Source of the DNA: Raillietiella orientalis
Lineage: Eukaryota
DNA: 64,000 bases
Direction of reading: 5' to 3'
Assembly (NCBI GenBank): GCA_036172245.1
Contig: JAYWIR010000024.1
Location: 2,046,001 to 2,110,000 of the forward strand
This document shows, one piece after another, positions 1 through 64,000 of the stretch. The position numbers and the translations under genes were made by a program. How positions within the stretch are numbered: the first letter of the stretch is position 1; every line of letters starts with the position of its first letter. The notes under the pieces are model-generated. The model was not told the DNA's origin. It searched no databases and worked only from the letters and a program-made list of their open reading frames with translations.

Positions 1-1499
1 GTGCACACGTGAGGTATACCAGCATACCTCTGCACACACGAATCTGCATCTGTGCTGCACCACAACCGTGTTTTGTTACTCTTCCCAGTCCGACTCTTTC
101 CATCGACCAATCTTGCAGCTTCAGCAGCAGCTACTCTTGTGCTGCACCTTACCGCCATTCGGCTGGTTACCGGATGGACTACGGAACTTTGCCTCTTCAT
201 CCTGCTGAGGGTCCTTTTCAAAGTTGTTGCGAACGGAAGCCCAGGTTCACCACTGTCTCATACCGTGGGCAGCATCTTCTTTGTGCCCCTTCCACAATCC
301 GAAAGAACAATCAGGGCAGTCATCAGTTCGCAAGCACCGTCCCGGAAGAGAGATTCGAAAGCCCGCTCGCGGAGAGGAGTCTTTGACTACGACTTTCTGC
401 CTACCGATAAAACAGCAAATGCGAAAGAAGGAAACTGTTTGCCAATGAAGCAATCTGAAAAGCAAATTAGAAAACTCGGATTACTCCGATGTTCTTCTGA
501 TGGCATATGGGGAAAAAAGAAAGAAAGAATGATGCGAAAGTAATCTTCCTCCGCCAGAAAAAAAATAAAATGATGCCATGTTAACGAATCAAGCTTGCGG
601 AGGCTGGCCAAAGCCCTACCATGATGGAATTTTCTCCCTGACCAACATAGGAAAGAAAGTTGTTCCGTTTAATTTTCTTTAATGATACTTTGCTAAATCA
701 AACTTTGGAAAAATCGGCGTACGGATTTCTCATCTTGAATCGAATTATCGCGTATTGGATTAATAAGCGTGAAGAATGCGCTGTTTGAAAGGGCAAGAAA
801 AAAAAAAAAAACAAGAGGTGAAAACAAAGAAACCTAACTGTTTCTTAAGACCGAGATGAGGAAACAGGAAAACCTATCTGACTCTCAGGCGGGAATCACT
901 CAGATCTTCTCTTGAACTTTCTTGGATTCCCGGAAAGATGAAGAGGACTGGCTGCGGAGTCCGTTTTGACAAACGCAACGCAGAGAGAGGCAGAACAAAA
1001 TGTCAAGCAAAACGTTCAAGCACGTGTACGTGGCCCGTCCTTACTCGGACAGCTCCAGGTGCCCCCGGCGAATCGTCTAAGTGATGAGAAGCTACTGCTG
1101 CAGCGTGCTGCCAAACAGTAGGCAAAAGGATGCAACACGCAGGACGCCCACTCTGCGCTCCCTCGAGCACTCCCAGGATACGAAAACATCGTTCTAATTG
1201 CGATACATCGGAAGGATGGAGAAATCCGTCTCTGACGTAACACGAACACTCGTCTTCCATCTAGTTCCGAGAACTCCACGGTGTGAGTCATCAATAAACC
1301 ATACACAATTTCGCCAAGTCTGTAGGCTCCAGCTAGATGCACGAAGCTGCCAGCTATTTTCTGAATTCTGCCGAAACGGAATATCCCAGGTGTTCGAGTT
1401 ACAAGTGTGGGTGCTTCCGTCCAAAAACTGCTGAGCATCCTCCAGCAGATCTCTGCTCGCAGAAGAAGCGAGATTGCGTTGTAAGGAAATCAAACGACC

Positions 1500-2310
1500 G
1501 AAAGAGACGCAATCGGCCATTACAAGAGTGGACCAGAAACCAAGGCCAGAAAAGTCAAAGGTCGAAGACGAGAGCGAATGCTCCTGGATCCTGCTCCTTC
1601 TTTCTCGGGATGGGTCGCCTAGATCGTTGAAATAAACGCCCTTTTATGCAGGCAGGGGAACATAACGGTGCATGATATGCGTCGCCATGGAGTTCCTGCG
1701 TGGTTGAAAACGAAATATCGCGTTTCCCAGGCCAGTGAAAGGTGGCATCTCCAGGATTCGGCAATGTCGAGCTCTATGGAAACGGCATAGTGTTTCGCTG
1801 AAACCCAGGGGCAGCAGCTTACATTTAGAATCGCATCTCTACGCCTGGTTCTGGGGGCATTACAATAAGGGTGGAATTTCACACAACTTTCGCAATATTT
1901 CCGGAAGAGTAACGAGCAGCAGATTCTCTCACCAGTGTCTGTTTCATGATCAAAATCACCTCAATTCCAGGAGCTTCTTTCTAGGGCTTTGATGACGCCG
2001 CCAAGTTTGCATTCCCAGTCCTGAAAAAAATTTCTCCACAGGAGGTAATTCTCCCACTCTGCGGCAGATACGACTATTATGTGCATATTTGGTATCACTA
2101 TTACTGCTATTATATGCTGCACATGAACAGCCAAACTGGAATCCTGGTCGCTTGATGCTTTTCGGCAGCCTTCCCATCTATCTGGAGCAAGAAGAAGTCA
2201 ATATTTTTCCCGGGGCGAACCAGAAACGAGGGTCCTTCTAGAGATGCATAGCCGATGCAGCCAGAGGTGCTTTTGATACTCTTGTTGCTGATGATCCCTT
2301 CCTAGCTGTT
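1500..2310 (+). mobile_element. Degenerate non-LTR retrotransposon ORF2 3' remnant (L1/Tx1-like zinc-finger region)
   Basis: A broken frame near 2050-2120 reads PLCGRYDYYVHIWYHYYC, resembling the C-x2-C...H...C zf-RVT motif. Multiple stops and frameshifts; boundaries approximate. Confidence 0.3.
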
Positions 2311-2974
2311 TCCTTTTTGATTTCCTTTCTTGTTCCATTTTGCATTGGTTCTGCAGGCAGTCATGGGTTTTCACGTTCGGACTCGTTCCATTCGTTTTTG
2401 ATATGACGTCAGAATGGAGGATGCATCATGCTGCTATGCATTTTTACTCTCTTTTGAAGAGTGGAATTGGAATCGAGCTGCCTTCCCTCCCTGCAGATCC
2501 ATATTGTATACAGCACGAAAATAATTGATTGCTTTGGTCATTGCTTGCCCCCCCCCCCCCCCCCCGAAATAAAAAAAAAAACCATCCCTGTCATAATGAC
2601 TTCCCGAATTCACCTTTGTCCGTTCTTTGCCTCTCGTTCCTTCTTTGCAACACCAATGCGTTCTTATTCGCGTGGCTTGTGAAATTCACGTCTGACGAAG
2701 TGAAGGGGTGATGGACGAGGCATGTGGTTTTGTTATCAGCGGATTTCCCTCTTTGCTCGGTCTCTCCGCTCCTCACTTTCCTTTCGGTTGTTCCGGGTTG
2801 AGCCGCTTTTCTTTTCTTTTCCTTTTTTTTTTTTTTTAATCAGGTCGGAACCCAGAGGGCGAGATTTGCGTCCCGAGGAACCCGGTGCGAACCCGGCGGG
2901 AGAGGAACACGTCTGTACACGTTCACACGAAACCGGGGAAGAATCAAGTGGGCTCGCCACGCTTGAGGAAACGT

Positions 2975-2995
2975 GCTGCTGCTGCTGCTGCTGCT
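2975..2995 (+). repeat. (GCT)n microsatellite
   Basis: gctgctgctgctgctgctgct seen directly. Confidence 0.9.
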
Positions 2996-3331
2996 CTCAG
3001 GAGCACGCCGTTTTCACGGGCAGAAGATTCGAAAATTGCTGGCTTTGTCCCGAAGGAGGGCTGCTCGGCTGGCAGTGCGTTGCATGCTGGCGGAGGTTTT
3101 GCATCGCCATTTGCATTACACGTACGCGGCTTCGTTTTACGAATTCATTAATTTAATTTCTATCGAAAAACAAAAACAAAATTGCCTTTCTTCGGGGAAT
3201 CATCTGACGGATGAGGCATGCAGTAGCGTCGGTGATGGCTTTACTCTTTATGGTGCATTTGAGCTGTTTACCATTTTGCTGTGTACAATTTTGAAACCAC
3301 TTTAAAATGATCTGCACGTACCTTCGTTGCC

Positions 3332-3380
3332 AAAAAAAAAAAAAAAAAGGAAAGAAAGAAAGAAAGAAAGAAAGAAAAAA
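3332..3380 (+). repeat. Poly(A) plus (AAAG)n simple repeat
   Basis: An A-run followed by aaagaaagaaagaaagaaagaaagaaaaaa. Confidence 0.85.
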
Positions 3381-5199
3381 GTCACGTATTGCGTGATACC
3401 CACATGTTGTAACGTCATTATTTGCACAGTTCTGATACTCCTTGTACCCAAGCAGTGTGTATGAAAATAAAGGAAATGCTATACAGTGCATGAATCATGC
3501 TACATAAAATAATCATGTTAATAATTATAAGCGATGGACACTTGAGAATCTACGAGACGTCATTGTACTTAATTACTCTTCATCCTCTACTTGATGAAAG
3601 TAGAAGACGAGTGCGTCTTGCTGGACCTCAGTGCTCGAGTTGCTCCACAAACAAACTGGTTGTTCCCGATAACGCACTCACCTTTTCAGGTGCACTTGTT
3701 TGCTTATTCCAAATTCTACGTGCCATAAAAAAAAAAAAAAAAAAAAGGATCGAAAAACCAGCGGAAAGCTCTTAAATGCTTCGAGTGGGAACGGAAAAAA
3801 CAGACGATCCCCTCTGGTAAAATCCCAAAACCCAGGAAGGAGAAACTCACAACTCTCTTTACCTAGCACAAGTGATTTTGCTCCTCTCTTCACTTTCCCA
3901 AAAGACTCGGAAGGTTCCTTTAACGGCGACGATCGCCCTGATATATTTTTCCTCGAATCTGCAGCATCATGAGCTCGAGAGTCGGAACTGAGGAGGACCC
4001 TGTGTTGCCTTTAGCGGTGGTCACTTCTAGCTCTCCGTTTTCGTTCGCGTGCTCCGATTGCCCTGAGGTGCCGAGCGTCAGAGCAAGATCCGAGTCATCA
4101 CGCGCGAAGTCCCGAGCTGAGATCTGCAAATGAAATGTAGCTGTGCCATCTAGGGATAACCGCACCTTCCATATAAGGCAGAAATAGGAGGCGGCTTGTT
4201 TCTTCAGCTGGTGTTTCCTCTATGCTTGTGTTTTTAGAGCTCCTTAGTTAATAAAAACTGCCAAGTGATGTAATCTGCGTGTCTTCCTGCGTACTTGGAT
4301 TCCGAGAAGCAAGGCACCAGGAAGACAAAAACTTATCCGTGAAGATATTCAGATTTCGTTGGACTCCTTCACCGGTGATCCCACTGCAAGATTACGATAT
4401 GGATGGTCTCTGGAATCCAAAATTACACACACACGTATACATCCTGGGTTGACAAAAAGAATTTTACTTGCTGATCCGAAAAAAAAAAAGAGAATTTTTT
4501 TTTCTTTATTTCTTTCTCATGCCTTGTCAGCCTTCTAAGAAACACCACCACCACAAATACCTCGAACTCGCATTTATTTGGGATTCTAAAACGCATCCAG
4601 TATACAGCTCAGCTTTTCCTCAAGTAGCAAGTTGATGCCTTTAAGATTACGAGGCGAGTCCTCGAGTCAAATCATTACACTAAGTGAAATCGTTATTCAG
4701 GAAGAGCTCACGAGAGGAGAAACGTTTCCCACCTGTTGCATGGGTGGGCATCCATTCTTTTCGATGATGGGATGCCCGTCCGTGCAATTCGAAATCGGAG
4801 TGCACGGAGACGCGTTATCGTTTTTCCACGTTTCGGTCAGAATAACCGCACTTTGGAAAGCTTCGAATTGTGCTTCATCCTCATCTCGCGATTTCGGTGA
4901 TGGGATGCATCATTGCTACCACCGAAACGTTAGATTTCTCCTCTTGCAGGGAAAAGCGACCGAAACACACTGAAAGCTTCGGAATCCCTTTTTTTTTTTT
5001 CTTTCTTTCTTTGTTTTTCACCGGTGCAGATGCAGATCCAGTGTTCATTCCCTGAAAATTAAAAATGAGAAATTCACGTGTGTTCGGTCGAAATTCCCGG
5101 AGGTTCCTCTCTCTGCGCCTCCGATCGGGAACCGTACGTCACGCCGCTGCATTGCTTGTGAAGCATCACCTAGCTGAGGGGGGAAGATCAGATTTCATC

Positions 5200-6850
5200 G
5201 ATCATTAATCCTGAAAGAAAATAATCGGCCGACGTCTGCTTCCGTTGCAAAAATAAAGCGGAAATCGTAATTGCATCTTCGGAACGAATCCGTTTCCCAG
5301 GATGCATGGAAAACAGGTGATGAGGACGGCGATTTTGCAAATTTCCGCTTTGGCGCGACCGGGGAATAAAAGATTCCCGGGACAATGGGGAAAAAAGCAC
5401 TTTCAAAGGATCGCTCTTTGGCAAAGAGTTTGGCCCCTCTGCGTTTCTCTGTTTTCCGAGCCTGGAAACCGAACCAGCATCCAAAATTTTTTCATTCGTG
5501 CAGCACCACCTTCTGCGTTGGCCTTTTTGGATTGCTTCCTCACGGAAAGCAACCGAATTGGGTGTTCCACGCGACCTTCCGCTGGGGCGGCTGAGTTTGT
5601 TAAGATCTTTGTTATCGGCGGCTGAAGATACAGAATGCCGTTTTCGAAGAACGCATCCTCCGCCCAAATGGAAGAATGAGCTTCGACTCGGAATGATCGT
5701 ATTGAAACTTGCGATTGTACTTTCTCGCTGGGAAATGGACCAAGTCTAAAGAGACCTCGATCCAAACCACGGATTCTCGAAACACCATGTTTTTCAGCTT
5801 GGTGCTGCTAAACAACCGAAAGTAAAAAGCTCCAGCAATGCCTTCTCGAAGAATCCCAAAAGAATAAGAATCGGATCGCAGTCGTGAGGAACAAATTCAA
5901 GGAATACACACACACATTCTGTTGATCTCCAGAACAAGAACTTTTCCAATCGATGAAAAGTGCGCCGTCGACGGTAAATGACCATTAAATTTGCAAGTGA
6001 GTGCATCCAGGATTCCGATAACACCTTCCCGGGCAACTTCGCATCCTAAAGAATCCAATTTTCCAGCACGGGAACGCAGTCCAGGTAAACTTCACATCCC
6101 GCGAGACTCCTGGGAAGTTTGCTGGGCAAGGAAGCGACACAGGGAGTAGTTGGACGGCAAGATGTGGCCAGGCTCCCTCTCGCATGTAGGCGAGGTGCAC
6201 ATCCCAGCAAGAACCCAAGATTGTGGTCCGCGATTATCACCACCGACCACAACACCATGAGGGGCAAATTCACCTCCAGTGTCTGGAGGGGTGGCAAGCG
6301 AAAAGACATTAAAAGGAAGGGAGATCGTTCGTCCAACTGCTGCACGTCTTCAACCACTTCAACCAAGAGACGCGAATGCCCTACTGTGGTGCATCGAAAC
6401 GGCAACTCTTGGGCAGCGTACGCTGTTTGCTTGCATCCCAGGAGTGGCCAGTCCACTTCTAGTGGAACCAGTGCTAAGGAAGGACAACCAGAGAATCATC
6501 CTGGACCTGTGCTGTTCCTTTCGAAAATGCGTAGTCAGAGTTCAGGAAAACACTCGTGGACAAGGAAAGCAAACATCTAGAGGTAGATTTTATCTCGACC
6601 TCCGCTGAAGTTCAATGCGAGCAAGCAATGCCTCGGACACTGGTATCCCAGCAACGATCAAGTCCCGAGGAGTTGGGAATTCCTCCTCTGCGCGCTGATC
6701 AGATGCGGTGTCTGATGGTGTCTTCGAACACTGAATGCAGAGGGGCATCTACTGCATACGCCGACTTGGCCATCCACCCACCAGTTCAAGGAATGGACTA
6801 GCATCGTGATGTCCTGTAGGAAGCTATTCCAGCTTCTCAATCTGAATCGC
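5200..6850 (+). mobile_element. Degenerate L1/Tx1-like ORF2 remnant
   Basis: Fragments such as GKFTSSVWRGGKR (post-RT F-x-W-x-G motif) and a terminal Cys/His cluster near 6700-6770 (CGV*WCLRTLNAEGHLLH). Heavily frameshifted. Confidence 0.35.
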
Positions 6851-7779
6851 TGAAAGTAACATCGGCACCTTAGCCGTCGTTCTCCGTCACTTAGTCAGGA
6901 GAGCCAGATTTGCCAGTTTTAAGCAGGAGTGTGGAAAAACTATTTTGAAATAAAAGGCTAATAGCATTTATAAAATGAATTCCCTCGCCCTTCCCCCCCC
7001 CCCCCAAATTAATCAGTTGTGTGATAAACAAGGCGCCACAAATTCTTCAGAGCCCTTATTTTTTGTTATTTGCTTTCAGCTTACCGTAAACTCATGGCAT
7101 AGAATGAGATGAGAGTATTTACTTAACAGTCCGTGATCTATTGCATAAATCAAACAAGGAAAATTTCTGTGTTGTGGTTAGTCTACAAGACAGATAAGCT
7201 TGAGGTGTGAGGCTGTTTAGCCTTATCTAGGAAGCTACGGGAATTCACAATCCAAAAATTTACCACTGCCCTAGGGACATGGGAAAACTATTTCGAATTG
7301 TGTTCCTTGCAATCGTTAATAATCCTAAGATTCCGTATCCGCTCCTTTTTTGCTACACCCAATGAATATGAGTTTACTGTATCTTAGGATTCCCTTTCAA
7401 TTAACTCTCTCTTTGATATGAACTCCTTTGAATTGTGGAATCACTGCATCAAAAGTTCCCAATAGCTTGATTTGCTATCTACTTTCTATTGACGAGAACG
7501 CGGTGGGTACGTCTGAGAATGAACGGCATCATCGTAAGATGTGATTTCGTCATTTGCCTCCAAATGATTCTTTACACAATAGAGCACTCAATTCCCGGCT
7601 CGATATGTGGATGAAATCTCTGTACTTACGTTCCAATAAATAGGGAAAGCAAAAAAAAAAAGGTCCGTTCTCCATGATGACCTTTATTTGATTTTATCTT
7701 GAAAGCATTTCGTGAGCAAGCATTTCATAATCTGATATCTACAGAGCATAAAATTATTTTCGTCCTCTACCGTTCCGTT

Positions 7780-8300
7780 GTGGATGTTAACCGAATTGGG
7801 CATAAGTGGTAAAGGCACCATAAAAGAGGGAAGTTGCTTTCCAAGGCAGATTTTTCAAGAGAATACAAAAGCGGCACTTTTGTTAACGAAGTCGTGTATT
7901 CGTGGTACACATATTCCTTCCATTGGCTGTTCGAATCCTCCTATCCACTGTTCCTTTTCCTTAGTTTTGGAGATTCTGCTATCGAACGCAGTAAAATTCT
8001 TGGTCTTTCAGTCGTGGCTGCTGGAAAGTTTCTGCGGTCCGTGCAACTTTAGCGCCTTGTCTTCCCGACGCGTGTTATGAGGATGTGGTGGATGTCCTTC
8101 GTGTTTTCACCGCCGCTCAACACATGTTCTCAGGGAATCACTACACCTTCCTGTGTTCTGCCGGTGTGGCCAGTTGTCCTCAGCATTATGCCCGCAGCAG
8201 TAGCATCGATAATGAATGCAGCCGAACCCTCAGAAAAAGAGCAAAGGTACCTTTCTCGACTCTTTGAACGCATCCTCATCATCGATGAACATAATACTAA
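7780..8300 (+). mobile_element. Possible non-LTR ORF2 C-terminal remnant
   Basis: A Cys/His cluster at about 8080-8170 (GCGGCPSCFHRRSTHV / NTCSQG..PVWPVVLSI) resembles zf-RVT. No intact frame. Confidence 0.25.
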
Positions 8301-9999
8301 GTGATTACACATCATTCAAGTGCTTCGTTTGAGCAAATGGTGAGAAATCCATTGTACCTAATCTATGTACCTATCCATATACCTATACCTAATACTGCCT
8401 TCCCAGAGAATGATGATCCCTAAATAACAAAACCTGATGCCAGGTAGACACGTATGAAATTCACTTGTATCAACTCTGAACACAAAAATAGGGTAGATAA
8501 GACATTTCTCGTGTTCATCTGAAGATCCTCAAATAAAGCATCCTTGCACTGACTTCGAATGAGAAGAAGCCTTCGTGAAACTGATGGAATTTGCTTTTGT
8601 TGCAGATTGCTGTGGTATCTCGTTTCTGCCCATTTCCGGTTTTTTCTTTTCCATCACATCTCTTGGATGATGTCCTTTATGATGAGACGAATCATAGGGT
8701 TTCCTAGCAATCTTTTTTTTTTTGTTTTGTTTCCAAAAAGCATTTCACTTTTATAGATGAGTACACTTATGGGTGTACACAAATCTTCTGAACACATCTG
8801 ATCCTACCTGTTCTTCATATTATAACCAAAAAAGCATTTTTCTTAAACCAAAAGTTCTATATATTGATTAGGAAGTCCCATATTTAATTAGTGACTCACT
8901 TTTTGTTTTTCCTATAACTTTCGATTCATAGATTTTCTTGTGCGATTCTTAGATTTGATTATCAAGGCGTAAAATGATTTTTTTCTCAGTCTAAGTGGGT
9001 ATCTCTTAATTATCCGATGATTTGTGTAACTGGTTTATTTCTCAGTTTATAAAGAAGAATCTCGGAAGTCGTCTTACTCTGTATCTGGTTTCAGCTTTTA
9101 CTTCCAGTAAGTGTTTGGAAACATCTTATTGAATATATATGTGTATGGTACGCCAAGACGTATTCTTAACGTTTGACAGGTCAGTAGTGACCAACGAACA
9201 GCAATGCCTGATTCTTGAAGGAAATGCAGATCCATGATTTAGCAACACAACATAGTAATCAATTAATTTGGGACTGAAAGTCATTCATTTGACAAGCCAG
9301 CTTTCAATCTCAACAACATGTTCATATAATGCATCGCTTCTATTCCCATTCTATTGGGGATTTCGTTCTACAAGCATCCTTTCTCACACAAATGAATGCA
9401 TCATTTTGCATTGACAAATATTTCCCATTTGTACTCACCTTTCTCTCTATACAACTAAACACCTTCCCAAGGGCTTCAAGCTTTTGCACATACTATCGTG
9501 TCAACAAAAATAGATTAAAGAAAATAAGATCTATAATCCGATGGAGAACCAACGTCTCCATAATGGGAATTTTAGATGAGGTTTGAGGCGGTAGTCAAAC
9601 TACGGAAAGATAACCATGAAGATCCAAAGGCACACACGTTGGAACTTGTGAACGAAGCTTCCACAGTATTAAAAATATAGAGTATTGCAATAGCCGGGAT
9701 CAGTTGCCAAGTTGCCTTCTGTGTTGTTAAGTGCATTTCTTTACGGAGTCAGGGCGCAAACCAGAAGAATGTTGTCGAGGTAGCTTATCAAGTTTACTTA
9801 GTGTGATCACGAAAATGAAGCATGAAGATGGGAAAACCTGCTGCCACTGCTCACAAGACTCAGATGTAGGATTTGGTCTCTGAAAATACGATGACAAGCT
9901 TTCGAAGGAAACTTTCATTGGATCAGAGAGCACTCGAAACCGGACAGAGTTCGTACACCACGTGAAATACCCTGCAATGTAACAACTGTGAGAATAGAT

Positions 10000-10600
10000 G
10001 AAGGGAAGCATAAATGCTTCGTCGTTTCGTTTTTCCTGATTCTTCCTCTGACAAGAAGATTTTGATCTGAGCAGACTTCAGCAAAGCGGAACATCATAGG
10101 AAAGCATGTGTTTCCTGTGATGTCTTGGTGAAATCGACCACATGGTTGGGATACAAACAGAGCAAAGCAGTTCCTGAAGGCAGAAAACAGAAACAACTGG
10201 ATCTGCGTTTTCTGAGGCAAATCAAAAATTTACAAACCGATTTTTCCCCAGACGGATTATTAGGAGAGTGCCATACCGGGCAGAAGCTGGAAAACCCATC
10301 TGCGAGTGCACGAAGAAGTGAATCCAGGAAGTGGATGTTGCGTGACCCCGAGTTTCCAGTTTTTATCGGGAAGAAGTGCGAGGTGCCACCCGTGCACCAG
10401 CACTGAGCCTTCATTTTTCCCCCTTCGTGAAAGGTCACATAGAGGGTTCCAGGCTTCCTGGAAGACAAGAAGGAAAATGCAAGCAAACCGGCGGCGGTTC
10501 TGTCGGAGGCGAGATCAGCAGGACAGGAACCACGGGAACATCCGGAATGCCATTTCGTGTTTCGAGGAGCGGTTGCGGAAGTAGCAGGAAGGCATCCCAG
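10000..10600 (+). mobile_element. Degenerate non-LTR reverse transcriptase fragment
   Basis: YKPIFPQTDY at about 10230-10260 resembles NYRPISLLNxDYK; VTPSFQFLSGRS resembles VxPxQxGFxxGRS of L1-type RT. Confidence 0.4.
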
Positions 10601-11399
10601 TGTTTGCACTTCAGTTGCATCCGTGGCGTCTGGAATGTGTTTTTTTATTTTTTTTTTTTCCGCACCTTCGCGGCTCGGAAAATTAAGCCGGCGATTACAA
10701 AAGGGAAAACGAAATTTTCTTTTTTTACCCTCTTCCACATGAAAAAACGACGTTGCGTCGTGTTTCTTATTTTTATTCGGAAAGCATGCCGCCGGCGCCA
10801 GGCTAGGGATCGGAAAAGTCTCCCATTCGATATTTTCGTATCTGTGTACACATGTACCGAAATGCAGCAAGCAGAGTGTTGAATGGGACAGCATTCCCAT
10901 CACAATCATGAGTGGTACTCATCCGACCCGGGTTCATTGTGTTCACCGCATAATAAAAAAAAAAAAAAAAAAAAAAAAGGGAAGAAAGAAATGATCGTGG
11001 GTGTGTTTGTGTTCTGCGGTTTTCGTACTCTTCTCCTCCGCCAATGGGACAAACACGTAGGCCTACACGTAGAAGTTTCGAAAACGAGAGTACGGTGGCG
11101 TACAGTGTGCACATGTGAACTGGTACGTGCCGTTGTGATGCTCGGTGCTGAAAAATCCTTATAAACGGAAGAGTTCCTTTAGATTCGTGTACAGTCGTGA
11201 GAAATGGTGTATCGTGTGTGATGCATTTTCTGTTACACATCTGGAAGGTGTCATATTTCAACGTACACAGTAAGATAACCGAGAAGGTATCGGAAAAGAT
11301 AATTGAGAGGGAAACGTGTCCTTTCCAATCTTGCTCACGTAACGTCCTTCTTAACTAAAAACGAGCCTACTTAGCGTGTAAAGGAGAAAACAAAAACAC

Positions 11400-11800
11400 C
11401 ATCAGTCCTTTTTCCCCGCTGCTTTTATTTTTTTCCAACCTGCATTTTGCCCGAAGTTTGTAGGTGGCTTTTGCGAGCGCGAGGCGGCCTGTGTTGACGG
11501 CGGTGGAAAATGGCAGTATTTTGTTTCAGCAAGTTCTCGAAAATTTGCCTTTTGAAATGAAACATTAGATTAAGTTCATGTTCCCGATTTGAAGTGTCCG
11601 ATCCTGTTTTAAAGCCGACACGGCCTATCCTGTGTCGTTTATCATTCCACAACCCGCGGTTTTTCCGCCCTGGGCGCAGTGTGTCAATTTACGGTGTTGT
11701 TTATTTGGATTTTTTTCTTTATGAAATCATCCGTTTGCATAGTGCACGATTATGTGTAAATCCTTAAACATGGAATAAGTAAGTACGAAGGTAACTTTCC
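11400..11800 (+). promoter_or_regulatory. Candidate promoter / non-coding first exon of diaphanous
   Basis: A CpG-rich patch (gcgagcgcgaggcggcc) ending in donor-like sites (gtaagt 11779, gtaact 11791), right where the DNA switches to the CpG-poor, AT-rich composition that continues through diaphanous. Inference only. Confidence 0.3.
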
Positions 11801-14800
11801 AACAAAAAAAAAAAAGTCCAGGTGAACTCACACTTTTGTTTTTTTTTTTTTTTAAACATCATCACATCAACAGTAAGAAAGTCATGCAAGTTTTTTGCTT
11901 AATATACTTGCATCCCAGCCTAGCTTGAGTATATGGATAGTTGTTTTAAACGTAATTAAGCAATCTGACGAAAAGCTCTCGTACGCAAACAAAAATTCTG
12001 TGTTGTGTACATTATGTATTATCAGGTTATACCGATGAAATGAATTCATTCAATAGTCTTCATTCATTTTAGAAAAATGCCATGAAAGTATGCCATTTTG
12101 TAGCAAATAGCAATGTATTTTATTGTGGGATAACACCAAGAATAGGATTAATCTAAGAGTAAATAACCAGCAGTCTAGACTGGATATGAATTGATCATTC
12201 AGGCAGTTACAATATGCATTTTGGGACAGCAGAGTTATAAGAAATACTGAATCTACAAAGCTGCTTGTGTGGCACAGTTTCTTAGAACTTTCGTACGTTT
12301 TCATTTCAGAAGTTCGGAAGTATTTTTTATGTGGATATCTTTTTGTACCTCTTCATATTCAAGGTATTTTCCATAAAATCCGTTTAGGTTTAAATAAATG
12401 GAATAGTGTGTCTGTAAGAAGTTGTCACGGTAGTCTAGAAATGGTAAGGAATGCTGCAGAAATGCAATAAGACTGTTCATTTGAATGTATTAAAAATTGA
12501 AAAATTGTCCTGTTAAAAATAAAATCCTTAGTAAAAAAAAATAAAATGTTGGGCATTTTATTCAATAGAAATGATTACCTTGAACTACAAGAATTTGGAA
12601 TACGATACAAAACATAAAGTTGTTTTAAAATGATAGTCAAGTTTCTGTAGGAAAGTATTCATTCACATATGCTCCCATGTTAGTAATGGTTTATTGTTGT
12701 ACAGATCACTAATTTTAATTTCCTCTTTCAACTATTCAACTTATAAATTTGATCAAGGTTTTGCGTAAGTATGCAAACATATTCCATCCTCAAGTATTTG
12801 AAGTTTTCATTTAATAAGAATTGACATTTAATTTATGAACATTATTTGCAGAAGTTCAGCATAACTCTTTGGAAGAAAGCCTAACACACTCATAGGTCAT
12901 GTTTGTAACTTATACAAAGAAACATGAGAATATGTGAGAAATACATTTACACACGTATGGGTTTTCAAAAAATAAAATTTAATTTTAACAAATAGAAAAT
13001 AAAAAAAGGAAATAATACAATATAGTTTCCTCCTTTAGTATGTTTCTCTGGTATAATTAAAAATAATATGAGACGTTTGGTGATGTCATTCTAATGATAT
13101 AGAGTAGGAATTTTCGGACTGATCAGGTCAAAAAATGAAGTGTTAGTGTTAAGGGATTTTTTTCTCCTTCTAACTTGTCCAAGCAGCTGCTGAAATGAAA
13201 TAATTTTTTGCATGAGCATAGTGTCCAGCAATCCATTGTGGAAACTTCATGAGAAGTGAAAAAAAGCAAAAAAAAAATTAATCTACCTTTCCAGTGTGGT
13301 CTTTTAATTCTGTAAAATAATTTTTGAATTATGAAGGCTTGCTATTTTCATTTTTTGTTTCTCTAAAGATGGGTTGAATAACTGATTGTTAACATGGATG
13401 GAAAGCAATATTTGTATAATCTCTGAAATGTATTTGTGATTGAAAGAATGAATGTTGTTTTGAGGCAGTTGTTCGGATATAGTCGATTTCAAGATACTCA
13501 TAATACATTTGTTTTTTTCCTTTTGCAGGATAGCTTTGAGGTTCAGTTTTTGAGTAATACGTTGTAATATATTTCCACAGAAAATTATTTTAATGTGATC
13601 AAACATTACTAGAGAAAATGGTTGATAAAGTGAATACACTGAAAATTCCAAAATCAGACAAAGGGAGAAGTGCCAGTTTTGTATGTATAGTTTATTATTT
13701 ATATGTTCTTTCTTTTTGAATTTTGTATTTAGTTTAATTGAAATACTTTAACAATTCTACTCTTCAATAAAATATCCAAGTAACTGTCAGTGCTTACTTA
13801 TTATTTGGTGACAGTTTATTGTGCTAATGCTTAATCATTATATCTAATGAATTGGTACATTCCTACTTTCATGCCAGTGTCAGCAAATTTTTTGTATTTT
13901 ACTATCAATCTTAAGTTTTTCAATAAAAGTTCATTAGCAACTTTGCATAAAGTGAATTATTCAAGACATGTATGAGCTTTGTTGATTTGAGTTGTAATTT
14001 TATCCCAGAGTGTTCGATGGAAATAACACACTGATTGATGAGTAGTTTAAAGGTAATTATGCGCTAGATTTGGTTTTAAATCAGAGCAATCTTTGCCAAT
14101 AAAGTTAACTTTGAATTGAAAACAATACATGATTGTTCAGAAGTTTAAAAAAGACCAAGAAGCCTAATATATTTGATGGTTGACCAAAATGCTCTGCCTT
14201 CATGATAAACAATCAGTGAAGCTAAATTCTAGCACTCACACAAAATTGTTTGTTTCTAATTTACATTGTCAATTTTAGCAGTATGATTTCATATTTATTA
14301 GCAAAAATTGTTTCTATAAGGAACACTCCATTTGAAACATTTTGTGTATGAATTTCTCAATTTAAAATTTGGTACAGTAAATATTTGTCTCTCAGTTTTC
14401 ATGTTGTTTTTTCATTGAAACATTCCTTACTTCCTTTATTATTAGATAAAACTTGTAAATACTGATAAATGTGCTTGCATTTTGCACAATCTTAGGAACA
14501 TATATTAATATCAACATGCTGTTAATCCATCATATTATGATATTTTAGAATCAAACCAATTTGTTTTACTGATGAAGTACTTATTAGTAGCATTGTTGCA
14601 TGCACTACATATGGCATCATATTTCCTGTTCAGAGTTAGCATACAGGTTTGCATGATCAGTGGATGACTACTTAAAAAGTTAAAGTTGTACAGTATATAC
14701 AGTTACTTTGGCTTTACTTTGCTGATGCCTTCATATAATAACAAAGAAATCATTCAAGAACCAAAAACCCATTTATGATTAATTATGCGTATTGATTGCT

Positions 14801-15838
14801 TATTAGTGTTTAATAAGTTTTTTAATGAAGTTTTGTGTTTTCTTGACAAACTGGCATTTCTAGAGAAAAAGAATTTTGGTGCCTCGTAATTTACGATTAT
14901 CTGACCAGATTTGAAGATTGCAACACTAAATATTTTCTTATTAAAAGTGTGTGTAGTAATGTCTACATACTGTTTTTGTATTGCAAAGCAAGTTACATTG
15001 CATGACAAGAGACTTCACTCTCATAAAGTATAAGTTACTGTATTGCTTTTTTGGCTAAGTGTTGTGTGAAATGGGACAATATAAAGAATAGCTGATTGAA
15101 TTCTCTGCATGTCACAAATTAGAATTTTTGCTTGTGTCTTTTGGTATGCATTTTTGTTTTCTTTGGTTTGAGGGTTGTTTGATCCAATAACTGAATTCAT
15201 GGGTCCTTGTAATTCACAGAAGGGATTTCAAGATCCAGAATTTTCAGAATAGGAGTAGGGGAGTTGAAATCCAGATTAGCATTGCAATGGATGCATCATG
15301 CATTGTCTAAGCACCATGCAAGTGCTCAAATATGTTTCCGTACATCAGTTTGTAATTCAGTTGCAAGATTTTGGAACTGTTGTGATTCAGGATTGCTAGT
15401 CTTAAATTGAGAGTCACTCAGCTTACTCATCCTAAATACGAAGTGTTCAGAATTTGAAAACCAGTTTTGTAGAAAATTATCATTCGATGATCTCTTATGT
15501 TAATTTTGCCTTGTTTTGGTTTTGTTTCAGTTTTTTGATTGCTTAATAGCTTACATTAACTTTATATTGGAATTCTTAAGTGGCTTTATTTAATTTTATA
15601 TTAATGTATGAGTAAAGAAGGAAATTTGAAGATTTGAAATTTTTGGTTGATTCTAAATGCATTTTTTAAAGAGTAAGAACAACAGTAAGGAATTTGAATT
15701 CATTTATTTTTGAGAAGCTGTTGTAGGTGGTTGTGATCTTGGATATAATCATTTTCAGTATTTGAATCCAAATTTTGTTTTGTCGTTTACTCTATGCTTG
15801 TTGTATTTTTAAATTGGTGCATAAATACTTGCTTGCAG

Positions 15839-18800
15839 TTTGACACTCTACTGAACAAACCCAAAAAGCATAGTCGTGCAGAGAGACCTCAGTCAGATGA
15901 ATTTGGAGATTTAGAAGAACAGCATCAGTCATTAGATCGCCTCGGTGAGGAGGAACTGAATGTGGAATTTGAAAAGATGCTGGTTGTATTATTACAAAAA
16001 GTTAAAAAATCAAGCATTTTCTGTGATAATTCAGGACGATATGAATTTATCTGAAGAGAAAAAAACACCTTTGCGTGATCAAACTCTGTCAAGGAAGAAA
16101 GAAATGCTTTGGATGCATCTTAGAGGAAATATGACAAACGTAATGTATTTTCGAAGTATATGTTCTTCAAAATGTGGTAAATTTTAGAAAACGCAAAACA
16201 AATTCGATGTTCCACAAGATTACATAAATTACTTAAGTACTCCAGACTTGAGTGTACAGAAACTCCTTCAGTGCATAGAATCACTTCGAATTGCATTAAC
16301 AAACAACCCAGTGAGCTGGGTTCAAGAATTTGGAAATAGTGGTTTTGCACAAGTCCTAAGTGTATTGAATGAATGCAATAGTAAACGGTAGGTAATTATC
16401 GTTATCAAGTGTTTTTAATAGTTTTCTTCAAGGGATGCAAAGTGGCATCGTGTGGGCCATGAATGCATTCGCTGTTTGAAAGCTATAATGAATAGCAAAG
16501 TTGGTCTAAAGCAAATATTTGAGATAAAGGATGCTCTTGTGATTCTTGCAAGCTCAATAAATCCAGAGCACCCCAATATTATGCTGGAGGCAGTTAAACT
16601 GTTGGCAGCATTGTGCATAGTAGATCAGCGTACTTTTCAAAGTTCCTTAGATGCAATTACCATTACAGGAGAGAATAGAAACGTGGAACGTTTCAGTCCC
16701 ATAGTAGAAGGTTTGCGTTCTAAAAATCCTCAGTTGAAGGTAAGTGAAATTTCTTATCTGTTAGCTGTATTGGCTGTATGTTGTAGATGGCTTGCATGCA
16801 ACTAATTAATGCACTGGTCAGTTCCCCAGAGGAGCTTGATTTTCGCATTCATTTGCGAAATGAATTTGTTCGTGTTGGTGTGGGCAATGTGTTGCAGGTT
16901 TGTGTTGAACACATTCCACAGACTTCTGGGATTCTCGTGCATTAACAGGAGTTTCGTGAACAGCCCATTGATGCTGATCTTAATGTACAGCTGAAAGCTT
17001 TTGAGGAACTAAAAGAAGATGACCAGGAAGAGTATTTGCAGCGGTTTGAAGGAGCACGAGCAGAACTTGATGACATTAATGATTGTTTCGAGCTTCTCAA
17101 GAGCACAGTGTGGAAAACAAGTGCTGAACCTCATTTGTTATCTATCCTCCAACACTTTCTTTTCATCAGGGATGATGCTGCAATTCGGTGAGTTCTTATT
17201 TTGTATGTTGTTCACAATTCAATTTTTTGAAGAACTGCGTACTTCAAACTCATAGAGGAGTGTGTGACTGAAATTGTCTTTTATAAGACAGGCTGGGATC
17301 CCTTATTTTGTAAAACCACCAAGCAGCAACTCTTGGAGTCTGTGTTGGAAAACTTAGCTTGTGAGTAAGTGACTAGCACATATGTTCAAACAGATTAATA
17401 GCTGTGGAGAGATGCAAAGAAGACGAGAATTACGTGGAATTAGATAAAAAGTTAGAAGTGGCCTTAACACAAAAAGAGGAATTTGAAGCTAAGCTGGTTC
17501 AAGCACAGGAAAGAGTTAAAGAGTTAGAGCAAGCTATTGTATCTGGAGTGAGTAGAATGCAAGAACAGGAGTCTGAAGTGTGCAAATGTTGTAGAACATC
17601 ACAAATATCACCGTGCAGTCAATCTGTAATGGAGTCACGCCTCCACCTTGTGTTACTCCAGGGACAACAGTCCAGACAAACATTCCTCCACCACCTCCTC
17701 CACCACCTCCCCTTCCCCTTTCAGGAATACCTCGTCCACCTCCTCTATTAAATGGTAACATTCCATCATCTCAAGGGAAAGCTCCTCCCCCTCCTCCATT
17801 TGGCTTGAGATTGCCTATGCCTTTGTGTCCAGATTTGCCTGCCTCTCAGATGACAGTACTACCCTATGGCATGCGACCTAAAAAAAAATGGTCTTTGAAA
17901 GCTCCTACCAAACGTGTAAATTGGAAAAAAATTTCTCCCGAGAATCTGAAGGAAAAAGCCTTCTGGGTTCATGTTGAAGAAGACAAAGTGGCTGATGAAA
18001 AAGTGCTTAGTAATATTTTTAATGGACTGGGATTACGGTTCAGTAATAAACCAATAATGAAAGAGATTAATTCAGATTCTAACAAACTGAATAACAAAAG
18101 AGTGAAGGAGCTCCAAGTTCTAGATGCAAAGACTGCTCAAAATCTTTCCATTTTGCTTGGTGGGTCACTCAAACATATGACGTTTGAAGAAGTCAAAAAA
18201 TATATTTTGAATTGTGACGAAACTCATCTGAATGGCAATCTTATTCAGCAAATCATACATGTGATGCCTCCTCCAGATCAGCTTCAAAAACTTTGTGAAG
18301 AGTTTAAAGATCGATATGAGGAGTTAGCTAAAGCTGAGCAATTTGCTTTAGCAGTAAGTGTATCAGATACTTGCATTAGTTTTTAATATGCTTTTAGGTT
18401 GGAAGCATTAAACGCTTGATACCTCGCCTTAAATCATTCAGCTTCAAACTACATTATGAGGAGCTTGTCCAAGATGTCAAGCCAGTAAGCATGAAAGCCC
18501 AGCAATTGTAAGCTACATGAATATTGTTTGTAGGCCATTGTATCTGCTACAGTAGCTTGTGAAGAATTGAAAAGCAGCAAAAAGTTTTCTAAGATCCTAG
18601 AATTGGTTCTTTTGCTAGGAAATTACATGAACTCTGGAACGAAAAATGGGGAGAGTGTAGGTTTTGAAATCAGTTTTTTGCCCAAGGTAAGGTTCAAGAA
18701 ATGCGATCAGATGGATCACATGTAATATGTCATTAAGCTCATCAACACCAAAGACAGCGAGAACAAATTAACGTTGATGCATTATTTGGTGGAAATCATT

Positions 18801-19688
18801 GAAATGAATTTTCCTCATTGTTTGAATTTTGCTGATGAATTGTTGCACTTGGAGAAAGCAGCACATTTCTCAATGGAACAAGTAGTTAAACAGCTTGGAA
18901 TGATGGAAGCAGCAATTAAAAATGTGGAGATGGATCTCAAAAACTCTAGGGTTCCTCAGAGTCCTGATGATAAATTTGTTGAAGTCCTTGGTGTATCCTT
19001 ACTACCACTGTAATCAGTTATTTCCTTAACTTTTGCAGCCATTTGCACAACACTCACGTCAGGAGTTTGAAGTACTACAGGCCATGTTTAAAAAAGTGGA
19101 CACACTTGTCTCTGAGTTAGCTGACTATTTTGCCTTTGACCGCGCAAAATACACTCTGGATGAAATGTTTGGAGACATCAATTGCTTTCGGGAGCATTTT
19201 TATGTCAGTAGACACCTTTTGAAATTTTGTATGAAAATGTTCATTTTAGCAATGTTACCAAGATATAATCAAGAAAAGAGAGGTGGAAGCAAAAATCCAT
19301 CGGGCTCAGGAAATCCGGGAGCAAAAGTTGAAAGAAAAACAAGAACGTGAAGCTAAAAAGAAAGCCCTAATTGACATGAATACTGATGATAATCAGGAAG
19401 GGGTTATGGATAATTTGTTAGAAGCACTGCAAACAGGACAAGCATTCAGCAGGGGACCAAAACGCAAACGTGCTTCACGCCCCAGTGCAGGTAATACTGA
19501 GTTTTTTGTTTGGGTGATATGAACATTTGAGCATATCCTCAAATTGAGATACTATGAAAGAGCTCACAATTTCTGGATAAGATTTATTTCAATTATTTGT
19601 AGTTGAACGACGAGAACAGCTAACAAGAAGCAGATCTCGTCATGGGATCATAGGATCTGTGTTACCAAGAGAATTCTATTCGAGGTGA
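15839..19688 (+). CDS. dia: Diaphanous-related formin (GBD/FH3-FH1-FH2-DAD). Exons: 15839-15982, 16035-16139, 16188-16387, 16433-16739, 16787-16897, 16949-17187, 17233-17360, 17402-17547, 17595-18353, 18398-18484, 18534-18686, 18738-18992, 19039-19203, 19250-19490, 19603-19688. About 1041 aa plus an unlocated first coding exon
   Basis: GT-AG splicing gives one continuous frame containing ESLRIALTNNPVSWVQEFG and ECIRCLKAIMN (GBD/FH3), a polyproline FH1, FH2 motifs (KRVNWKKI, KTAQNLSILL, LGNYMNSG) and the DAD (GVMDNLLEALQTGQAFSRGPKRKR). The last exon and stop are less certain. Confidence 0.96.
18993..19038 (+). other. U12-type (minor spliceosome) GT-AG intron, 46 nt, in diaphanous FH2
   Basis: 5' site GTATCCTT, branch site TTCCTTAAC at 19022-19030, AG 8 nt later. 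Removal joins DKFVEVLG to PFAQHSRQEF in frame. Confidence 0.92.
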
Positions 19689-20090
19689 ATAGCGCCTTGT
19701 TTCTTTGAGCTTGAAAAATTAATTGATTTTGTCATCTTATACATTCAGAGAGAGTTACAAAAGTATTTTCTACATTATTTGTTGTTTTAGTGATTTTTCC
19801 TTCCGAGATGTGACTGTTCTCAATGAGTAGATACTCCAAATTGCATCTTCTTTAGCAGTATGGATAACAGATTCATGTGAGAAGATATAAAGTATGATCC
19901 ACATGTTCCTATGACAAGTTTGTATCAGTATTTGCAATTTTATTGAATTCCATCCTAGTACATTCCTTGTAATATCCAGTGCTTCTGATTCTAGTCATAA
20001 ATATCTGGTGCCTTGTAATTGAGATGCCTTTAATTTTGATTGGTCTTACATAATTGTACAAAAGCATTGTCTTTCAGCATATTTATAAGA

Positions 20091-20096
20091 AATAAA
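20091..20096 (+). terminator. Candidate polyadenylation signal of diaphanous
   Basis: AATAAA about 400 nt after the stop, followed by GT-rich sequence (ggttgttgcttg). Another AATAAA lies at about 20271. Confidence 0.45.
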
Positions 20097-23000
20097 GATG
20101 CTTACCATATTTTCAATACAGGTTGTTGCTTGTAATGCATTGCAGATTTTTCATGTCATTATTATTGAGAACAGTCATTGTGAAACAGGTGCTCGTTTTG
20201 AAAAACGTTTTTGATCCGTAATGACAAAAACGTTTTATTGTTTTGATGTGTTTTATCAATTGCTTTTATTGAATAAATTGACACTTTTCAAAAAAACATG
20301 ACAAGGCTGGGAATATGCAGAGACCAAAGCTCATATCTGTAATTGCTAAGTTTCCCTGATAATACCTGATTGATAGTACATCTATCAAGTAACAGGGAGA
20401 TTCGTTTACAATGTACAAAAATTGGATGCAAAAATACAAACCATATCGATGTACATGAAAAAAAAAAAAAAACTGTAACGGACAAGGACACTGCAATGAG
20501 GTTATGCGCCACGTCTTGAAGGTGTTTCAGAAATTCAGATCTCCCTCCGACTTCGTGGTACGAAGGCGTGTTCCACACAGAAGGATAATGTGTTGATTCT
20601 GTGTTCTAAGGTGTCTTTCCATTGGGCAATGGTGAATTTTGTTACCTTAAAAATTAGCTGTAGTTCTAGAAGTTCCGCGTGAATTTTTCAGGATCGCTTT
20701 TCTCCCACTCCGAGGTTCCCGTAAGTATGGAGGACCGCAGTGGGTACCATTCAAGAGTGAGATGAGGTTCGGTTTGAATGAAACCATTCGGAAAACGCGT
20801 ACGCGGGCACAACTCGACTGCCTGCTGCAACGAAGTGTGTGAAGTCTTCACAGATAGGCGGGCCGGACGTAGCTCGGGAGTCGTGCAGTTTGTTTCACAC
20901 AGGAGATCCGTTTGTCGAATTCGACGTTCCTATTTCAGTATTTGATAATTCAGTGCCGAGGTGTCATTCGATTGACATGACAGTTAATCTGATGAAACTT
21001 ATGTGAAGGAAGGAAGATGGGTTTCCTCACGTTTGTCGACTGACTTACAAAGTCATCGAAAATATTCTGTTCGTTTTCAAAGAAAAAAACTTGCCATGTT
21101 CTTCCGATTCCTTTCCCCCCTTGATGCTGTAATTGCTAGTCCAGCAGTGGTCTTGTTTTTCAGGCTATTGAAAGTAGAGTAGCATTAGAGTTCACTAAGA
21201 ACAAAGAGCTGGAGGTAGTTATTAACGATCTCTTAGTAAGTGGGTCCAGATCGTAGATTCCATGTGAGGCAAATAGAACCGATGCCTATTCGAAGTTTTT
21301 CTGCAAAGATTATATACAACAAAAGCAGAACTCCAAGTGGTTGATGAAACATGAAGCAGATTGATCCTGATTAAAATGTTTGAATAAACCATCCAAGTAA
21401 ATGATGCTTTGCAGTTTCTTCACGAGATCTTTTCCGTTGCCATTTTAACTTGTCATGGAAGTATTCAAGTTTTCATCCCCATGATCATACTAAGTCACGT
21501 TTCAGTTTGCCATGTAAAATCGGTCCTGAATCTTTTTTTCAGATCCCGTTTAAGTTCAGGATTTTTAGCATCAGTAAGTGCCAAGCCTCCGGAGCGATAT
21601 CTCCAACGAAATGTACTTTGAAATTTCAAGACTTCGTATGATTCTTATTTCATTTTGTGATTTCGGAATTCAACCTCGATATTTGTTCAAAGTAGGTTTT
21701 TTTTCCTTCCTTACGGAAAGCCCTGCCATTACTTAATTTCACTTTTGCTCTGAAAACTTAAGCCGAAAAATCCACAAGTTGTGTGATCCATCGTTCTTTT
21801 TTCGGGTTTTTCCAAATCACTTCTGTGGCTCCCCGCGTCCACTGTCCTCGAGGGATTCACGACCCCGCCACGTTGTGTACGATTTCAGCAAAAAACACAC
21901 TTCCGTGCATGTACATCTGTTGACTCGTACGCAGAACTAAACACGATGGGATGATCCCAAATTTTGGGATTTATTTCGGAAGTGTTCGTTCTACACAGAG
22001 TTTGATCCGAAACGAATTCCTCGCGTGTCCAGGTCTTCCTGTAATTCTGCACCTTCGAAAACTGCATCCAAAGTCAGAATCCTCCATAACACTTTTGTAA
22101 ATTCCACTAGTTGATAGAAGAAAGTGAAGCATGATTCGAAGTTTAATGATCAAATCTGGAGAATTTACAGCGAACACGAATAGATTGAACTCATAAATTG
22201 AACTCTCATGAATGATCAGTAGTGCATGTTTCACATTTTCCGATAGCAAATGTTAGTCAGAAGTAGTATTTCCTGAATTCTAATAACAGGGTTAGGATAG
22301 AGATACCATTAGAACACGAAGGGTACCGACTAAGTGTGGAACTGACTTTTATTGAGGTATTACTGGTTCCTTTTCCGAAAAAGGGGTCCAGTCATCAAAA
22401 CATTCATACAAGCAGTCAGATAATTTTGAAGAGCTCAGTATGATGCTAGGGAATAAGAAGGATTTCCAATTTAGCAAGTAGTATTAGTTAAGCACATTGA
22501 TTGTTTACTGGATTTCAAAAGTTACCACGAAATATATTAATTAATTATTCTGAGGAACAGCGGCGTATTCGGCTGCTTAAAAAAGGAAAACTTCCTTAAA
22601 GAACATAAAGGAAAAGAATTGCCCAAGAGATTAAACACACTAGAATGAAACAAATTGGGATAGCAAAGCTGAGTCTCGGAGAATTTACCAATTTAATGGT
22701 CATTGGTAATTGAGTTTCAATTCTTCAGTTCGCAAAATCATCACGACGAAATGGAATCCTTTAATGAAAGTCATAAGGCAGCATTAACAAATTTACGAGT
22801 ATAACATGAGGCTGAAAATTTCCACGTAGATTCCGTACATATTCAACTTTTATAGAATCCTAAAGATTTTTATCATAATTATTGATTCCATAAAAATTTA
22901 TAAACCCTCCGAGAGGTTTTAAAATTTTGATTTGAATGGGCCAGCAGTGGAAAGCTAAACATCGCTGCTGTGACTCCATAATCGATTCTTAATTTCCATC

Positions 23001-23915
23001 TGCCATTAGCAACAACTGATGCATCATCCTGAAATCAATTTATTCTGAATACTATTATCATTATTCAAAAGTTGCAACTGACTTTAAAGTAATCATTGCA
23101 TAAATCTGCATATTGGTGCGAGATAATGACGACAAAATAGACAATATCTATTCCAACTGGTTTTTGCACAAAACTGGTTTTGTGCAAAAATTTCCTGTAG
23201 GAAATAGGAGCAACTTTTTATAACCTCAATGCGTTTCAATATCAGAAAACCTGAAACATAGGTGTTAAATCGATCATAAAATTTCATGAATTTCTACATT
23301 TGTTTTCACACCAGAAAATATGTGCATCATTGCAAAAGCAACAAAAATGAGTTTCAATTACGAGAATATGGTTTCAAGACTTGCAAATTATTTTCATAGA
23401 CAAAGGCATAATTTTTCTGAATTCTGGATTCTACTTCGACTTAGAGTAATTTTAATAACGAATACTTTCAAACACTCAAAAACTTTCATGAAAACAACAA
23501 ATACTGTTAAATAAATAATATCGTTATGAAATAGGAACTAAAGACACTGAAAAATCGGAAAAACCTCAATTCCAAATCCATATGCATCACATAATCATAT
23601 GAAATCTGTATTAAACGGAACTTTTCATATTGTCATGTTTTTTATAAAGTTGAAGTTTTCTTTAATTATCATGTTTAACTGTGAACACTAACTCAAAGTA
23701 GTCAAATTCCTTCAGATTAGTAATTTGAGGGATTTCGAAACTAAGCAATAAAAGATCTTTATCTCTTATTGTTTCCTTCCGGATAAAATAAAATTTCAAT
23801 TTCAATTTCAACTTGTTCGAAACTGTTTGATGTTTCAAGCTTGGTATGCTTGCTTAGCATGTGAGTAGCGTTTTGTGTAGTAAGTGAGGAACTTGCATAA
23901 TCGATTGCTAGGAGA

Positions 23916-26248
23916 ATGCTTGAAGTTCGTGATGTGTTCGAGGTACTTTTGGGAATCACAATTCCTGTGTTTGTTTTTGCCCTTCCGATTACCATCATTA
24001 TTGGTTCTTCACGATCGGTTCTTGCAGCAACTGAATTTACAGTGCACCGGTTGCAGCAATATGAAGTTCATGGTGTCATAAAAGGTACTTGTATTTTGTA
24101 AAGGTACTTGTTTCTCAGCGTTCAGAAGTGGTATTTTCTTAAAAATTTTGAAATAACATGTAAATTTTATGATATTTATTAATCACGTTTTTATTTCTTA
24201 TCGTGACAAAGTAATGTGAGTAATGCCACTTAGTGATCTGTGATTGACTAAATGGGTGTACTTGAAATATTGCAATATAATTGATATATATCTCATAGTT
24301 CTAAGTGTATTGTTCGAATGGCGTATTTAAATTAGGATCGAGGAGTGCAGTTCTTCACATGGAAGGCCGTGGAAGGAATTACAAATACATGTTGCGTAGA
24401 TGCATTATAGCAAATTTCACAGATTTGACCGTTGAATTGATAAGTCATTTTATTCAGAACAAAGTTGGGGGTATTTTAACTTTAATACCCCAGTCACTTC
24501 ATTTATTAAGTGAAAATGACAAAAATGTATGTATAATTTAATGAAAAGGGTCACTCATGCAAAATCTAGAAGCTGCTTACACTAGAAGGAGCCTTATTAA
24601 ATATGGAGGTTCCCATTCCCATATACTTCGCTTTTAACAGCGCAGACACTAATCAAATTCTTGCTGATGTGGAATCCAAGGATATGCCAAATTATGCCAC
24701 TGCTGCTGAAGGTAATTGGAGGTTATAAATGACCAAGAATATATGACTCTCATTTTGAAGCATTTTTAAACTCCGTTTTGGTTAGTGGATACCAGTTTAC
24801 AGTTTCTGCTGTTTCTACAAAGCCTCTTGAAGATGCAGAAGTTGTCAATATTCAGGTAAAAGAGAGAAAAACTTACTGTTGATAATGATGCATTTATGTA
24901 AGGGAATGTTGAGTGGATTTGGCATAGAGGAGAATTTACCTTCAATAGCTCTTGTTGCCCATTATGATGCCTTTGGAGCAACTTCGGTGACTACTCTTAT
25001 GTTCTCAGCTTTTGTTTCTATTTCTAATTTTTCAGAGTTTGTCATTTGGAGCTGACTCCAATGGTTCAGGAGTGGCCATGCTGTTGGAGCTAGCCCGATT
25101 ATTTTCGCATTTTTATTCTCACCCCAAAAATTGTCCTCGCTTCAATCTCGTATTTTTGCTGACAGGTGGTGGAAAATTGAATTTTTATGGCAGTCGCAAA
25201 TGGCTGGAGGACAAACTAGATTTGCAAGAAAGTGGCTTGCTTAATAAGATGCAGTTAGTTATATGTTTGAATGCTGTTGGACAAGGAGATACCTTGTACT
25301 TACATGCAGTCAAACAACCCAAGACTGGTAGTATTGCCCAACGATTTTTTTCGGTGCGTTTGAAAAATATGATGTAGAAAGTCAGGAATTTAAGCTATTC
25401 TTGCAGATGCTTCAGTTCTTGGCGTCTACAAACACATCAGATGTTAATGTTGAACTGATTACCAAGAAGATTGACTTGAGCATTGATTTACTAGCCTGGG
25501 AGCACGAGCGCTATGCTTTGCGGCGCCTTCCTGCTTTTACAATTTCTCATTTTGCTGTGAGAGTCGTTCTGTCCAATACTGCATAGTTCCTTCTTTGTGC
25601 AGTCTCCATCTAGTCCTTGGGCCTCTACTATTCTGGATGTTCAAGAGAATGTTAATATGAAGAAACTTACACACAATACATGGTTGGTTGCTGAAGCCTT
25701 GCTGATGACTCTACTCAACCAGACTACTAATCTAAGTGCTTTTACTGAAAACTATGTAAGTGAGGCAGCTTTTCAGTGCAGAGCACACTGGTTTCAGATG
25801 GTGCAACAAGATAGTCTTTTGTCTTGGATTACCTATTTATCGCAGCAGCCACGCTCACCTCAACTGGTAGCATCCCAGGAGAGTCCCTTAATATCAGTGC
25901 TGCATGGTGCTCTGAGCCGATATGTGACACAAGTACAGTTAAGTACTAGCAAGGCCGATAAGCAAGAGCCTGAGTTTGTATTGTATGATACCCACACAGC
26001 TACTATGATTGCCAGCCAGTAAGTGCCTTTAATTTGTAATTTGTATAATGTTGTCCTAGCATGCGAGCGGATATGTTTGACTTTGTTCTCTCCTGCATCA
26101 TTGGTATCTATTTGTCCATTTTCTATATTACATTAAGGGTAAGCATTTCTTTTCCTTCCAAGGCATAGAATTGTCTGTTTAGTATTTCCCAAATCTGCAA
26201 GAACACTTCCGCAGATTTACTGGCAAAACTCCCGTAAAAATGCAGTGA
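23916..26248 (+). CDS. NCLN: Nicalin (nicastrin-like, inactive M28 peptidase fold; BOS complex subunit). Exons: 23916-24084, 24336-24526, 24570-24711, 24761-24855, 24903-24986, 25036-25353, 25407-25556, 25603-25755, 25798-26018, 26060-26138, 26183-26248. 555 aa
   Basis: The spliced frame is open from ATG to TGA. It contains EFTVHRLQQY, VAHYDAFG, GADSNGSGVAMLLELARLFS, GGGKLNFYGSRKWLE, LAWEHERY, EPEFVLYD and a C-terminal TM helix (FDFVLSCIIGIYLSIFYI). Confidence 0.96.
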
Positions 26249-26636
26249 ATGCATTTATATTTATCTCTAGTCAGCTGACAAAGCTCAAGCACTGCACTGA
26301 GATCACAAGTGAGGGAAAAAGATGAAGCAGCAAAATTGTCTAATGTCATCAGCCAAACACTTTGTTGCTCAATGAAGTGTTACCTGTGTTCGCCTTCTGA
26401 TTTTACCATTCATTCATGATGATAGTTTACTGTAGCAATATAGTGCCTTGATTGATGAAAGAATTGAGATTTCAGTTTTCATTTAAAACTTAGATTTAAA
26501 CAACCATGCAGAAGGCTCAAGTATTCTTTTGCTCAGTGTTTAGTGTTTTTGTCTTGGGCAAGAAGGTTCATGAATGGAGCTCAGATTTAAGCAAACATTA
26601 TTTGCCACATTTTCAATTTAACTTGGTACCTGAGAA

Positions 26637-26642
26637 AATAAA
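26637..26642 (+). terminator. Candidate polyadenylation signal of nicalin
   Basis: AATAAA followed by GT-rich cgttttgttgtagt, near where CpG depletion ends. Confidence 0.45.
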
Positions 26643-27249
26643 ATCGTTTTGTTGTAGTATAGCACGCTGTTTCATTCGTTTTTCGGTCAGTGCTGAAAAT
26701 TCCAAAGAAACATTCGCTAGCCTCGTGATGCCATAAAACTCGGGGAAAGAGCGTGTGCCTTATCTGTAGCTGAGGTTATTTTGAGTATTATTGTGGGTTG
26801 TCACATTTTTCAAAAGAAATTAGTAAGTGGCATATAGAACCTGCATTCAGGTAAGCAGTAAAATGTCATAAGTGTACATATGTGCTACTTTGTTCCTAAA
26901 CCATAAAATCTTTGCCTGTCCGCAACTGTAAGATGTAAGAATAAAGTTGGTAGGTGCAGAGAATTGGTTCAATTCGAACTGTTTTCCTCGAATATACAAG
27001 GAAATTATTGGTGTCATTATTCTGCAAATAACATGAGGGAAAAAGGCTTCCCATGGATCACCGAATTGCAATTTTAAACAGTTTGGTAGAGAAACTGCAG
27101 TGAATTCATTTTCAAGGTTTTCCACGCTGAGTGATTCACTTCTCGAGAATCTGTTTTAAGTGTTTCATTGAAATCCTCTTAGTGGACACGATAATAATTA
27201 TGAGTCCTGATGCAATCTAGAACTTGTTTGGGGGATTTGCTGTTCCCCC

Positions 27250-27476
27250 TGGGACTCTTCAGCGAAGGTGTTTTGCACCCCAGTAGGTCGTCACCTCCAT
27301 TCTTTTGATCTGCCACATTTGCACCAGCCACTGTGGTTGCTTTCGAGCTACACTCAAGAGGTAGGATGTGCTTTCAGAGCACAGCATGGAAAAAAGTCCC
27401 TCAAGGAAGCATTCCTCACGCGAATTAGAACCGAGCTCAACCATACTTGGTTTAACTTTAAAAAAAAAAAAAAAAA
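27250..27476 (+). mobile_element. Possible non-LTR retrotransposon 3' tail
   Basis: ORF-like end (PLWLLSSYTQEVGCAFRAQHGKKSLKEAFLTRIRTELNHTWF) followed by an approximately 17-nt poly(A). Confidence 0.25.
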
Positions 27477-30400
27477 GTCTTCTTGCTCATCCGCTCTTGT
27501 GACTTCTCGGAATTTCAGGTTCACTTCTCATTTCATTGCAGTGATTTAGTGGTATTGTGCCTAATTCTGTGTTCGTAAAGAGTTGCACTTCTGCATGATC
27601 GACGAAAAGCGCGCGCGCTGGAGGCGTCCAGAATTTCCGTGAAAGGAATGCCTTTGGTGGGTCGTGCCAATATAAACAGCTTTCCTGTTCGTGAGGTCTG
27701 GAAAATGGGATAAGGCTGCAGTCCGCGAAACCACGCAGCTGCAAGCATAGTGAGGGTCTCCGAATGGGCGCTTAGGAAAGTCAGTCAGTGTAGCTAATCT
27801 CCCCATGCAGGAGCAAGAAGTCAGCATTTTGATAACTTCCTACTAGAAAATCCATCTATTATTTCAAAGAAGACACGTCTCATTCGTATGGAATTGTGAA
27901 GAGCGTTCACTTGATCGACGAATGGAGTTCAGTACTGAGGTCTCTCTACCCACTCTGCATCAGCATTCCTGATGCTGCTCCTGACAGCGGCTAGGCAAGG
28001 AAGGCATCAAGCATGCATGTTAATTGAGAGTTTTAGGGGTCCATCACAAGGATCCAGGGAAAGATCGTCCATCCATTTCGATTCAGGCTGTGGTAGAGTG
28101 AATATTGGCTCATCAATATTCACGCCACCACAGCCCGAGATCCTTTCACTTGAGAAGACACGTTCTAATCTGCAAATGGGGCTTCTCTAGCTGATTGGAC
28201 TCAACCGAGAGCCTAGATCTTGACGGGCAGAATTTCCTCTGGCTACGAGAAGAGGTAGTCCGCTTCGTGCTCGTAAGGGGAGATGTCCTGCAAAACAGCC
28301 GGTTCTTCACTTTAGAAAACGGTGGAACTTGGATCAAAACTTTGGGATGTGCGGAATCCAATAACCATCTGGAACCAGTCTATCCATGGCGGATTTAAGA
28401 ACCGGACTGCTTTGGCATCAGTTATGTAACAGTAGCCCGTACCCATCGACCTATCCCGTCTTTCTGGTGCTGTGCCTTTTGAAAACTATGAAATTCAACT
28501 TCTTTGGCAACGCCTGCCAAGAAGCTCATTGGAGGTATTGGCCCGAGAGCAAACGCCGGAGTCAGCATTCTGATCGTCGGAGTCCGCTTCAGGGCATTCT
28601 CAAGATGGCGTGCATCGGAAGATGCCGTAGGAAGGTGGCTGAGAAACCTTGGATGAATTCCCGGTTGGCGAGACTCTCACCTGATTGTTCTCCAAGACCG
28701 TACGTGCATGGAAGGCAGGATTCTTCCACTGAGCTCTCAGTTTCGAAAAGATGGATGGGTTAAAGGATGCTCCGCAGTCTGCGGAGCATCCGTTATCCCT
28801 GTTCCAAGTTCCATTTCTGTTTTCCCTGCTTTGGAAAAGGCGCACAAACAGTTGGAAGGCATCGTGAAGAGGTCTTTCTGATGCCGTCCGATGGGAAGAA
28901 TAAACAGAAGTGTTCGCGCTGAGAATCACGCGATACTGAACCCGCTGAAAACGAGAAAGACGGAAATGTCGGTTTCCTCTGGTATCTTCAGGCTCATGTC
29001 TCGACTCCACTCGACGGCTGCTGCAGGATCATGTCTCAAGCTTGTTGCCAAGAATCCGAGTCGTTTCCTTTGAAAGCCTGGAGCGATCGGTTCGACTTCT
29101 TTCTGTCAGAACACGCATTGTTTCGGTGGAATCCGAAGAAATGAACGGGAAAACCTAAATGGCACAGCCCGTTTCCATGGGAACAACTCGATTTCTGAGT
29201 TGCCAGTACAACAGTCTGCCATCGCAGGTGCCAGTACAAGCCGCGCTTCAGGAGTCGTGCTCTTCCTAAGCTCATGGAGACGAGCGTCTCTCCTATCTCC
29301 GGTATCAGCGTGAAGAGTTACAACAACAAGGAACCCAGGTTGCTGCGAATCATTAAAAGAAATTCTGTCGGCGGATCGTCCTCTCCTGGTGTGTTCCATT
29401 TGGGAACCATCAATGGCTCTCCATTTTGCGAAGGTCTCTTGTGACGCGCGCGATCCTATTCTATCGTGGGAGCAACTGCCTGAGAGGAAGCTGACCATCT
29501 GATGTGCATCTTCGAGCGCACCGGACGCCTGCCTCCCTTGTCCAGATGTGCTGCCCCGGATTGCCGGACCCTGTAGTTGGGGTGCCTTCCCCGAAGTTGT
29601 GGGGAAGGAGGCGCTAAGGATTTCACGTGCCCAACTTGAGGTTCTTGATCATTTGTTGTTGTTTTGTTTTCTCTCTTTGCTACCTTTGTCGGCAAACTGC
29701 TCGCGAGCGGCAATCGCCACTCGGCGTGTGTCCGGGCGAAAATTCCTAGATTCCTCCTCGAGCGTTGCTGAAAGGCACGCGCAAGCAGGAGAAACAGGCG
29801 GACCGACGGGAAGGCAGCGGAAACGTGGCGGCGTGGCGCGCCGCGGTGCGGCCGAGCGGGCAACGCCCCTCCGCGGGGTGGGAGCCGCGCCAGAGGAGGA
29901 GGCCGAGACGGAGGCGACCCTCCTGTTGATTCGGCGCTCGAGAAGCACGCTGGGGGGTTTCGCGTTTCCGGAAGCGCGCCTGTCGAGGCGGATCGGTTTC
30001 GCTCGAGTCTGGAAGCAACCGGGAGAGGATTTTTCCACGCACGCGCGTATCAACGACGTTCCGTGATATCACCGTCGGCGTTCGAAATGGGAAAGAGGAG
30101 AGCAGATCGCCATTTCATCTTAAGATGAGCACGGATTTAGAAACTGGAAAACCAGGAGTTCTGGGAATGAAGGAAGGATCGGGATGAGATGTGGAAAAGT
30201 GGAATTCCAAGGCAGATCTCGGGAAAACGGCATGAAACGCACGTAAACAAAATGGACGACAACGACGAGGAAGACGAGAAGATGCTGGGGCACGCGGAGA
30301 AGTGGGAAGGAGCAGAATCGACGCCATTATGGACGGTTTGGAAAACTCATTCCTGCTTCCCCTCTTAAGAATGTCAGTGCAGCAACAACAAATGGTCGCA

Positions 30401-30799
30401 TTCTGCAAACAGCAGCAGCGTTCCCACTGAAGGGAAACCATCCTTTCAAGAGACCCAGCACACTCCGGTACCCTGGGTGTATGGATGTATGAAGTATCCT
30501 GGGTGTATGGAGTTCTGGACATTCCAGAAGCACTGACAGCATTCCTCCTGTACATAGAGAACACAGCTTCTCATTTATTCAAGGTTCTTTATATTGCACT
30601 GCACCCAATGAACCATGTGGAATTCACTTGTACTCAAGACGTTGGTTCCATCGGTTCTTTGGGCATGTGGTACCACTTTCTCTGCGCTTGGTTTCGTGGA
30701 CGAATGTGAGAGCACGGTCGTTGTATTGGCTGCGTAGGCCCCATCTGCTTCCACCACTGCTTTCTTGCCACTTGACGATGGGGGAGGTGCCGCCGTAGC

Positions 30800-31400
30800 G
30801 ATGTCACCATCACCTCCTTGGTTTCCTGGCGGTGGTCACTCGAGTTTCTGATAATTTCTGTTTCTCTCTGCTGTCGTATCCCGTGCAGCCGGACAGACCG
30901 TTTGCCGTTCCACTTTGCGCGGTGGTTCCGGCGACACCCGCCGCTGTGGCAGGAAAGTTGCCACCGTGGTCACCAGTCGTTGCGTTCCCCTTTGGCGCTT
31001 GTCGTCCCTGTCGTTTCATCCCGTTGCATGGTGCCACGGTTGACTCTTTGATGGCGCGTGAATGTGGGAGGAGACTCCATTTTCTTATTTGAGTACTCAG
31101 CGCTAAGTATTGACCTGGTCGGTCTGCGACCTTTCTTCGTGTTTTTCGTAACTGCCAAAAAAATGTTAAAAGAGTGCTATAGGAGTGGTCCATTGTCAGC
31201 TGCATTCGCTTAGCTGAGGTCGTGTCTAGAATCCCCATGCCCTTTTCGAGCTTCACGAAGATCATCAACGTCATTCATGCAGGTGTGCTCTCATCTCCAA
31301 TTAAAGCGATCTTCAGATCAGTGCCATCATCGTTTGCGTCGATTTCATTGGTGCCTCTTTTCTTGTGAAGTGCGGATACTTCAAAATTCGCCCTTCAGGG
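30800..31400 (-). mobile_element. Possible LTR-retrotransposon (Copia-like) gag remnant
   Basis: The minus frame IFVKLEKGMGI...DHSYSTLLT is followed by a degraded Cys/His knuckle-like stretch around 30910-30960. Frameshifted; no LTR found. Confidence 0.25.
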
Positions 31401-31829
31401 GTCGAGGGTTTTCTCTTTGTCGCGGCCCCATGTGGATGTTGTATGTCGACTCGCGAGTCAGAGAAAGACGGCCAAATATTACAGGTACTTGTGCAGAATT
31501 GCCAGACTGTGCGATTAGGGAAAACAGATCATTGTAACAAGGCATCGTATCGTGCAACATATCACTTTCCCCAGTCAACAAGATTGCAGTTTATTTGCAA
31601 GCCCCTACAAACGCAACGCCCTTTAATAGGGAAAGTGGCGTTTGTTGTTTCGCTCGCACTCGAGACGGATTTTCAAGCAAAAAATAAAACCTGTGAACCC
31701 TGGCTTCCTTTTATGCGTAAACTGGAAGATTATCTTTCGCTCTTTTCCCAAGCTGGAGCCAACAAGCACCCATCTGCTTTCTTGTTCACTGGACGGGTGC
31801 TCCACTTTACGCACCCAAGTGGACCCGGA

Positions 31830-32300
31830 TGTTGACGAAGAGCGTCGCAGCGACCCTCACCTGGAGTGCCACGAAGGACGTGATCTCGTTACTTCCCGAT
31901 GCAATGACCTCCAGCTGGGGAAGACGGAAGTACTCGTGCTCACGATCAGGGACGTATGGATGTGGCGTTGGCACACTCTTGAGAGTGATGAGAATTCCCT
32001 GGAGCATGGTGTCGACGAGTGCGATGGATGCCCTCTTGAAGACGCTGTATTTTTGTTCTTCTCGGAGATTTCGGAAAGCAACCCTAAAACGTATAACGGC
32101 CTTCAGAGCAAATCATGGAGGAATTTTGTTCCCTTCCGCGTTGCCGCCGCGTGTTAGTCGCAGTTGGTTCCGGAAGACATTGCTTGGCGCGCACTCGCCC
32201 GATCTTCTGCCTGAAGAATTCTCGTACACGCGCTGGGCGTCGCTGTCGAAATGCGGTCGCATTGCTGGGGCTCGAAAAGAACTCCGTTTCAGAAGGGAGA
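31830..32300 (-). mobile_element. CR1/L2-like RT N-terminal remnant
   Basis: VREFFRQKIGRVR (FFxxKIxxIR motif) followed by SLIVSTSTSVFPSWR (IxNxSLxxGxFPxxWK-like). Broken frames. Confidence 0.35.
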
Positions 32301-32634
32301 GATTCGGGTGACGCATGGGGGGAAAAAGACACGTCCCCAAGTGCAGTCGCTGGTTCCCCTGGGAGAGATCGATTCCCGGCGCAAGCAAGCAGCGGGACGC
32401 GCGAGTCCACTTGATTTTGGTGACACTTACGTTTTTGATCTGATGACGTCCTCGAGGACCAATGTCAATTCGTTTTTCTCGTGTCTGCCGCTGGTGTTCT
32501 GGACAACTTTACGGCAGTGGGGAGAATTGGTACATGAAACTGAGTTCTTTTCTGTCTCGCAGTGCTTCGACACGGTTCCACGCCATCCGAGGGTGGGTTA
32601 TTCTTCAAGATAGGGGGTAGCCAGGGAGGGGACT

Positions 32635-33100
32635 GAATGAATCCAGGAAGGACTCGGAGTCCGTTCCTCTCACGCCTAGGTAGGAATCTCAGGAAATGGG
32701 GATCACTTCATTCTGGTTGTCTCCGAAGGGGAATCCCGAAGGAAATCTCCTTCCTTATTCTCTCCGGAGGACCCCCAGCGGGGTCCGCTCCACTCTTTCT
32801 TCTCCGAAGGGAACCCGGAAAGGATCCGCTCCTGGAATTTCTTCTCTGGAGGGATCCCCCGCAAGGGATTTGCTACTCTTTACTCCTCTGAAGAGAAGGT
32901 GACGCTTCCGAAATTCAGAAGGACGCAGTTTCCCCGAAGGGATCATCTCTCGTCTCTGCACTCTTTGGAGTGGAGGTGGCGACACACCTACTCTATCCGT
33001 ACGACGCGGAGGGTCCCCCCAGAATGGGGTCCGCTTCTTCACAACCGGAGGGGAGCTCCCGTTCCGTGATTCCTGGAAGGACCCGGAGGTCGGCTCTTAT
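32635..33100 (+). repeat. Internally repetitive GGAAGG/CCGGA-rich segment; homologue of the leader at 38990-39190 (minus)
   Basis: atgaatccaggaagg...ttccttattctctccggagg...gaacccggaaaggatccgctcctggaatttcttctc matches the reverse complement of 38990-39190. The sub-unit ccgaagg/ccggaagg recurs several times. Confidence 0.75.
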
Positions 33101-33189
33101 TTGTCCCGGCCCTCATCGGGGACATCTGGTTCCAACAGCTACCAGTGCCGCACCCGGATAAATGTGGGCCAACCAGCGTCATCTTGTGG

Positions 33190-33295
33190 GGTGAACTCGG
33201 AACCCACGACTCACTGCGTCGATTCCTTCGGAGTATTCGAACCCACGACGCATGGTGTCACGCGCGGAGACCACCGTAACCACACGGCCTCTGAC
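33190..33295 (-). mobile_element. tRNA-derived SINE-like head with duplicated B-box
   Basis: The minus strand reads aggccgtgtggttacgg (A-box-like) ... gtcgtgggttcgaatac (B-box-like), then a second gtcgtgggttccgagttc. No clean cloverleaf. Confidence 0.4.
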
Positions 33296-34449
33296 GCGGG
33301 CGTGCTACTGAGATAGGGCACCTGTAGTATGTACCCAGGGATCCCAATACGCATTCCTTGTCCATGCGTATTAGGTGCAGTGCGGTTCTTGATGTGTTGA
33401 AACATAAATCCAAGGCGCTGTCTAAGCAGCACCTGCCTCGATGGTGCATCCTCAGCATCAGAAGCTGATTCTCCGTGAGAATATCTAGAAGGAGACGAGA
33501 GCGAGTCTCGTTACGCAGATTCTTTTGATTTTCCGGATACAGTTTTACCAAAAGGTTTCCTCTGAATTTTTAGGGCAAGTATGTATCACCTGAATCCAGA
33601 AGAACACTCAAAAATGCGTGGCCATTGCTTTTCCTTTCGTTAGTATTTACCGCAAAGACTGCTGGTTTTGTGGGGAAGTCGAGAAGATGTAGAAAAACAG
33701 GTATAAGCAGATGCAAGCTGTGCATTTTGTCACGGAGCGATCGACGGCAATTACTTTGCCCGATACTGCCACGTGCGAGGAGGTGCAAATGCCGAAGGTG
33801 ACCTGCTGATGCTAACATGCAACTGGCGCGAGTATCTGCCACTCGTTTCCTCAATCTGCCGCTCACTCCATTTCCTCAAAGTTCGAGAGCGACGCTTCTG
33901 CAGCAGTTACAGGAAGAACGCTGATCCAGGCACACTGCTTGGTGCAGAGTTCCCGTAGGTTCCTACATTTCCTCTGCCTCAGGCGTTCACGGGAAGGGGC
34001 GGACGCTTTCTGACCACTCCATAGCTAAACTGAATGAGTGGTCAATCACTTTGTGTCCATATCAAATTTTTGAACCTCGTTATTCTCATCTCAGGTTTCT
34101 TCGGCTTCTTGCTCCATGGGAGCGTTCCTAACGGTGCCCACATCACCATGAACACGACGACTTCACTCGTTTTCCCCATTCCTCCCTCATTCCATAATCT
34201 CAGAGTTGCTGCGTTTCCTCTCTTGTTGCGGAACTGGATCGTGTTGCAATGGGTGTGTCATCTTCCTCCCCCTTTTTCCATTTCACGTGAAATGAAGAAC
34301 TTTTGTCGAACGGGTGATGAATTTCTCTTATCCCCCCCCCCCCGTCTTTAACGGGGTCGAAAAAGGTTTCTTTTATCGAATGACGGAAAACTGAAAATGC
34401 TGACCGTGTCATCGGCTGCTCATGTCAAACGTTCCCTCCATCAAAGGCG

Positions 34450-35300
34450 ACTACATCGAGCGCGCACTGTATACGAGACGAAACTGTACGCAGCAACGCT
34501 GTTGTTGCACGAAACAACCAAACGACAACCCGCTAGAGGCGCTGTGCGCGTGGGTGCCAACCGCTCGCGATTTGCCCTTTGCAAAAAGTGCCGCTCGACT
34601 ATCAGGCGTTTGCGAAAAATACCTAATGGCTGTGAAGGATAGGGGCCGCACAGATAGAAGCTTGGAGGGCCGTAGATTGAGTGCCGCCGGCTTAAACGAT
34701 AGAAATTCACAGCTTCCGGCGATCTTCTCCAAGCTCCGGGAAATCCTCGGACAACTCATACGAAGGTGCTTCCGCGACTCCAGTCGCTCGCCTTTGCGGG
34801 AATCACGGACACGGCATTGCTCTTTGACCAGCTGCGTCCTGCCGTTGCTCATGACGGACAGGCGATGCACTCCCGGTGATTGTGGACTGGCGAAGAGCCT
34901 ACACCTTGTGGAAGGCACATTTCTGTACCCACCTGTACATTTCGTGAGCAGTGTCGCAGCTCTCCGCCATCCCAGTACTGGCGCGCTGCACACCCCCGCT
35001 ATCGCACTGCAGGAGAGTTTTACGCGGAAGACAGAGGTTCCCTTGAAGCGGTTGCTCCGGTCGCCGGAGATGCCCCTGTGCGAGTCGCCGTTCCCTCGTG
35101 CGTGCAAGCGGAACGCGACTGGTGAGCGAATTTCGACACACTCGGCGTCCTGTGTGCGCCCCGTGAGCGGGAGACACTTTCCTGCACTGGATCGGGAACA
35201 TTCTTTCTTGCCAATTGAATCTGGGAAGAGTGACGCCTGAGGAACGTGAAAGAATTCTGCTACCCGGAAGGCTGATGAAGAGGAGGAAGCGGACATCATT
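34450..35300 (-). mobile_element. Degenerate L1/Tx1-like RT N-terminal fragment
   Basis: QSPGVHRL (KSPGxDG-like) and NLRPSKLLSVRPLSFTAIRYFSQTPDSR (NxRPISLLNxDYKIxAKxLAxR-like) in the 282-aa minus ORF. Confidence 0.4.
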
Positions 35301-35404
35301 TTTTGGAGGATTCACTACGTACTAGGGAACCGTTCTCGCCTAGAGGGCATACGAAACTCTTCCACCCTTCCGAGGAGGCGTGCTAACTCTTCAAGTTAGA
35401 TTTA

Positions 35405-36590
35405 TCACCCGGTCATGCCGGGACGTTTATTAGAAAAAATAAACATAATCTGTAGGGCCATTGGCCTTACATTGTCCGAAAATGCTCAGAGCCTGCCGAG
35501 TAACCGGCACGCAGGCCGGCGAGATTCGCCTCGACAGTGTAGAGGGAGGGGACAAACAAAAAATAAAAAAAAAGTATATAGAAAAATTGGGAGGGTTATG
35601 GAAAGGATCACCGGGTGCTGGAGGGCGTCCTCTGCATCCTTTCCAGGATGCCGGCAAGTTCCATCCGAGTATGCCCCAGGTGAGGCCATCTAGCTGTCGT
35701 CCGTAGGAAGCGCAGAGAGAAGCAGATGGCGTCCTCAACGCGCCGTCCTCCTCTCGCGTAGCTCCAGGTTGCCACAATCGCGCGTAGGCAGCAAAGAGCT
35801 TCTAGGGCTGCCGCAGGCGAAAGGCCATCGCGCACGAAGAGGGGCTTCAAGACGTCTCTGGGATTGTCCTTTGATGCACCAAGGGGCGTTGCGTAACTCA
35901 ACCACAGGGGCCACAGTCTACAAGCAGATGCGGGAGGGATTCTCGTTCTCCGCACCTGCAACAGTTGGGGTCCACAGCCCCCCGGGTCCAGTGAGACCGG
36001 CGGTTGTTCAAGGGATACTTCAGTGCATCAGCGCCGACTCCTGCCACTTCAATGGGTCGGTTAGAGGGTGTGTCCATCCAAAAACGCTGGAAGCCACTGC
36101 AGATCTTCCACCGGAACTCCCAATAGCTCGCCCCAGCGCAATAGTGCTTTCGGTGGGGCACTTAGGGTCTCAGCGTCCGTGAGCTGGCCTGTGGTCCAAC
36201 CATCTAATTCCTTCGCTCTTCTTCCGATCTCACATCGGACCTCCCATTTGAGCGGCTGGTTACTGCCCAAGTGCTCCCTGAGGGAGTGCAGTGCCGCGGA
36301 TAGAAAGGCTTTTTGCACCTACGCATACGTGGTGGACTACATGATGACGTCCTGTAGCGAGTCGTTGTTGTAGGAGTGCAGCAGACGCTTCTCCAGGTTC
36401 GTTCTTGGCACATGTACGAATCTCCGCCCACCCCTCTAGCCACGGCGCTGCCATTCCTAAGGAGGACCCTCATCAGCGGCTCGACACCGAAGTGGCAAGT
36501 CTCCTGTCGGATCGCGGGCAGAGAGAAGAAGATGAGCGGTTGGACCATAGGAGAGCTGTCGGATGCCACGACCCCGTGTGTCCTTTAGCG
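35405..36590 (-). mobile_element. Tx1/L1-like ORF2 3' end plus 3' UTR (decayed)
   Basis: DPNCCRCGERESLPHLLVDC (zf-RVT) and ARWPHLGHTRMELAGILERM, then a T-rich UTR, AATAAA and terminal CCCGGCATGACCGGG. Confidence 0.75.
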
Positions 36591-37346
36591 AGGGATTTTA
36601 AGATGGGGTGAGCGGCTGGGCATCCCGACGGAAGACCTGAAGTGGACCCCGGTGTTGAATGGTTCCAGGATTCTCCCCCTCAAGTGGCAAGAGTCGGCGC
36701 TCCTGTTGTTCCATTGGGGTCTACCCTTCAACGCCTGCCGCTTCCACTGTACATGGGGGAGAGTAAACCCTGAGTGTGCCAGGTGGGGGGAGCGGGAGTC
36801 TCTCTTCCACCTGATAGTTGACAGTCCTGCTCTCCGGCTCCTCTGGGAATGTTTCGGGACGACCCTCCGGATCCCGGCTGGCAGCCCCCCAGAGACTTTT
36901 CGGCTCCTCTTCGTGCGGGATGCTCTGCGACCAGCCGCAGCCCTTGCAGCACTTTGCTGCGTTCCAAAGGATTGTGGCAGCATGGAGACGCCAGCATAGG
37001 AAACAACGAAAGGGATGCCATCGAGTCTGCAGTCTGCTTCCTGCAAATTGCAGCCCGGTGGCCCCACCTGGGAAACATTCGGATGGACCTCGAGGGCATC
37101 CTGCAAAGGATGGACACTCCCGCAAGAGGACAGTGATCCCTTCCCGGCCCTCCAAAGTGTTTCTTTTCTTAATTTTTGTTTTATTTTTCTTTTTGTTTTT
37201 CCCCCATCCCTCTCCGTTGCCGAGGAGAGTCGAGTCGGTCTGCGTACCGGCGACCCAGCAAGTCCCATGATGTGTTGGTCGTAGTGGGGCCTTGTACCAC
37301 AAATGTATAGAAGAGTTTTAAATGGAAGCCCCGGCGTGACCGGGTG
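36590..37346 (+). mobile_element. Second copy of the same Tx1/L1-like 3' end, in opposite orientation
   Basis: RILPLKWQESALLLFHWGLP..NPECARWGERESLFHLIVDSP..LW and ARWPHLGNIRMDLEGILQRM, then a T-rich UTR ending in CCCGGCGTGACCGGG. Confidence 0.75.
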
Positions 37347-37569
37347 GCAACGCCGCAACCCTCGCTGACTTTTCACTGTCGCGGGGCTGTCGGCGCTGTT
37401 GCACACGGCAACGTCCATTTTGCACGGCTTCGCGGCGACAGGAATGCACTGCGGGTTAAGCGTGCATTTTAAGTCCTGAAACCGCGTTTTTCGTGATTTC
37501 TTTGGAGGTCGATTTATGTTTTTTTCTTTGTTTGTAGCTGACCATTTGCCAGACAGACTGATCTCCTTC

Positions 37570-39200
37570 ACTCCACTTCGGCAGCCTGCGTTTCCACAGC
37601 CGAAGTGGTCGACATGGTTTTTTCGACTGACTTCAGGTCAGCCTTTCTATCGTTCTTTGACCTGGTTTTGCCAGGGTTTTCCGCTCCGCGCTTGTTTTGC
37701 TGCTCGTAGCAGCCGGACCGCGTGGAACCTTTTGTAGACACACTTCTTCGGTGTGATCTTCGTGATAATCGTACTCTATCAAAGATCCTGATGAAGTATG
37801 ATTTTCAGTGTGCACCTTCGTATCGCACTGGCGGCATGCGATGTTGGAGCATCTTTTTTTGGGGGTACCCCATGGCCTCGCCATTGCCGCAGCTCTTAGA
37901 CCTCCCCAAGTACCAGAGGTCGATGGGTTCTCCAACGACCACCAGTTTATGGGGAAGCTTAAGTCCTCGATGCAAACCGCGGCGGGTCCACTAAGGATCC
38001 CGTCAAATACGCGGAATCTGTTGGGCTTTGCCCACAGCGAGTGGACGATGCCAAATTTTTCGAGTACTTCCCGTACGGCGCACGGTGGCATCCGTACGGT
38101 AATGTCTTTTAGATATAAAACGATGGAGTCGTCCACCGGAACAGGAAAGTTCTTGCGTTTCTCGATCTTCACGGGGGTACGCAGCAGTCTTCGTGTTAGA
38201 CCCACCTCCTTGCAGGTCAGCTCTACGTGCTGACCGCTTCTGATCGTAAGCTTCGTCAGATCTTTCTTCCTCACGTTCAATCTGCATAGCTCCTCCTCGA
38301 AGGAACGCGCAGTGAGATCATCGAAAACCATGTCTACAGTGTAGAGTAGGCTAAGGTTGTATCCGTAGGCCTTGTAGGCCTCGGCCTAGGCCATGGCCGC
38401 TGCAGAGGGCGCGGTGACCACGGCGCTATATTCCCTCGCCGGAGCGGTGGATGAAGCTTCGAGAGCGGATGCTCCCACCTCCTTGGGTACGGAGGACGAT
38501 CATTCAACGTCTCTCTGACACTTTTTCGTGGTTGATTCAGGCATTTCTGCCTCCCTTCCACCACTGAAGCAACGCGACAACACCAAGTAAATCCAGGAGC
38601 GGGGAGCGCTAACAAAACACGTCCGAATCCGACCGCGGTACAACGCGAACTTGAGTGAGCCCCCTGAAGAACTCGTGGTCCCTTACTCGTCCTGGAATGT
38701 TCTCCTGGACAAGAAAGATCCGCTTCTCCGGGAGAAGGGACTGATTCCCTGAAACACTTGCGTGGGTGGACGAGAAAGAGGACGAGTGACGCGAGAATCC
38801 TACAACCTCAGGAAAAGACAGTCTCTTCCCTTTTTCGGAAGATTCGAGGAGGACAGAGAGCAAGCAGCACACGCTAATTAACAGAATGAGGACGCGGAAG
38901 CTTACTTGCAAACCGACCGCTGAGCAACTTTCCGTCGAAATTTCGACAGGACTCGCGCACGACAGAGCACGTGAGGGAACATCGAAAAGTCAGGGAATTC
39001 CCCCGGAATTTTCCGCCGGAGAAGAAATTCCAGGAGAGGATCCTTTCCGGGTTCTCTACGGAGGAGAAATGAGGAGTGACCCCCTTCCAGGTATCCCTCC
39101 GGAGAGAGTAAGGAAGATGGTTCCCTTCGGGCTTTCCTTCCAAGCGTAACGGGAAAGGACTCCCTCCGGAGCCTTCCTGGATTCATAGGGTAGTGGTACC
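37570..39200 (-). mobile_element. Tx1/L1-like 5' end: repetitive leader plus frameshifted ORF1 (RRM-like + CCHC knuckles, ZCCHC3-type)
   Basis: ORF 38331-37633: VREVLEKFGIVHSL..FRVFDGILSG..VCI and KKRCSNIACRQCDTKVH, typical of the Tx1 ORF1 layout. Confidence 0.7.
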
Positions 39201-39339
39201 TTCCCGGGGTACTCCCTAACTTACCCTAAGGGGTTGCACGCACCCATCGGTGGCGTGAACAGTGCTGAAGATCTCCATGAGCACCTCCCGAAGGAGGAGA
39301 ACGGTTCTTTAGAACCAACCTTTCAGACCACCTTGCAAA

Positions 39340-39371
39340 CCAACCAACCAACCAAACAAACAAACAAACAA
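39340..39371 (+). repeat. (CCAA)n/(CAAA)n microsatellite
   Basis: ccaaccaaccaaccaaacaaacaaacaaaca. Confidence 0.85.
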
Positions 39372-39549
39372 TTCTGCGAATTTCTGCGACATTTTCCGTT
39401 AGTCTGTGCAACGGCTTCTAAGAATGATGGCGTGGTTCTGAAGCATCATGGTTCCCATGGAAGCGAATCATTCAAATGCTGACACACAGCACCGAAGCAG
39501 TTACGACAGAGTTGTCGCATTTGGAGATAGATATTCAGCTCCCTAGGCG

Positions 39550-40200
39550 CCAAATAAATTTGCATTCGGCACGCTGGACGCATAACGGGTTGCGAACAGT
39601 TTCTCACGAACAGATGCAAGAACATTCCAAGCAGTCCTTCTTCAAAATGGATGACCATTCTCTAGCATGCAAGAAGTTTTTCTTTGAAGGATCAAAGGCG
39701 TGCATAAAAGGCTGGTGCCTCCGTTGATCAGTTGGAGCGGCTTTGGGGTGCGCACTATGATTGCACATTCAATTCAAGCATGAGATGCGAATGCAAGGAA
39801 GGATTCAAAGCATCAGCTGCAAGAAGCCATGCGCCGCACGTCCTTGGAAAGAGAAATGGGAAAGAGAGGTCCCTGCGAACGACGAATGACCCTCCGCAGT
39901 TTCTCATCCCAGCTTTCAAGACTAGGAATGAATGATTTTCGAAAGGTTCCCATCTGGAATACCCAAGTGGAACATTCCAGAGAGTCGGCATTCCCGATGG
40001 GAGGCGACGAATCTTTCCCATATCGGGAGAGCACGCGTGGAAGCAGAAAACCCAGGGGGTGAGGCTGACCTTTTCTCTGGATTCGAAAGCAGGATCGATC
40101 CACAAAGAAGCCGCGCGAATCCAGAGGGACTCCGAAGGTGGTTCGGCTGGCTAGAAGGCGCGACCTTCGCGGTCAGTCAAAGAGGGGAGAACTGAAGTTA
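39550..40200 (+). mobile_element. Degenerate RT core fragment
   Basis: LRTVSHEQMQEHSKQSFF...FFEGSKACIKG resembles AFDxVSHxxL...F...Sx.ING. Many lesions. Confidence 0.3.
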
Positions 40201-40369
40201 CTTCTTTCCGCAGTAACCTAGGAGACGGAGAACTGCAGTGGAGAACGACGGCTTTTCCAAGTGTGTCTCGCGCAGGGCGCGTGCGGCTTGCCTCACCCTG
40301 ACGAGTCCCGTCCGGGTGGTCCCTTCGTCCCTTCGACAGTTTTCCCCAAGTCGCACAAGGGGTGAGATA

Positions 40370-41233
40370 AATTTATTTTTCCAATTTTACATTACATTTA
40401 TACTACAATCACATTCACACTACTGGCACTATACTACCACTTTGAAGTCCTTGGGGTGTCACACGTTCTGCACTCAGGGACCAAACATCTGCACACTTCC
40501 AGATGTTTGGTCCTGGACGTCGTCCTCAATCCTCTTAAGGATGAATCGGTACGTCCAGGCATAGATTCGTCCACAGTTCATGATGCCGATCTCCCTCTTG
40601 ATGAGTCCTTGCAGGATCTCCATCGGGGGTACGGCTCTCCTGGTTTTCCTCATCTTCCACCACCGCACAAGTATGGCGGTGATGAAGAGGGCGATGGTCG
40701 TTCTTACCATGGGATTGTAGCAGGGAACATTACCATTTCCCTGGAACATCCTTGCGATGATTTCCATCACAGACTTGTTGTTTTGTCCTATGATCCTTTT
40801 CAGGATCAGCCAGTTGTGTAGCAGTGTGGGACACGTCAAGACGTGAAGTCTCGTATCGATGTCTCCACATGCCATGCAGTCTTCATCTTCCCATCTTCCG
40901 GTGAAGTACTTGAGCCTGGACCCGCTCAGGATTCCTCCATGATAGAACATCAGGAGGTCGTCCTGGGTGCCCGGCGGAAGGTCACTCCTCCATAGCGTCG
41001 TGCCGATCGCTAACAGGTTGATCCTGTCACTCCCGTAGCGATCGGCGGCTTCTTGGAGGGCACTGGTGTCTTGGTCCTGGTCCTTGATAATCTTCCGGAG
41101 GTTCATCTTGGTTACCCTAGACCACGCGAAGTCGTTGTGGTTTATCGTCGCAAAGGTGACAGCCGCTTGGTGCCTCACACGCTCGATCGACGGGAAAGCA
41201 GCAACTACCCTTTGCATGACATCGTGTTGGGTT
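40370..41233 (-). mobile_element. Young 5'-truncated L1/Tx1-like insertion (ORF2 C-terminus plus 3' UTR)
   Basis: An uninterrupted frame of about 250 aa with LWRSDLPPGTQDDLLMFYHGGILSGSRL...EDEDCMACGDIDTRLHVLTCP (zf-RVT). Stop at 40474, short UTR, AATAAA at 40377-40372. No TSD recognised. Confidence 0.85.
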
Positions 41234-41734
41234 CAACACGAACGAAGGGCCAGCGGCGGTGGTGCGCAACCAGGTCACGGGCCTGCTTTCACGGCTGCAG
41301 GCGGTGCAGCAGATACGCGTGCACTTTGCACTGCCATGTTCCACAGCTACATTGCCGAGAACGAACCCCAGGAATGACAGGAGAAAAAGAACAGAAGTAG
41401 AAGCTGCGCCCGTTATTTGTGCAAAGAGAAAAAACGAAAGGTCCGCTTGAGACTGTACGCTTAACCGCCCTTTGGGGAATCCAGCAAGTCATCTAGCTTG
41501 CTGGTCCGCTAAAACAAAAGATGGCGCCTGAATTTGATTCCCAACATGCTGTTTTTTTTTTTCCTGCCTGAATGCCCCGGCATGACCTGGTGGACTTCCT
41601 TCTCTTGAAGATGCGACCAGCATGCTGGCTGAAATGATCAAGTAGGCCGTAGTGTCAGGCCTCCTGAACAACACATCCCCATTCATCTTCCTCACCTCTT
41701 CACATAAGCTCTACTCTGAACCCAAAAGCAGTTT

Positions 41735-44700
41735 TTTTATGCATTGTGGAAAATTCAGCAACTGAAATTCAAACGGCACCAGGTGTTCACACCATAGCAC
41801 ATCTGTGCCGCCCCTTTGCATATTGATTCCCGGTTCGCGATGCGGTGTTCGGGAATTTCGCAAGATGGAGGAACGGTTCCCGGGAACGAGGATCCTGCCA
41901 GCGCCGAGGTGCCTTGAAGCGTTCTCTTTCGTGCAACCCATTCGTGCAGCACGGCAAGGTAACACCCTTAAGGAGGCAAGAAAACCTTCGCTCTCTAAGG
42001 AGGTGGAGCGTAGACTTGGTCGATCTGTTCCCGAAAAACCTCGTTTTCCCGACATCTTCAGAGTGCGCGTGCTCCTGGGAGGTGCGCACCCAGAAGCCCC
42101 TACTCAAGGTGTTGTGTGGTTCTCCCATGCACCATCCCCCTATCCCGTTTACATCGAGACCAGGGTTTCAGAGAACCTGCATGATCCCCTTCCCTGGTCA
42201 AGGACTGCCGCCACGCGGACCCGCCTGCTTGGTGTCTTTCGACGAACGCGAAAAGGCAGAGCTGCTGCCCACCGTGAAGGTTCACATGAGGGCGAAGTGC
42301 ATTCGTGACGAACGCCCCCGAGGGCAGTGCGAAGCGCAACTGGTTCCTCCTCGAAAAGGCAACGGGTTCGAAACTCCGCGGCGACGTTTCCACGACTGGA
42401 CTGGAGTGTCTGGAGACAGCTCTGCCGCTTCAGAAGGAGGCGAAGAGCTCGGAGCTTGGCCACGGCACTTGTGATGTGAAGTCGGCGGAGGAGACAAAGC
42501 CGAACCCATAGCGCTTACGACCGACTTGGAAGGCGAGAACATAGGTGGATCTACGCGTAACCGGACCCTTCTCAGGTTGCATGGCCGGATGACCGGAGCT
42601 GCGAGGGGGAGATCGACTGCTTCTTGGACTCCAGTTTGCACGAGGAAGCGTGTTTCAGCTTACGCTCGCTTTCTCTTGCAAGAAGGGAAGCATGGTAACG
42701 GAACCAAGGTGGTTTCATCTGTGCGTGGTTGAGTTTTCGAACCTCGTCGAGTGCCAGATAGGGGTGGTTGCCAGGGAAGCGTACTCGAACGAGCATATCT
42801 CGTTCCCATATTGCGACCCCTTTGGCGAAGCGAAACACCGTCGACGCACGTGGTTATCAGGACGACGGCCTCCGTGTCGAATGTTGCAGGAACCGGTGGC
42901 GGAAAGCTGTCACCATACTCGTCCTCGCAACCGGACATCTTCGGGATGGCGGACGAGACGCTGTTTCCATGACTGCTGGCGCCAGCGGGATGTGCACGCC
43001 GCACGGCTTCCGGGGACGTCGGAGCGTCCGCACGGCAGCGTCCTGCACGTTTTCCTGGCCGCCGTTTACGCCTGTGGGTCCGTGCAGACGCACTCGAAGA
43101 TGAGAACTTGCCCTTCGCCGCGCTTCTTCGGCGCCATGCCAGCAGGAATCCTAAACGATCGCGTTGGAGGTCTCCCAGTCTTCTAAAGCATGGGAAGCCT
43201 TCAGCCAATTCGAGAAAGAAAACGCGTGAGCGGAAGCCATCTGGATTTCCTGGAACATGGTTGATGGCACGTACCCTATCGACGATGTGGAAAACGTGCA
43301 CTTGTTGCAATCCGAAGAAGGAATCGCAGGCTTGGGACTCCCGTTCGATGAGTGGGAACACGGAGCAGGGGGTTCTCCTGTGAAAGGTTGACGCGTAGCC
43401 GTAAAGCGTGAGCGCGACGTCATGGGAAGGCTGGCTGACTACCTCATCAACAGCACGTCCGCATGTATCATCTCCCCTGCAGCCAATTCGGAGGAGCCTA
43501 CGGGTGCCACCTATTCCCAGAAAGACGGTGCGCTATTGACGACACTGCAAGGGAGCGCGTGTCGTCCTTCTCCTAGGGGACCGGAGGAAAAAAGTTTAAC
43601 AGATGTTTCCTTTGCCCATCGTGTCTGCTGGAAGGACACCTCTTCCTGGACTGAAGTCTGGATTTTTGGTTCTTTGTTGCTATGCGCTCCTTTTGATCCG
43701 CGCAGAGGGGAAACGGAGCGAAATTCCGGTTTTCGATTGGCTGCCTTGCGATCGCTGCCAGGCATCGCCGTCTTCCAACGCGCGTCTTCGAGCGTCCTGC
43801 AGCTGTCGAAAAGCCCACTCGATTCGGCTGCAGTGGCAATTTCCGTTTCCGAGGACGACTGCACAGGGCAATCGAGGGTGGATGCAAACAGACCCGATAG
43901 GAAAGCTTCCCAGCGTCGATGTTCTGAGAGCACATCGCGGTCGAGAGAGCACGTGCCATTGAGCCACCTCGTCGTGTCCGTGGTTGGGGAGAATGCGCGG
44001 ACGCCCAAGCCACGTAGCCCCAAAGGCAGCAGCTCTCCGAGGGCACACGACGTGCTTCCGCTCCGAGTGACTTCTCTCATCCGGGCCACGTCGTATTGTA
44101 AGCCCCAGGAGCCACTATTCCGGGCCGATTCCATTCATTCTCGTCATTCCCCGAGCAGCAAACGTCTGAATGCAATCATCTGCTCTGTTTCGTATCCAGT
44201 TGGCACCGACGAACTTTTCAATTTGCATAATGACATGCAAAACAGCTCCTGGCTTCTCCCTGAGCCAGGCTTCCCAGACACGGGACACTATCGGCGTCTC
44301 TTTTGCTAACGTGGGCGCGTGCGATGGTTTCGCGACAGCGCAGTTGGTGCCTGGACACACTGGCAGAGAACGAATAGCAAATGAATTGGGATCATAAGCG
44401 ACGGGGAGGGGGAGTAGGAGGGAGAGGTTATTGCGGGCTAGGGAGAGAGTCGTGAATGGTAGCGGGACGACCATGAGGGTGGTGGATAAAGGAAAAGTGG
44501 TTGGCGAGCGGTGGCTGAACGACGAGTCATCCACCGGAAAAATTTCCAGTGGATGACTCTAATTCCCCCGTGTAGCGCTGCCCAGACTTCTGCCTGCGTG
44601 GACACAGTCCACGGGAGACGTGTCGATCGTCTACGTGGGAGATGCGAAGAGTCGCTGAGACTCGCGTTCAACAGGCGCGTCAGAAAGCACACGACCAGTA

Positions 44701-45950
44701 ACGGGAAACAGGGCAGGGTGGTCAGCCGAATCGGAACCTCGAACTGTAGGAGCTCGCAGCTGCCAAACGGAACTTCACGAGGACAAACCCAAAGTCGAAA
44801 CCGGATTTTATTGCTCCAGGGAGACGAGAAAGAAGTCACGCTGGGCACTGCCCGGTTGCTACGAAGTCCCAGCAACGGTGTTAGAAGAGACGAGGTGGAA
44901 GACGAGCCAGTGTCGCAGACTTTGAGTGCCAACTGATGATCCCGTCCGTATCTGCGCCGTTAAGGCAATGTGGGGTAATTGGATCATCAGGAATGGAGAT
45001 CGAGAGAGGAATGAAGAGGTACTGAGAGAGTTCAAAATTGTTAAGTAACCGGTGGAGTGCATCGGAACGGAAATGGTGTTCTCGCACATACAGCATACCC
45101 GAGGTGGCTGCTGGAAGCATTGGATGGGTGAACCTTCGAACACTTTTCCGATAGGGTTGGCGAGAGCAGGGCGATGCAAATGTGTCGAGTGGTGATTTCA
45201 GGGTCGTTTTGTGGAGATAACGGAAACAGACTGGAATTTAAGTTTCCTTGTTCCGAGAGCTGGAAGAAATGGCCATGCAAGAAAGGGAAATGGTTGCTTG
45301 AGTTTCTTCTAGAAGTGGAGGGACTGCGAAAAATCGTCCTGAAAGTCATCACGGGATGATTAATGAGAGTGATGTGAACTGTTGCCTTCGGGAGAGGGAC
45401 AACGTCGAATGTAGAAAATGGTTACCGATCTTGGCCGGTATCGCACGATTCCTTCATCATTTTGTCTCTTAGCTTTTATTCTGCTCCACCGAGCCGCAGA
45501 TTACCCTTCCCAAGGCAACCGTCCACGAAGAATCCTTTTAAAATGTCGAAAAGTAGCCATCCTGATTCCAAATCCCACCAAAACACAAAATGGCGTCCTC
45601 CCGTTTCCACTGATGGAATACCCGCGATGAAAGATTGCGGCCCAATGATCTGAAGCTGCGGATGATGGAAACACTGTGGGGAGGAAGTCTTGGAGAAGGG
45701 CAAAGCGCAACAACTGCTGGAGACGTGGACTGGAAAGGCTTGGCGGTGGGGCGGAGGAAGAATGGAGAACCGCGGATGCAGGAAAGAGTTGAACGTACAG
45801 CAGAGACACCCGAGACAAACGCGTCCGGTAAAGGAGGAGGCAGTTTGTGTGTATTCAGTGCTTGCAGTGGGTTTCCTGTTGGCATCCCCCCCTCGTTCTG
45901 AATTGAAGGATAAGAGTGTCTAAGCTGCAGGAGAAGCTGCGCAAGGCTTC
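41735..45950 (-). mobile_element. Long, heavily decayed Tx1/L1-like element (ORF1 remnant about 45950-45400, APE endonuclease from about 45050, RT about 43400-42500)
   Basis: SFRSLGRNLS..ILCFGGIWN (ORF1-like), LPHIALTAQ (IxxLQET-like), AIPSSDCNK...FSNWLKA (LSLDxxKAFD...WLKxLY-like) and EAVDLPLAAPVIRPCN (KxRxLSLxGRxxxxN-like). Confidence 0.5.
41985..44846. repeat. Left arm of a 2862-bp near-identical inverted repeat
   Basis: Position x pairs with 97799-x. ORF translations on the two arms are essentially identical (e.g. 43422-44309+ vs 54377-53490-), with only a few substitutions seen. Confidence 0.97.
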
Positions 45951-45999
45951 CCAAGTCCTACGATCCTGAATGCACCCATTTGTCGGCGTCTATTCTCTA

Positions 46000-46760
46000 C
46001 GTGGGGATTCGACCAGAAAGACTCCGTGCTATGTACAGGGACCGCAGCCACATGGCCACCAACGCGGACTCCCCAGAGAGATTCTCCTCCGTTGTCCTTC
46101 TTTGGACAATCCCATACATTGGCTCACCAGTAATATGGGGTATCACCTGAAGCGTCGAGGGAGAAACGTTGCACCTCTGTGGGTGGGTTACATGAGACCT
46201 CGTCAATCCTTCAGCTCCGTGTCCCACTCAAACTACTGTTCTGCTGGACCGAGATGCTGGACATCAATTTAAATCCGCAGCTTCCAGAGATAATAACGGA
46301 CAGCTCCACCTTACTCCTAATAGGGGGGGGGAGTCGTGCTCCTGCTGTTCCACTTGGGTCTTCCATGCAACTCCCATCCACATCATTGGACCCTGGAGAA
46401 GAATGGGAGCAGGGAGTTAGCCCAAGAGCCTCTCCTGCGCTTAATTGTGAATTCAGCTTCCCTCCGGCTTCTATGGGAACGTTTCGCAACGACTCCTGGG
46501 ACTCTACTGCGCAACCCGAGAGACGTTCATAAGCGCCTATTCATGCGCGATAGTCTACCGCCAACCGTGTTCCTAGCAGCTGTTTTCTGTCTCTGTGGAA
46601 TGGTGGTGTCCTGGAGCGCTGCCGAAAGAGGCCAAGACGACGAGGTTGTGTTCCTGAGTTCTTCCGAGGCTGCTCCTCGGATGGAAGGTTCCCCTACCTC
46701 CTTGAGGGTGTTTTCTTACCGTTTCGCAAGAATGGGCTTCGAAGGGCATCCTTTCCACGA
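46000..46760 (+). mobile_element. Tx1/L1-like ORF2 3' remnant directly upstream of protease-like gene A
   Basis: LLLFHLGLP...LIVNSASLRLLWERFATT..NPRDVHKRLFMRDSL aligns with the 36590-37140 and 35600-36100 copies. Confidence 0.7.
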
Positions 46761-46962
46761 TCCTCTTACAACGCACCTTGGCGCTGGCAGGATCCTCGTT
46801 ACCGGGAAACGTTCCTCCGTCTTGAGAAATTCCCGAGCACCGCAACACGATCTGGGAATCAATATGCAAGGGCACGGCTCAGGTGTGCTGAGGTGGGAAC
46901 AAGCAACGCCTGCTGCCGTTTGAAATTTCATTTGCCGAAATTTTCACAAGTGCCCTTGGGGA

Positions 46963-46969
46963 CATAAAA
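46963..46969 (+). promoter_or_regulatory. TATA-like box (CATAAAA) of protease-like gene A
   Basis: About 40 nt upstream of ATG 47006. Conserved at 56709-56715 before gene B and at 41741-41735 on the minus strand. Confidence 0.5.
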
Positions 46970-47005
46970 GCAACCCTTGGCGGATCCAGAGGTCAGGCGA
47001 GAGGG

Positions 47006-49677
47006 ATGGCAGCTTCGAAGGCACTCGCGGTTTTATTCTTGGCTCTGACGATGTGAGTTTTTGCAACAACCATTGTAGTGAATTCCTTCCATTTGAATTT
47101 CTTCCACTGGAACCATCATTTTTCTCTCCCTCTCTCTTTCTTCCAGATCAGTTTTTTCTGAAGGAAAGACTGTAAAAATAAACCAGATGTATTTCAATGT
47201 AAGACTCATCCTTCTTGTAAATGCAGAGAGATAACAGGAGATTCTTTCTTTTTCAAGGGAACATACGTTGTGCACATGATGACCAACAGGATACAATATA
47301 GCATGCTTTTGGATAGCTGGTCTGACGTTGTGTGGCTTCCATCATCGGGATGCTCCTCGGATTTTTGCAGTAATGGGGACTCGACCAAGAGGGAAAGCAC
47401 ATTGCGATTTCCATTGCTTCATAGTGCATCGCTATCGATACGATGTTTCAAAGCTGGCAAGGAACCCGGATGCTAATCCCAAAAAGGAGTATTATCTGCT
47501 AGATGTTAAGCTGAATGGAAATCAACGCATCTTCAACTTTGTGAGTTTGTGACTGCAAAGTTGAAATTTCGTGAGAGTGGACCAACAAGAGGCCTCTCTC
47601 GTGGGTCATCTGCGTACATGTTGCATTTAAATCGGATCCGTTTCAGAAATTCGGACAATGGATTTCCACATGGAATATTGCGGTTTTCGATATAGATCCC
47701 CAGCCAAGCAGTTATATCAATTTTCTGTTGACGGACGGTTTCTTCGGCATAAATCCGCCAGCTCTGAGTTCCTTTCTGAGGAATCATAACCTGGAGCAAA
47801 TCGCTTACATGGAATTCGATCGGTAAAGCAAGTCTTCGAAAGCTTTGCAAACACGTCAAGCATCTGGATCCAGGAAAGAACGAAAGACGAGTGTTGTTTT
47901 GGGAGAATCGTACCCATTTCGAAATCCGAAACGCTGTGCCAACTACCCCATAAACAAAAAAAATCAGCTCTATGAGATTCCCATTCGCAGGTAAGTGCAA
48001 TCCTTCTTGCAGTCTGAAATCGGAATTGTCTGTTGGCTCCTCGTTTCCTCAGTGCAAGTTGATGACAGTAGCTCGAAGGGTAGCGTGTAGAATGTCCTTC
48101 TAACGGGTTGCAGAATTCGAAGATTCTGCCAACTAAGGAATTTCGGAGTCATTGCTTAAAGATGCGGCTCAATCTTTAAGAACGTGCGAGCAATTGGGGT
48201 CCCAGAAAGACGACCGCAACTGACTGCCGCAATTGGGGATGGAATTGGGATCCTCGTTCGCAGCTCCTCGCGTCCCTCTAGTTTTCTTCGTTTTTTCCTC
48301 CTCTGAGAAGGAGCCGTTCGGTTGCCACCTTGAAGGCATCGGAACGTCTCGTCTGCTCCGCCGCAGGAAAGCTCTCAAGACTTTTCTGCTGTCACGCAGT
48401 CGACCGAAATCCGGGTAAAGCGGCGACTTTGACCACTTTCGCAAGGTCAGGGAGGGAAAACTCGGGCTCACTTGCGATTCCCTACTGCTAGTCAATGGGG
48501 CATCCGACCACGGATATGAGGGTGCCCTGCCAACGCATCCCCCATTCTTGATCCATTCTTAGCGTCATCAAGCAAAAATGCTCTAAACCTTCCTCTACGT
48601 CGGTCGCTTTTATGGGCGTTCGAAAATGCAACGCGGGTGAGGTGAGAGGATGCCGTGGCAACACAGCCACCAACGATGGCAGTCCGAGAGCTATGACCAC
48701 CACGAATACTCCTTTTCAGCATCAAGATCGGCAAACAAGAAATGTGTCAGGGGATATGCGTTGCTTATTTGGATACAGCCCTTCCAATCGCTCAAGTTAG
48801 TCAGAATTTTATGAAACAATTCCGGAGACACATTAAACCGCTGGATGTGGACCACTTGTACGGGGTGAGTCTCCAGATCTGTTCCCATCCCTAGCAGCGT
48901 CCAGCTATTGAACAGCCTGCGAGCCCCTGGAATTCATGGCCCAGTGTAACCTACACATTTTTGAATGGTGCGGAGCTTGAGATGAAACCACAGGACTATG
49001 TCTTCGATATCGTGGTGAGTAGCGAAAACCGACAAACTTCCACTCGAATGAATAAGCAGTTATCCAACTAATCGTAGTGGCAGCTATGCAGCTAATTGTA
49101 ATATTAACTCTTCCTCCGATTGCAGTAATTAACTATGAGACTAAGCCATCCGCAGTGCCGACTGAGTTGCGATCTTTGAAACCAATGCATCGTATAAAGA
49201 GTTAGAATCCACCAAAGGGCAAGTTGAACGGGCAAAAGTTGCTTTCTGTCGATTGCTTCGTGATGTGCGCGACGAACGAAGAGGAGCTGTTGCTTCCTTC
49301 ATACGTGCTTGCACGTCCCGTTATCCCCGAAGAGTCACTTTTCTCAAGGTATAATTGCCATTTGTGCCAACACGCTTTTGCTGCGTGAGAACCGAAAACT
49401 CGAGTCGCACGTGGTTTACACGCCTGCCTTTTCCTCCCTCGTGTTTCCCGGAAATCGGAAGAGTGGCCATAATCCTAAACCATCGTGATGGGAGATTGGT
49501 ATTCGACTAACGCCCGAATTTTATTTTCAGCTGAGCCGCGGCACTGTTCCTGTGCTGGGATTCGCGACCGGATTGAGGTCGGCCGATGAAATGTGGACGA
49601 TTTCCCAGAAGATGATGACATACTTGATCACGCAGATCGATTTGAAAAGCGAAACCCTCACGATTCATGTGAAGTGA
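47006..49677 (+). CDS. Secreted pepsin-like (A1 aspartic peptidase fold) protein A, probably non-catalytic. Exons: 47006-47052, 47147-47198, 47258-47369, 47425-47540, 47647-47822, 47874-47990, 48720-48864, 48916-49014, 49531-49677. 336 aa
   Basis: All-GT-AG splicing gives an open frame. Signal peptide MAASKALAVLFLALTISVFS; YSMLLDSWSDVVWLPSSGCSSDFC (vs FDTGSSNLWVPSxxC); RYDVSK; DGFFGI; VVLGE; IKIGKQEMCQGICVAYLDTALP (vs CxxGCxAIxDTGTS); LEMKPQDYV; WTISQKMMTYLITQIDL. Exon phases match copy B. Confidence 0.88.
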
Positions 49678-50718
49678 TGCAGACATGCTCGGATTGTGGG
49701 TGGTCACTGATTTGCATCCCAATTAAAAAAGACGATTCCTGCTGTTTGTCTTTTCAATTGGCATTCAGTGGCATCTCGAAGCTTCCAGCAGCCTTCCGAT
49801 AGAGTATTCCTCCAAATGAAGACCACATTGCGCAAAACACATGTGTGAGCAGGGAGGCAATTTGTGAGAATAGGGTAGGGGTTCATTCGACGCAGATCAA
49901 TCCACCCCCGAACATATTCTAATGCAACATGAGCTTGCTGCTGTCGCTTGGTAACAACTCCAGCAAACACCAGTAACAGGCACTTGGGAGTAAGATTCCC
50001 TGTCCTTGTGGTAATTTTGTTTCAAGAGAATGAAGAGAAAGGGTTCTCTCTTCTCTCACTGGAAACGAGGCGTCTCCGGGAAACCATGACAACGACTCCA
50101 GAGTCTGGATTATCAGGGACGGTAGAATCAAACTACAAAAAAATCCTGGAAATCGCACAACATCAATGCAAGTGGAAGAAGGGTTTGCCAAAGGGCATCC
50201 AGGGCTCTCGCCAAACACAGATCCCAAATCCATCAGATTGCGTGCTCAACTGGAACGATCCGGAAGCATTTCTGGCCTGTAGAGCTCACTGACACTCCGC
50301 CGCTGCTTTCAATCGCAAGCGTCCGTGCGTGGTCACCCGAACATTCGGGATCGTCTGGCGCCTTCGTAACGATGATGTGTGTGCAACTAATAGGTTGTGG
50401 TTTGGGGAATCTTTAAGCAGCCTGGAACAACAACCACTTCGCAATTCTACTGCGAAAATCTTTGAAAACAGCGGCGTGTTATTAGGAACTGACTAAGTGG
50501 AACGCTGAGGTCAGGATATGTTCTCCTTCACGACAACACGTGCCTACACACTGCAGTCTGGACATTCCAGACAATTAAGGAATTCAAATGGGAACTTCTT
50601 GATAATCTTGCATTCCTGACCTTGAGTCCAGTGACTATCACGTTTTCCCACACCTCCCAGGCATTCTATAGAAATTGGAGTTCATCATCCGGGAGAGAGC
50701 TGCTTGCTCTGCCACTCC

Positions 50719-52185
50719 TAGGTCAGCCTATTTCTCCTCACTCAGAAGCAGTAGGTCAGCAGGATGAGGACCGACTCGGTGACCAGGGGAGCCACTCCTA
50801 CCGCTGCCAGGACCGCGAGTCCCATGCACGCGCCTTCCATGGACGCGAAAGACTGACCTCTACGCTGTTTGCTCCGCCGTCGCAGTTGCGAGACTTTTCC
50901 TCTGAATCCCTCCTTTCTCCTCTTCTGGCAGCAGCAGGGCGGATCCTCCCTTCGGAGGGTTCTGCCCATCCGTGATGCGGATCGAATTCACGACCAGGAA
51001 TTCGCTGGATTTCTTTTCTTCCGGAGGGTTCCTCCTTCTCCTGCCTAGAGAGATTTCTGTGCCTTCAGGATGGCTTGGCACTTGACACATCGCTGGCTTG
51101 CACTTGGGAAAGCATAAGGTCACTAGAGCGCGCAACTGGACCACATCCGTAGCGGGAAACTTGAAGACCGTCATGTGCATCTAGAGATCCCTTCAGCTTC
51201 CAGAGGACCACTTGAGTGGTCTTACGATCGAATCCACGGGGCATCCTTGCTCGTCGATGAGGTGGATCTCTCTCGAGTCCAGGTCGCCCACCGCTGTCAT
51301 GTCCCTGATGGAGATCTCGTACGGAGTACCCTCGTCCTTGATCTCGAACCGCACCAGCAGAGGGTCACCCACTTCGGCTGCAGATACCTCGTTGTTCTTC
51401 AGGTCGTAGATCTTCATGAGCACGTTCGGCGAGTGCAGCGCCGACTTCTCCTCGGACAGGGTGGCAGCGACCCCTCTCACCTTCAGACCCATGCCGTTGG
51501 TGACGGTCGTGTTGAAGAGCTGGTAGTGGCACTTCACGATGAGCTGCAGGTCTTCGTCGGTCAGGACGACGTCGTGGTGCTGAATGACGATCTCGTTGCT
51601 GAACAGCCTTCCAGCTCCTGCTTCACGTTGCAGTCCGGGCTGCCGTACGGCATGTGCAGCTCGAACTCCAGGCTTTGGTCCACGTCCACGGCGCATCCTT
51701 CCGGGTTGGGGAGTGCATAGTTCTTCCCGTTGAACAGTTTGCTGCTCAGCACCTTCACGAGCATCTTCGTGTCATGGCAGTGGACGCTCACGTTGTAGCA
51801 AGGCCCTAGCTCGTACGTTGAGGATTCCGGTATATCCAGGTAGGGCTGCTTCAGATGCAGCAACGTGGCCTCCGAGTGGTGGCTGATCCTGCAGGTGTTC
51901 AGGTCCATGTCGTTGTAGTCGAATGAGTGGCATCTGTAAGGTGCCGTCATGCAGAGTCGGTGGCACAGGTCCAAGCTGTCCACGTTAGTGAACACAGAGT
52001 CCACAGTCTTTATGATCTTCCCGATTATATTCTGGAAGCGGCACTTCTTCACAGGCTCCCTGACGCAGTTGTTCTCCAGGTATTCGATGTCTTCTCCTTT
52101 TTCGAGTCCGACGAAAGACTTGTGCGTGTGACGATCCTTATCCGAGATGCTGCACGACTGATCCTTGCTGTTGAAGTTCGCCGAT
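50719..52185 (-). pseudogene. NompA-like PAN/apple + zona pellucida (ZP) domain gene, large terminal exon, disabled
   Basis: Acceptor tttcttccag just above 52185. PAN motifs (EYLENNC; CHRLCMTAPYRCHSFDY), ZP motifs (FSNEIVIQHH, EVGDPLLVRFEI, LIDEQGCPVD, FKFPATDVVQLRALVT), furin site GRRRR and a TM helix. One-nt frameshift at about 51606, in-frame TGA (about 51193) and TAG (about 51181), and a further shift before the TM. Confidence 0.85.
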
Positions 52186-52259
52186 CTGGAAGAAATCCAT
52201 CCGCAATAAGAATCCAGTCATCATAAATAAGGATAGGTGCACTCAACGAGCAATAGGAA

Positions 52260-52500
52260 TCGTTACATCAGGAATGCAAACCGATGTTCTAACAAAACCT
52301 GGATGGATTCGTCGACGAACAAAACGAACCCATCACCTCGATCGAGCAGAGAATCACGAAGAAAAGAAAAGTCCAAGACCTTTTCTTGTTTCTTGGATGT
52401 CCACATAGTCGCCTCTGAGCAAAACCATCCTTCCCTCCACCTGGAAGCCCATGAAAAAACAATGACTTCCCAACACGGATCGCCTTTCAGCAAAGTGAAT
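52260..52500 (+). mobile_element. Possible Penelope-like RT fragment
   Basis: KEKSKTFSCFLDVHIV...EAHEKTMT resembles ExExxxxLxFLDVxI...VYRKxT. Short and degraded. Confidence 0.25.
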
Positions 52501-52952
52501 GGATCACAGGAAGCCTCCGTGCAACTGATGCTGTTTGCATCCTATGCGTCTTTCCCAAAAGGAACGAACCGAACTAATTCGGACAAAGAGGGAATCGAGA
52601 AGAGCACACACCAGCACGAAGGAAAAGCTCCTGAACGTGCGCTCTTGCTCAATCCGAGGACAAATGGTTCTCTGATCCGAAGTGAGAGAGAAAAGCAGAT
52701 ACGTGAAAGCAGATATGTAACTCGGTTTTCCAGACAAAGCACATCTTCTCCAGTGTGCTCCATTTCAGCAGGATGAGTATTCCGAAATACAACTAGCGAT
52801 TCTTTCTCTGAGGAGGAGGGCTTGGCTAGGCCAGCTAGAGAGATTTTCTTTTCTTATTTTCTTCATTCTTCTGAAAGAAAGAGTCTCTCGAACATGTTAT
52901 CGAGTTGCCCCAGGCAGCAGTCTGGAGTACTCATTACTTGATCCCGATGCAG

Positions 52953-55814
52953 GCCCAGCGTGACTTCTTTCTCGTCTCCCTGGAGCAATAAAATCCGGTT
53001 TCGACTTTGGGTTTGTCCTCGTGAAGTTCCGTTTGGCAGCTGCGAGCTCCTACAGTTCGAGGTTCCGATTCGGCTGACCACCCTGCCCTGTTTCCCGTTA
53101 CTGGTCGTGTGCTTTCTGACGCGCCTGTTGAACGCGAGTCTCAGCGACTCTTCGCATCTCCCACGTAGACGATCGACACGTCTCCCGTGGACTGTGTCCA
53201 CGCAGGCAGAAGTCTGGGCAGCGCTACACGGGGGAATTAGAGTCATCCACTGGAAATTTTTCCGGTGGATGACTCGTCGTTCAGCCACCGCTCGCCAACC
53301 ACTTTTCCTTTATCCACCACCCTCATGGTCGTCCCGCTACCATTCACGACTCTCTCCCTAGCCCGCAATAACCTCTCCCTCCTACTCCCCCTCCCCGTCG
53401 CTTATGATCCCAATTCATTTGCTATTCGTTCTCTGCCAGTGTGTCCAGGCACCAACTGCGCTGTCGCGAAACCATCGCACGCGCCCACGTTAGCAAAAGA
53501 GACGCCGATAGTGTCCCGTGTCTGGGAAGCCTGGCTCAGGGAGAAGCCAGGAGCTGTTTTGCATGTCATTATGCAAATTGAAAAGTTCGTCGGTGCCAAC
53601 TGGATACGAAACAGAGCAGATGATTGCATTCAGACGTTTGCTGCTCGGGGAATGACGAGAATGAATGGAATCGGCCCGGAATAGTGGCTCCTGGGGCTTA
53701 CAATACGACGTGGCCCGGATGAGAGAAGTCACTCGGAGGGGAAGCACGTCGTGTGCCCTCGGAGAGCTGCTGCCTTTGGGGCTACGTGGCTTGGGCGTCC
53801 GCGCATTCTCCCCAACCACGGACACGACGAGGTGGCTCAATGGCACGTGCTCTCTCGACCGCGATGTGCTCTCAGAACATCGACGCTGGGAAGCTTTCCT
53901 ATCGGGTCTGTTTGCATCCACCCTCGATTGCCCTGTGCAGTCGTCCTCGGAAACGGAAATTGCCACTGCAGCCGAATCGAGTGGGCTTTTCGACAGCTGC
54001 AGGACGCTCGAAGACGCGCGTTGGAAGACGGCGATGCCTGGCAGCGATCGCAAGGCAGCCAATCGAAAACCGGAATTTCGCTCCGTTTCCCCTCTGCGCG
54101 GATCAAAAGGAGCGCATAGCAACAAAGAACCAAAAATCCAGACTTCAGTCCAGGAAGAGGTGTCCTTCCAGCAGACACGATGGGCAAAGGAAACATCTGT
54201 TAAACTTTTTTCCTCCGGTCCCCTAGGAGAAGGACGACACGCGCTCCCTTGCAGTGTCGTCAATAGCGCACCGTCTTTCTGGGAATAGGTGGCACCCGTA
54301 GGCTCCTCCGAATTGGCTGCAGGGGAGATGATACATGCGGACGTGCTGTCGATGAGGTAGTCAGCCAGCCTTCCCATGACGTCGCGCTCACGCTTTACGG
54401 CTACGCGTCAACCTTTCACAGGAGAACCCCCTGCTCCGTGTTCCCACTCATCGAACGGGAGTCCCAAGCCTGCGATTCCTTCTTCGGATTGCAACAAGTG
54501 CACGTTTTCCACATCGTCGATAGGGTACGTGCCATCAACCATGTTCCAGGAAATCCAGATGGCTTCCGCTCACGCGTTTTCTTTCTCGAATTGGCTGAAG
54601 GCTTCCCATGCTTTAGAAGACTGGGAGACCTCCAACGCGATCGTTTAGGATTCCTGCTGGCATGGCGCCGAAGAAGCGCGGCGAAGGGCAAGTTCTCATC
54701 TTCGAGTGCGTCTGCACGGACCCACAGGCGTAAACGGCGGCCAGGAAAACGTGCAGGACGCTGCCGTGCGGACGCTCCGACGTCCCCGGAAGCCGTGCGG
54801 CGTGCACATCCCGCTGGCGCCAGCAGTCATGGAAACAGCGTCTCGTCCGCCATCCCGAAGATGTCCGGTTGCGAGGACGAGTATGGTGACAGCTTTCCGC
54901 CACCGGTTCCTGCAACATTCGACACGGAGGCCGTCGTCCTGATAACCACGTGCGTCGACGGTGTTTCGCTTCGCCAAAGGGGTCGCAATATGGGAACGAG
55001 ATATGCTCGTTCGAGTACGCTTCCCTGGCAACCACCCCTATCTGGCACTCGACGAGGTTCGAAAACTCAACCACGCACAGATGAAACCACCTTGGTTCCG
55101 TTACCATGCTTCCCTTCTTGCAAGAGAAAGCGAGCGTAAGCTGAAACACGCTTCCTCGTGCAAACTGGAGTCCAAGAAGCAGTCGATCTCCCCCTCGCAG
55201 CTCCGGTCATCCGGCCATGCAACCTGAGAAGGGTCCGGTTACGCGTAGATCCACCTATGTTCTCGCCTTCCAAGTCGGTCGTAAGCGCTATGGGTTCGGC
55301 TTTGTCTCCTCCGCCGACTTCACATCACAAGTGCCGTGGCCAAGCTCCGAGCTCTTCGCCTCCTTCTGAAGCGGCAGAGCTGTCTCCAGACACTCCAGTC
55401 CAGTCGTGGAAACGTCGCCGCGGAGTTTCGAACCCGTTGCCTTTTCGAGGAGGAACCAGTTGCGCTTCGCACTGCCCTCGGGGGCGTTCGTCACGAATGC
55501 ACTTCGCCCTCATGTGAACCTTCACGGTGGGCAGCAGCTCTGCCTTTTCGCGTTCGTCGAAAGACACCAAGCAGGCGGGTCCGCGTGGCGGCAGTCCTTG
55601 ACCAGGGAAGGGGATCATGCAGGTTCTCTGAAACCCTGGTCTCGATGTAAACGGGATAGGGGGATGGTGCATGGGAGAACCACACAACACCTTGAGTAGG
55701 GACTTCTGGGTGCGCACCTCCCAGGAGCACGCGCACTCTGAAGATCTCGGGAAAACGAGGTTTTTCGGGAACAGATCGACCAAGTCTACGCTCCACCTCC
55801 TTAGAGAGCGAAGG
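52953..55814. repeat. Right arm of the 2862-bp inverted repeat (decayed Tx1-like ORF2 on + strand, continuing to about 56460)
   Basis: Reverse complement of 41985-44846. In addition, 56466-56695 matches 41740-41975 at slightly lower identity. Confidence 0.97.
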
Positions 55815-56756
55815 CTTTCTTTCCCGGAAGTCCAGGATGCCTGCATTTGTGGGAACCTCGAAATGCTTCTGCTTCTGCCGGTGCAGCGAGGGGAGAGAAG
55901 GATTGTCCGTCCCATCCCTGAGAGGATTACGTTCTCTATGCCCATCAGCTGATTGCTGCTGATCTCTTCGAGGAGCGCCTCGTGCAGAGTGCGCGCGCGC
56001 AAACTCCCAGTGCTCGCGCTTCTCATGCGCTGAAGGTTCGAGCGGTCGCAGACCAGAAATTTCCTGATGCTGCTTCAGGATGCACGTCGTGCCCGAACGC
56101 AAATGGAGCAGTCCAAGCCTTCCAGGAAGATCCGCTTTGCAGAGTGAGTGGCGTGCTCTGACCTCCGCATCCAATCCTACCCAGACTGAGAAGGGAAAGC
56201 GCGGAGATGGTTCATTCCTTCTTCTTCGTACGGGTAACGTTGCCCTCCCTCCAATAGAAACGTGCGGGATGGAGAAGGGCACGCGGAAACAGCATCTCTC
56301 TGGAAAATCATGGGGAAAAAGAAAACCACTTCAAAGTTTCCCGAAAGATTGGACGGAGTAGTACGCCTTCCGAATGAGACTGCGCTCCCGACGGCGGCCG
56401 TCCACCCGGGAATGTATTCCTGAGCTCTTGCGAGGTTGCTCCTCGGATGGAAGGTTCCCATGCCTCCCTAAGGTTGTTTCCTTGCCGTGCTGCAGGAATG
56501 GGCTGCACGAAAGAGAACGCTTCAAGGCACCTCGGCGCTGGCAGGATCCTCGTTCCCGGGAACCGTTCCTTCATCTTGCGAAATTCCCGAACACCGCATC
56601 GCGAACCGGGAATCAATATGCAAAGGGGCGACACAGATGTGCTGAGGTGTAAACACCTGGTGCCGTTTGAATTTCATTTGCCGAAGTTTTCACAAGTGCC
56701 CTTGGGGACATAAAAGCAACCCAACCCTTGGAGTATCCAGAGGTCAGGCAAGCGGG

Positions 56757-59460
56757 ATGGCGGCTTCGAAGGCACTCGCTGTTTCAGTTTTGGCTCTAAT
56801 GATGTGAGTTTTTCAGTAACCACTCTGAAGCATTCCTTTCATTTAAATTTTATTCGTTTGAACCATCATTTCCCCTCACTTTCTTTCAGATCACTTTTTC
56901 CTGAAGAAGAAGCTCTCATCATAGCACAGCAGATTTCCTTCAATGTGGGACTCATCTTTCTCAGGATTGCAGAGAGATAACAGGAGATTCTTTTTTTCAA
57001 GGGAGCATATGTTGCGGAAATAACGGTCAAGAAAGAATTCTACAGTGTGCTCTTGGATAGCTGGACTGACACCATGTGGCTTCCATCATCGGAATGCTCC
57101 TCGGATTATTGCAGTAATGGGGACTCGACCGAGAGGGAGAACATGGGACGACTTCGCTTTCTTTGCAGAACGCCGCCGCACATACGATATTTCACAGTTG
57201 CCAAATAGCTCTGCAACAGGTCAACAGAAGTCTTATCGTTTGTTGTATGTTAACATGGATGGATATCAGCACAGGTTCAAATTTGTGAGTTTGTGGCTGC
57301 CAAGTTGAAATTTCGGGAGAGAGGAGGGAAATGAGTCCTCTCTTGAGGACCATCTGCGTTTATGTTGCATTCAAATCGGATCCATTCCAGATATTCGGAC
57401 GCCAAGTTTTCACGAAAACTATAGCGACCTTCAATATAGATCCGCAACCAAGCAATTTCATCACTTTACTGAATAACGACGGGTTCTTCGGCATCAATCC
57501 GTCAGCCTTGGATTCGCTTCTGAGGAGCCATAGGATAGAGCCAATCGCCTACATGGAGTTCGACAGGTAATGCAAACCTTAGAAAGCATTGCAAAGACGT
57601 CAAACATCTCGATCCAGAAATAAGAAAAAGGGGACTGTTGTTTTGGGAGAATCGTATCCGTCTCCAAAACCAAGTCTCCAGGCCACCTACCAGATAGACA
57701 AAAGAGAAACTCTCTATAAGATTCAACTGCTCAGGTAAGTGCCCTCTTTGCAGTTTGAATTCGGAATTGTCTGGTGGCTGCTCGTTTCCTAATTGCAAGT
57801 TGATGACGGTAGCTCGAATGGTAACATGCGTAGAAAGACCTTTCAACGGGTTGCAGAATTCAAAGATTCTGCCAACTGAGGAATTTCGGAGTCATTGCTT
57901 AAAGATGCGGCTCAATCTCTAAGAGCGTGCAAACATGTGGGATTTCAGAAAGACGACCGCAGCTGACTGCGGCAGCTGGGAGAGATCTTTCGCTGCTCTC
58001 CGCGTCCTTTTAGTTTTTTCCGTTTTTTCGTCCTTCGAGAAGGAACCTTTCCGATGCCGCTTTGTAGCATCTAAACGGCTCGCCAACTCCTCCACAGGAA
58101 GGCTCACAAGACTTTTCTACTATCACGCGTCCGACCGAAGTACGAGTGAAGCGGGGATCGGGGATCCGAAGCGATCACTGTCGCAACGGCTGGGAGGGAA
58201 AACCCTGGAACCTCCCCACGATTGCTGGGAGGGACCATGAAGGGTTCACACGCGATTCTCGATTGCTGGCAACTGACTGCGGACATGAGGGTGCCCTACC
58301 GACGCATTTGCCAATCCTGATCCATCCTTAGCATTACCTTGCGAAAGGACTCGAATCCTCCTTCAAGTCGGCCGCTTTTCTAGATGTTCGAAAAGGCGAC
58401 TCTGGGTGCGAAGAGAGGATGCCGTGGCAACACACTGCCTCCAGCGCTAATGGTCCGAGAGCAATGACTACGAAGGTTTCTTCTTTTCAGCATCAAGGTC
58501 GGCAAAGAAGAAATGTGTCAGGGGATATGCGTTGCTTACTTGGATACAGCCCTTCCAATCGCTCAAGTTAGTAACAAGTTTATGGAGCAATTCAAGAAGC
58601 AAATTAAACCTCTGGGTGTGGATTACTTGTACGGGGTGAGTCTCCAGATCTGTTCCAAAGTCCTATCAGCGTCGAGCTATTGAACAGCCTACGAAGAAGT
58701 TGGATTCATTCCCCAGGGTAACCTACACATTTGTCAATGGTGTAGTGCTCGAGATGAAACCACAGGATTATGTCTTCAATATCCTGGTGAGTAGCGAAAA
58801 TCCACAAAATTCAACTCAAATAAATAAGCAAATATTCAACTAATTGTAGTAGAAACTATTCAACTAATTGTAGTACCAGCCTTTCAACCAATAGTAGTAG
58901 CTAACTATTACACTGATCAATCGAAAGGGCTGACCGATTTGCGGTCGTTCAAGTCACTGCATCGTTTAAAGAGTTAGGATGGACCAAATGGCAAGCCAAG
59001 TGACAAAAACTGCTCTTCTTCGTGATGTTGGCGACGACCAAAGAGGAGAAACTTCACTCTTGCTTCACACCGAAGTGCTTGCATGTTCCGTTATCTACGA
59101 AGGGTCACTTTCCTTTTTCCCCAGAGTAGAAATTCCCGTCTGAACGGTCCGTGACACTATTTTGTAGTGTTCGAACCGAAAACTCGCGTCGCACGTGGTT
59201 TACACGCCTGTCTTTTCCTCGCTCGTGTCACCCACAAATCGGAAGAGTGGACGAAATCCTTAACCATCGTGGTGAGAGATTACGATCCGACTAACATCGG
59301 ACTTTCCTTCCAGGTGAGTAAGAAAGACGTCCCTGTGCTGGGGTTTGCCAGCAGATTGAGGTCCGACGACGAAATGTGGACGATTTCCCAGAAGATGATG
59401 ACATACTTGATCACGCAGATCGATTTGAAAAGCGAAACCCTCACGATTCATGTGAAGTGA
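56757..59460 (+). CDS. Secreted pepsin-like (A1 aspartic peptidase fold) protein B, probably non-catalytic. Exons: 56757-56803, 56890-56944, 57002-57113, 57169-57284, 57391-57566, 57618-57734, 58491-58635, 58688-58786, 59314-59460. 337 aa
   Basis: Open spliced frame: MAASKALAVSVLALMISLF; AYVAEITVKKEFYSVLLDSWTDTMWLPSSECSSDYC; TYDISQ; NDGFFGINP; GTVVLGE; IKVGKEEMCQGICVAYLDTALP; FPRVTYTFVNGVVLEMKPQDYV; WTISQKMMTYLITQIDLKSETLTIHVK. A branch-like gactaac precedes the last acceptor. The intron 2 donor (GTGGGA) is weak but aligns with GTAAGA in copy A. Confidence 0.88.
58830..58880 (+). repeat. Short tandem duplication (about 24-nt unit) in intron 8 of gene B
   Basis: tattcaactaattgtagta occurs twice; a degenerate version is in copy A at about 49060-49100. 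Confidence 0.7.
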
Positions 59461-60849
59461 TGCAGACATGCTCGGATTGTGGGTGGTCACTGATTCGCAT
59501 CCCAATTAAAAAAGACGATTCCTGCTGTTTGTCTTTTCAATTGGCATTCAGTGGCATCTCGAAGCTTCCAGCAGCCTTCCGATAGAGTATTCCTCCAAAT
59601 GAAGACCACATTGCGCAAAACACATGTGTGAGCAGGGAGCCAATTTGTGAGAATAGGGTAGGGGGTTATTCGACGCAGATCAATCCACCCCCGAACATAT
59701 TCTAATGCCACATGAGCTTGCTGTTGTCGCTTGGTAACAACTCCAGCAAACACCAGTAACAGGCACTTGGGAGTAAGATTCCCTGTCCTTGTGGTAATTT
59801 TGTTTCAAGAGAATGAAGAGAAAGGGTTCTCTCTTCTCTCACTGGAAACGAGGCGTCTCCGGGAAACCATGACAACGACTCCAGAGTCTGGATTATCAGG
59901 GACGGTAGAATCAAACTACAAAAAAATCCTGGAAATCGCACAACATCAATGTAAGTGGAAGAAGGGTTTGAGTCCAGCTCTTCCCATACACGAATGCCGA
60001 ATCCGATAGCTTGCTTGCCCAACGGGAACGGGCAGGAACAGTTCTGGTTCCGCCGGTGCTTTCAATCGCGATTGTCCGTTCGTGAACACGCCGAACTTTC
60101 GGGGGTCGCCATGCGCGTTCGCAGCGACCTTTCCCGGTTCTTTCTTTTCCGTTTCACGGTGGTGCGAAAAACAAACTGCTTCCCGTTTGCCATGGGGTCC
60201 TCATAGATCATCCCGGCATACGTCAGCCGACCGAAACCACAGCGCGCGGCCTCTCCGTGCAGCAACGGGACTGACGAAAGCAAGCAAGAAGCGAGCAAGA
60301 AGACGTCCTCCCTTTCGGCTTCCTGTACCATGTCATTGTCAGACGCATCCTGCTCTCTAACTAGGGATAATCATACAAGGAATGATAGTTCGTCTTTCGG
60401 AATCATCAACCACAATTCCTCATCACACCTGTTCGTGATTACTCTTCCTCTCAGCACTCTGGAATAATGACCGCAACGAAACATTCGTTGCTGACTGCTG
60501 CAGCAGCTAAGGGGCTCTTCAAGTTGTCTCAAGTGATTATTCTGCGATAGCGCGCACGATATCACAAGATGCCGAAACGGAGCTGGAATTGCACCTGTTG
60601 TCTTCCACCCTTCTAAATGTCCAAGAGTTGGACACGCACTCTCGCGACGCATTCTGATGCTGGAAATGTCGGCCACCTTGATCTCGATGCAAGCGGACGG
60701 TGAGACGCACTTCACCATGAAACCACTGCGTTGGAAACTCCTAAAGTGGCCGTTCGAACAGTAGGGCCGACAGGGGAACTGCGGGTCGATTCTCTTCAGC
60801 TTCTCTGGTAGCCGAAGATCCCTATCTTTCCAGCATAGCTGCAGAGCTT

Positions 60850-63005
60850 GAAGGAGATCCCAGCTCTCTCAGGTCATTCCGGAGAAATTCGAATGCATTT
60901 TCACAACCGGAGCTTCTAACTCTTGACACGAAAGGAACGGGAGCCCTGCTTCCTCCTATGAAGAGAGCTCCGAGGGAGCAGAGCCCTTCTTAAAGTCTGG
61001 AGAGGGAATCCCCCAAGAAGGGACTTAGCCAGCTCCATTTTTACAACCATAGGGGAATCACGAAGCGATTCTGCGTTCCTTGAATCCAGGAGGGACGCCA
61101 GAGTCAACATCCAATCTCGGTCAGTCAACGGGGCCATCCAGTTCTCGGATTTGGCCACCTGGATTAGCCGAACGGCCTCGTCTTCCGGGGGGGGAACTAA
61201 AACCCCAAGATGTACCCATTTTGTATGGGTCGATCCTTCACGTGAAACCGCAACGCGCGGAGCAACGCGCGGAGACCGCCGTCTTTCTGCGGTCTCACTG
61301 CCGCCAAGGCGAGCATACTGCACCCATGATTCCGGAATTGAGACTTACGGTCCTTCCCCCCTGCAGACGCGCCTGCTGAGAGCACCGGGACGCCACCACT
61401 TTGCATCGCCAAGGCTGGGCGACAGAGGAAGCAGGACAAAGGACGTTCAGTGTGAAGCAGCACCTCAGAAGATCTTTTCGACTGTCGAGGGGGCGCAGCA
61501 AAGAGGCGCTTGCATGCGCTCCGGAGGCCACGGCATTCCGGCAGCGGGTGCGTGCGTGCACGATCTGGAAGATGCTTGCCCCCTTGAGCTCAGCTTCCAT
61601 CTTTTCCCGCACGGGCAGTGGGGTCAGGGCCGACTCCGCCTCGACCACGAGTGCCATCGTTCTCACTGCCAACACTGTGAGTCCCCGTGAACACCAATGC
61701 AAGGCACACTTTCTCAGGCAGCTGCGCGCGATCTGCAGTCTTCTACACGAAAGCGCTGCCGGCTGCTGCACCGCACTTGAATGCCGCCTTACAAGGAGCA
61801 CTGCGTTCCCGAAAGGAAGGAAATCAGCAGAAAATTTGGATTTCTTCGGCCAACACCTGCACTCGCGGAGACAAATGATACGGAGGTTCTTTCTGTTCCC
61901 AGAATCCCGTCATGGGTAATTCTCTCCTCATAAGAAGAATTCAGTATCCCAAAGGAACTCCAGCCTCGTTTCTAAGTAAAATACATCCGGGGTTTGTCGA
62001 TTTGCAGTCCCGACCAGGAGGAGTGGCTCTACACCACGCCGTGCGAGCCACTCCGACCTACAGTAGCCGGGAACCCCATGCACACGAGGAGCATGGGGCG
62101 CAAAGGTCGTTCACGTTTGTCGTCCTCGATTCGCAGAGCAGGCAACTCGCTCCCCATTGCCGGAATGCTCGTGGCACTGGAGGACAGGATGAAAGCAGCA
62201 AGCAGCCCACTCTTGTTACGGACCCCAAGCTTCTTCGACCTGGCTTGGTGCCCGAGGGCGAAGGCGAACGAAGCAAGTGTGGCCCGTGAACAGTCCTGGC
62301 AGCGAAACGAGGGGAGCCTGTAGGGAAGATGGGCTGTTCGCCTCGCCTTGCATGCTCGGTACCGACGATCCTCTTTGTATGCTCAGGATCCAGGAAACGG
62401 CCAGGCGGTGCAAGGAGCGAAGATCGTTAGGCGACGCAGACGCAGCACGTCAGGAAGGAAAGGGCGTGTCCGACTGCAACAAGGGGTCCGGGATATGCGC
62501 TGGGACATCGACTGACCGTCAAGAACCAGGTGCTCCCAGAACTACAGAATGGGACGCGGAGCATCGCGTAACGGCGAAAGGAGTGACATTGAGCTCCTCT
62601 TCCTTCCGGCTTGCAGGGAGCACAATGGCCCGGAAAGATAGCGGGAATGAAGCGAGCAGAACTGTGCTCGACTTTTTTCCCAGCACGCTGCTTGCCCGGG
62701 ATGCAGGAAGATTGGACGAAAAGTGGAGGAGTGCAGATGGCCGACGGTTCCTCGCGCGCTTCCAAGGCAGCCTGGTGGCGACTCCTCCCAGCTCATGCCC
62801 TCGCTACGCACGGTCCCTAGGAAGGGCTCCTCGTTGCGGTAGACGACGATTCTGCCACCTCCTCTGGAATGCTCCGATTTTGCATTCCGCTTCAGTTTCT
62901 GCTCCCTTTTCGGAAAGCAGGGGGGAATCCATCGGGAAGAGGGCTGAGAGGGCGAGTGCTGGACCAGCGCTGCACAAGCACACCAGCTCATTGAAAGCGA
63001 GCTGA
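60850..63005 (+). mobile_element. Decayed Tx1/L1-like ORF2 (RT to zinc finger)
   Basis: QSRSVNGAI (SxVxVNG), CTHFVWVDP (PLSPxLFxxxxEP-like), ECRLTRSTAFPKGR, and a terminal APRCGRRRFCHLLWNAP (zf-RVT). Confidence 0.5.
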
Positions 63006-63049
63006 GTTCGCAGCGACTTGGTTCCGCAGTGTTGGCGGTGCCCAGCCCT

Positions 63050-63700
63050 AATCGCTACGTCACTCGTTCGGGCACGTCGGCCCCTGGCGCTCGCCGCCTG
63101 GCGACGATCTCGGGAGAGTCGGAAGAGATGCTGGAACCTGTGGGAAAAGAACTGCGATATGTACCGAGTCCTGCAGGCTGCGGATGCTTCCTGAAACGGC
63201 GACCTTCAGCAGCGTGCAGTTTCAGTTGCCAAGGGGGAGGATCTCGCGACGTCTCGATCAATTCGTCGCCACCCTTGCACGAGATCCTCCGTCGGAGGAA
63301 GCAGATGGGAGCCCTGACGCGGTCACAGACTACTCGATTCGGTTTCGTTTCGAGGTGGCTTCGAAGAACGGTGCTGTCCGCGAGTTGGACTTGTGGGACG
63401 TGAGCTGGTGAGAGTTCAACAAGTGGAGCGATCGCACAAGACAAGTAGCACATCCACCCCACTTTTCGCAGCCACTCTCAGGTCAAACGCGCCCTGTGCA
63501 TGTGCGTTGGCATTCCTTTTTATGTGCGTGAGGCCGACCTCAGATGGTGCGAAGGTGCGTGCTCTTTCTTTCGGACGATGTCCCCACTCGGTTCGTGCCA
63601 GCACCCACCCGGCTTTCCTGGAGTCCGCACTGGGCTGTCTCTTTACAGTGATTGGTTCGCCTTTTCGGACGAGCGTTTGCTATCTCCTCTTCAGAGGTTC
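63050..63700 (-). mobile_element. Possible non-LTR endonuclease-domain remnant
   Basis: RDPPPWQLKLHAAEGRRF resembles the GxGxWKLNxSLLxDxxF motif that follows L1-type APE domains. Confidence 0.3.
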
Positions 63701-64000
63701 ACGCAGTCTGAAAGCCGAGTAATCCGCTTTCAGGCACCATCCCGAAACAGGCGCTGGAATTCTCTCTGACATCTAGCGGGTAGTCCTCAGGCTGCGTGAT
63801 CCAAAGGTGGAACATGAAAAACGTAGGATAGATTCTAGATTTCTCCTGAATTCGATAACCTCCATCGCTAAAGAGGAAAAAAGGGGGTGATTTGAATATT
63901 CAGAGGGCTTCTTGGCTAATTTGCGTGCGTGTGCGTTTTGTCTGTGGCTGAATCTCCGTGCTCCATCTGCAGCCTGGAGTATGCCGTTGGGTATATCTCG

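Follow-up and report, generated by a model that had tools for sequence, protein, structure and literature searches.

Tandem pepsin-family genes with altered catalytic motifs and N-lobe exons more diverged than the adjacent introns

Results

The stretch of DNA analyzed here, 64,000 nt in length and called the window below, contains two intact tandem genes, A (47006 to 49677) and B (56757 to 59460), which both lie on the + strand, have nine exons each, and are tandem duplicates belonging to the pepsin family (A1). Exons 2 to 6, which encode the N-terminal lobe, are more diverged between A and B than most of the introns beside them, and exon 4, which encodes the flap region over the cleft, is the most diverged of all. 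We tentatively read the pair, at close to an even chance, as pepsin-fold duplicates that are probably noncatalytic binders and whose N lobe and flap have been pushed apart by selection. All of the divergence and rate figures given here rest on a single pair of sequences, A versus B.

Gene models and family assignment

The open frames of A and B are 336 and 337 codons long, respectively, and all 16 introns (8 per copy) are bounded by GT and AG. The exons of gene A measure 47, 52, 112, 116, 176, 117, 145, 99, and 147 nt, and the introns of both genes are mostly 51 to 106 nt. In the splice model (Table 1), the region singled out by the original prediction, 47258 to 47990, runs exactly from exon 3 to exon 6 of gene A. 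A tblastn search of the 64,000-nt window found no third copy. A neighboring diaphanous (formin) exon shares only ~50% identity with proteins of insects and Daphnia.

Table 1. Coordinates of the exons of genes A and B and of the conserved and converted tracts in the window
Feature	Position	Strand	Remarks
Promoter-proximal region and 5' UTR	46891-47005	+	92-98% identity to B in sliding windows
Gene A exon 1	47006-47052	+	Start codon and predicted signal peptide; splice model, hydrophobic N terminus
Gene A exon 2	47147-47198	+	52 nt, no room for a prosegment; splice model
Gene A exon 3	47258-47369	+	N-lobe active-site motif DSW instead of DTG, then Cys pair
Gene A exon 4	47425-47540	+	Flap region; highest divergence of all exons
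Gene A exon 5	47647-47822	+	DGFFGIN block, counterpart of DGILGLG
Gene A exon 6	47874-47990	+	117 nt; acceptor at conserved ..ATCCAG common to A and B
Conserved island, intron 6	48095-48190 (B: 57838-57933)	+	9 mismatches in 96 columns, no gap
Gene A exon 7	48720-48864	+	C-lobe active-site motif DTA instead of D(T/S)G; Cys pair upstream of motif
Gene A exon 8	48916-49014	+	99 nt, same as mammalian A1 genes
Gene A exon 9	49531-49677	+	Includes stop codon
Recent gene-conversion tract	49588-50187 (B: 59371-59970)	+	Spans the final 30 codons of exon 9 plus ~510 nt downstream
Gene B exon 1	56757-56803	+	Splice model
Gene B exon 2	56890-56944	+	One extra codon relative to A; sole coding indel
Gene B exon 3	57002-57113	+	DSW motif
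Gene B exon 4	57169-57284	+	Flap region
Gene B exon 5	57391-57566	+	Splice model
Gene B exon 6	57618-57734	+	Splice model
Gene B exon 7	58491-58635	+	DTA motif
Gene B exon 8	58688-58786	+	Splice model
Gene B exon 9	59314-59460	+	Includes stop codon

The exon lengths of both genes follow the nine-exon, eight-intron plan of mammalian aspartic peptidase genes. PMC2682831 describes a nine-exon rule for such genes, and Table 3 of PMC5561160 gives the exons of mammalian pregnancy-associated glycoprotein (PAG) genes as 53 to 59, 151 to 166, 118, 119, 194 to 200, 117 to 123, 136 to 148, 99, and 147 to 156 nt; exon 6 of bPAG1/2 and pPAG2 is 117 nt long, the same as in gene A. The spliced proteins also match an A1 profile of 333 positions, which was made in this analysis from 32 metagenome open reading frames, all 32 of them hits to Pfam PF00026 (Asp) with E values of at most 1.1e-58. 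Gene A scores 27.0 bits and gene B scores 39.1 bits (the best of 2,000 shuffled sequences scores 5.8 bits), and the gene A match is collinear over profile positions 22 to 324. When exon 3 was used as a phmmer query against PDB, A1 proteases accounted for 7 of the 8 matches, with E values of ~1 and alignments at the DTGS site. Based on the profile scores, the exon 3 matches, and the exon plan, we conclude that the protease paralogues of the original prediction belong to family A1.

Single-exon queries of protein databases found no sequence relative. With phmmer against PDB, exons 5 and 9 gave no matches and exon 7 gave one unrelated match (E = 1.5); PF00026 was reported for 0 of 7 exons searched one by one against Pfam at E values up to 10. 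A comparison of exon 7 with longer proteins yielded one candidate and no score, and the homology search with exon 9 yielded 27 candidates, none of which scored at E values up to 10. A profile of exon 5 searched against 1.84 billion representatives gave 6 matches (E values up to 0.001), all of them repeat proteins matched over 5 to 13 short stretches each. These were rejected; none scores above 0 bits against the A1 profile (best, -1.6 bits).

Catalytic motifs, flap, and prosegment

Both catalytic aspartates are present in A and B by profile alignment, in motifs that read DSW in exon 3 and DTA in exon 7. D[TS]G stands at both sites in each of the 32 reference proteases, the search pattern having imposed it at the first. 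Exon 4, as was originally proposed, corresponds to the flap region: it aligns to the profile segment that contains the flap YGSG motif. The Tyr-Gly-Ser/Thr-Gly motif itself is absent, with neither Tyr nor Gly at the motif columns of A and with the Tyr of B one column off. Both copies have a CxxxxC pair after DSW and a CxxxC pair before DTA. A third Cys pair is usual in pepsins and is absent from A and B. There is also no prosegment: only ~13 residues separate the hydrophobic signal from the first profile-aligned strand, and exon 2 is 52 to 55 nt long in A and B versus 151 to 166 nt in the PAG genes of PMC5561160.

Because both DTG motifs are altered and the prosegment is missing, the products of A and B have probably lost enzyme activity and taken on a binding role instead. 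The hydrophobic N terminus predicts that they are secreted.

Exons are more diverged than introns

The p-distances between A and B are 0.25 to 0.40 for exons 2 to 6 and 0.14 to 0.27 for introns 1 to 6, and the exon is more diverged than its flanking intron in 9 of 10 exon-intron comparisons. Exons 3 to 6 differ at 161 of 521 positions versus 193 of 973 in introns 2 to 6 (Fisher P = 2e-6), so that the faster divergence of exons claimed by the original prediction is borne out. The pattern survives at non-CpG sites (148/500 in exons versus 153/752 in introns; P = 0.0002), which rules out CpG decay as the source of the exon excess. It is also seen when only codon positions 1 and 2 are counted, both for exons 2 to 6 (109/382 versus 188/895 in trimmed introns; P = 0.005) and for exon 4 (31/78; P = 0.0003).

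Exon 4 is free of indels and retains just 14 identical residues out of 39, exactly as had been counted by hand, and the two 39-residue peptides quoted at that time are reproduced by the splice model. At the nucleotide level it differs at 46 of 116 positions (p-distance, 0.397), while the introns on its two sides have p-distances of 0.273 and 0.179. The start of exon 3 (two 60-nt windows from 47243 and 47273, together ~47243 to 47332; 62 to 67% identity) and exon 6 (18 of 39 residues identical) are likewise heavily substituted, as had been noticed. The residues common to A and B number 13/16 in exon 1, 7/17 in exon 2, 37/59 in exon 5, 38/48 in exon 7, 21/33 in exon 8, and 41/48 in exon 9; in total, 126 residues are replaced. 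A and B resemble each other more closely in the signal exon, the promoter-proximal region, the 3' region, and most introns than in exons 2 to 6.

The original prediction contrasted these exons with a stretch of intron 6 said to differ at only a handful of bases. That stretch does have only 9 mismatches, and none of 5,000 permutations is equally conserved; however, it is the best-conserved island of that intron and thus is not representative, since over its full length the intron has 143 differences among 704 aligned bases, plus 77 gap columns. As a structured RNA, the island was rejected: it matches no Rfam family and gives no fold signal (z scores of -1.28 to +0.53).

Replacements compared with neutral references

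Introns differ at 0.21 of sites. Among 4-fold third positions, differences occur at 9 of 35 sites in codons whose residue is unchanged and at 5 of 19 in codons whose residue is replaced; the neutral distance between A and B is ~0.21 to 0.26 differences per neutral site. Eight of the 9 exons, exon 4 among them (4/14 versus 2.7 to 3.3 expected at neutral rates), have synonymous differences in unchanged codons that match the intron rate. The exception is exon 5, where 13 of 37 same-residue codons have synonymous differences versus 6.5 expected (P = 0.009). Across exons, synonymous divergence does not vary significantly (P = 0.095).

In exon 4, 25 of 39 codons are replaced, more than the means of neutral simulations run at the intron rate (15.2; P = 0.001) and at the 4-fold-site rate (17.9; P = 0.017), both uncorrected. 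Exon 4 was chosen post hoc for having the highest divergence among 9 exons, and correction for this choice gives a P value of ~0.009 to 0.15. For exons 2 to 6 together, 94 of 191 codons are replaced, versus 75.2 at the intron rate (P = 0.003) and 90.0 at the 4-fold-site rate of 0.26 (P = 0.30).

Pairwise estimators give dN/dS ratios of 0.56 to 0.71 for the whole gene. For exons 2 to 6, the ratio is 0.59 by NG86 (bootstrap interval, 0.37 to 0.85), 0.86 by LWL85, 0.83 by YN00, and 0.75 by maximum likelihood (ML), and for exon 4 it is 0.57 by NG86 and 0.90 by LWL85, the ML estimate being unstable. Exon 5 has a ratio of 0.27 to 0.42 and exon 6 one of 1.3 to 1.6; exons 6 and 8 together span 1.1 to 1.9, which is not significant. 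By these estimators, dN/dS is not significantly greater than 1 for the gene or for any of these regions. We do not use NG86 dS as a neutral reference and judge it to be inflated, since of the 12.5 synonymous differences that it infers in exon 4, only 4 fall in codons that still encode the same residue in A and B.

These results bear on the diversifying selection proposed in the original prediction in two ways. The divergence is nearly free of indels and is rich in replacements in exon 4, as was stated, and the excess of replacements in exon 4 over neutral simulations hints at such selection, but no standard pairwise estimator puts dN/dS above 1 in that exon. It had also been stated that a dN/dS well below 1 with synonymous divergence as high as replacement divergence, and with gene conversion behind the intron similarity, would count against selection. 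NG86 dS is indeed as high as dN, but the clean synonymous sites agree with the introns; therefore, gene conversion is not needed to account for the similarity of the introns, except in the 600-bp tract at the 3' end. Diversifying selection on exon 4 and the N lobe is plausible and is unproven from two sequences.

The strongest alternative, which we consider possible but somewhat unlikely, is that constraint was relaxed without adaptation: after the loss of catalysis, residues of the N lobe would drift within the fold, and exon 4 would simply be the extreme of nine. The agreement of the pooled N lobe with the 4-fold-site rate, the pairwise dN/dS of 0.59 to 0.86 for exons 2 to 6, and the weakening of the exon 4 P value upon correction are all consistent with this, as is the weak clustering of conserved residues (run count, P = 0.56; three runs of at least 7 identical residues, P = 0.025). 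Against it, exon 4 stands above both neutral references, and its dN is greater than 0.32 in 98% of bootstrap replicates. In addition, the frame and splice sites are strictly kept with indels absent, and conserved blocks lie within the same exons. An exon average at the neutral level that includes conserved blocks implies that the remaining sites are above neutral.

Gene conversion and a mosaic history

The tract that covers the 3' end of the genes has only 7 differences in 600 columns. Identity drops to 71% over the 300 columns on its left side and to 55% over the 150 columns on its right. Its left boundary falls within exon 9, in which the first 18 codons differ at 19 of 54 nt and the last 30 codons at 1 of 90. 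This tract is a recent gene conversion between A and B.

The tract proves that conversion occurs here and counts in favor of a mosaic history, in which the duplication would have a greater age than the introns indicate. Either introns and conserved parts of exons would have been converted repeatedly, with converted copies of exons 4 and 5 purged by selection, or short segments of exons would have been swapped in from more distant paralogues at other genomic locations. The latter would resemble ASSET, proposed for snake toxin genes, in which exon segments are switched while introns remain >85% alike, as described in PMC2711939. Several observations fit such a mosaic. Synonymous divergence in exon 5 exceeds that of the flanking introns, which together with its low dN/dS fits a divergence older than these introns; divergence is lower in exons 7 and 8 and intron 7 than elsewhere in the genes; the low-identity tract at exon 4 starts ~30 nt within intron 3, not exactly in exon register; and codon positions 1, 2, and 3 of exon 4 are similarly diverged (0.46, 0.33, and 0.385). 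However, 4-fold sites are no more diverged in replaced codons than in unchanged codons, the synonymous differences in unchanged codons of exon 4 fit the intron rate, and the heterogeneity among exons falls short of significance. The combination of diverged exon and conserved intron recurs in nearly every comparison, so that many conversion tracts confined to introns would be needed, and the window has no third copy. We regard a mosaic history as decidedly unlikely.

Both genes are retained

Only 0.005 to 0.05% of neutral simulations keep an open frame. The introns have 20 indel events in 1,736 columns, from which 11.6 are expected in the coding sequence, yet there is a single, in-frame indel (Poisson P = 1e-4). 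Given the rarity of open frames in the simulations and the deficit of indels, drift by itself would not have preserved two open frames; both genes are functional and are kept intact by selection. In the C-terminal lobe (exons 7 to 9), 29 of 129 codons are replaced versus 50 to 61 expected under neutrality, and this lobe is under purifying selection. The reading of one or both copies as decaying pseudogenes, with exon divergence as drift, is close to refuted by these figures and by the intact splice sites, even though the catalytic motifs are degenerate and single-exon searches found no homologue.

Discussion

In the reading that we favor, A and B would descend from a secreted pepsin-fold A1 gene that retained the ancestral nine-exon plan and lost its prosegment, and in which the glycine of both catalytic D-T/S-G motifs was replaced, in the N lobe by the Trp of DSW and in the C lobe by the Ala of DTA. 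The noncatalytic products may hold a ligand via the old substrate cleft or the surrounding surface. The C-terminal lobe would have remained constrained, with its 3' end lately homogenized by gene conversion, while the N-terminal lobe (exons 2 to 6) would have taken up replacements at about the neutral rate overall and, in the flap over the cleft (exon 4), above it, under selection that favors different ligands for the flap and N lobe of the two copies. Such selection for a binding difference, seen only as an excess over neutral references and not as a dN/dS above 1, is the most likely cause of the N-lobe divergence. On present evidence, this is a plausible but ordinary fast-evolving duplicated secreted gene, and adaptive evolution is not demonstrated.

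Artiodactyl PAGs, for which Xie in 1997 and Hughes in 2000 reportedly found fast, adaptive divergence, are a close parallel. They share with A and B the pepsin-family fold, secreted products (predicted for A and B), recent tandem duplication, and a nine-exon plan with near-equal exon lengths (PMC5561160 and PMC2682831). They also share substituted positions in the catalytic center, which according to PMC2682831 may preclude enzyme activity in PAGs. They differ in that PAGs belong to mammals and A and B do not, and in that A and B have no prosegment, have the motifs DSW and DTA, and have mostly short introns.

Exons that outpace introns are also shared with snake venom families (phospholipase A2, three-finger toxins, and serine proteases; ASSET), in which PMC2711939 describes duplicated secreted-protein genes whose exons diverge more than their introns, with the signal peptide, introns, and UTRs alike. 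These families have another fold and belong to another animal group, no dN/dS significantly above 1 was obtained for A versus B, and nothing marks A or B as a venom or toxin component.

Noncatalytic pepsin-fold binding proteins are already known from a few scattered lineages, and this pair, if confirmed, would add an invertebrate case in which the DNA itself shows the nine-exon plan, the missing prosegment, and the changed catalytic motifs and in which the fastest change falls on the flap over the cleft. If our reading is correct, the pair is a compact system for the conversion of a protease cleft into a variable recognition surface. A bolder version, which we think unlikely, is that A and B are lineage-restricted secreted pepsin-fold binders of an arthropod-like animal, in which the Trp plugs the catalytic center, the flap and N lobe form the recognition surface of an arms race, and fast evolution has made the genes invisible to homology searches. 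They could then serve in immune recognition or inhibit a molecule of a pathogen, a host, or prey, and they would parallel, in an invertebrate, the PAGs or the pepsin-fold inhibitors of plants.

Our literature search found no described arthropod family that clearly matches A and B, but this does not prove that no such family has been published. The cockroach allergen Bla g 2 is an arthropod pepsin-fold protein that has been described as an inactive aspartic protease; A and B can be likened to it by description alone, and its motif changes differ from DSW and DTA. In plants, TAXI-type xylanase inhibitors and their relatives are pepsin-fold proteins without catalytic activity that act as binders or inhibitors in conflicts between host and microbe. 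The Pfam family TAXi_N is a secondary match on 21 of the 32 reference proteases; nothing places A or B on the plant TAXI-type branch, and their nine-exon animal gene plan argues against it.

Gene models and pepsin-family identity

Six-frame reading and splice logic gave nine-exon models for both members of the tandem pair of pepsin-like genes, A and B, which lie within a diverged direct duplication. All 16 introns of the two genes are GT..AG; at 6 of the 8 positions they are 51 to 106 nt long, and the two long ones are 729/756 and 516/527 nt. The exon 6 acceptor ..ATCCAG is conserved between A and B and gives a 117-nt exon 6. Both proteins have a hydrophobic, signal-like N-terminus and a calculated pI of ~8.8 to 8.9. 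No third copy of the gene was found in the window by tblastn with the A and B proteins as queries.

Features of the A/B region and its surroundings (window positions)
Feature	Position	Second position	Strand	Remarks
Gene A	47006-49677		+	336 residues
Gene B	56757-59460		+	337 residues
Direct duplication	46647-50372	56413-60127		78% identity
Intron 6 island	48095-48190 (A)	57838-57933 (B)		9 mismatches/96 columns
Recent gene-conversion tract	49588-50187 (A)	59371-59970 (B)		7 differences/600 columns
Inverted repeat, 2.9 kb	41975-44851	52949-55824		99.76% identity; upstream of A and between A and B
Orphan promoter-proximal copy	41744-41989			inverted
PAN-domain ORF	51564-52217		-	Pfam E = 5e-13
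ORF adjoining PAN-domain ORF	51196-51771		-	
Long ORF	40477-41232		-	
Long ORF	37636-38385		-	
Long ORF	50493-50972		+	
Formin exon, diaphanous-type	17595-18383		+	FH2 domain, Pfam E = 5.7e-27

None of 7 single exons had a Pfam match, and 7 of the 8 PDB matches to exon 3 alone were family A1 proteases, aligned on the DTGS active site, each with an E value of ~1. A degenerate pepsin active-site pattern run over metagenome contigs yielded 120 loci, and the 32 full-length ORFs taken from these, every one of which was assigned to PF00026 Asp (E ≤ 1.1e-58), were made into an A1 profile of 333 positions. Against this profile spliced A scores 27.0 bits and spliced B 39.1 bits, compared with 5.8 bits for the top of 2000 shuffles, and A aligns collinearly with profile positions 22 to 324. 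The gene plan gives independent support for A1 identity: the exon lengths track those of mammalian pregnancy-associated glycoprotein (PAG) genes (PMC5561160, Table 3; the nine-exon rule is stated in PMC2682831), apart from exon 2, which is shorter by roughly 100 nt, corresponding to an absent prosegment. The profile alignment likewise leaves no space for a prosegment. Profile score and gene plan support the pepsin-family assignment of the original prediction, and its placement of the flap in exon 4 agrees with the flap-motif columns, which align inside that exon.

In the same alignment, exon 3 has DSW where DTG is expected and exon 7 has DTA where D(T/S)G is expected, while the Cys pairs adjoining both motifs are kept. 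Catalysis has probably been lost, judging by the glycine replacements and the changed flap, and the product of A and B is probably a secreted, non-catalytic protein of pepsin fold, to which the PAG family is a known parallel. Single-exon queries found no relatives, which hints that the family may be lineage-restricted or may evolve too fast for detection.

Exon and intron divergence

The span singled out earlier as fast evolving, 47258-47990, is precisely exons 3 through 6 of A, and the two 39-residue exon 4 peptides are, as had been counted by hand, identical at 14 positions with no indel. Exons 2 to 6, which form the N lobe, are more diverged than their flanking introns in 9 of 10 comparisons. 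The exon excess also holds at non-CpG sites (148/500 versus 153/752 in introns, p = 0.0002). The low divergence reported for a stretch of intron 6 was confirmed, but conservation in that intron peaks in this island, which is atypical of the whole. No Rfam family, stable fold, or open frame was noted in the island, which could be regulatory or could reflect a short tract of conversion.

Exon lengths and A versus B p-distances
Exon	Length (nt)	PAG length (nt)	Exon p-distance	Following intron p-distance
1	47	53-59	0.149	0.221
2	52	151-166	0.308	0.140
3	112	118	0.250	0.273
4	116	119	0.397	0.179
5	176	194-200	0.284	0.157
6	117	117-123	0.316	0.203
7	145	136-148	0.117	0.098
8	99	99	0.202	0.242
9	147	147-156	0.136	

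Selection tests and competing causes

Standard pairwise estimators did not return a dN/dS above 1. Values are 0.56 to 0.71 for the whole gene, 0.59 to 0.86 for exons 2 to 6, and 0.57 (NG86) or 0.90 (LWL85) for exon 4, where ML was unstable; those for exons 6 and 8, 1.1 to 1.9, are not significant. The same estimators give a dS of 0.40 to 0.61 for exons 2 to 6, which is far over the intron distance of ~0.25. Strict 4-fold third positions differ at 9/35 sites in unchanged codons and 5/19 in replaced codons, both near the intron p of 0.21, and synonymous differences in same-residue codons match, in 8 of the 9 exons, the rate seen in introns (4/14 in exon 4, with 2.7 to 3.3 expected), the exception being exon 5 (13/37 versus 6.5 expected, p = 0.009). 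These near-intron rates indicate that much of the high dS arises from pathway averaging within multiply-hit replaced codons.

Neutral simulations in which codon structure was preserved gave expectations at two rates, the intron rate and the 4-fold rate. In exon 4, 25 of 39 codons are replaced, with 15.2 (P = 0.001) and 17.9 (P = 0.017) expected, respectively; since this exon was picked post hoc among nine, the P values become ~0.009 to 0.15 once corrected. In exons 2 to 6, 94 of 191 codons are replaced, with 75.2 (P = 0.003) and 90.0 (P = 0.30) expected. The N lobe as a whole changes at close to the neutral rate and exon 4 appears to exceed it, and despite this A and B are kept intact and the C lobe (exons 7 to 9) is conserved.

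Diversifying selection on a putative binding surface has about an even chance of being the cause, in a comparison of three causes that is based on two sequences, A and B, which cannot separate them. Accelerated exon evolution in venom genes is a known parallel. Relaxed constraint is a tentative, rather unlikely alternative. Mosaic exchange, by gene conversion or segment exchange, is more doubtful still. In its favour, recent conversion is present at the 3' tract, which takes in the last 30 codons, at the end of exon 9, together with sequence downstream, and lies between flanks of 71% and 55% identity in a duplication otherwise 55 to 80% identical; exons 7 and 8 and the intron between them (intron 7) have diverged less than average; exon 5 appears older than its flanking introns; and the low-identity tract around exon 4 begins within intron 3. 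However, 4-fold sites of replaced codons carry no older-donor signal, and synonymous divergence does not vary significantly from exon to exon (p = 0.095). Decay of the genes is excluded, because an open frame survives in only 0.005 to 0.05% of neutral simulations at the observed divergence, the single coding indel is an in-frame codon where 11.6 are predicted from 20 intron events in 1736 columns (Poisson P = 1e-4), and 29 of 129 C-lobe codons are replaced versus 50 to 61 expected.

Surroundings of A and B

The 2.9-kb inverted repeat could have arisen very recently by inverted duplication, could be a mobile element, or could be an artefact of assembly; the long ORFs of its arms have no Pfam match. 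The orphan promoter-proximal copy shares 93% identity with 56450-56695, upstream of B, and 76% with the sequence upstream of A, and it ends ~60 nt before the would-be start codon, with no gene body after it. Between A and B, the opposite strand carries a PAN-domain ORF, and the ORF adjoining it has no Pfam match. Three further long ORFs resemble by eye what we take to be retrotransposon or mariner-type transposase remnants, and none of the 3 has a Pfam match at E ≤ 0.01. GC content shifts sharply, from 29 to 41% in 12001-28000 to 47 to 58% in 28001-64000. The closest matches of the long formin exon, diaphanous proteins of insects and Daphnia, reach only ~50% identity, which points to a probably arthropod-like host of a thinly sampled group; the exon also has a poly-proline run.

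Follow-up and report, generated by a model that had tools for sequence, protein, structure and literature searches.

A tandem pair of divergent, probably non-catalytic pepsin-family paralogues without a recognizable propeptide in an arthropod-like genome

The locus holds two neighbouring genes on the same (+) strand, each composed of nine exons, which span positions 47006-49677 (gene 1) and 56757-59460 (gene 2) of the window, i.e. of the whole stretch of 64,000 nucleotides that was analysed. An earlier reading of this DNA, made from the letters alone (here the sequence-only reading), had described two nine-exon genes for 336 and 337 amino acids with the same exon phases and no disabling lesion, and the pair could be rebuilt as such at the positions listed below: GT..AG borders are found at 16 out of 16 introns, the phases after exons 1 to 8 are 2,0,1,0,2,2,0,0 in both copies, and neither predicted product is interrupted by an internal stop.

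46963..46970, +, TATA-like CATAAAAG, 43 nt upstream of the ATG of gene 1; putative promoter element
47006..47052, +, gene 1 exon 1: ATG and most of the predicted signal peptide (MAASKALAVLFLALT..); donor GTGAGT
47147..47198, +, gene 1 exon 2: last part of the signal peptide, followed by the N-terminal strand of the mature fold (..EGKTVKINQMYFN)
47258..47369, +, gene 1 exon 3: N-lobe active-site exon with DSWSD (47312-47326), Trp39 equivalent (WLPSS) and CSSDFC (47351-47368); alternative acceptor 47231
47425..47540, +, gene 1 exon 4: flap region, aligned with low confidence; the exon that differs most between the copies (14 out of 39 amino acids identical)
47647..47822, +, gene 1 exon 5: N-lobe psi-loop DGFFGI (47734-47751)
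47874..47990, +, gene 1 exon 6: inter-lobe region (VVLGESYP..)
48720..48846, +, gene 1 exon 7: C-lobe active-site exon with CQGIC (48745-48759) and DTALP (48772-48786)
48898..49014, +, gene 1 exon 8: aligned with the A1 C-lobe
49531..49677, +, gene 1 exon 9: MWTISQ (49591-49608) in place of WILGD; stop TGA (49675-49677)
49617..50117, +, near-identical tract, 97-100% identity to 59400-59900 (sliding identity)
49722..49727, +, ATTAAA, possible polyadenylation signal of gene 1
56709..56716, +, TATA-like CATAAAAG, 48 nt upstream of the ATG of gene 2; candidate promoter element
56757..56803, +, gene 2 exon 1
56890..56944, +, gene 2 exon 2: 3 nt longer than in gene 1, the sole exon indel between the copies
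57002..57113, +, gene 2 exon 3: DSWTD (57056-57070) and CSSDYC (57095-57112); alternative acceptor 56984
57169..57284, +, gene 2 exon 4
57391..57566, +, gene 2 exon 5: DGFFGI (57478-57495)
57618..57734, +, gene 2 exon 6
58491..58617, +, gene 2 exon 7: CQGIC (58516-58530) and DTALP (58543-58557); alternative donor 58636
58670..58786, +, gene 2 exon 8
59314..59460, +, gene 2 exon 9: MWTISQ (59374-59391); stop codon 59458-59460

Two junctions of these sequence-only models are ambiguous. The 336/337 aa model starts exon 3 at 47258 / 57002 and ends exon 7 at 48846 / 58617, with a weaker donor for intron 7. An alternative set, using the exon 3 acceptors 47231 / 56984 and the intron 7 donors GTGAGT 48865 / 58636, yields products of 351 / 349 aa with both frames still open; in gene 1 the alternative donor adds six codons and shrinks the intron to 33 nt. 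Because this set requires introns of 32-36 nt, while the best-consensus candidate introns of the neighbouring diaphanous gene measure 44-51 nt, the 336/337 aa model is preferred. Each predicted protein has a mass of about 38 kDa and a basic calculated pI of 8.9; gene 1 encodes five cysteines and gene 2 four.

The earlier description of the pair as hidden amid heavily decayed DNA is not supported. The window also contains a diaphanous formin gene that looks intact, a nicastrin/M28-like exon, a PAN-domain gene and a 2.9-kb inverted repeat with 99.8% identity; its other open reading frames merely had no Pfam match.

Homology of the pair to the A1 (pepsin) family is supported over the whole length of the proteins. 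The sequence-only reading had named a match to an A1 profile as a check beforehand, and such a match was obtained with a local profile built from 42 ORFs, all of which (42/42) match Pfam PF00026 at E <= 3e-81: the 336/337 aa models score 35.1 and 23.5 bits, compared with 9.5 bits for the best of 1000 shuffles, and the 351/349 aa models 33.4 and 19.7 bits, with a shuffle maximum of 5.1 bits. Among the controls (527 window ORFs, 123 proteins and 2 reversed sequences), no unrelated score exceeded 2.3 bits. As these scores lie far above both the shuffles and the real-protein controls, the A1 match exceeds chance. With hhalign, the probability is 98.6% (E 1.1e-14, 328 columns), at about 16% identity to the A1 profile template. 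The profile alignment is colinear and is consistent with a bilobal pepsin fold; DSW and DTA land on the two DTG motifs, and FDTGSSnLWVPS is paired with LLDSWSDVVWLPSS in exon 3 of gene 1. Independently, the language-model search of the ESM Atlas with exon 7 alone has a PF00026 cluster as its top match (0.95), and 25 of its 30 matches belong to the PF00026 set. For exon 3, the best phmmer matches in PDB are A1 chains at the DTG site, with E values of just 0.31-1.5. Single-exon queries were otherwise unproductive: none of ten exon-bearing ORFs matched Pfam Asp at E <= 1; in PDB, exon 7 matched an unrelated chain and exon 5 nothing; exon 5 had no usable match in the ESM Atlas; and exon-sized queries (48-58 aa) found no close relative in large protein libraries. 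These short queries hint only weakly that the pair may be lineage-specific. A tblastn search across the window detected no additional A1-like pieces.

The residues around the former catalytic centre have been rewritten in the same way in both genes, as the sequence-only reading had proposed. The N-lobe carries DSW and the C-lobe DTA, so Asp and Ser/Thr are kept and Gly is substituted; in pepsin numbering, both catalytic Asp residues are retained, Gly34 is replaced by Trp and Gly217 by Ala, and the position after the Gly217 equivalent holds Leu in place of Thr/Ser. The N-lobe psi-loop is intact (FFG in DGFFGI), whereas the hydrophobic-hydrophobic-Gly of the C-lobe psi-loop is lost, ILG having become TIS within MWTISQ, with Ser at the Gly position. 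An equivalent of Trp39 lies seven residues past the Asp (DSWSDVVW, DSWTDTMW) and aligns to the W of LWVPS. No flap signature YGxG was found; the Tyr75 column holds Leu, with a Tyr one to two residues upstream, in a part of the profile alignment that has near-zero confidence. Two of the three pepsin disulfides are kept, namely the CSSDFC / CSSDYC and CQGIC pairs (equivalents of Cys45-Cys50 and Cys206-Cys210), and no Cys pair for the third occurs downstream of DTA. The claimed absence of a propeptide likewise stands, with a slight correction of the spacing: about 13 residues rather than about 15 separate the predicted signal peptide (assigned from the hydrophobic N-terminus alone) from the first strand of the mature fold, exon 2 of gene 1 aligns to the start of the mature A1 region rather than to the propeptide, and the propeptide of the template is unmatched in the hhalign and profile alignments.

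The copies differ by about 21-24%, in exons as well as in introns. One may argue that the pair consists of unexpressed or recently silenced relics, i.e. young pseudogenes, whose open frames stem in part from the freedom of splice-site choice. Exons have diverged as much as introns (mismatch 23.7% vs 21.1%); differences are nearly uniform over codon positions (71/71/95; chi-square p=0.088); and Ka/Ks comes to 0.81 after correction for transition bias, its CI of 0.60-1.09 including 1. Moreover, one model needs a different acceptor to absorb a 2-nt indel in a T-run, the exon queries matched no relative in protein libraries, and the locus is structurally unstable, given the 99.8% inverted repeat and a conversion tract: the near-identical tract extends over the last ~30 codons into the 3' flank, where 503 out of 510 nucleotides are identical, and probably results from gene conversion. 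Against this stand several features of the same comparison. Exons show one in-frame indel where 12.5 would be expected from the 20 intron indels (P=5e-5), simulated neutral change rarely leaves both copies free of stop codons (P=0.0012-0.0024), and not one of the 32 bases of the splice dinucleotides has changed (P=5e-4, given the intron mismatch rate). Replacements avoid A1-conserved columns: residues that both copies share fall preferentially in the top third of these columns, with an odds ratio of 3.3-3.6 (Fisher p 3.5e-5 to 6.5e-6, gene-converted tail left out). The promoter-proximal 5' flank is conserved as well, with 83 of 87 aligned nucleotides (95%; sliding identity, gene 1 side 46900-46995, a segment that includes the TATA-like sequence of gene 1), and the preferred model places the 2-nt indel in the polypyrimidine tract of intron 2, which makes a rescue unnecessary. 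The stop-free frames, the exon indel deficit, the kept splice dinucleotides and the clustering in conserved columns therefore make the genes look maintained, though fast-evolving, and we consider silenced relics unlikely.

Two further alternatives concern what the genes encode, and we hold each to be very improbable. Aspartic peptidases that are active despite a non-canonical active site, and that leave the cell already in active form, would account for the retention of both Asp, Ser33/Thr216, Trp39, the N-lobe psi-loop and the two disulfides near the active site; as both catalytic Asp are present, residual activity is conceivable on sequence grounds. However, the C-lobe hydrophobic-hydrophobic-Gly is gone, the flap Tyr75-Gly signature is unrecognizable and the propeptide is absent. 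In bovine PAG-1, an Ala in place of Gly34 is regarded as inactivating, which also counts against activity. Furthermore, Trp for Gly34 and Ala for Gly217 alter the two Asp-Thr/Ser-Gly motifs that are described as the hallmark of A1 (PMC3116508). As to the other alternative, the models could be incomplete, with extra exons (e.g. for a propeptide or a C-terminal extension) or another start beyond the predicted structure, and the two ambiguous junctions leave some room for it. Yet both copies have kept the ATG, the signal-like peptide and the TATA-like box, exon 2 already matches the first strand of the mature enzyme, the last A1 strand is followed by the stop codon and ATTAAA, and the window offers no more A1-like pieces.

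Compared with pepsin and cathepsin D (PF00026), the pair shares a presumed bilobal fold, a colinear alignment of ~330 columns, and equivalents of Asp32/Asp215, Trp39, the N-lobe psi-loop, Cys45-Cys50 and Cys206-Cys210. It departs from canonical A1 members in Trp at Gly34, Ala at Gly217, the lost C-lobe psi-loop Gly and flap signature, the lack of the third disulfide and of the propeptide, and the pI of 8.9. The TAXI-type proteins of plants (TAXi_N / TAXi_C), which function as A1-fold xylanase inhibitors, embody the same concept, i.e. reuse of the pepsin fold for non-catalytic binding; a TAXi_C cluster turned up at 0.90 when exon 7 was compared with the ESM Atlas, but these proteins belong to the plant lineage and the likeness is conceptual. 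Ruminant pregnancy-associated glycoproteins (PAGs, MEROPS A01.971) keep the propeptide and three pepsin disulfides. They are described as a multi-copy family with nine-exon genes; in many members the catalytic centre carries substitutions that might prevent enzyme activity, and it has been suggested that they bind peptides but do not cleave them (PMC2682831, PMC3116508). The nine-exon structure is also that of canonical A1 peptidases (PMC2682831). Nine exons, more than one copy and catalytic-centre substitutions are common to PAGs and the present genes; PAGs, however, are mammalian and placenta-specific, whereas our pair is arthropod-like and has no propeptide. Another comparison is with the cockroach aspartic protease homologues Bla g 2, Per a 2 and Lma-p54 (MEROPS A01.950), which are regarded as inactive and for which a binding role has been proposed (PMC9541408, PMC3116508). 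They are arthropod proteins, secreted and of pepsin fold (both predicted for our arthropod-like pair), with both DT/SG motifs substituted as here (PMC9541408, PMC3116508). Compared by description, the present pair differs in having DSW and DTA and two remaining disulfides, and exon 3 has its best PDB matches in a fungal-type A1 chain and in a 'putative cathepsin D' rather than in Bla g 2.

In our interpretation, to which we assign a probability of roughly 60%, the two genes are tandem paralogues in an arthropod-like genome that belong to a divergent branch of the A1 family without catalytic activity. The exon architecture, the homology to A1, the altered motifs and the upkeep of the reading frames are shown by the analysis; catalytic inactivity, secretion, a binding function and expression are what we infer from the sequence. 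Each protein would have a signal peptide, no propeptide, and a bilobal fold with two short disulfides beside the former catalytic loops; once secreted, it would bind a peptide or another ligand in the remodelled cleft and the variable loops, without cleaving it. The changes in active site, psi-loop and flap make a non-cleaving secreted binder the most likely working mode. By analogy, the altered active sites together with the missing propeptide suggest that the proteins probably bind rather than cut, as is thought for some inactive pepsin relatives. Both copies keep the positions critical for the fold and change elsewhere at about the silent-site rate, a pattern compatible with diverging ligand specificities.

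Inactive A1 homologues are already known from arthropods and mammals, according to the sources cited above (PMC9541408, PMC3116508, PMC2682831). A bolder and rather doubtful reading is that the pair represents a novel arthropod subfamily of the pepsin fold without propeptide, in which Trp34 closes off the former catalytic centre and diversifying selection acts on the flap and the surface loops. If true, the pair would have arisen separately from Bla g 2 and the PAGs as a secreted module for recognition or as a decoy, and it may target, for example, microbial or dietary proteins or play a role in chemical communication.

The protein-coding features recognised in the window are the following:

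about 15884-19676, + strand: compact diaphanous-type formin gene (Pfam Drf_GBD, FH3, FH2)
24991-25374, + strand: nicastrin/M28-like exon (Pfam Peptidase_M28, E 1.5e-8; Nicastrin large lobe, E 4.9e-6)
47006-49677, + strand: gene 1, pepsin-like (A1), nine exons, 336 aa
51196-52217, - strand: PAN-domain gene, between the two paralogues (Pfam E 5e-13)
56757-59460, + strand: gene 2, pepsin-like (A1), nine exons, 337 aa

The homology of the tandem pair to the A1 (pepsin) family is real and extends across both lobes. Individual exons lack the length and the similarity needed to reveal this kinship: none of ten exon-bearing ORFs matched Pfam Asp (PF00026) at E <= 1. In phmmer searches against PDB, exon 3, which carries the N-lobe active site, found weak matches (best of eight at E 0.31); this chain and two 'putative cathepsin D' chains (E 1.5) aligned exactly at the DTG site. 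The only match of exon 7, which carries the C-lobe active site, was unrelated (E 1.5), and exon 5 had none. As a surrogate for testing the spliced proteins, a local A1 profile was derived by scanning metagenome contigs with a degenerate motif (at least 120 loci); the motif scan of genome contigs gave five loci, none of which passed the full-length ORF filter. Out of the 125 loci of both scans, 42 with a complete ORF of 330-600 aa and two D[TS]G[TS] motifs account for the profile, and all 42 match PF00026 at E <= 3e-81; the other 83 were short, cut or over-long and were left out. Against this profile the pair scores 23.5 and 35.1 bits, compared with 9.5 bits for the best of 1000 shuffles, and nothing among unrelated sequences (527 window ORFs, 123 stored proteins and 2 reversed sequences) exceeds 2.3 bits. 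A profile-profile alignment with hhalign gives 98.6% probability (E 1.1e-14, 328 columns, 16% identity). Independently of the A1 profile, an ESM Atlas language-model look-up with exon 7 alone returned as its first match (0.95) a cluster in which 78% of the members carry PF00026, and 25 of 30 matches fell within the PF00026 cluster set; exon 5 gave no usable match there. Membership of the pepsin family, as proposed by the sequence-only reading, is in agreement with these results.

The gene models proposed there, 336 and 337 aa with the same exon phases, were rebuilt exactly, and both frames are open. Phases are 2,0,1,0,2,2,0,0 in either gene, and introns 1-8 measure (gene 1/gene 2) 94/86, 59/57, 55/55, 106/106, 51/51, 729/756, 51/52 and 516/527 nt. 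Exon 3 starts at 47258 / 57002, after the polypyrimidine run ...ttctttctttttcaag; exon 7 ends at 48846 / 58617 with the donor GTGGAC / GTGGAT. Under these models intron 2 contains the T-run whose 2-nt change is the sole difference between the copies able to shift the frame. First models of 351 and 349 aa required introns of 32-36 nt and exon-3 acceptors that differ between the copies; they were superseded because the best-consensus candidate introns of the neighbouring diaphanous gene are 44-51 nt long and because the shorter models score higher on the A1 profile (19.7 and 33.4 bits for the longer ones; shuffles <= 5.1 bits). The weak point is intron 7, where a perfect GTGAGT stands 18 nt downstream of the preferred donor and would yield an intron of 33/34 nt. 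With either donor both frames remain open. Incomplete gene models are, in our view, a very improbable explanation. Intron 8 of gene 2 contains a small tandem array (58833-58909; 24-nt unit, 3.2 copies).

Measured against the A1 hallmarks (PMC3116508), the alignment reveals a mosaic of retained and rewritten positions. Asp32, Asp215, Ser33, Thr216 and Trp39 are retained, as are the N-lobe hydrophobic-hydrophobic-Gly motif (DGFFGI) and the equivalents of Cys45-Cys50 (CSSDFC / CSSDYC) and Cys206-Cys210 (CQGIC). The reported rewriting of the active sites is confirmed: Gly34 is replaced by Trp (DSW), Gly217 by Ala followed by Leu-Pro (DTALP), MWTISQ stands in place of the C-lobe WILGD, and the third pepsin disulfide is absent while the first two are kept. 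The Tyr-Gly-x-Gly of the flap is absent as well; the Tyr75 column aligns to Leu with near-zero alignment confidence. Judged by sequence, the N-terminus is hydrophobic and resembles a signal peptide. In the alignment, exon 2 already corresponds to the first mature strand and the template propeptide has no counterpart; hence, a prosegment of 40-50 aa would not fit, and the claim that the propeptide is missing holds. An unusual active enzyme could be argued from the retained Asp pair, but in view of the altered neighbouring residues we give this explanation hardly any weight.

A further question is whether the pair is maintained or decaying. The duplicated unit spans 46647-50187 and 56413-59970, and tblastn finds no third copy of the A1-like genes within the window. 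Substitutions look close to neutral: mismatch between the copies is 23.7% in exons and 21.1% in introns, differences at codon positions 1/2/3 number 71/71/95 (p=0.088), and Ka of 0.27 and Ks of 0.34 give Ka/Ks 0.81 (corrected for transition excess; bootstrap CI 0.60-1.09). The Nei-Gojobori estimate of 0.56 was set aside, since the surplus of transitions (200 against 138 transversions in introns) biases it. The near-neutral figures speak for silent relics, and the maintenance statistics carry an ascertainment caveat, as the locus was chosen because it is open. On the other side, exons differ by one indel, in-frame and 3 nt long, where 12.5 are expected from the 20 intron indels (P=5e-5); neither reading frame contains a stop codon (P=0.0012-0.0024 in simulations); and not one of the 32 splice dinucleotide bases has changed between the copies (P=5e-4). 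Columns conserved in A1 are enriched for residues identical between the copies (odds ratio 3.3-3.6, Fisher p 3.5e-5 to 6.5e-6, last 31 residues left out; the test was also run with them included). Furthermore, identity reaches 95% over the 87 aligned nt that directly precede the ATG and contain a TATA-like CATAAAAG. At the amino-acid level the copies are least alike in exon 4 (36% identity; flap), followed by exon 2 (41%) and exon 6 (46%). We read this as purifying selection on the fold, with loops changing at or above the silent rate; silent relics are, on balance, an unlikely explanation.

We favour, with a probability of roughly 0.6, a putative secreted binder. According to this model, both proteins would be secreted without a zymogen stage, their catalytic centre would be occluded or remodelled, they would bind a ligand instead of cleaving it, and ligand choice would be drifting apart between the two paralogues. 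The earlier interpretation as intact secreted pseudo-pepsins, probably non-proteolytic binding or effector proteins, is plausible and largely supported where testable (A1 homology, motif changes, no propeptide), while putative function and expression are unproven.

Over the final ~30 codons and ~500 nt of 3' flank (49617-50117 vs 59400-59900) the copies are 97-100% identical, compared with ~72-90% for the rest of the unit, probably by gene conversion or as a young shared repeat; long antisense ORFs in this tract have no Pfam match. An inverted repeat of 2.9 kb with 99.8% identity (41975-44851 and 52949-55824) flanks gene 1 and the PAN-domain gene. Either the sequence was duplicated very recently or the assembly is at fault here; the repeat could allow the segment between its arms to invert. 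The 5' flank of the pair also occurs a third time, in inverted orientation (41741-41989, - strand, vs 56450-56699 and 46765-46953); this copy is 92.8% identical to the flank of gene 2 and 82% to that of gene 1. It stops ~55 nt short of where the ATG would be, and tblastn finds no A1-like exons beside it. The regions 28000-46600 and 60000-64000 are GC-rich with many long ORFs in all frames, among which no Pfam match above threshold and no transposon protein remnants were recognised. In the whole-window Pfam scan (298 ORFs >= 75 aa), only the formin, nicastrin-like and PAN ORFs matched; Rfam and tRNA scans of the window found nothing.

As for the neighbours, the formin gene is covered by tblastn with insect and Daphnia diaphanous proteins, and its FH2 exon is ~50% identical to diaphanous of many insect orders and Daphnia, none being closer among the 120 best matches listed. 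The window is thus eukaryotic and its genome arthropod-like, probably pancrustacean, apparently with no annotated genome of a near relative. It lies in AT-rich DNA (29-40% GC); the right half of the window has 48-58% GC. The exon at 24991-25374 probably belongs to a nicastrin-like gene. The PAN-domain gene resembles arthropod apical-matrix PAN/ZP proteins; by eye, a ZP-like region comes next, where Pfam gives a weak Cuticlin N-terminal match (E 0.26).

Homologues of A1 peptidases that have lost activity are well documented. Cockroaches possess Bla g 2, Per a 2 and Lma-p54, and ticks, mites and mosquitoes also carry pseudoproteases (PMC9541408). The PAGs form a nine-exon gene family with substitutions in the catalytic centre (PMC2682831), and both PAGs and Bla g 2 have been suggested to bind peptides (PMC3116508). 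The pair is a new, very divergent case among these homologues. Because inactive relatives with proposed binding roles are already known from cockroaches, ticks, ruminants and plants, it opens no long-standing question. In the literature library searched, no paper combines DSW, aspartic and DTG. Protein-library searches with exon 5 and exon 9 gave no homologue among longer proteins at E <= 10 (3 and 27 word-sharing candidates). An exon-7 profile had three matches among protein representatives at E <= 0.001, none of them a relative: in the two inspected, both tandem-repeat proteins, the repeats raise the score artificially, and the third came without a listed stretch. Such exon-sized queries without relatives are weak evidence that the pair may be restricted to its lineage.

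If expressed, the pair would add an independent example of a protease fold that has left catalysis behind and persists in a fast-evolving secreted protein, with an unusual active-site solution: both Asp kept, Gly34 changed to Trp and Gly217 to Ala, and the zymogen propeptide wholly lost. It would help in comparing the origins of pseudo-proteases and would mark a dynamic, duplicating locus.
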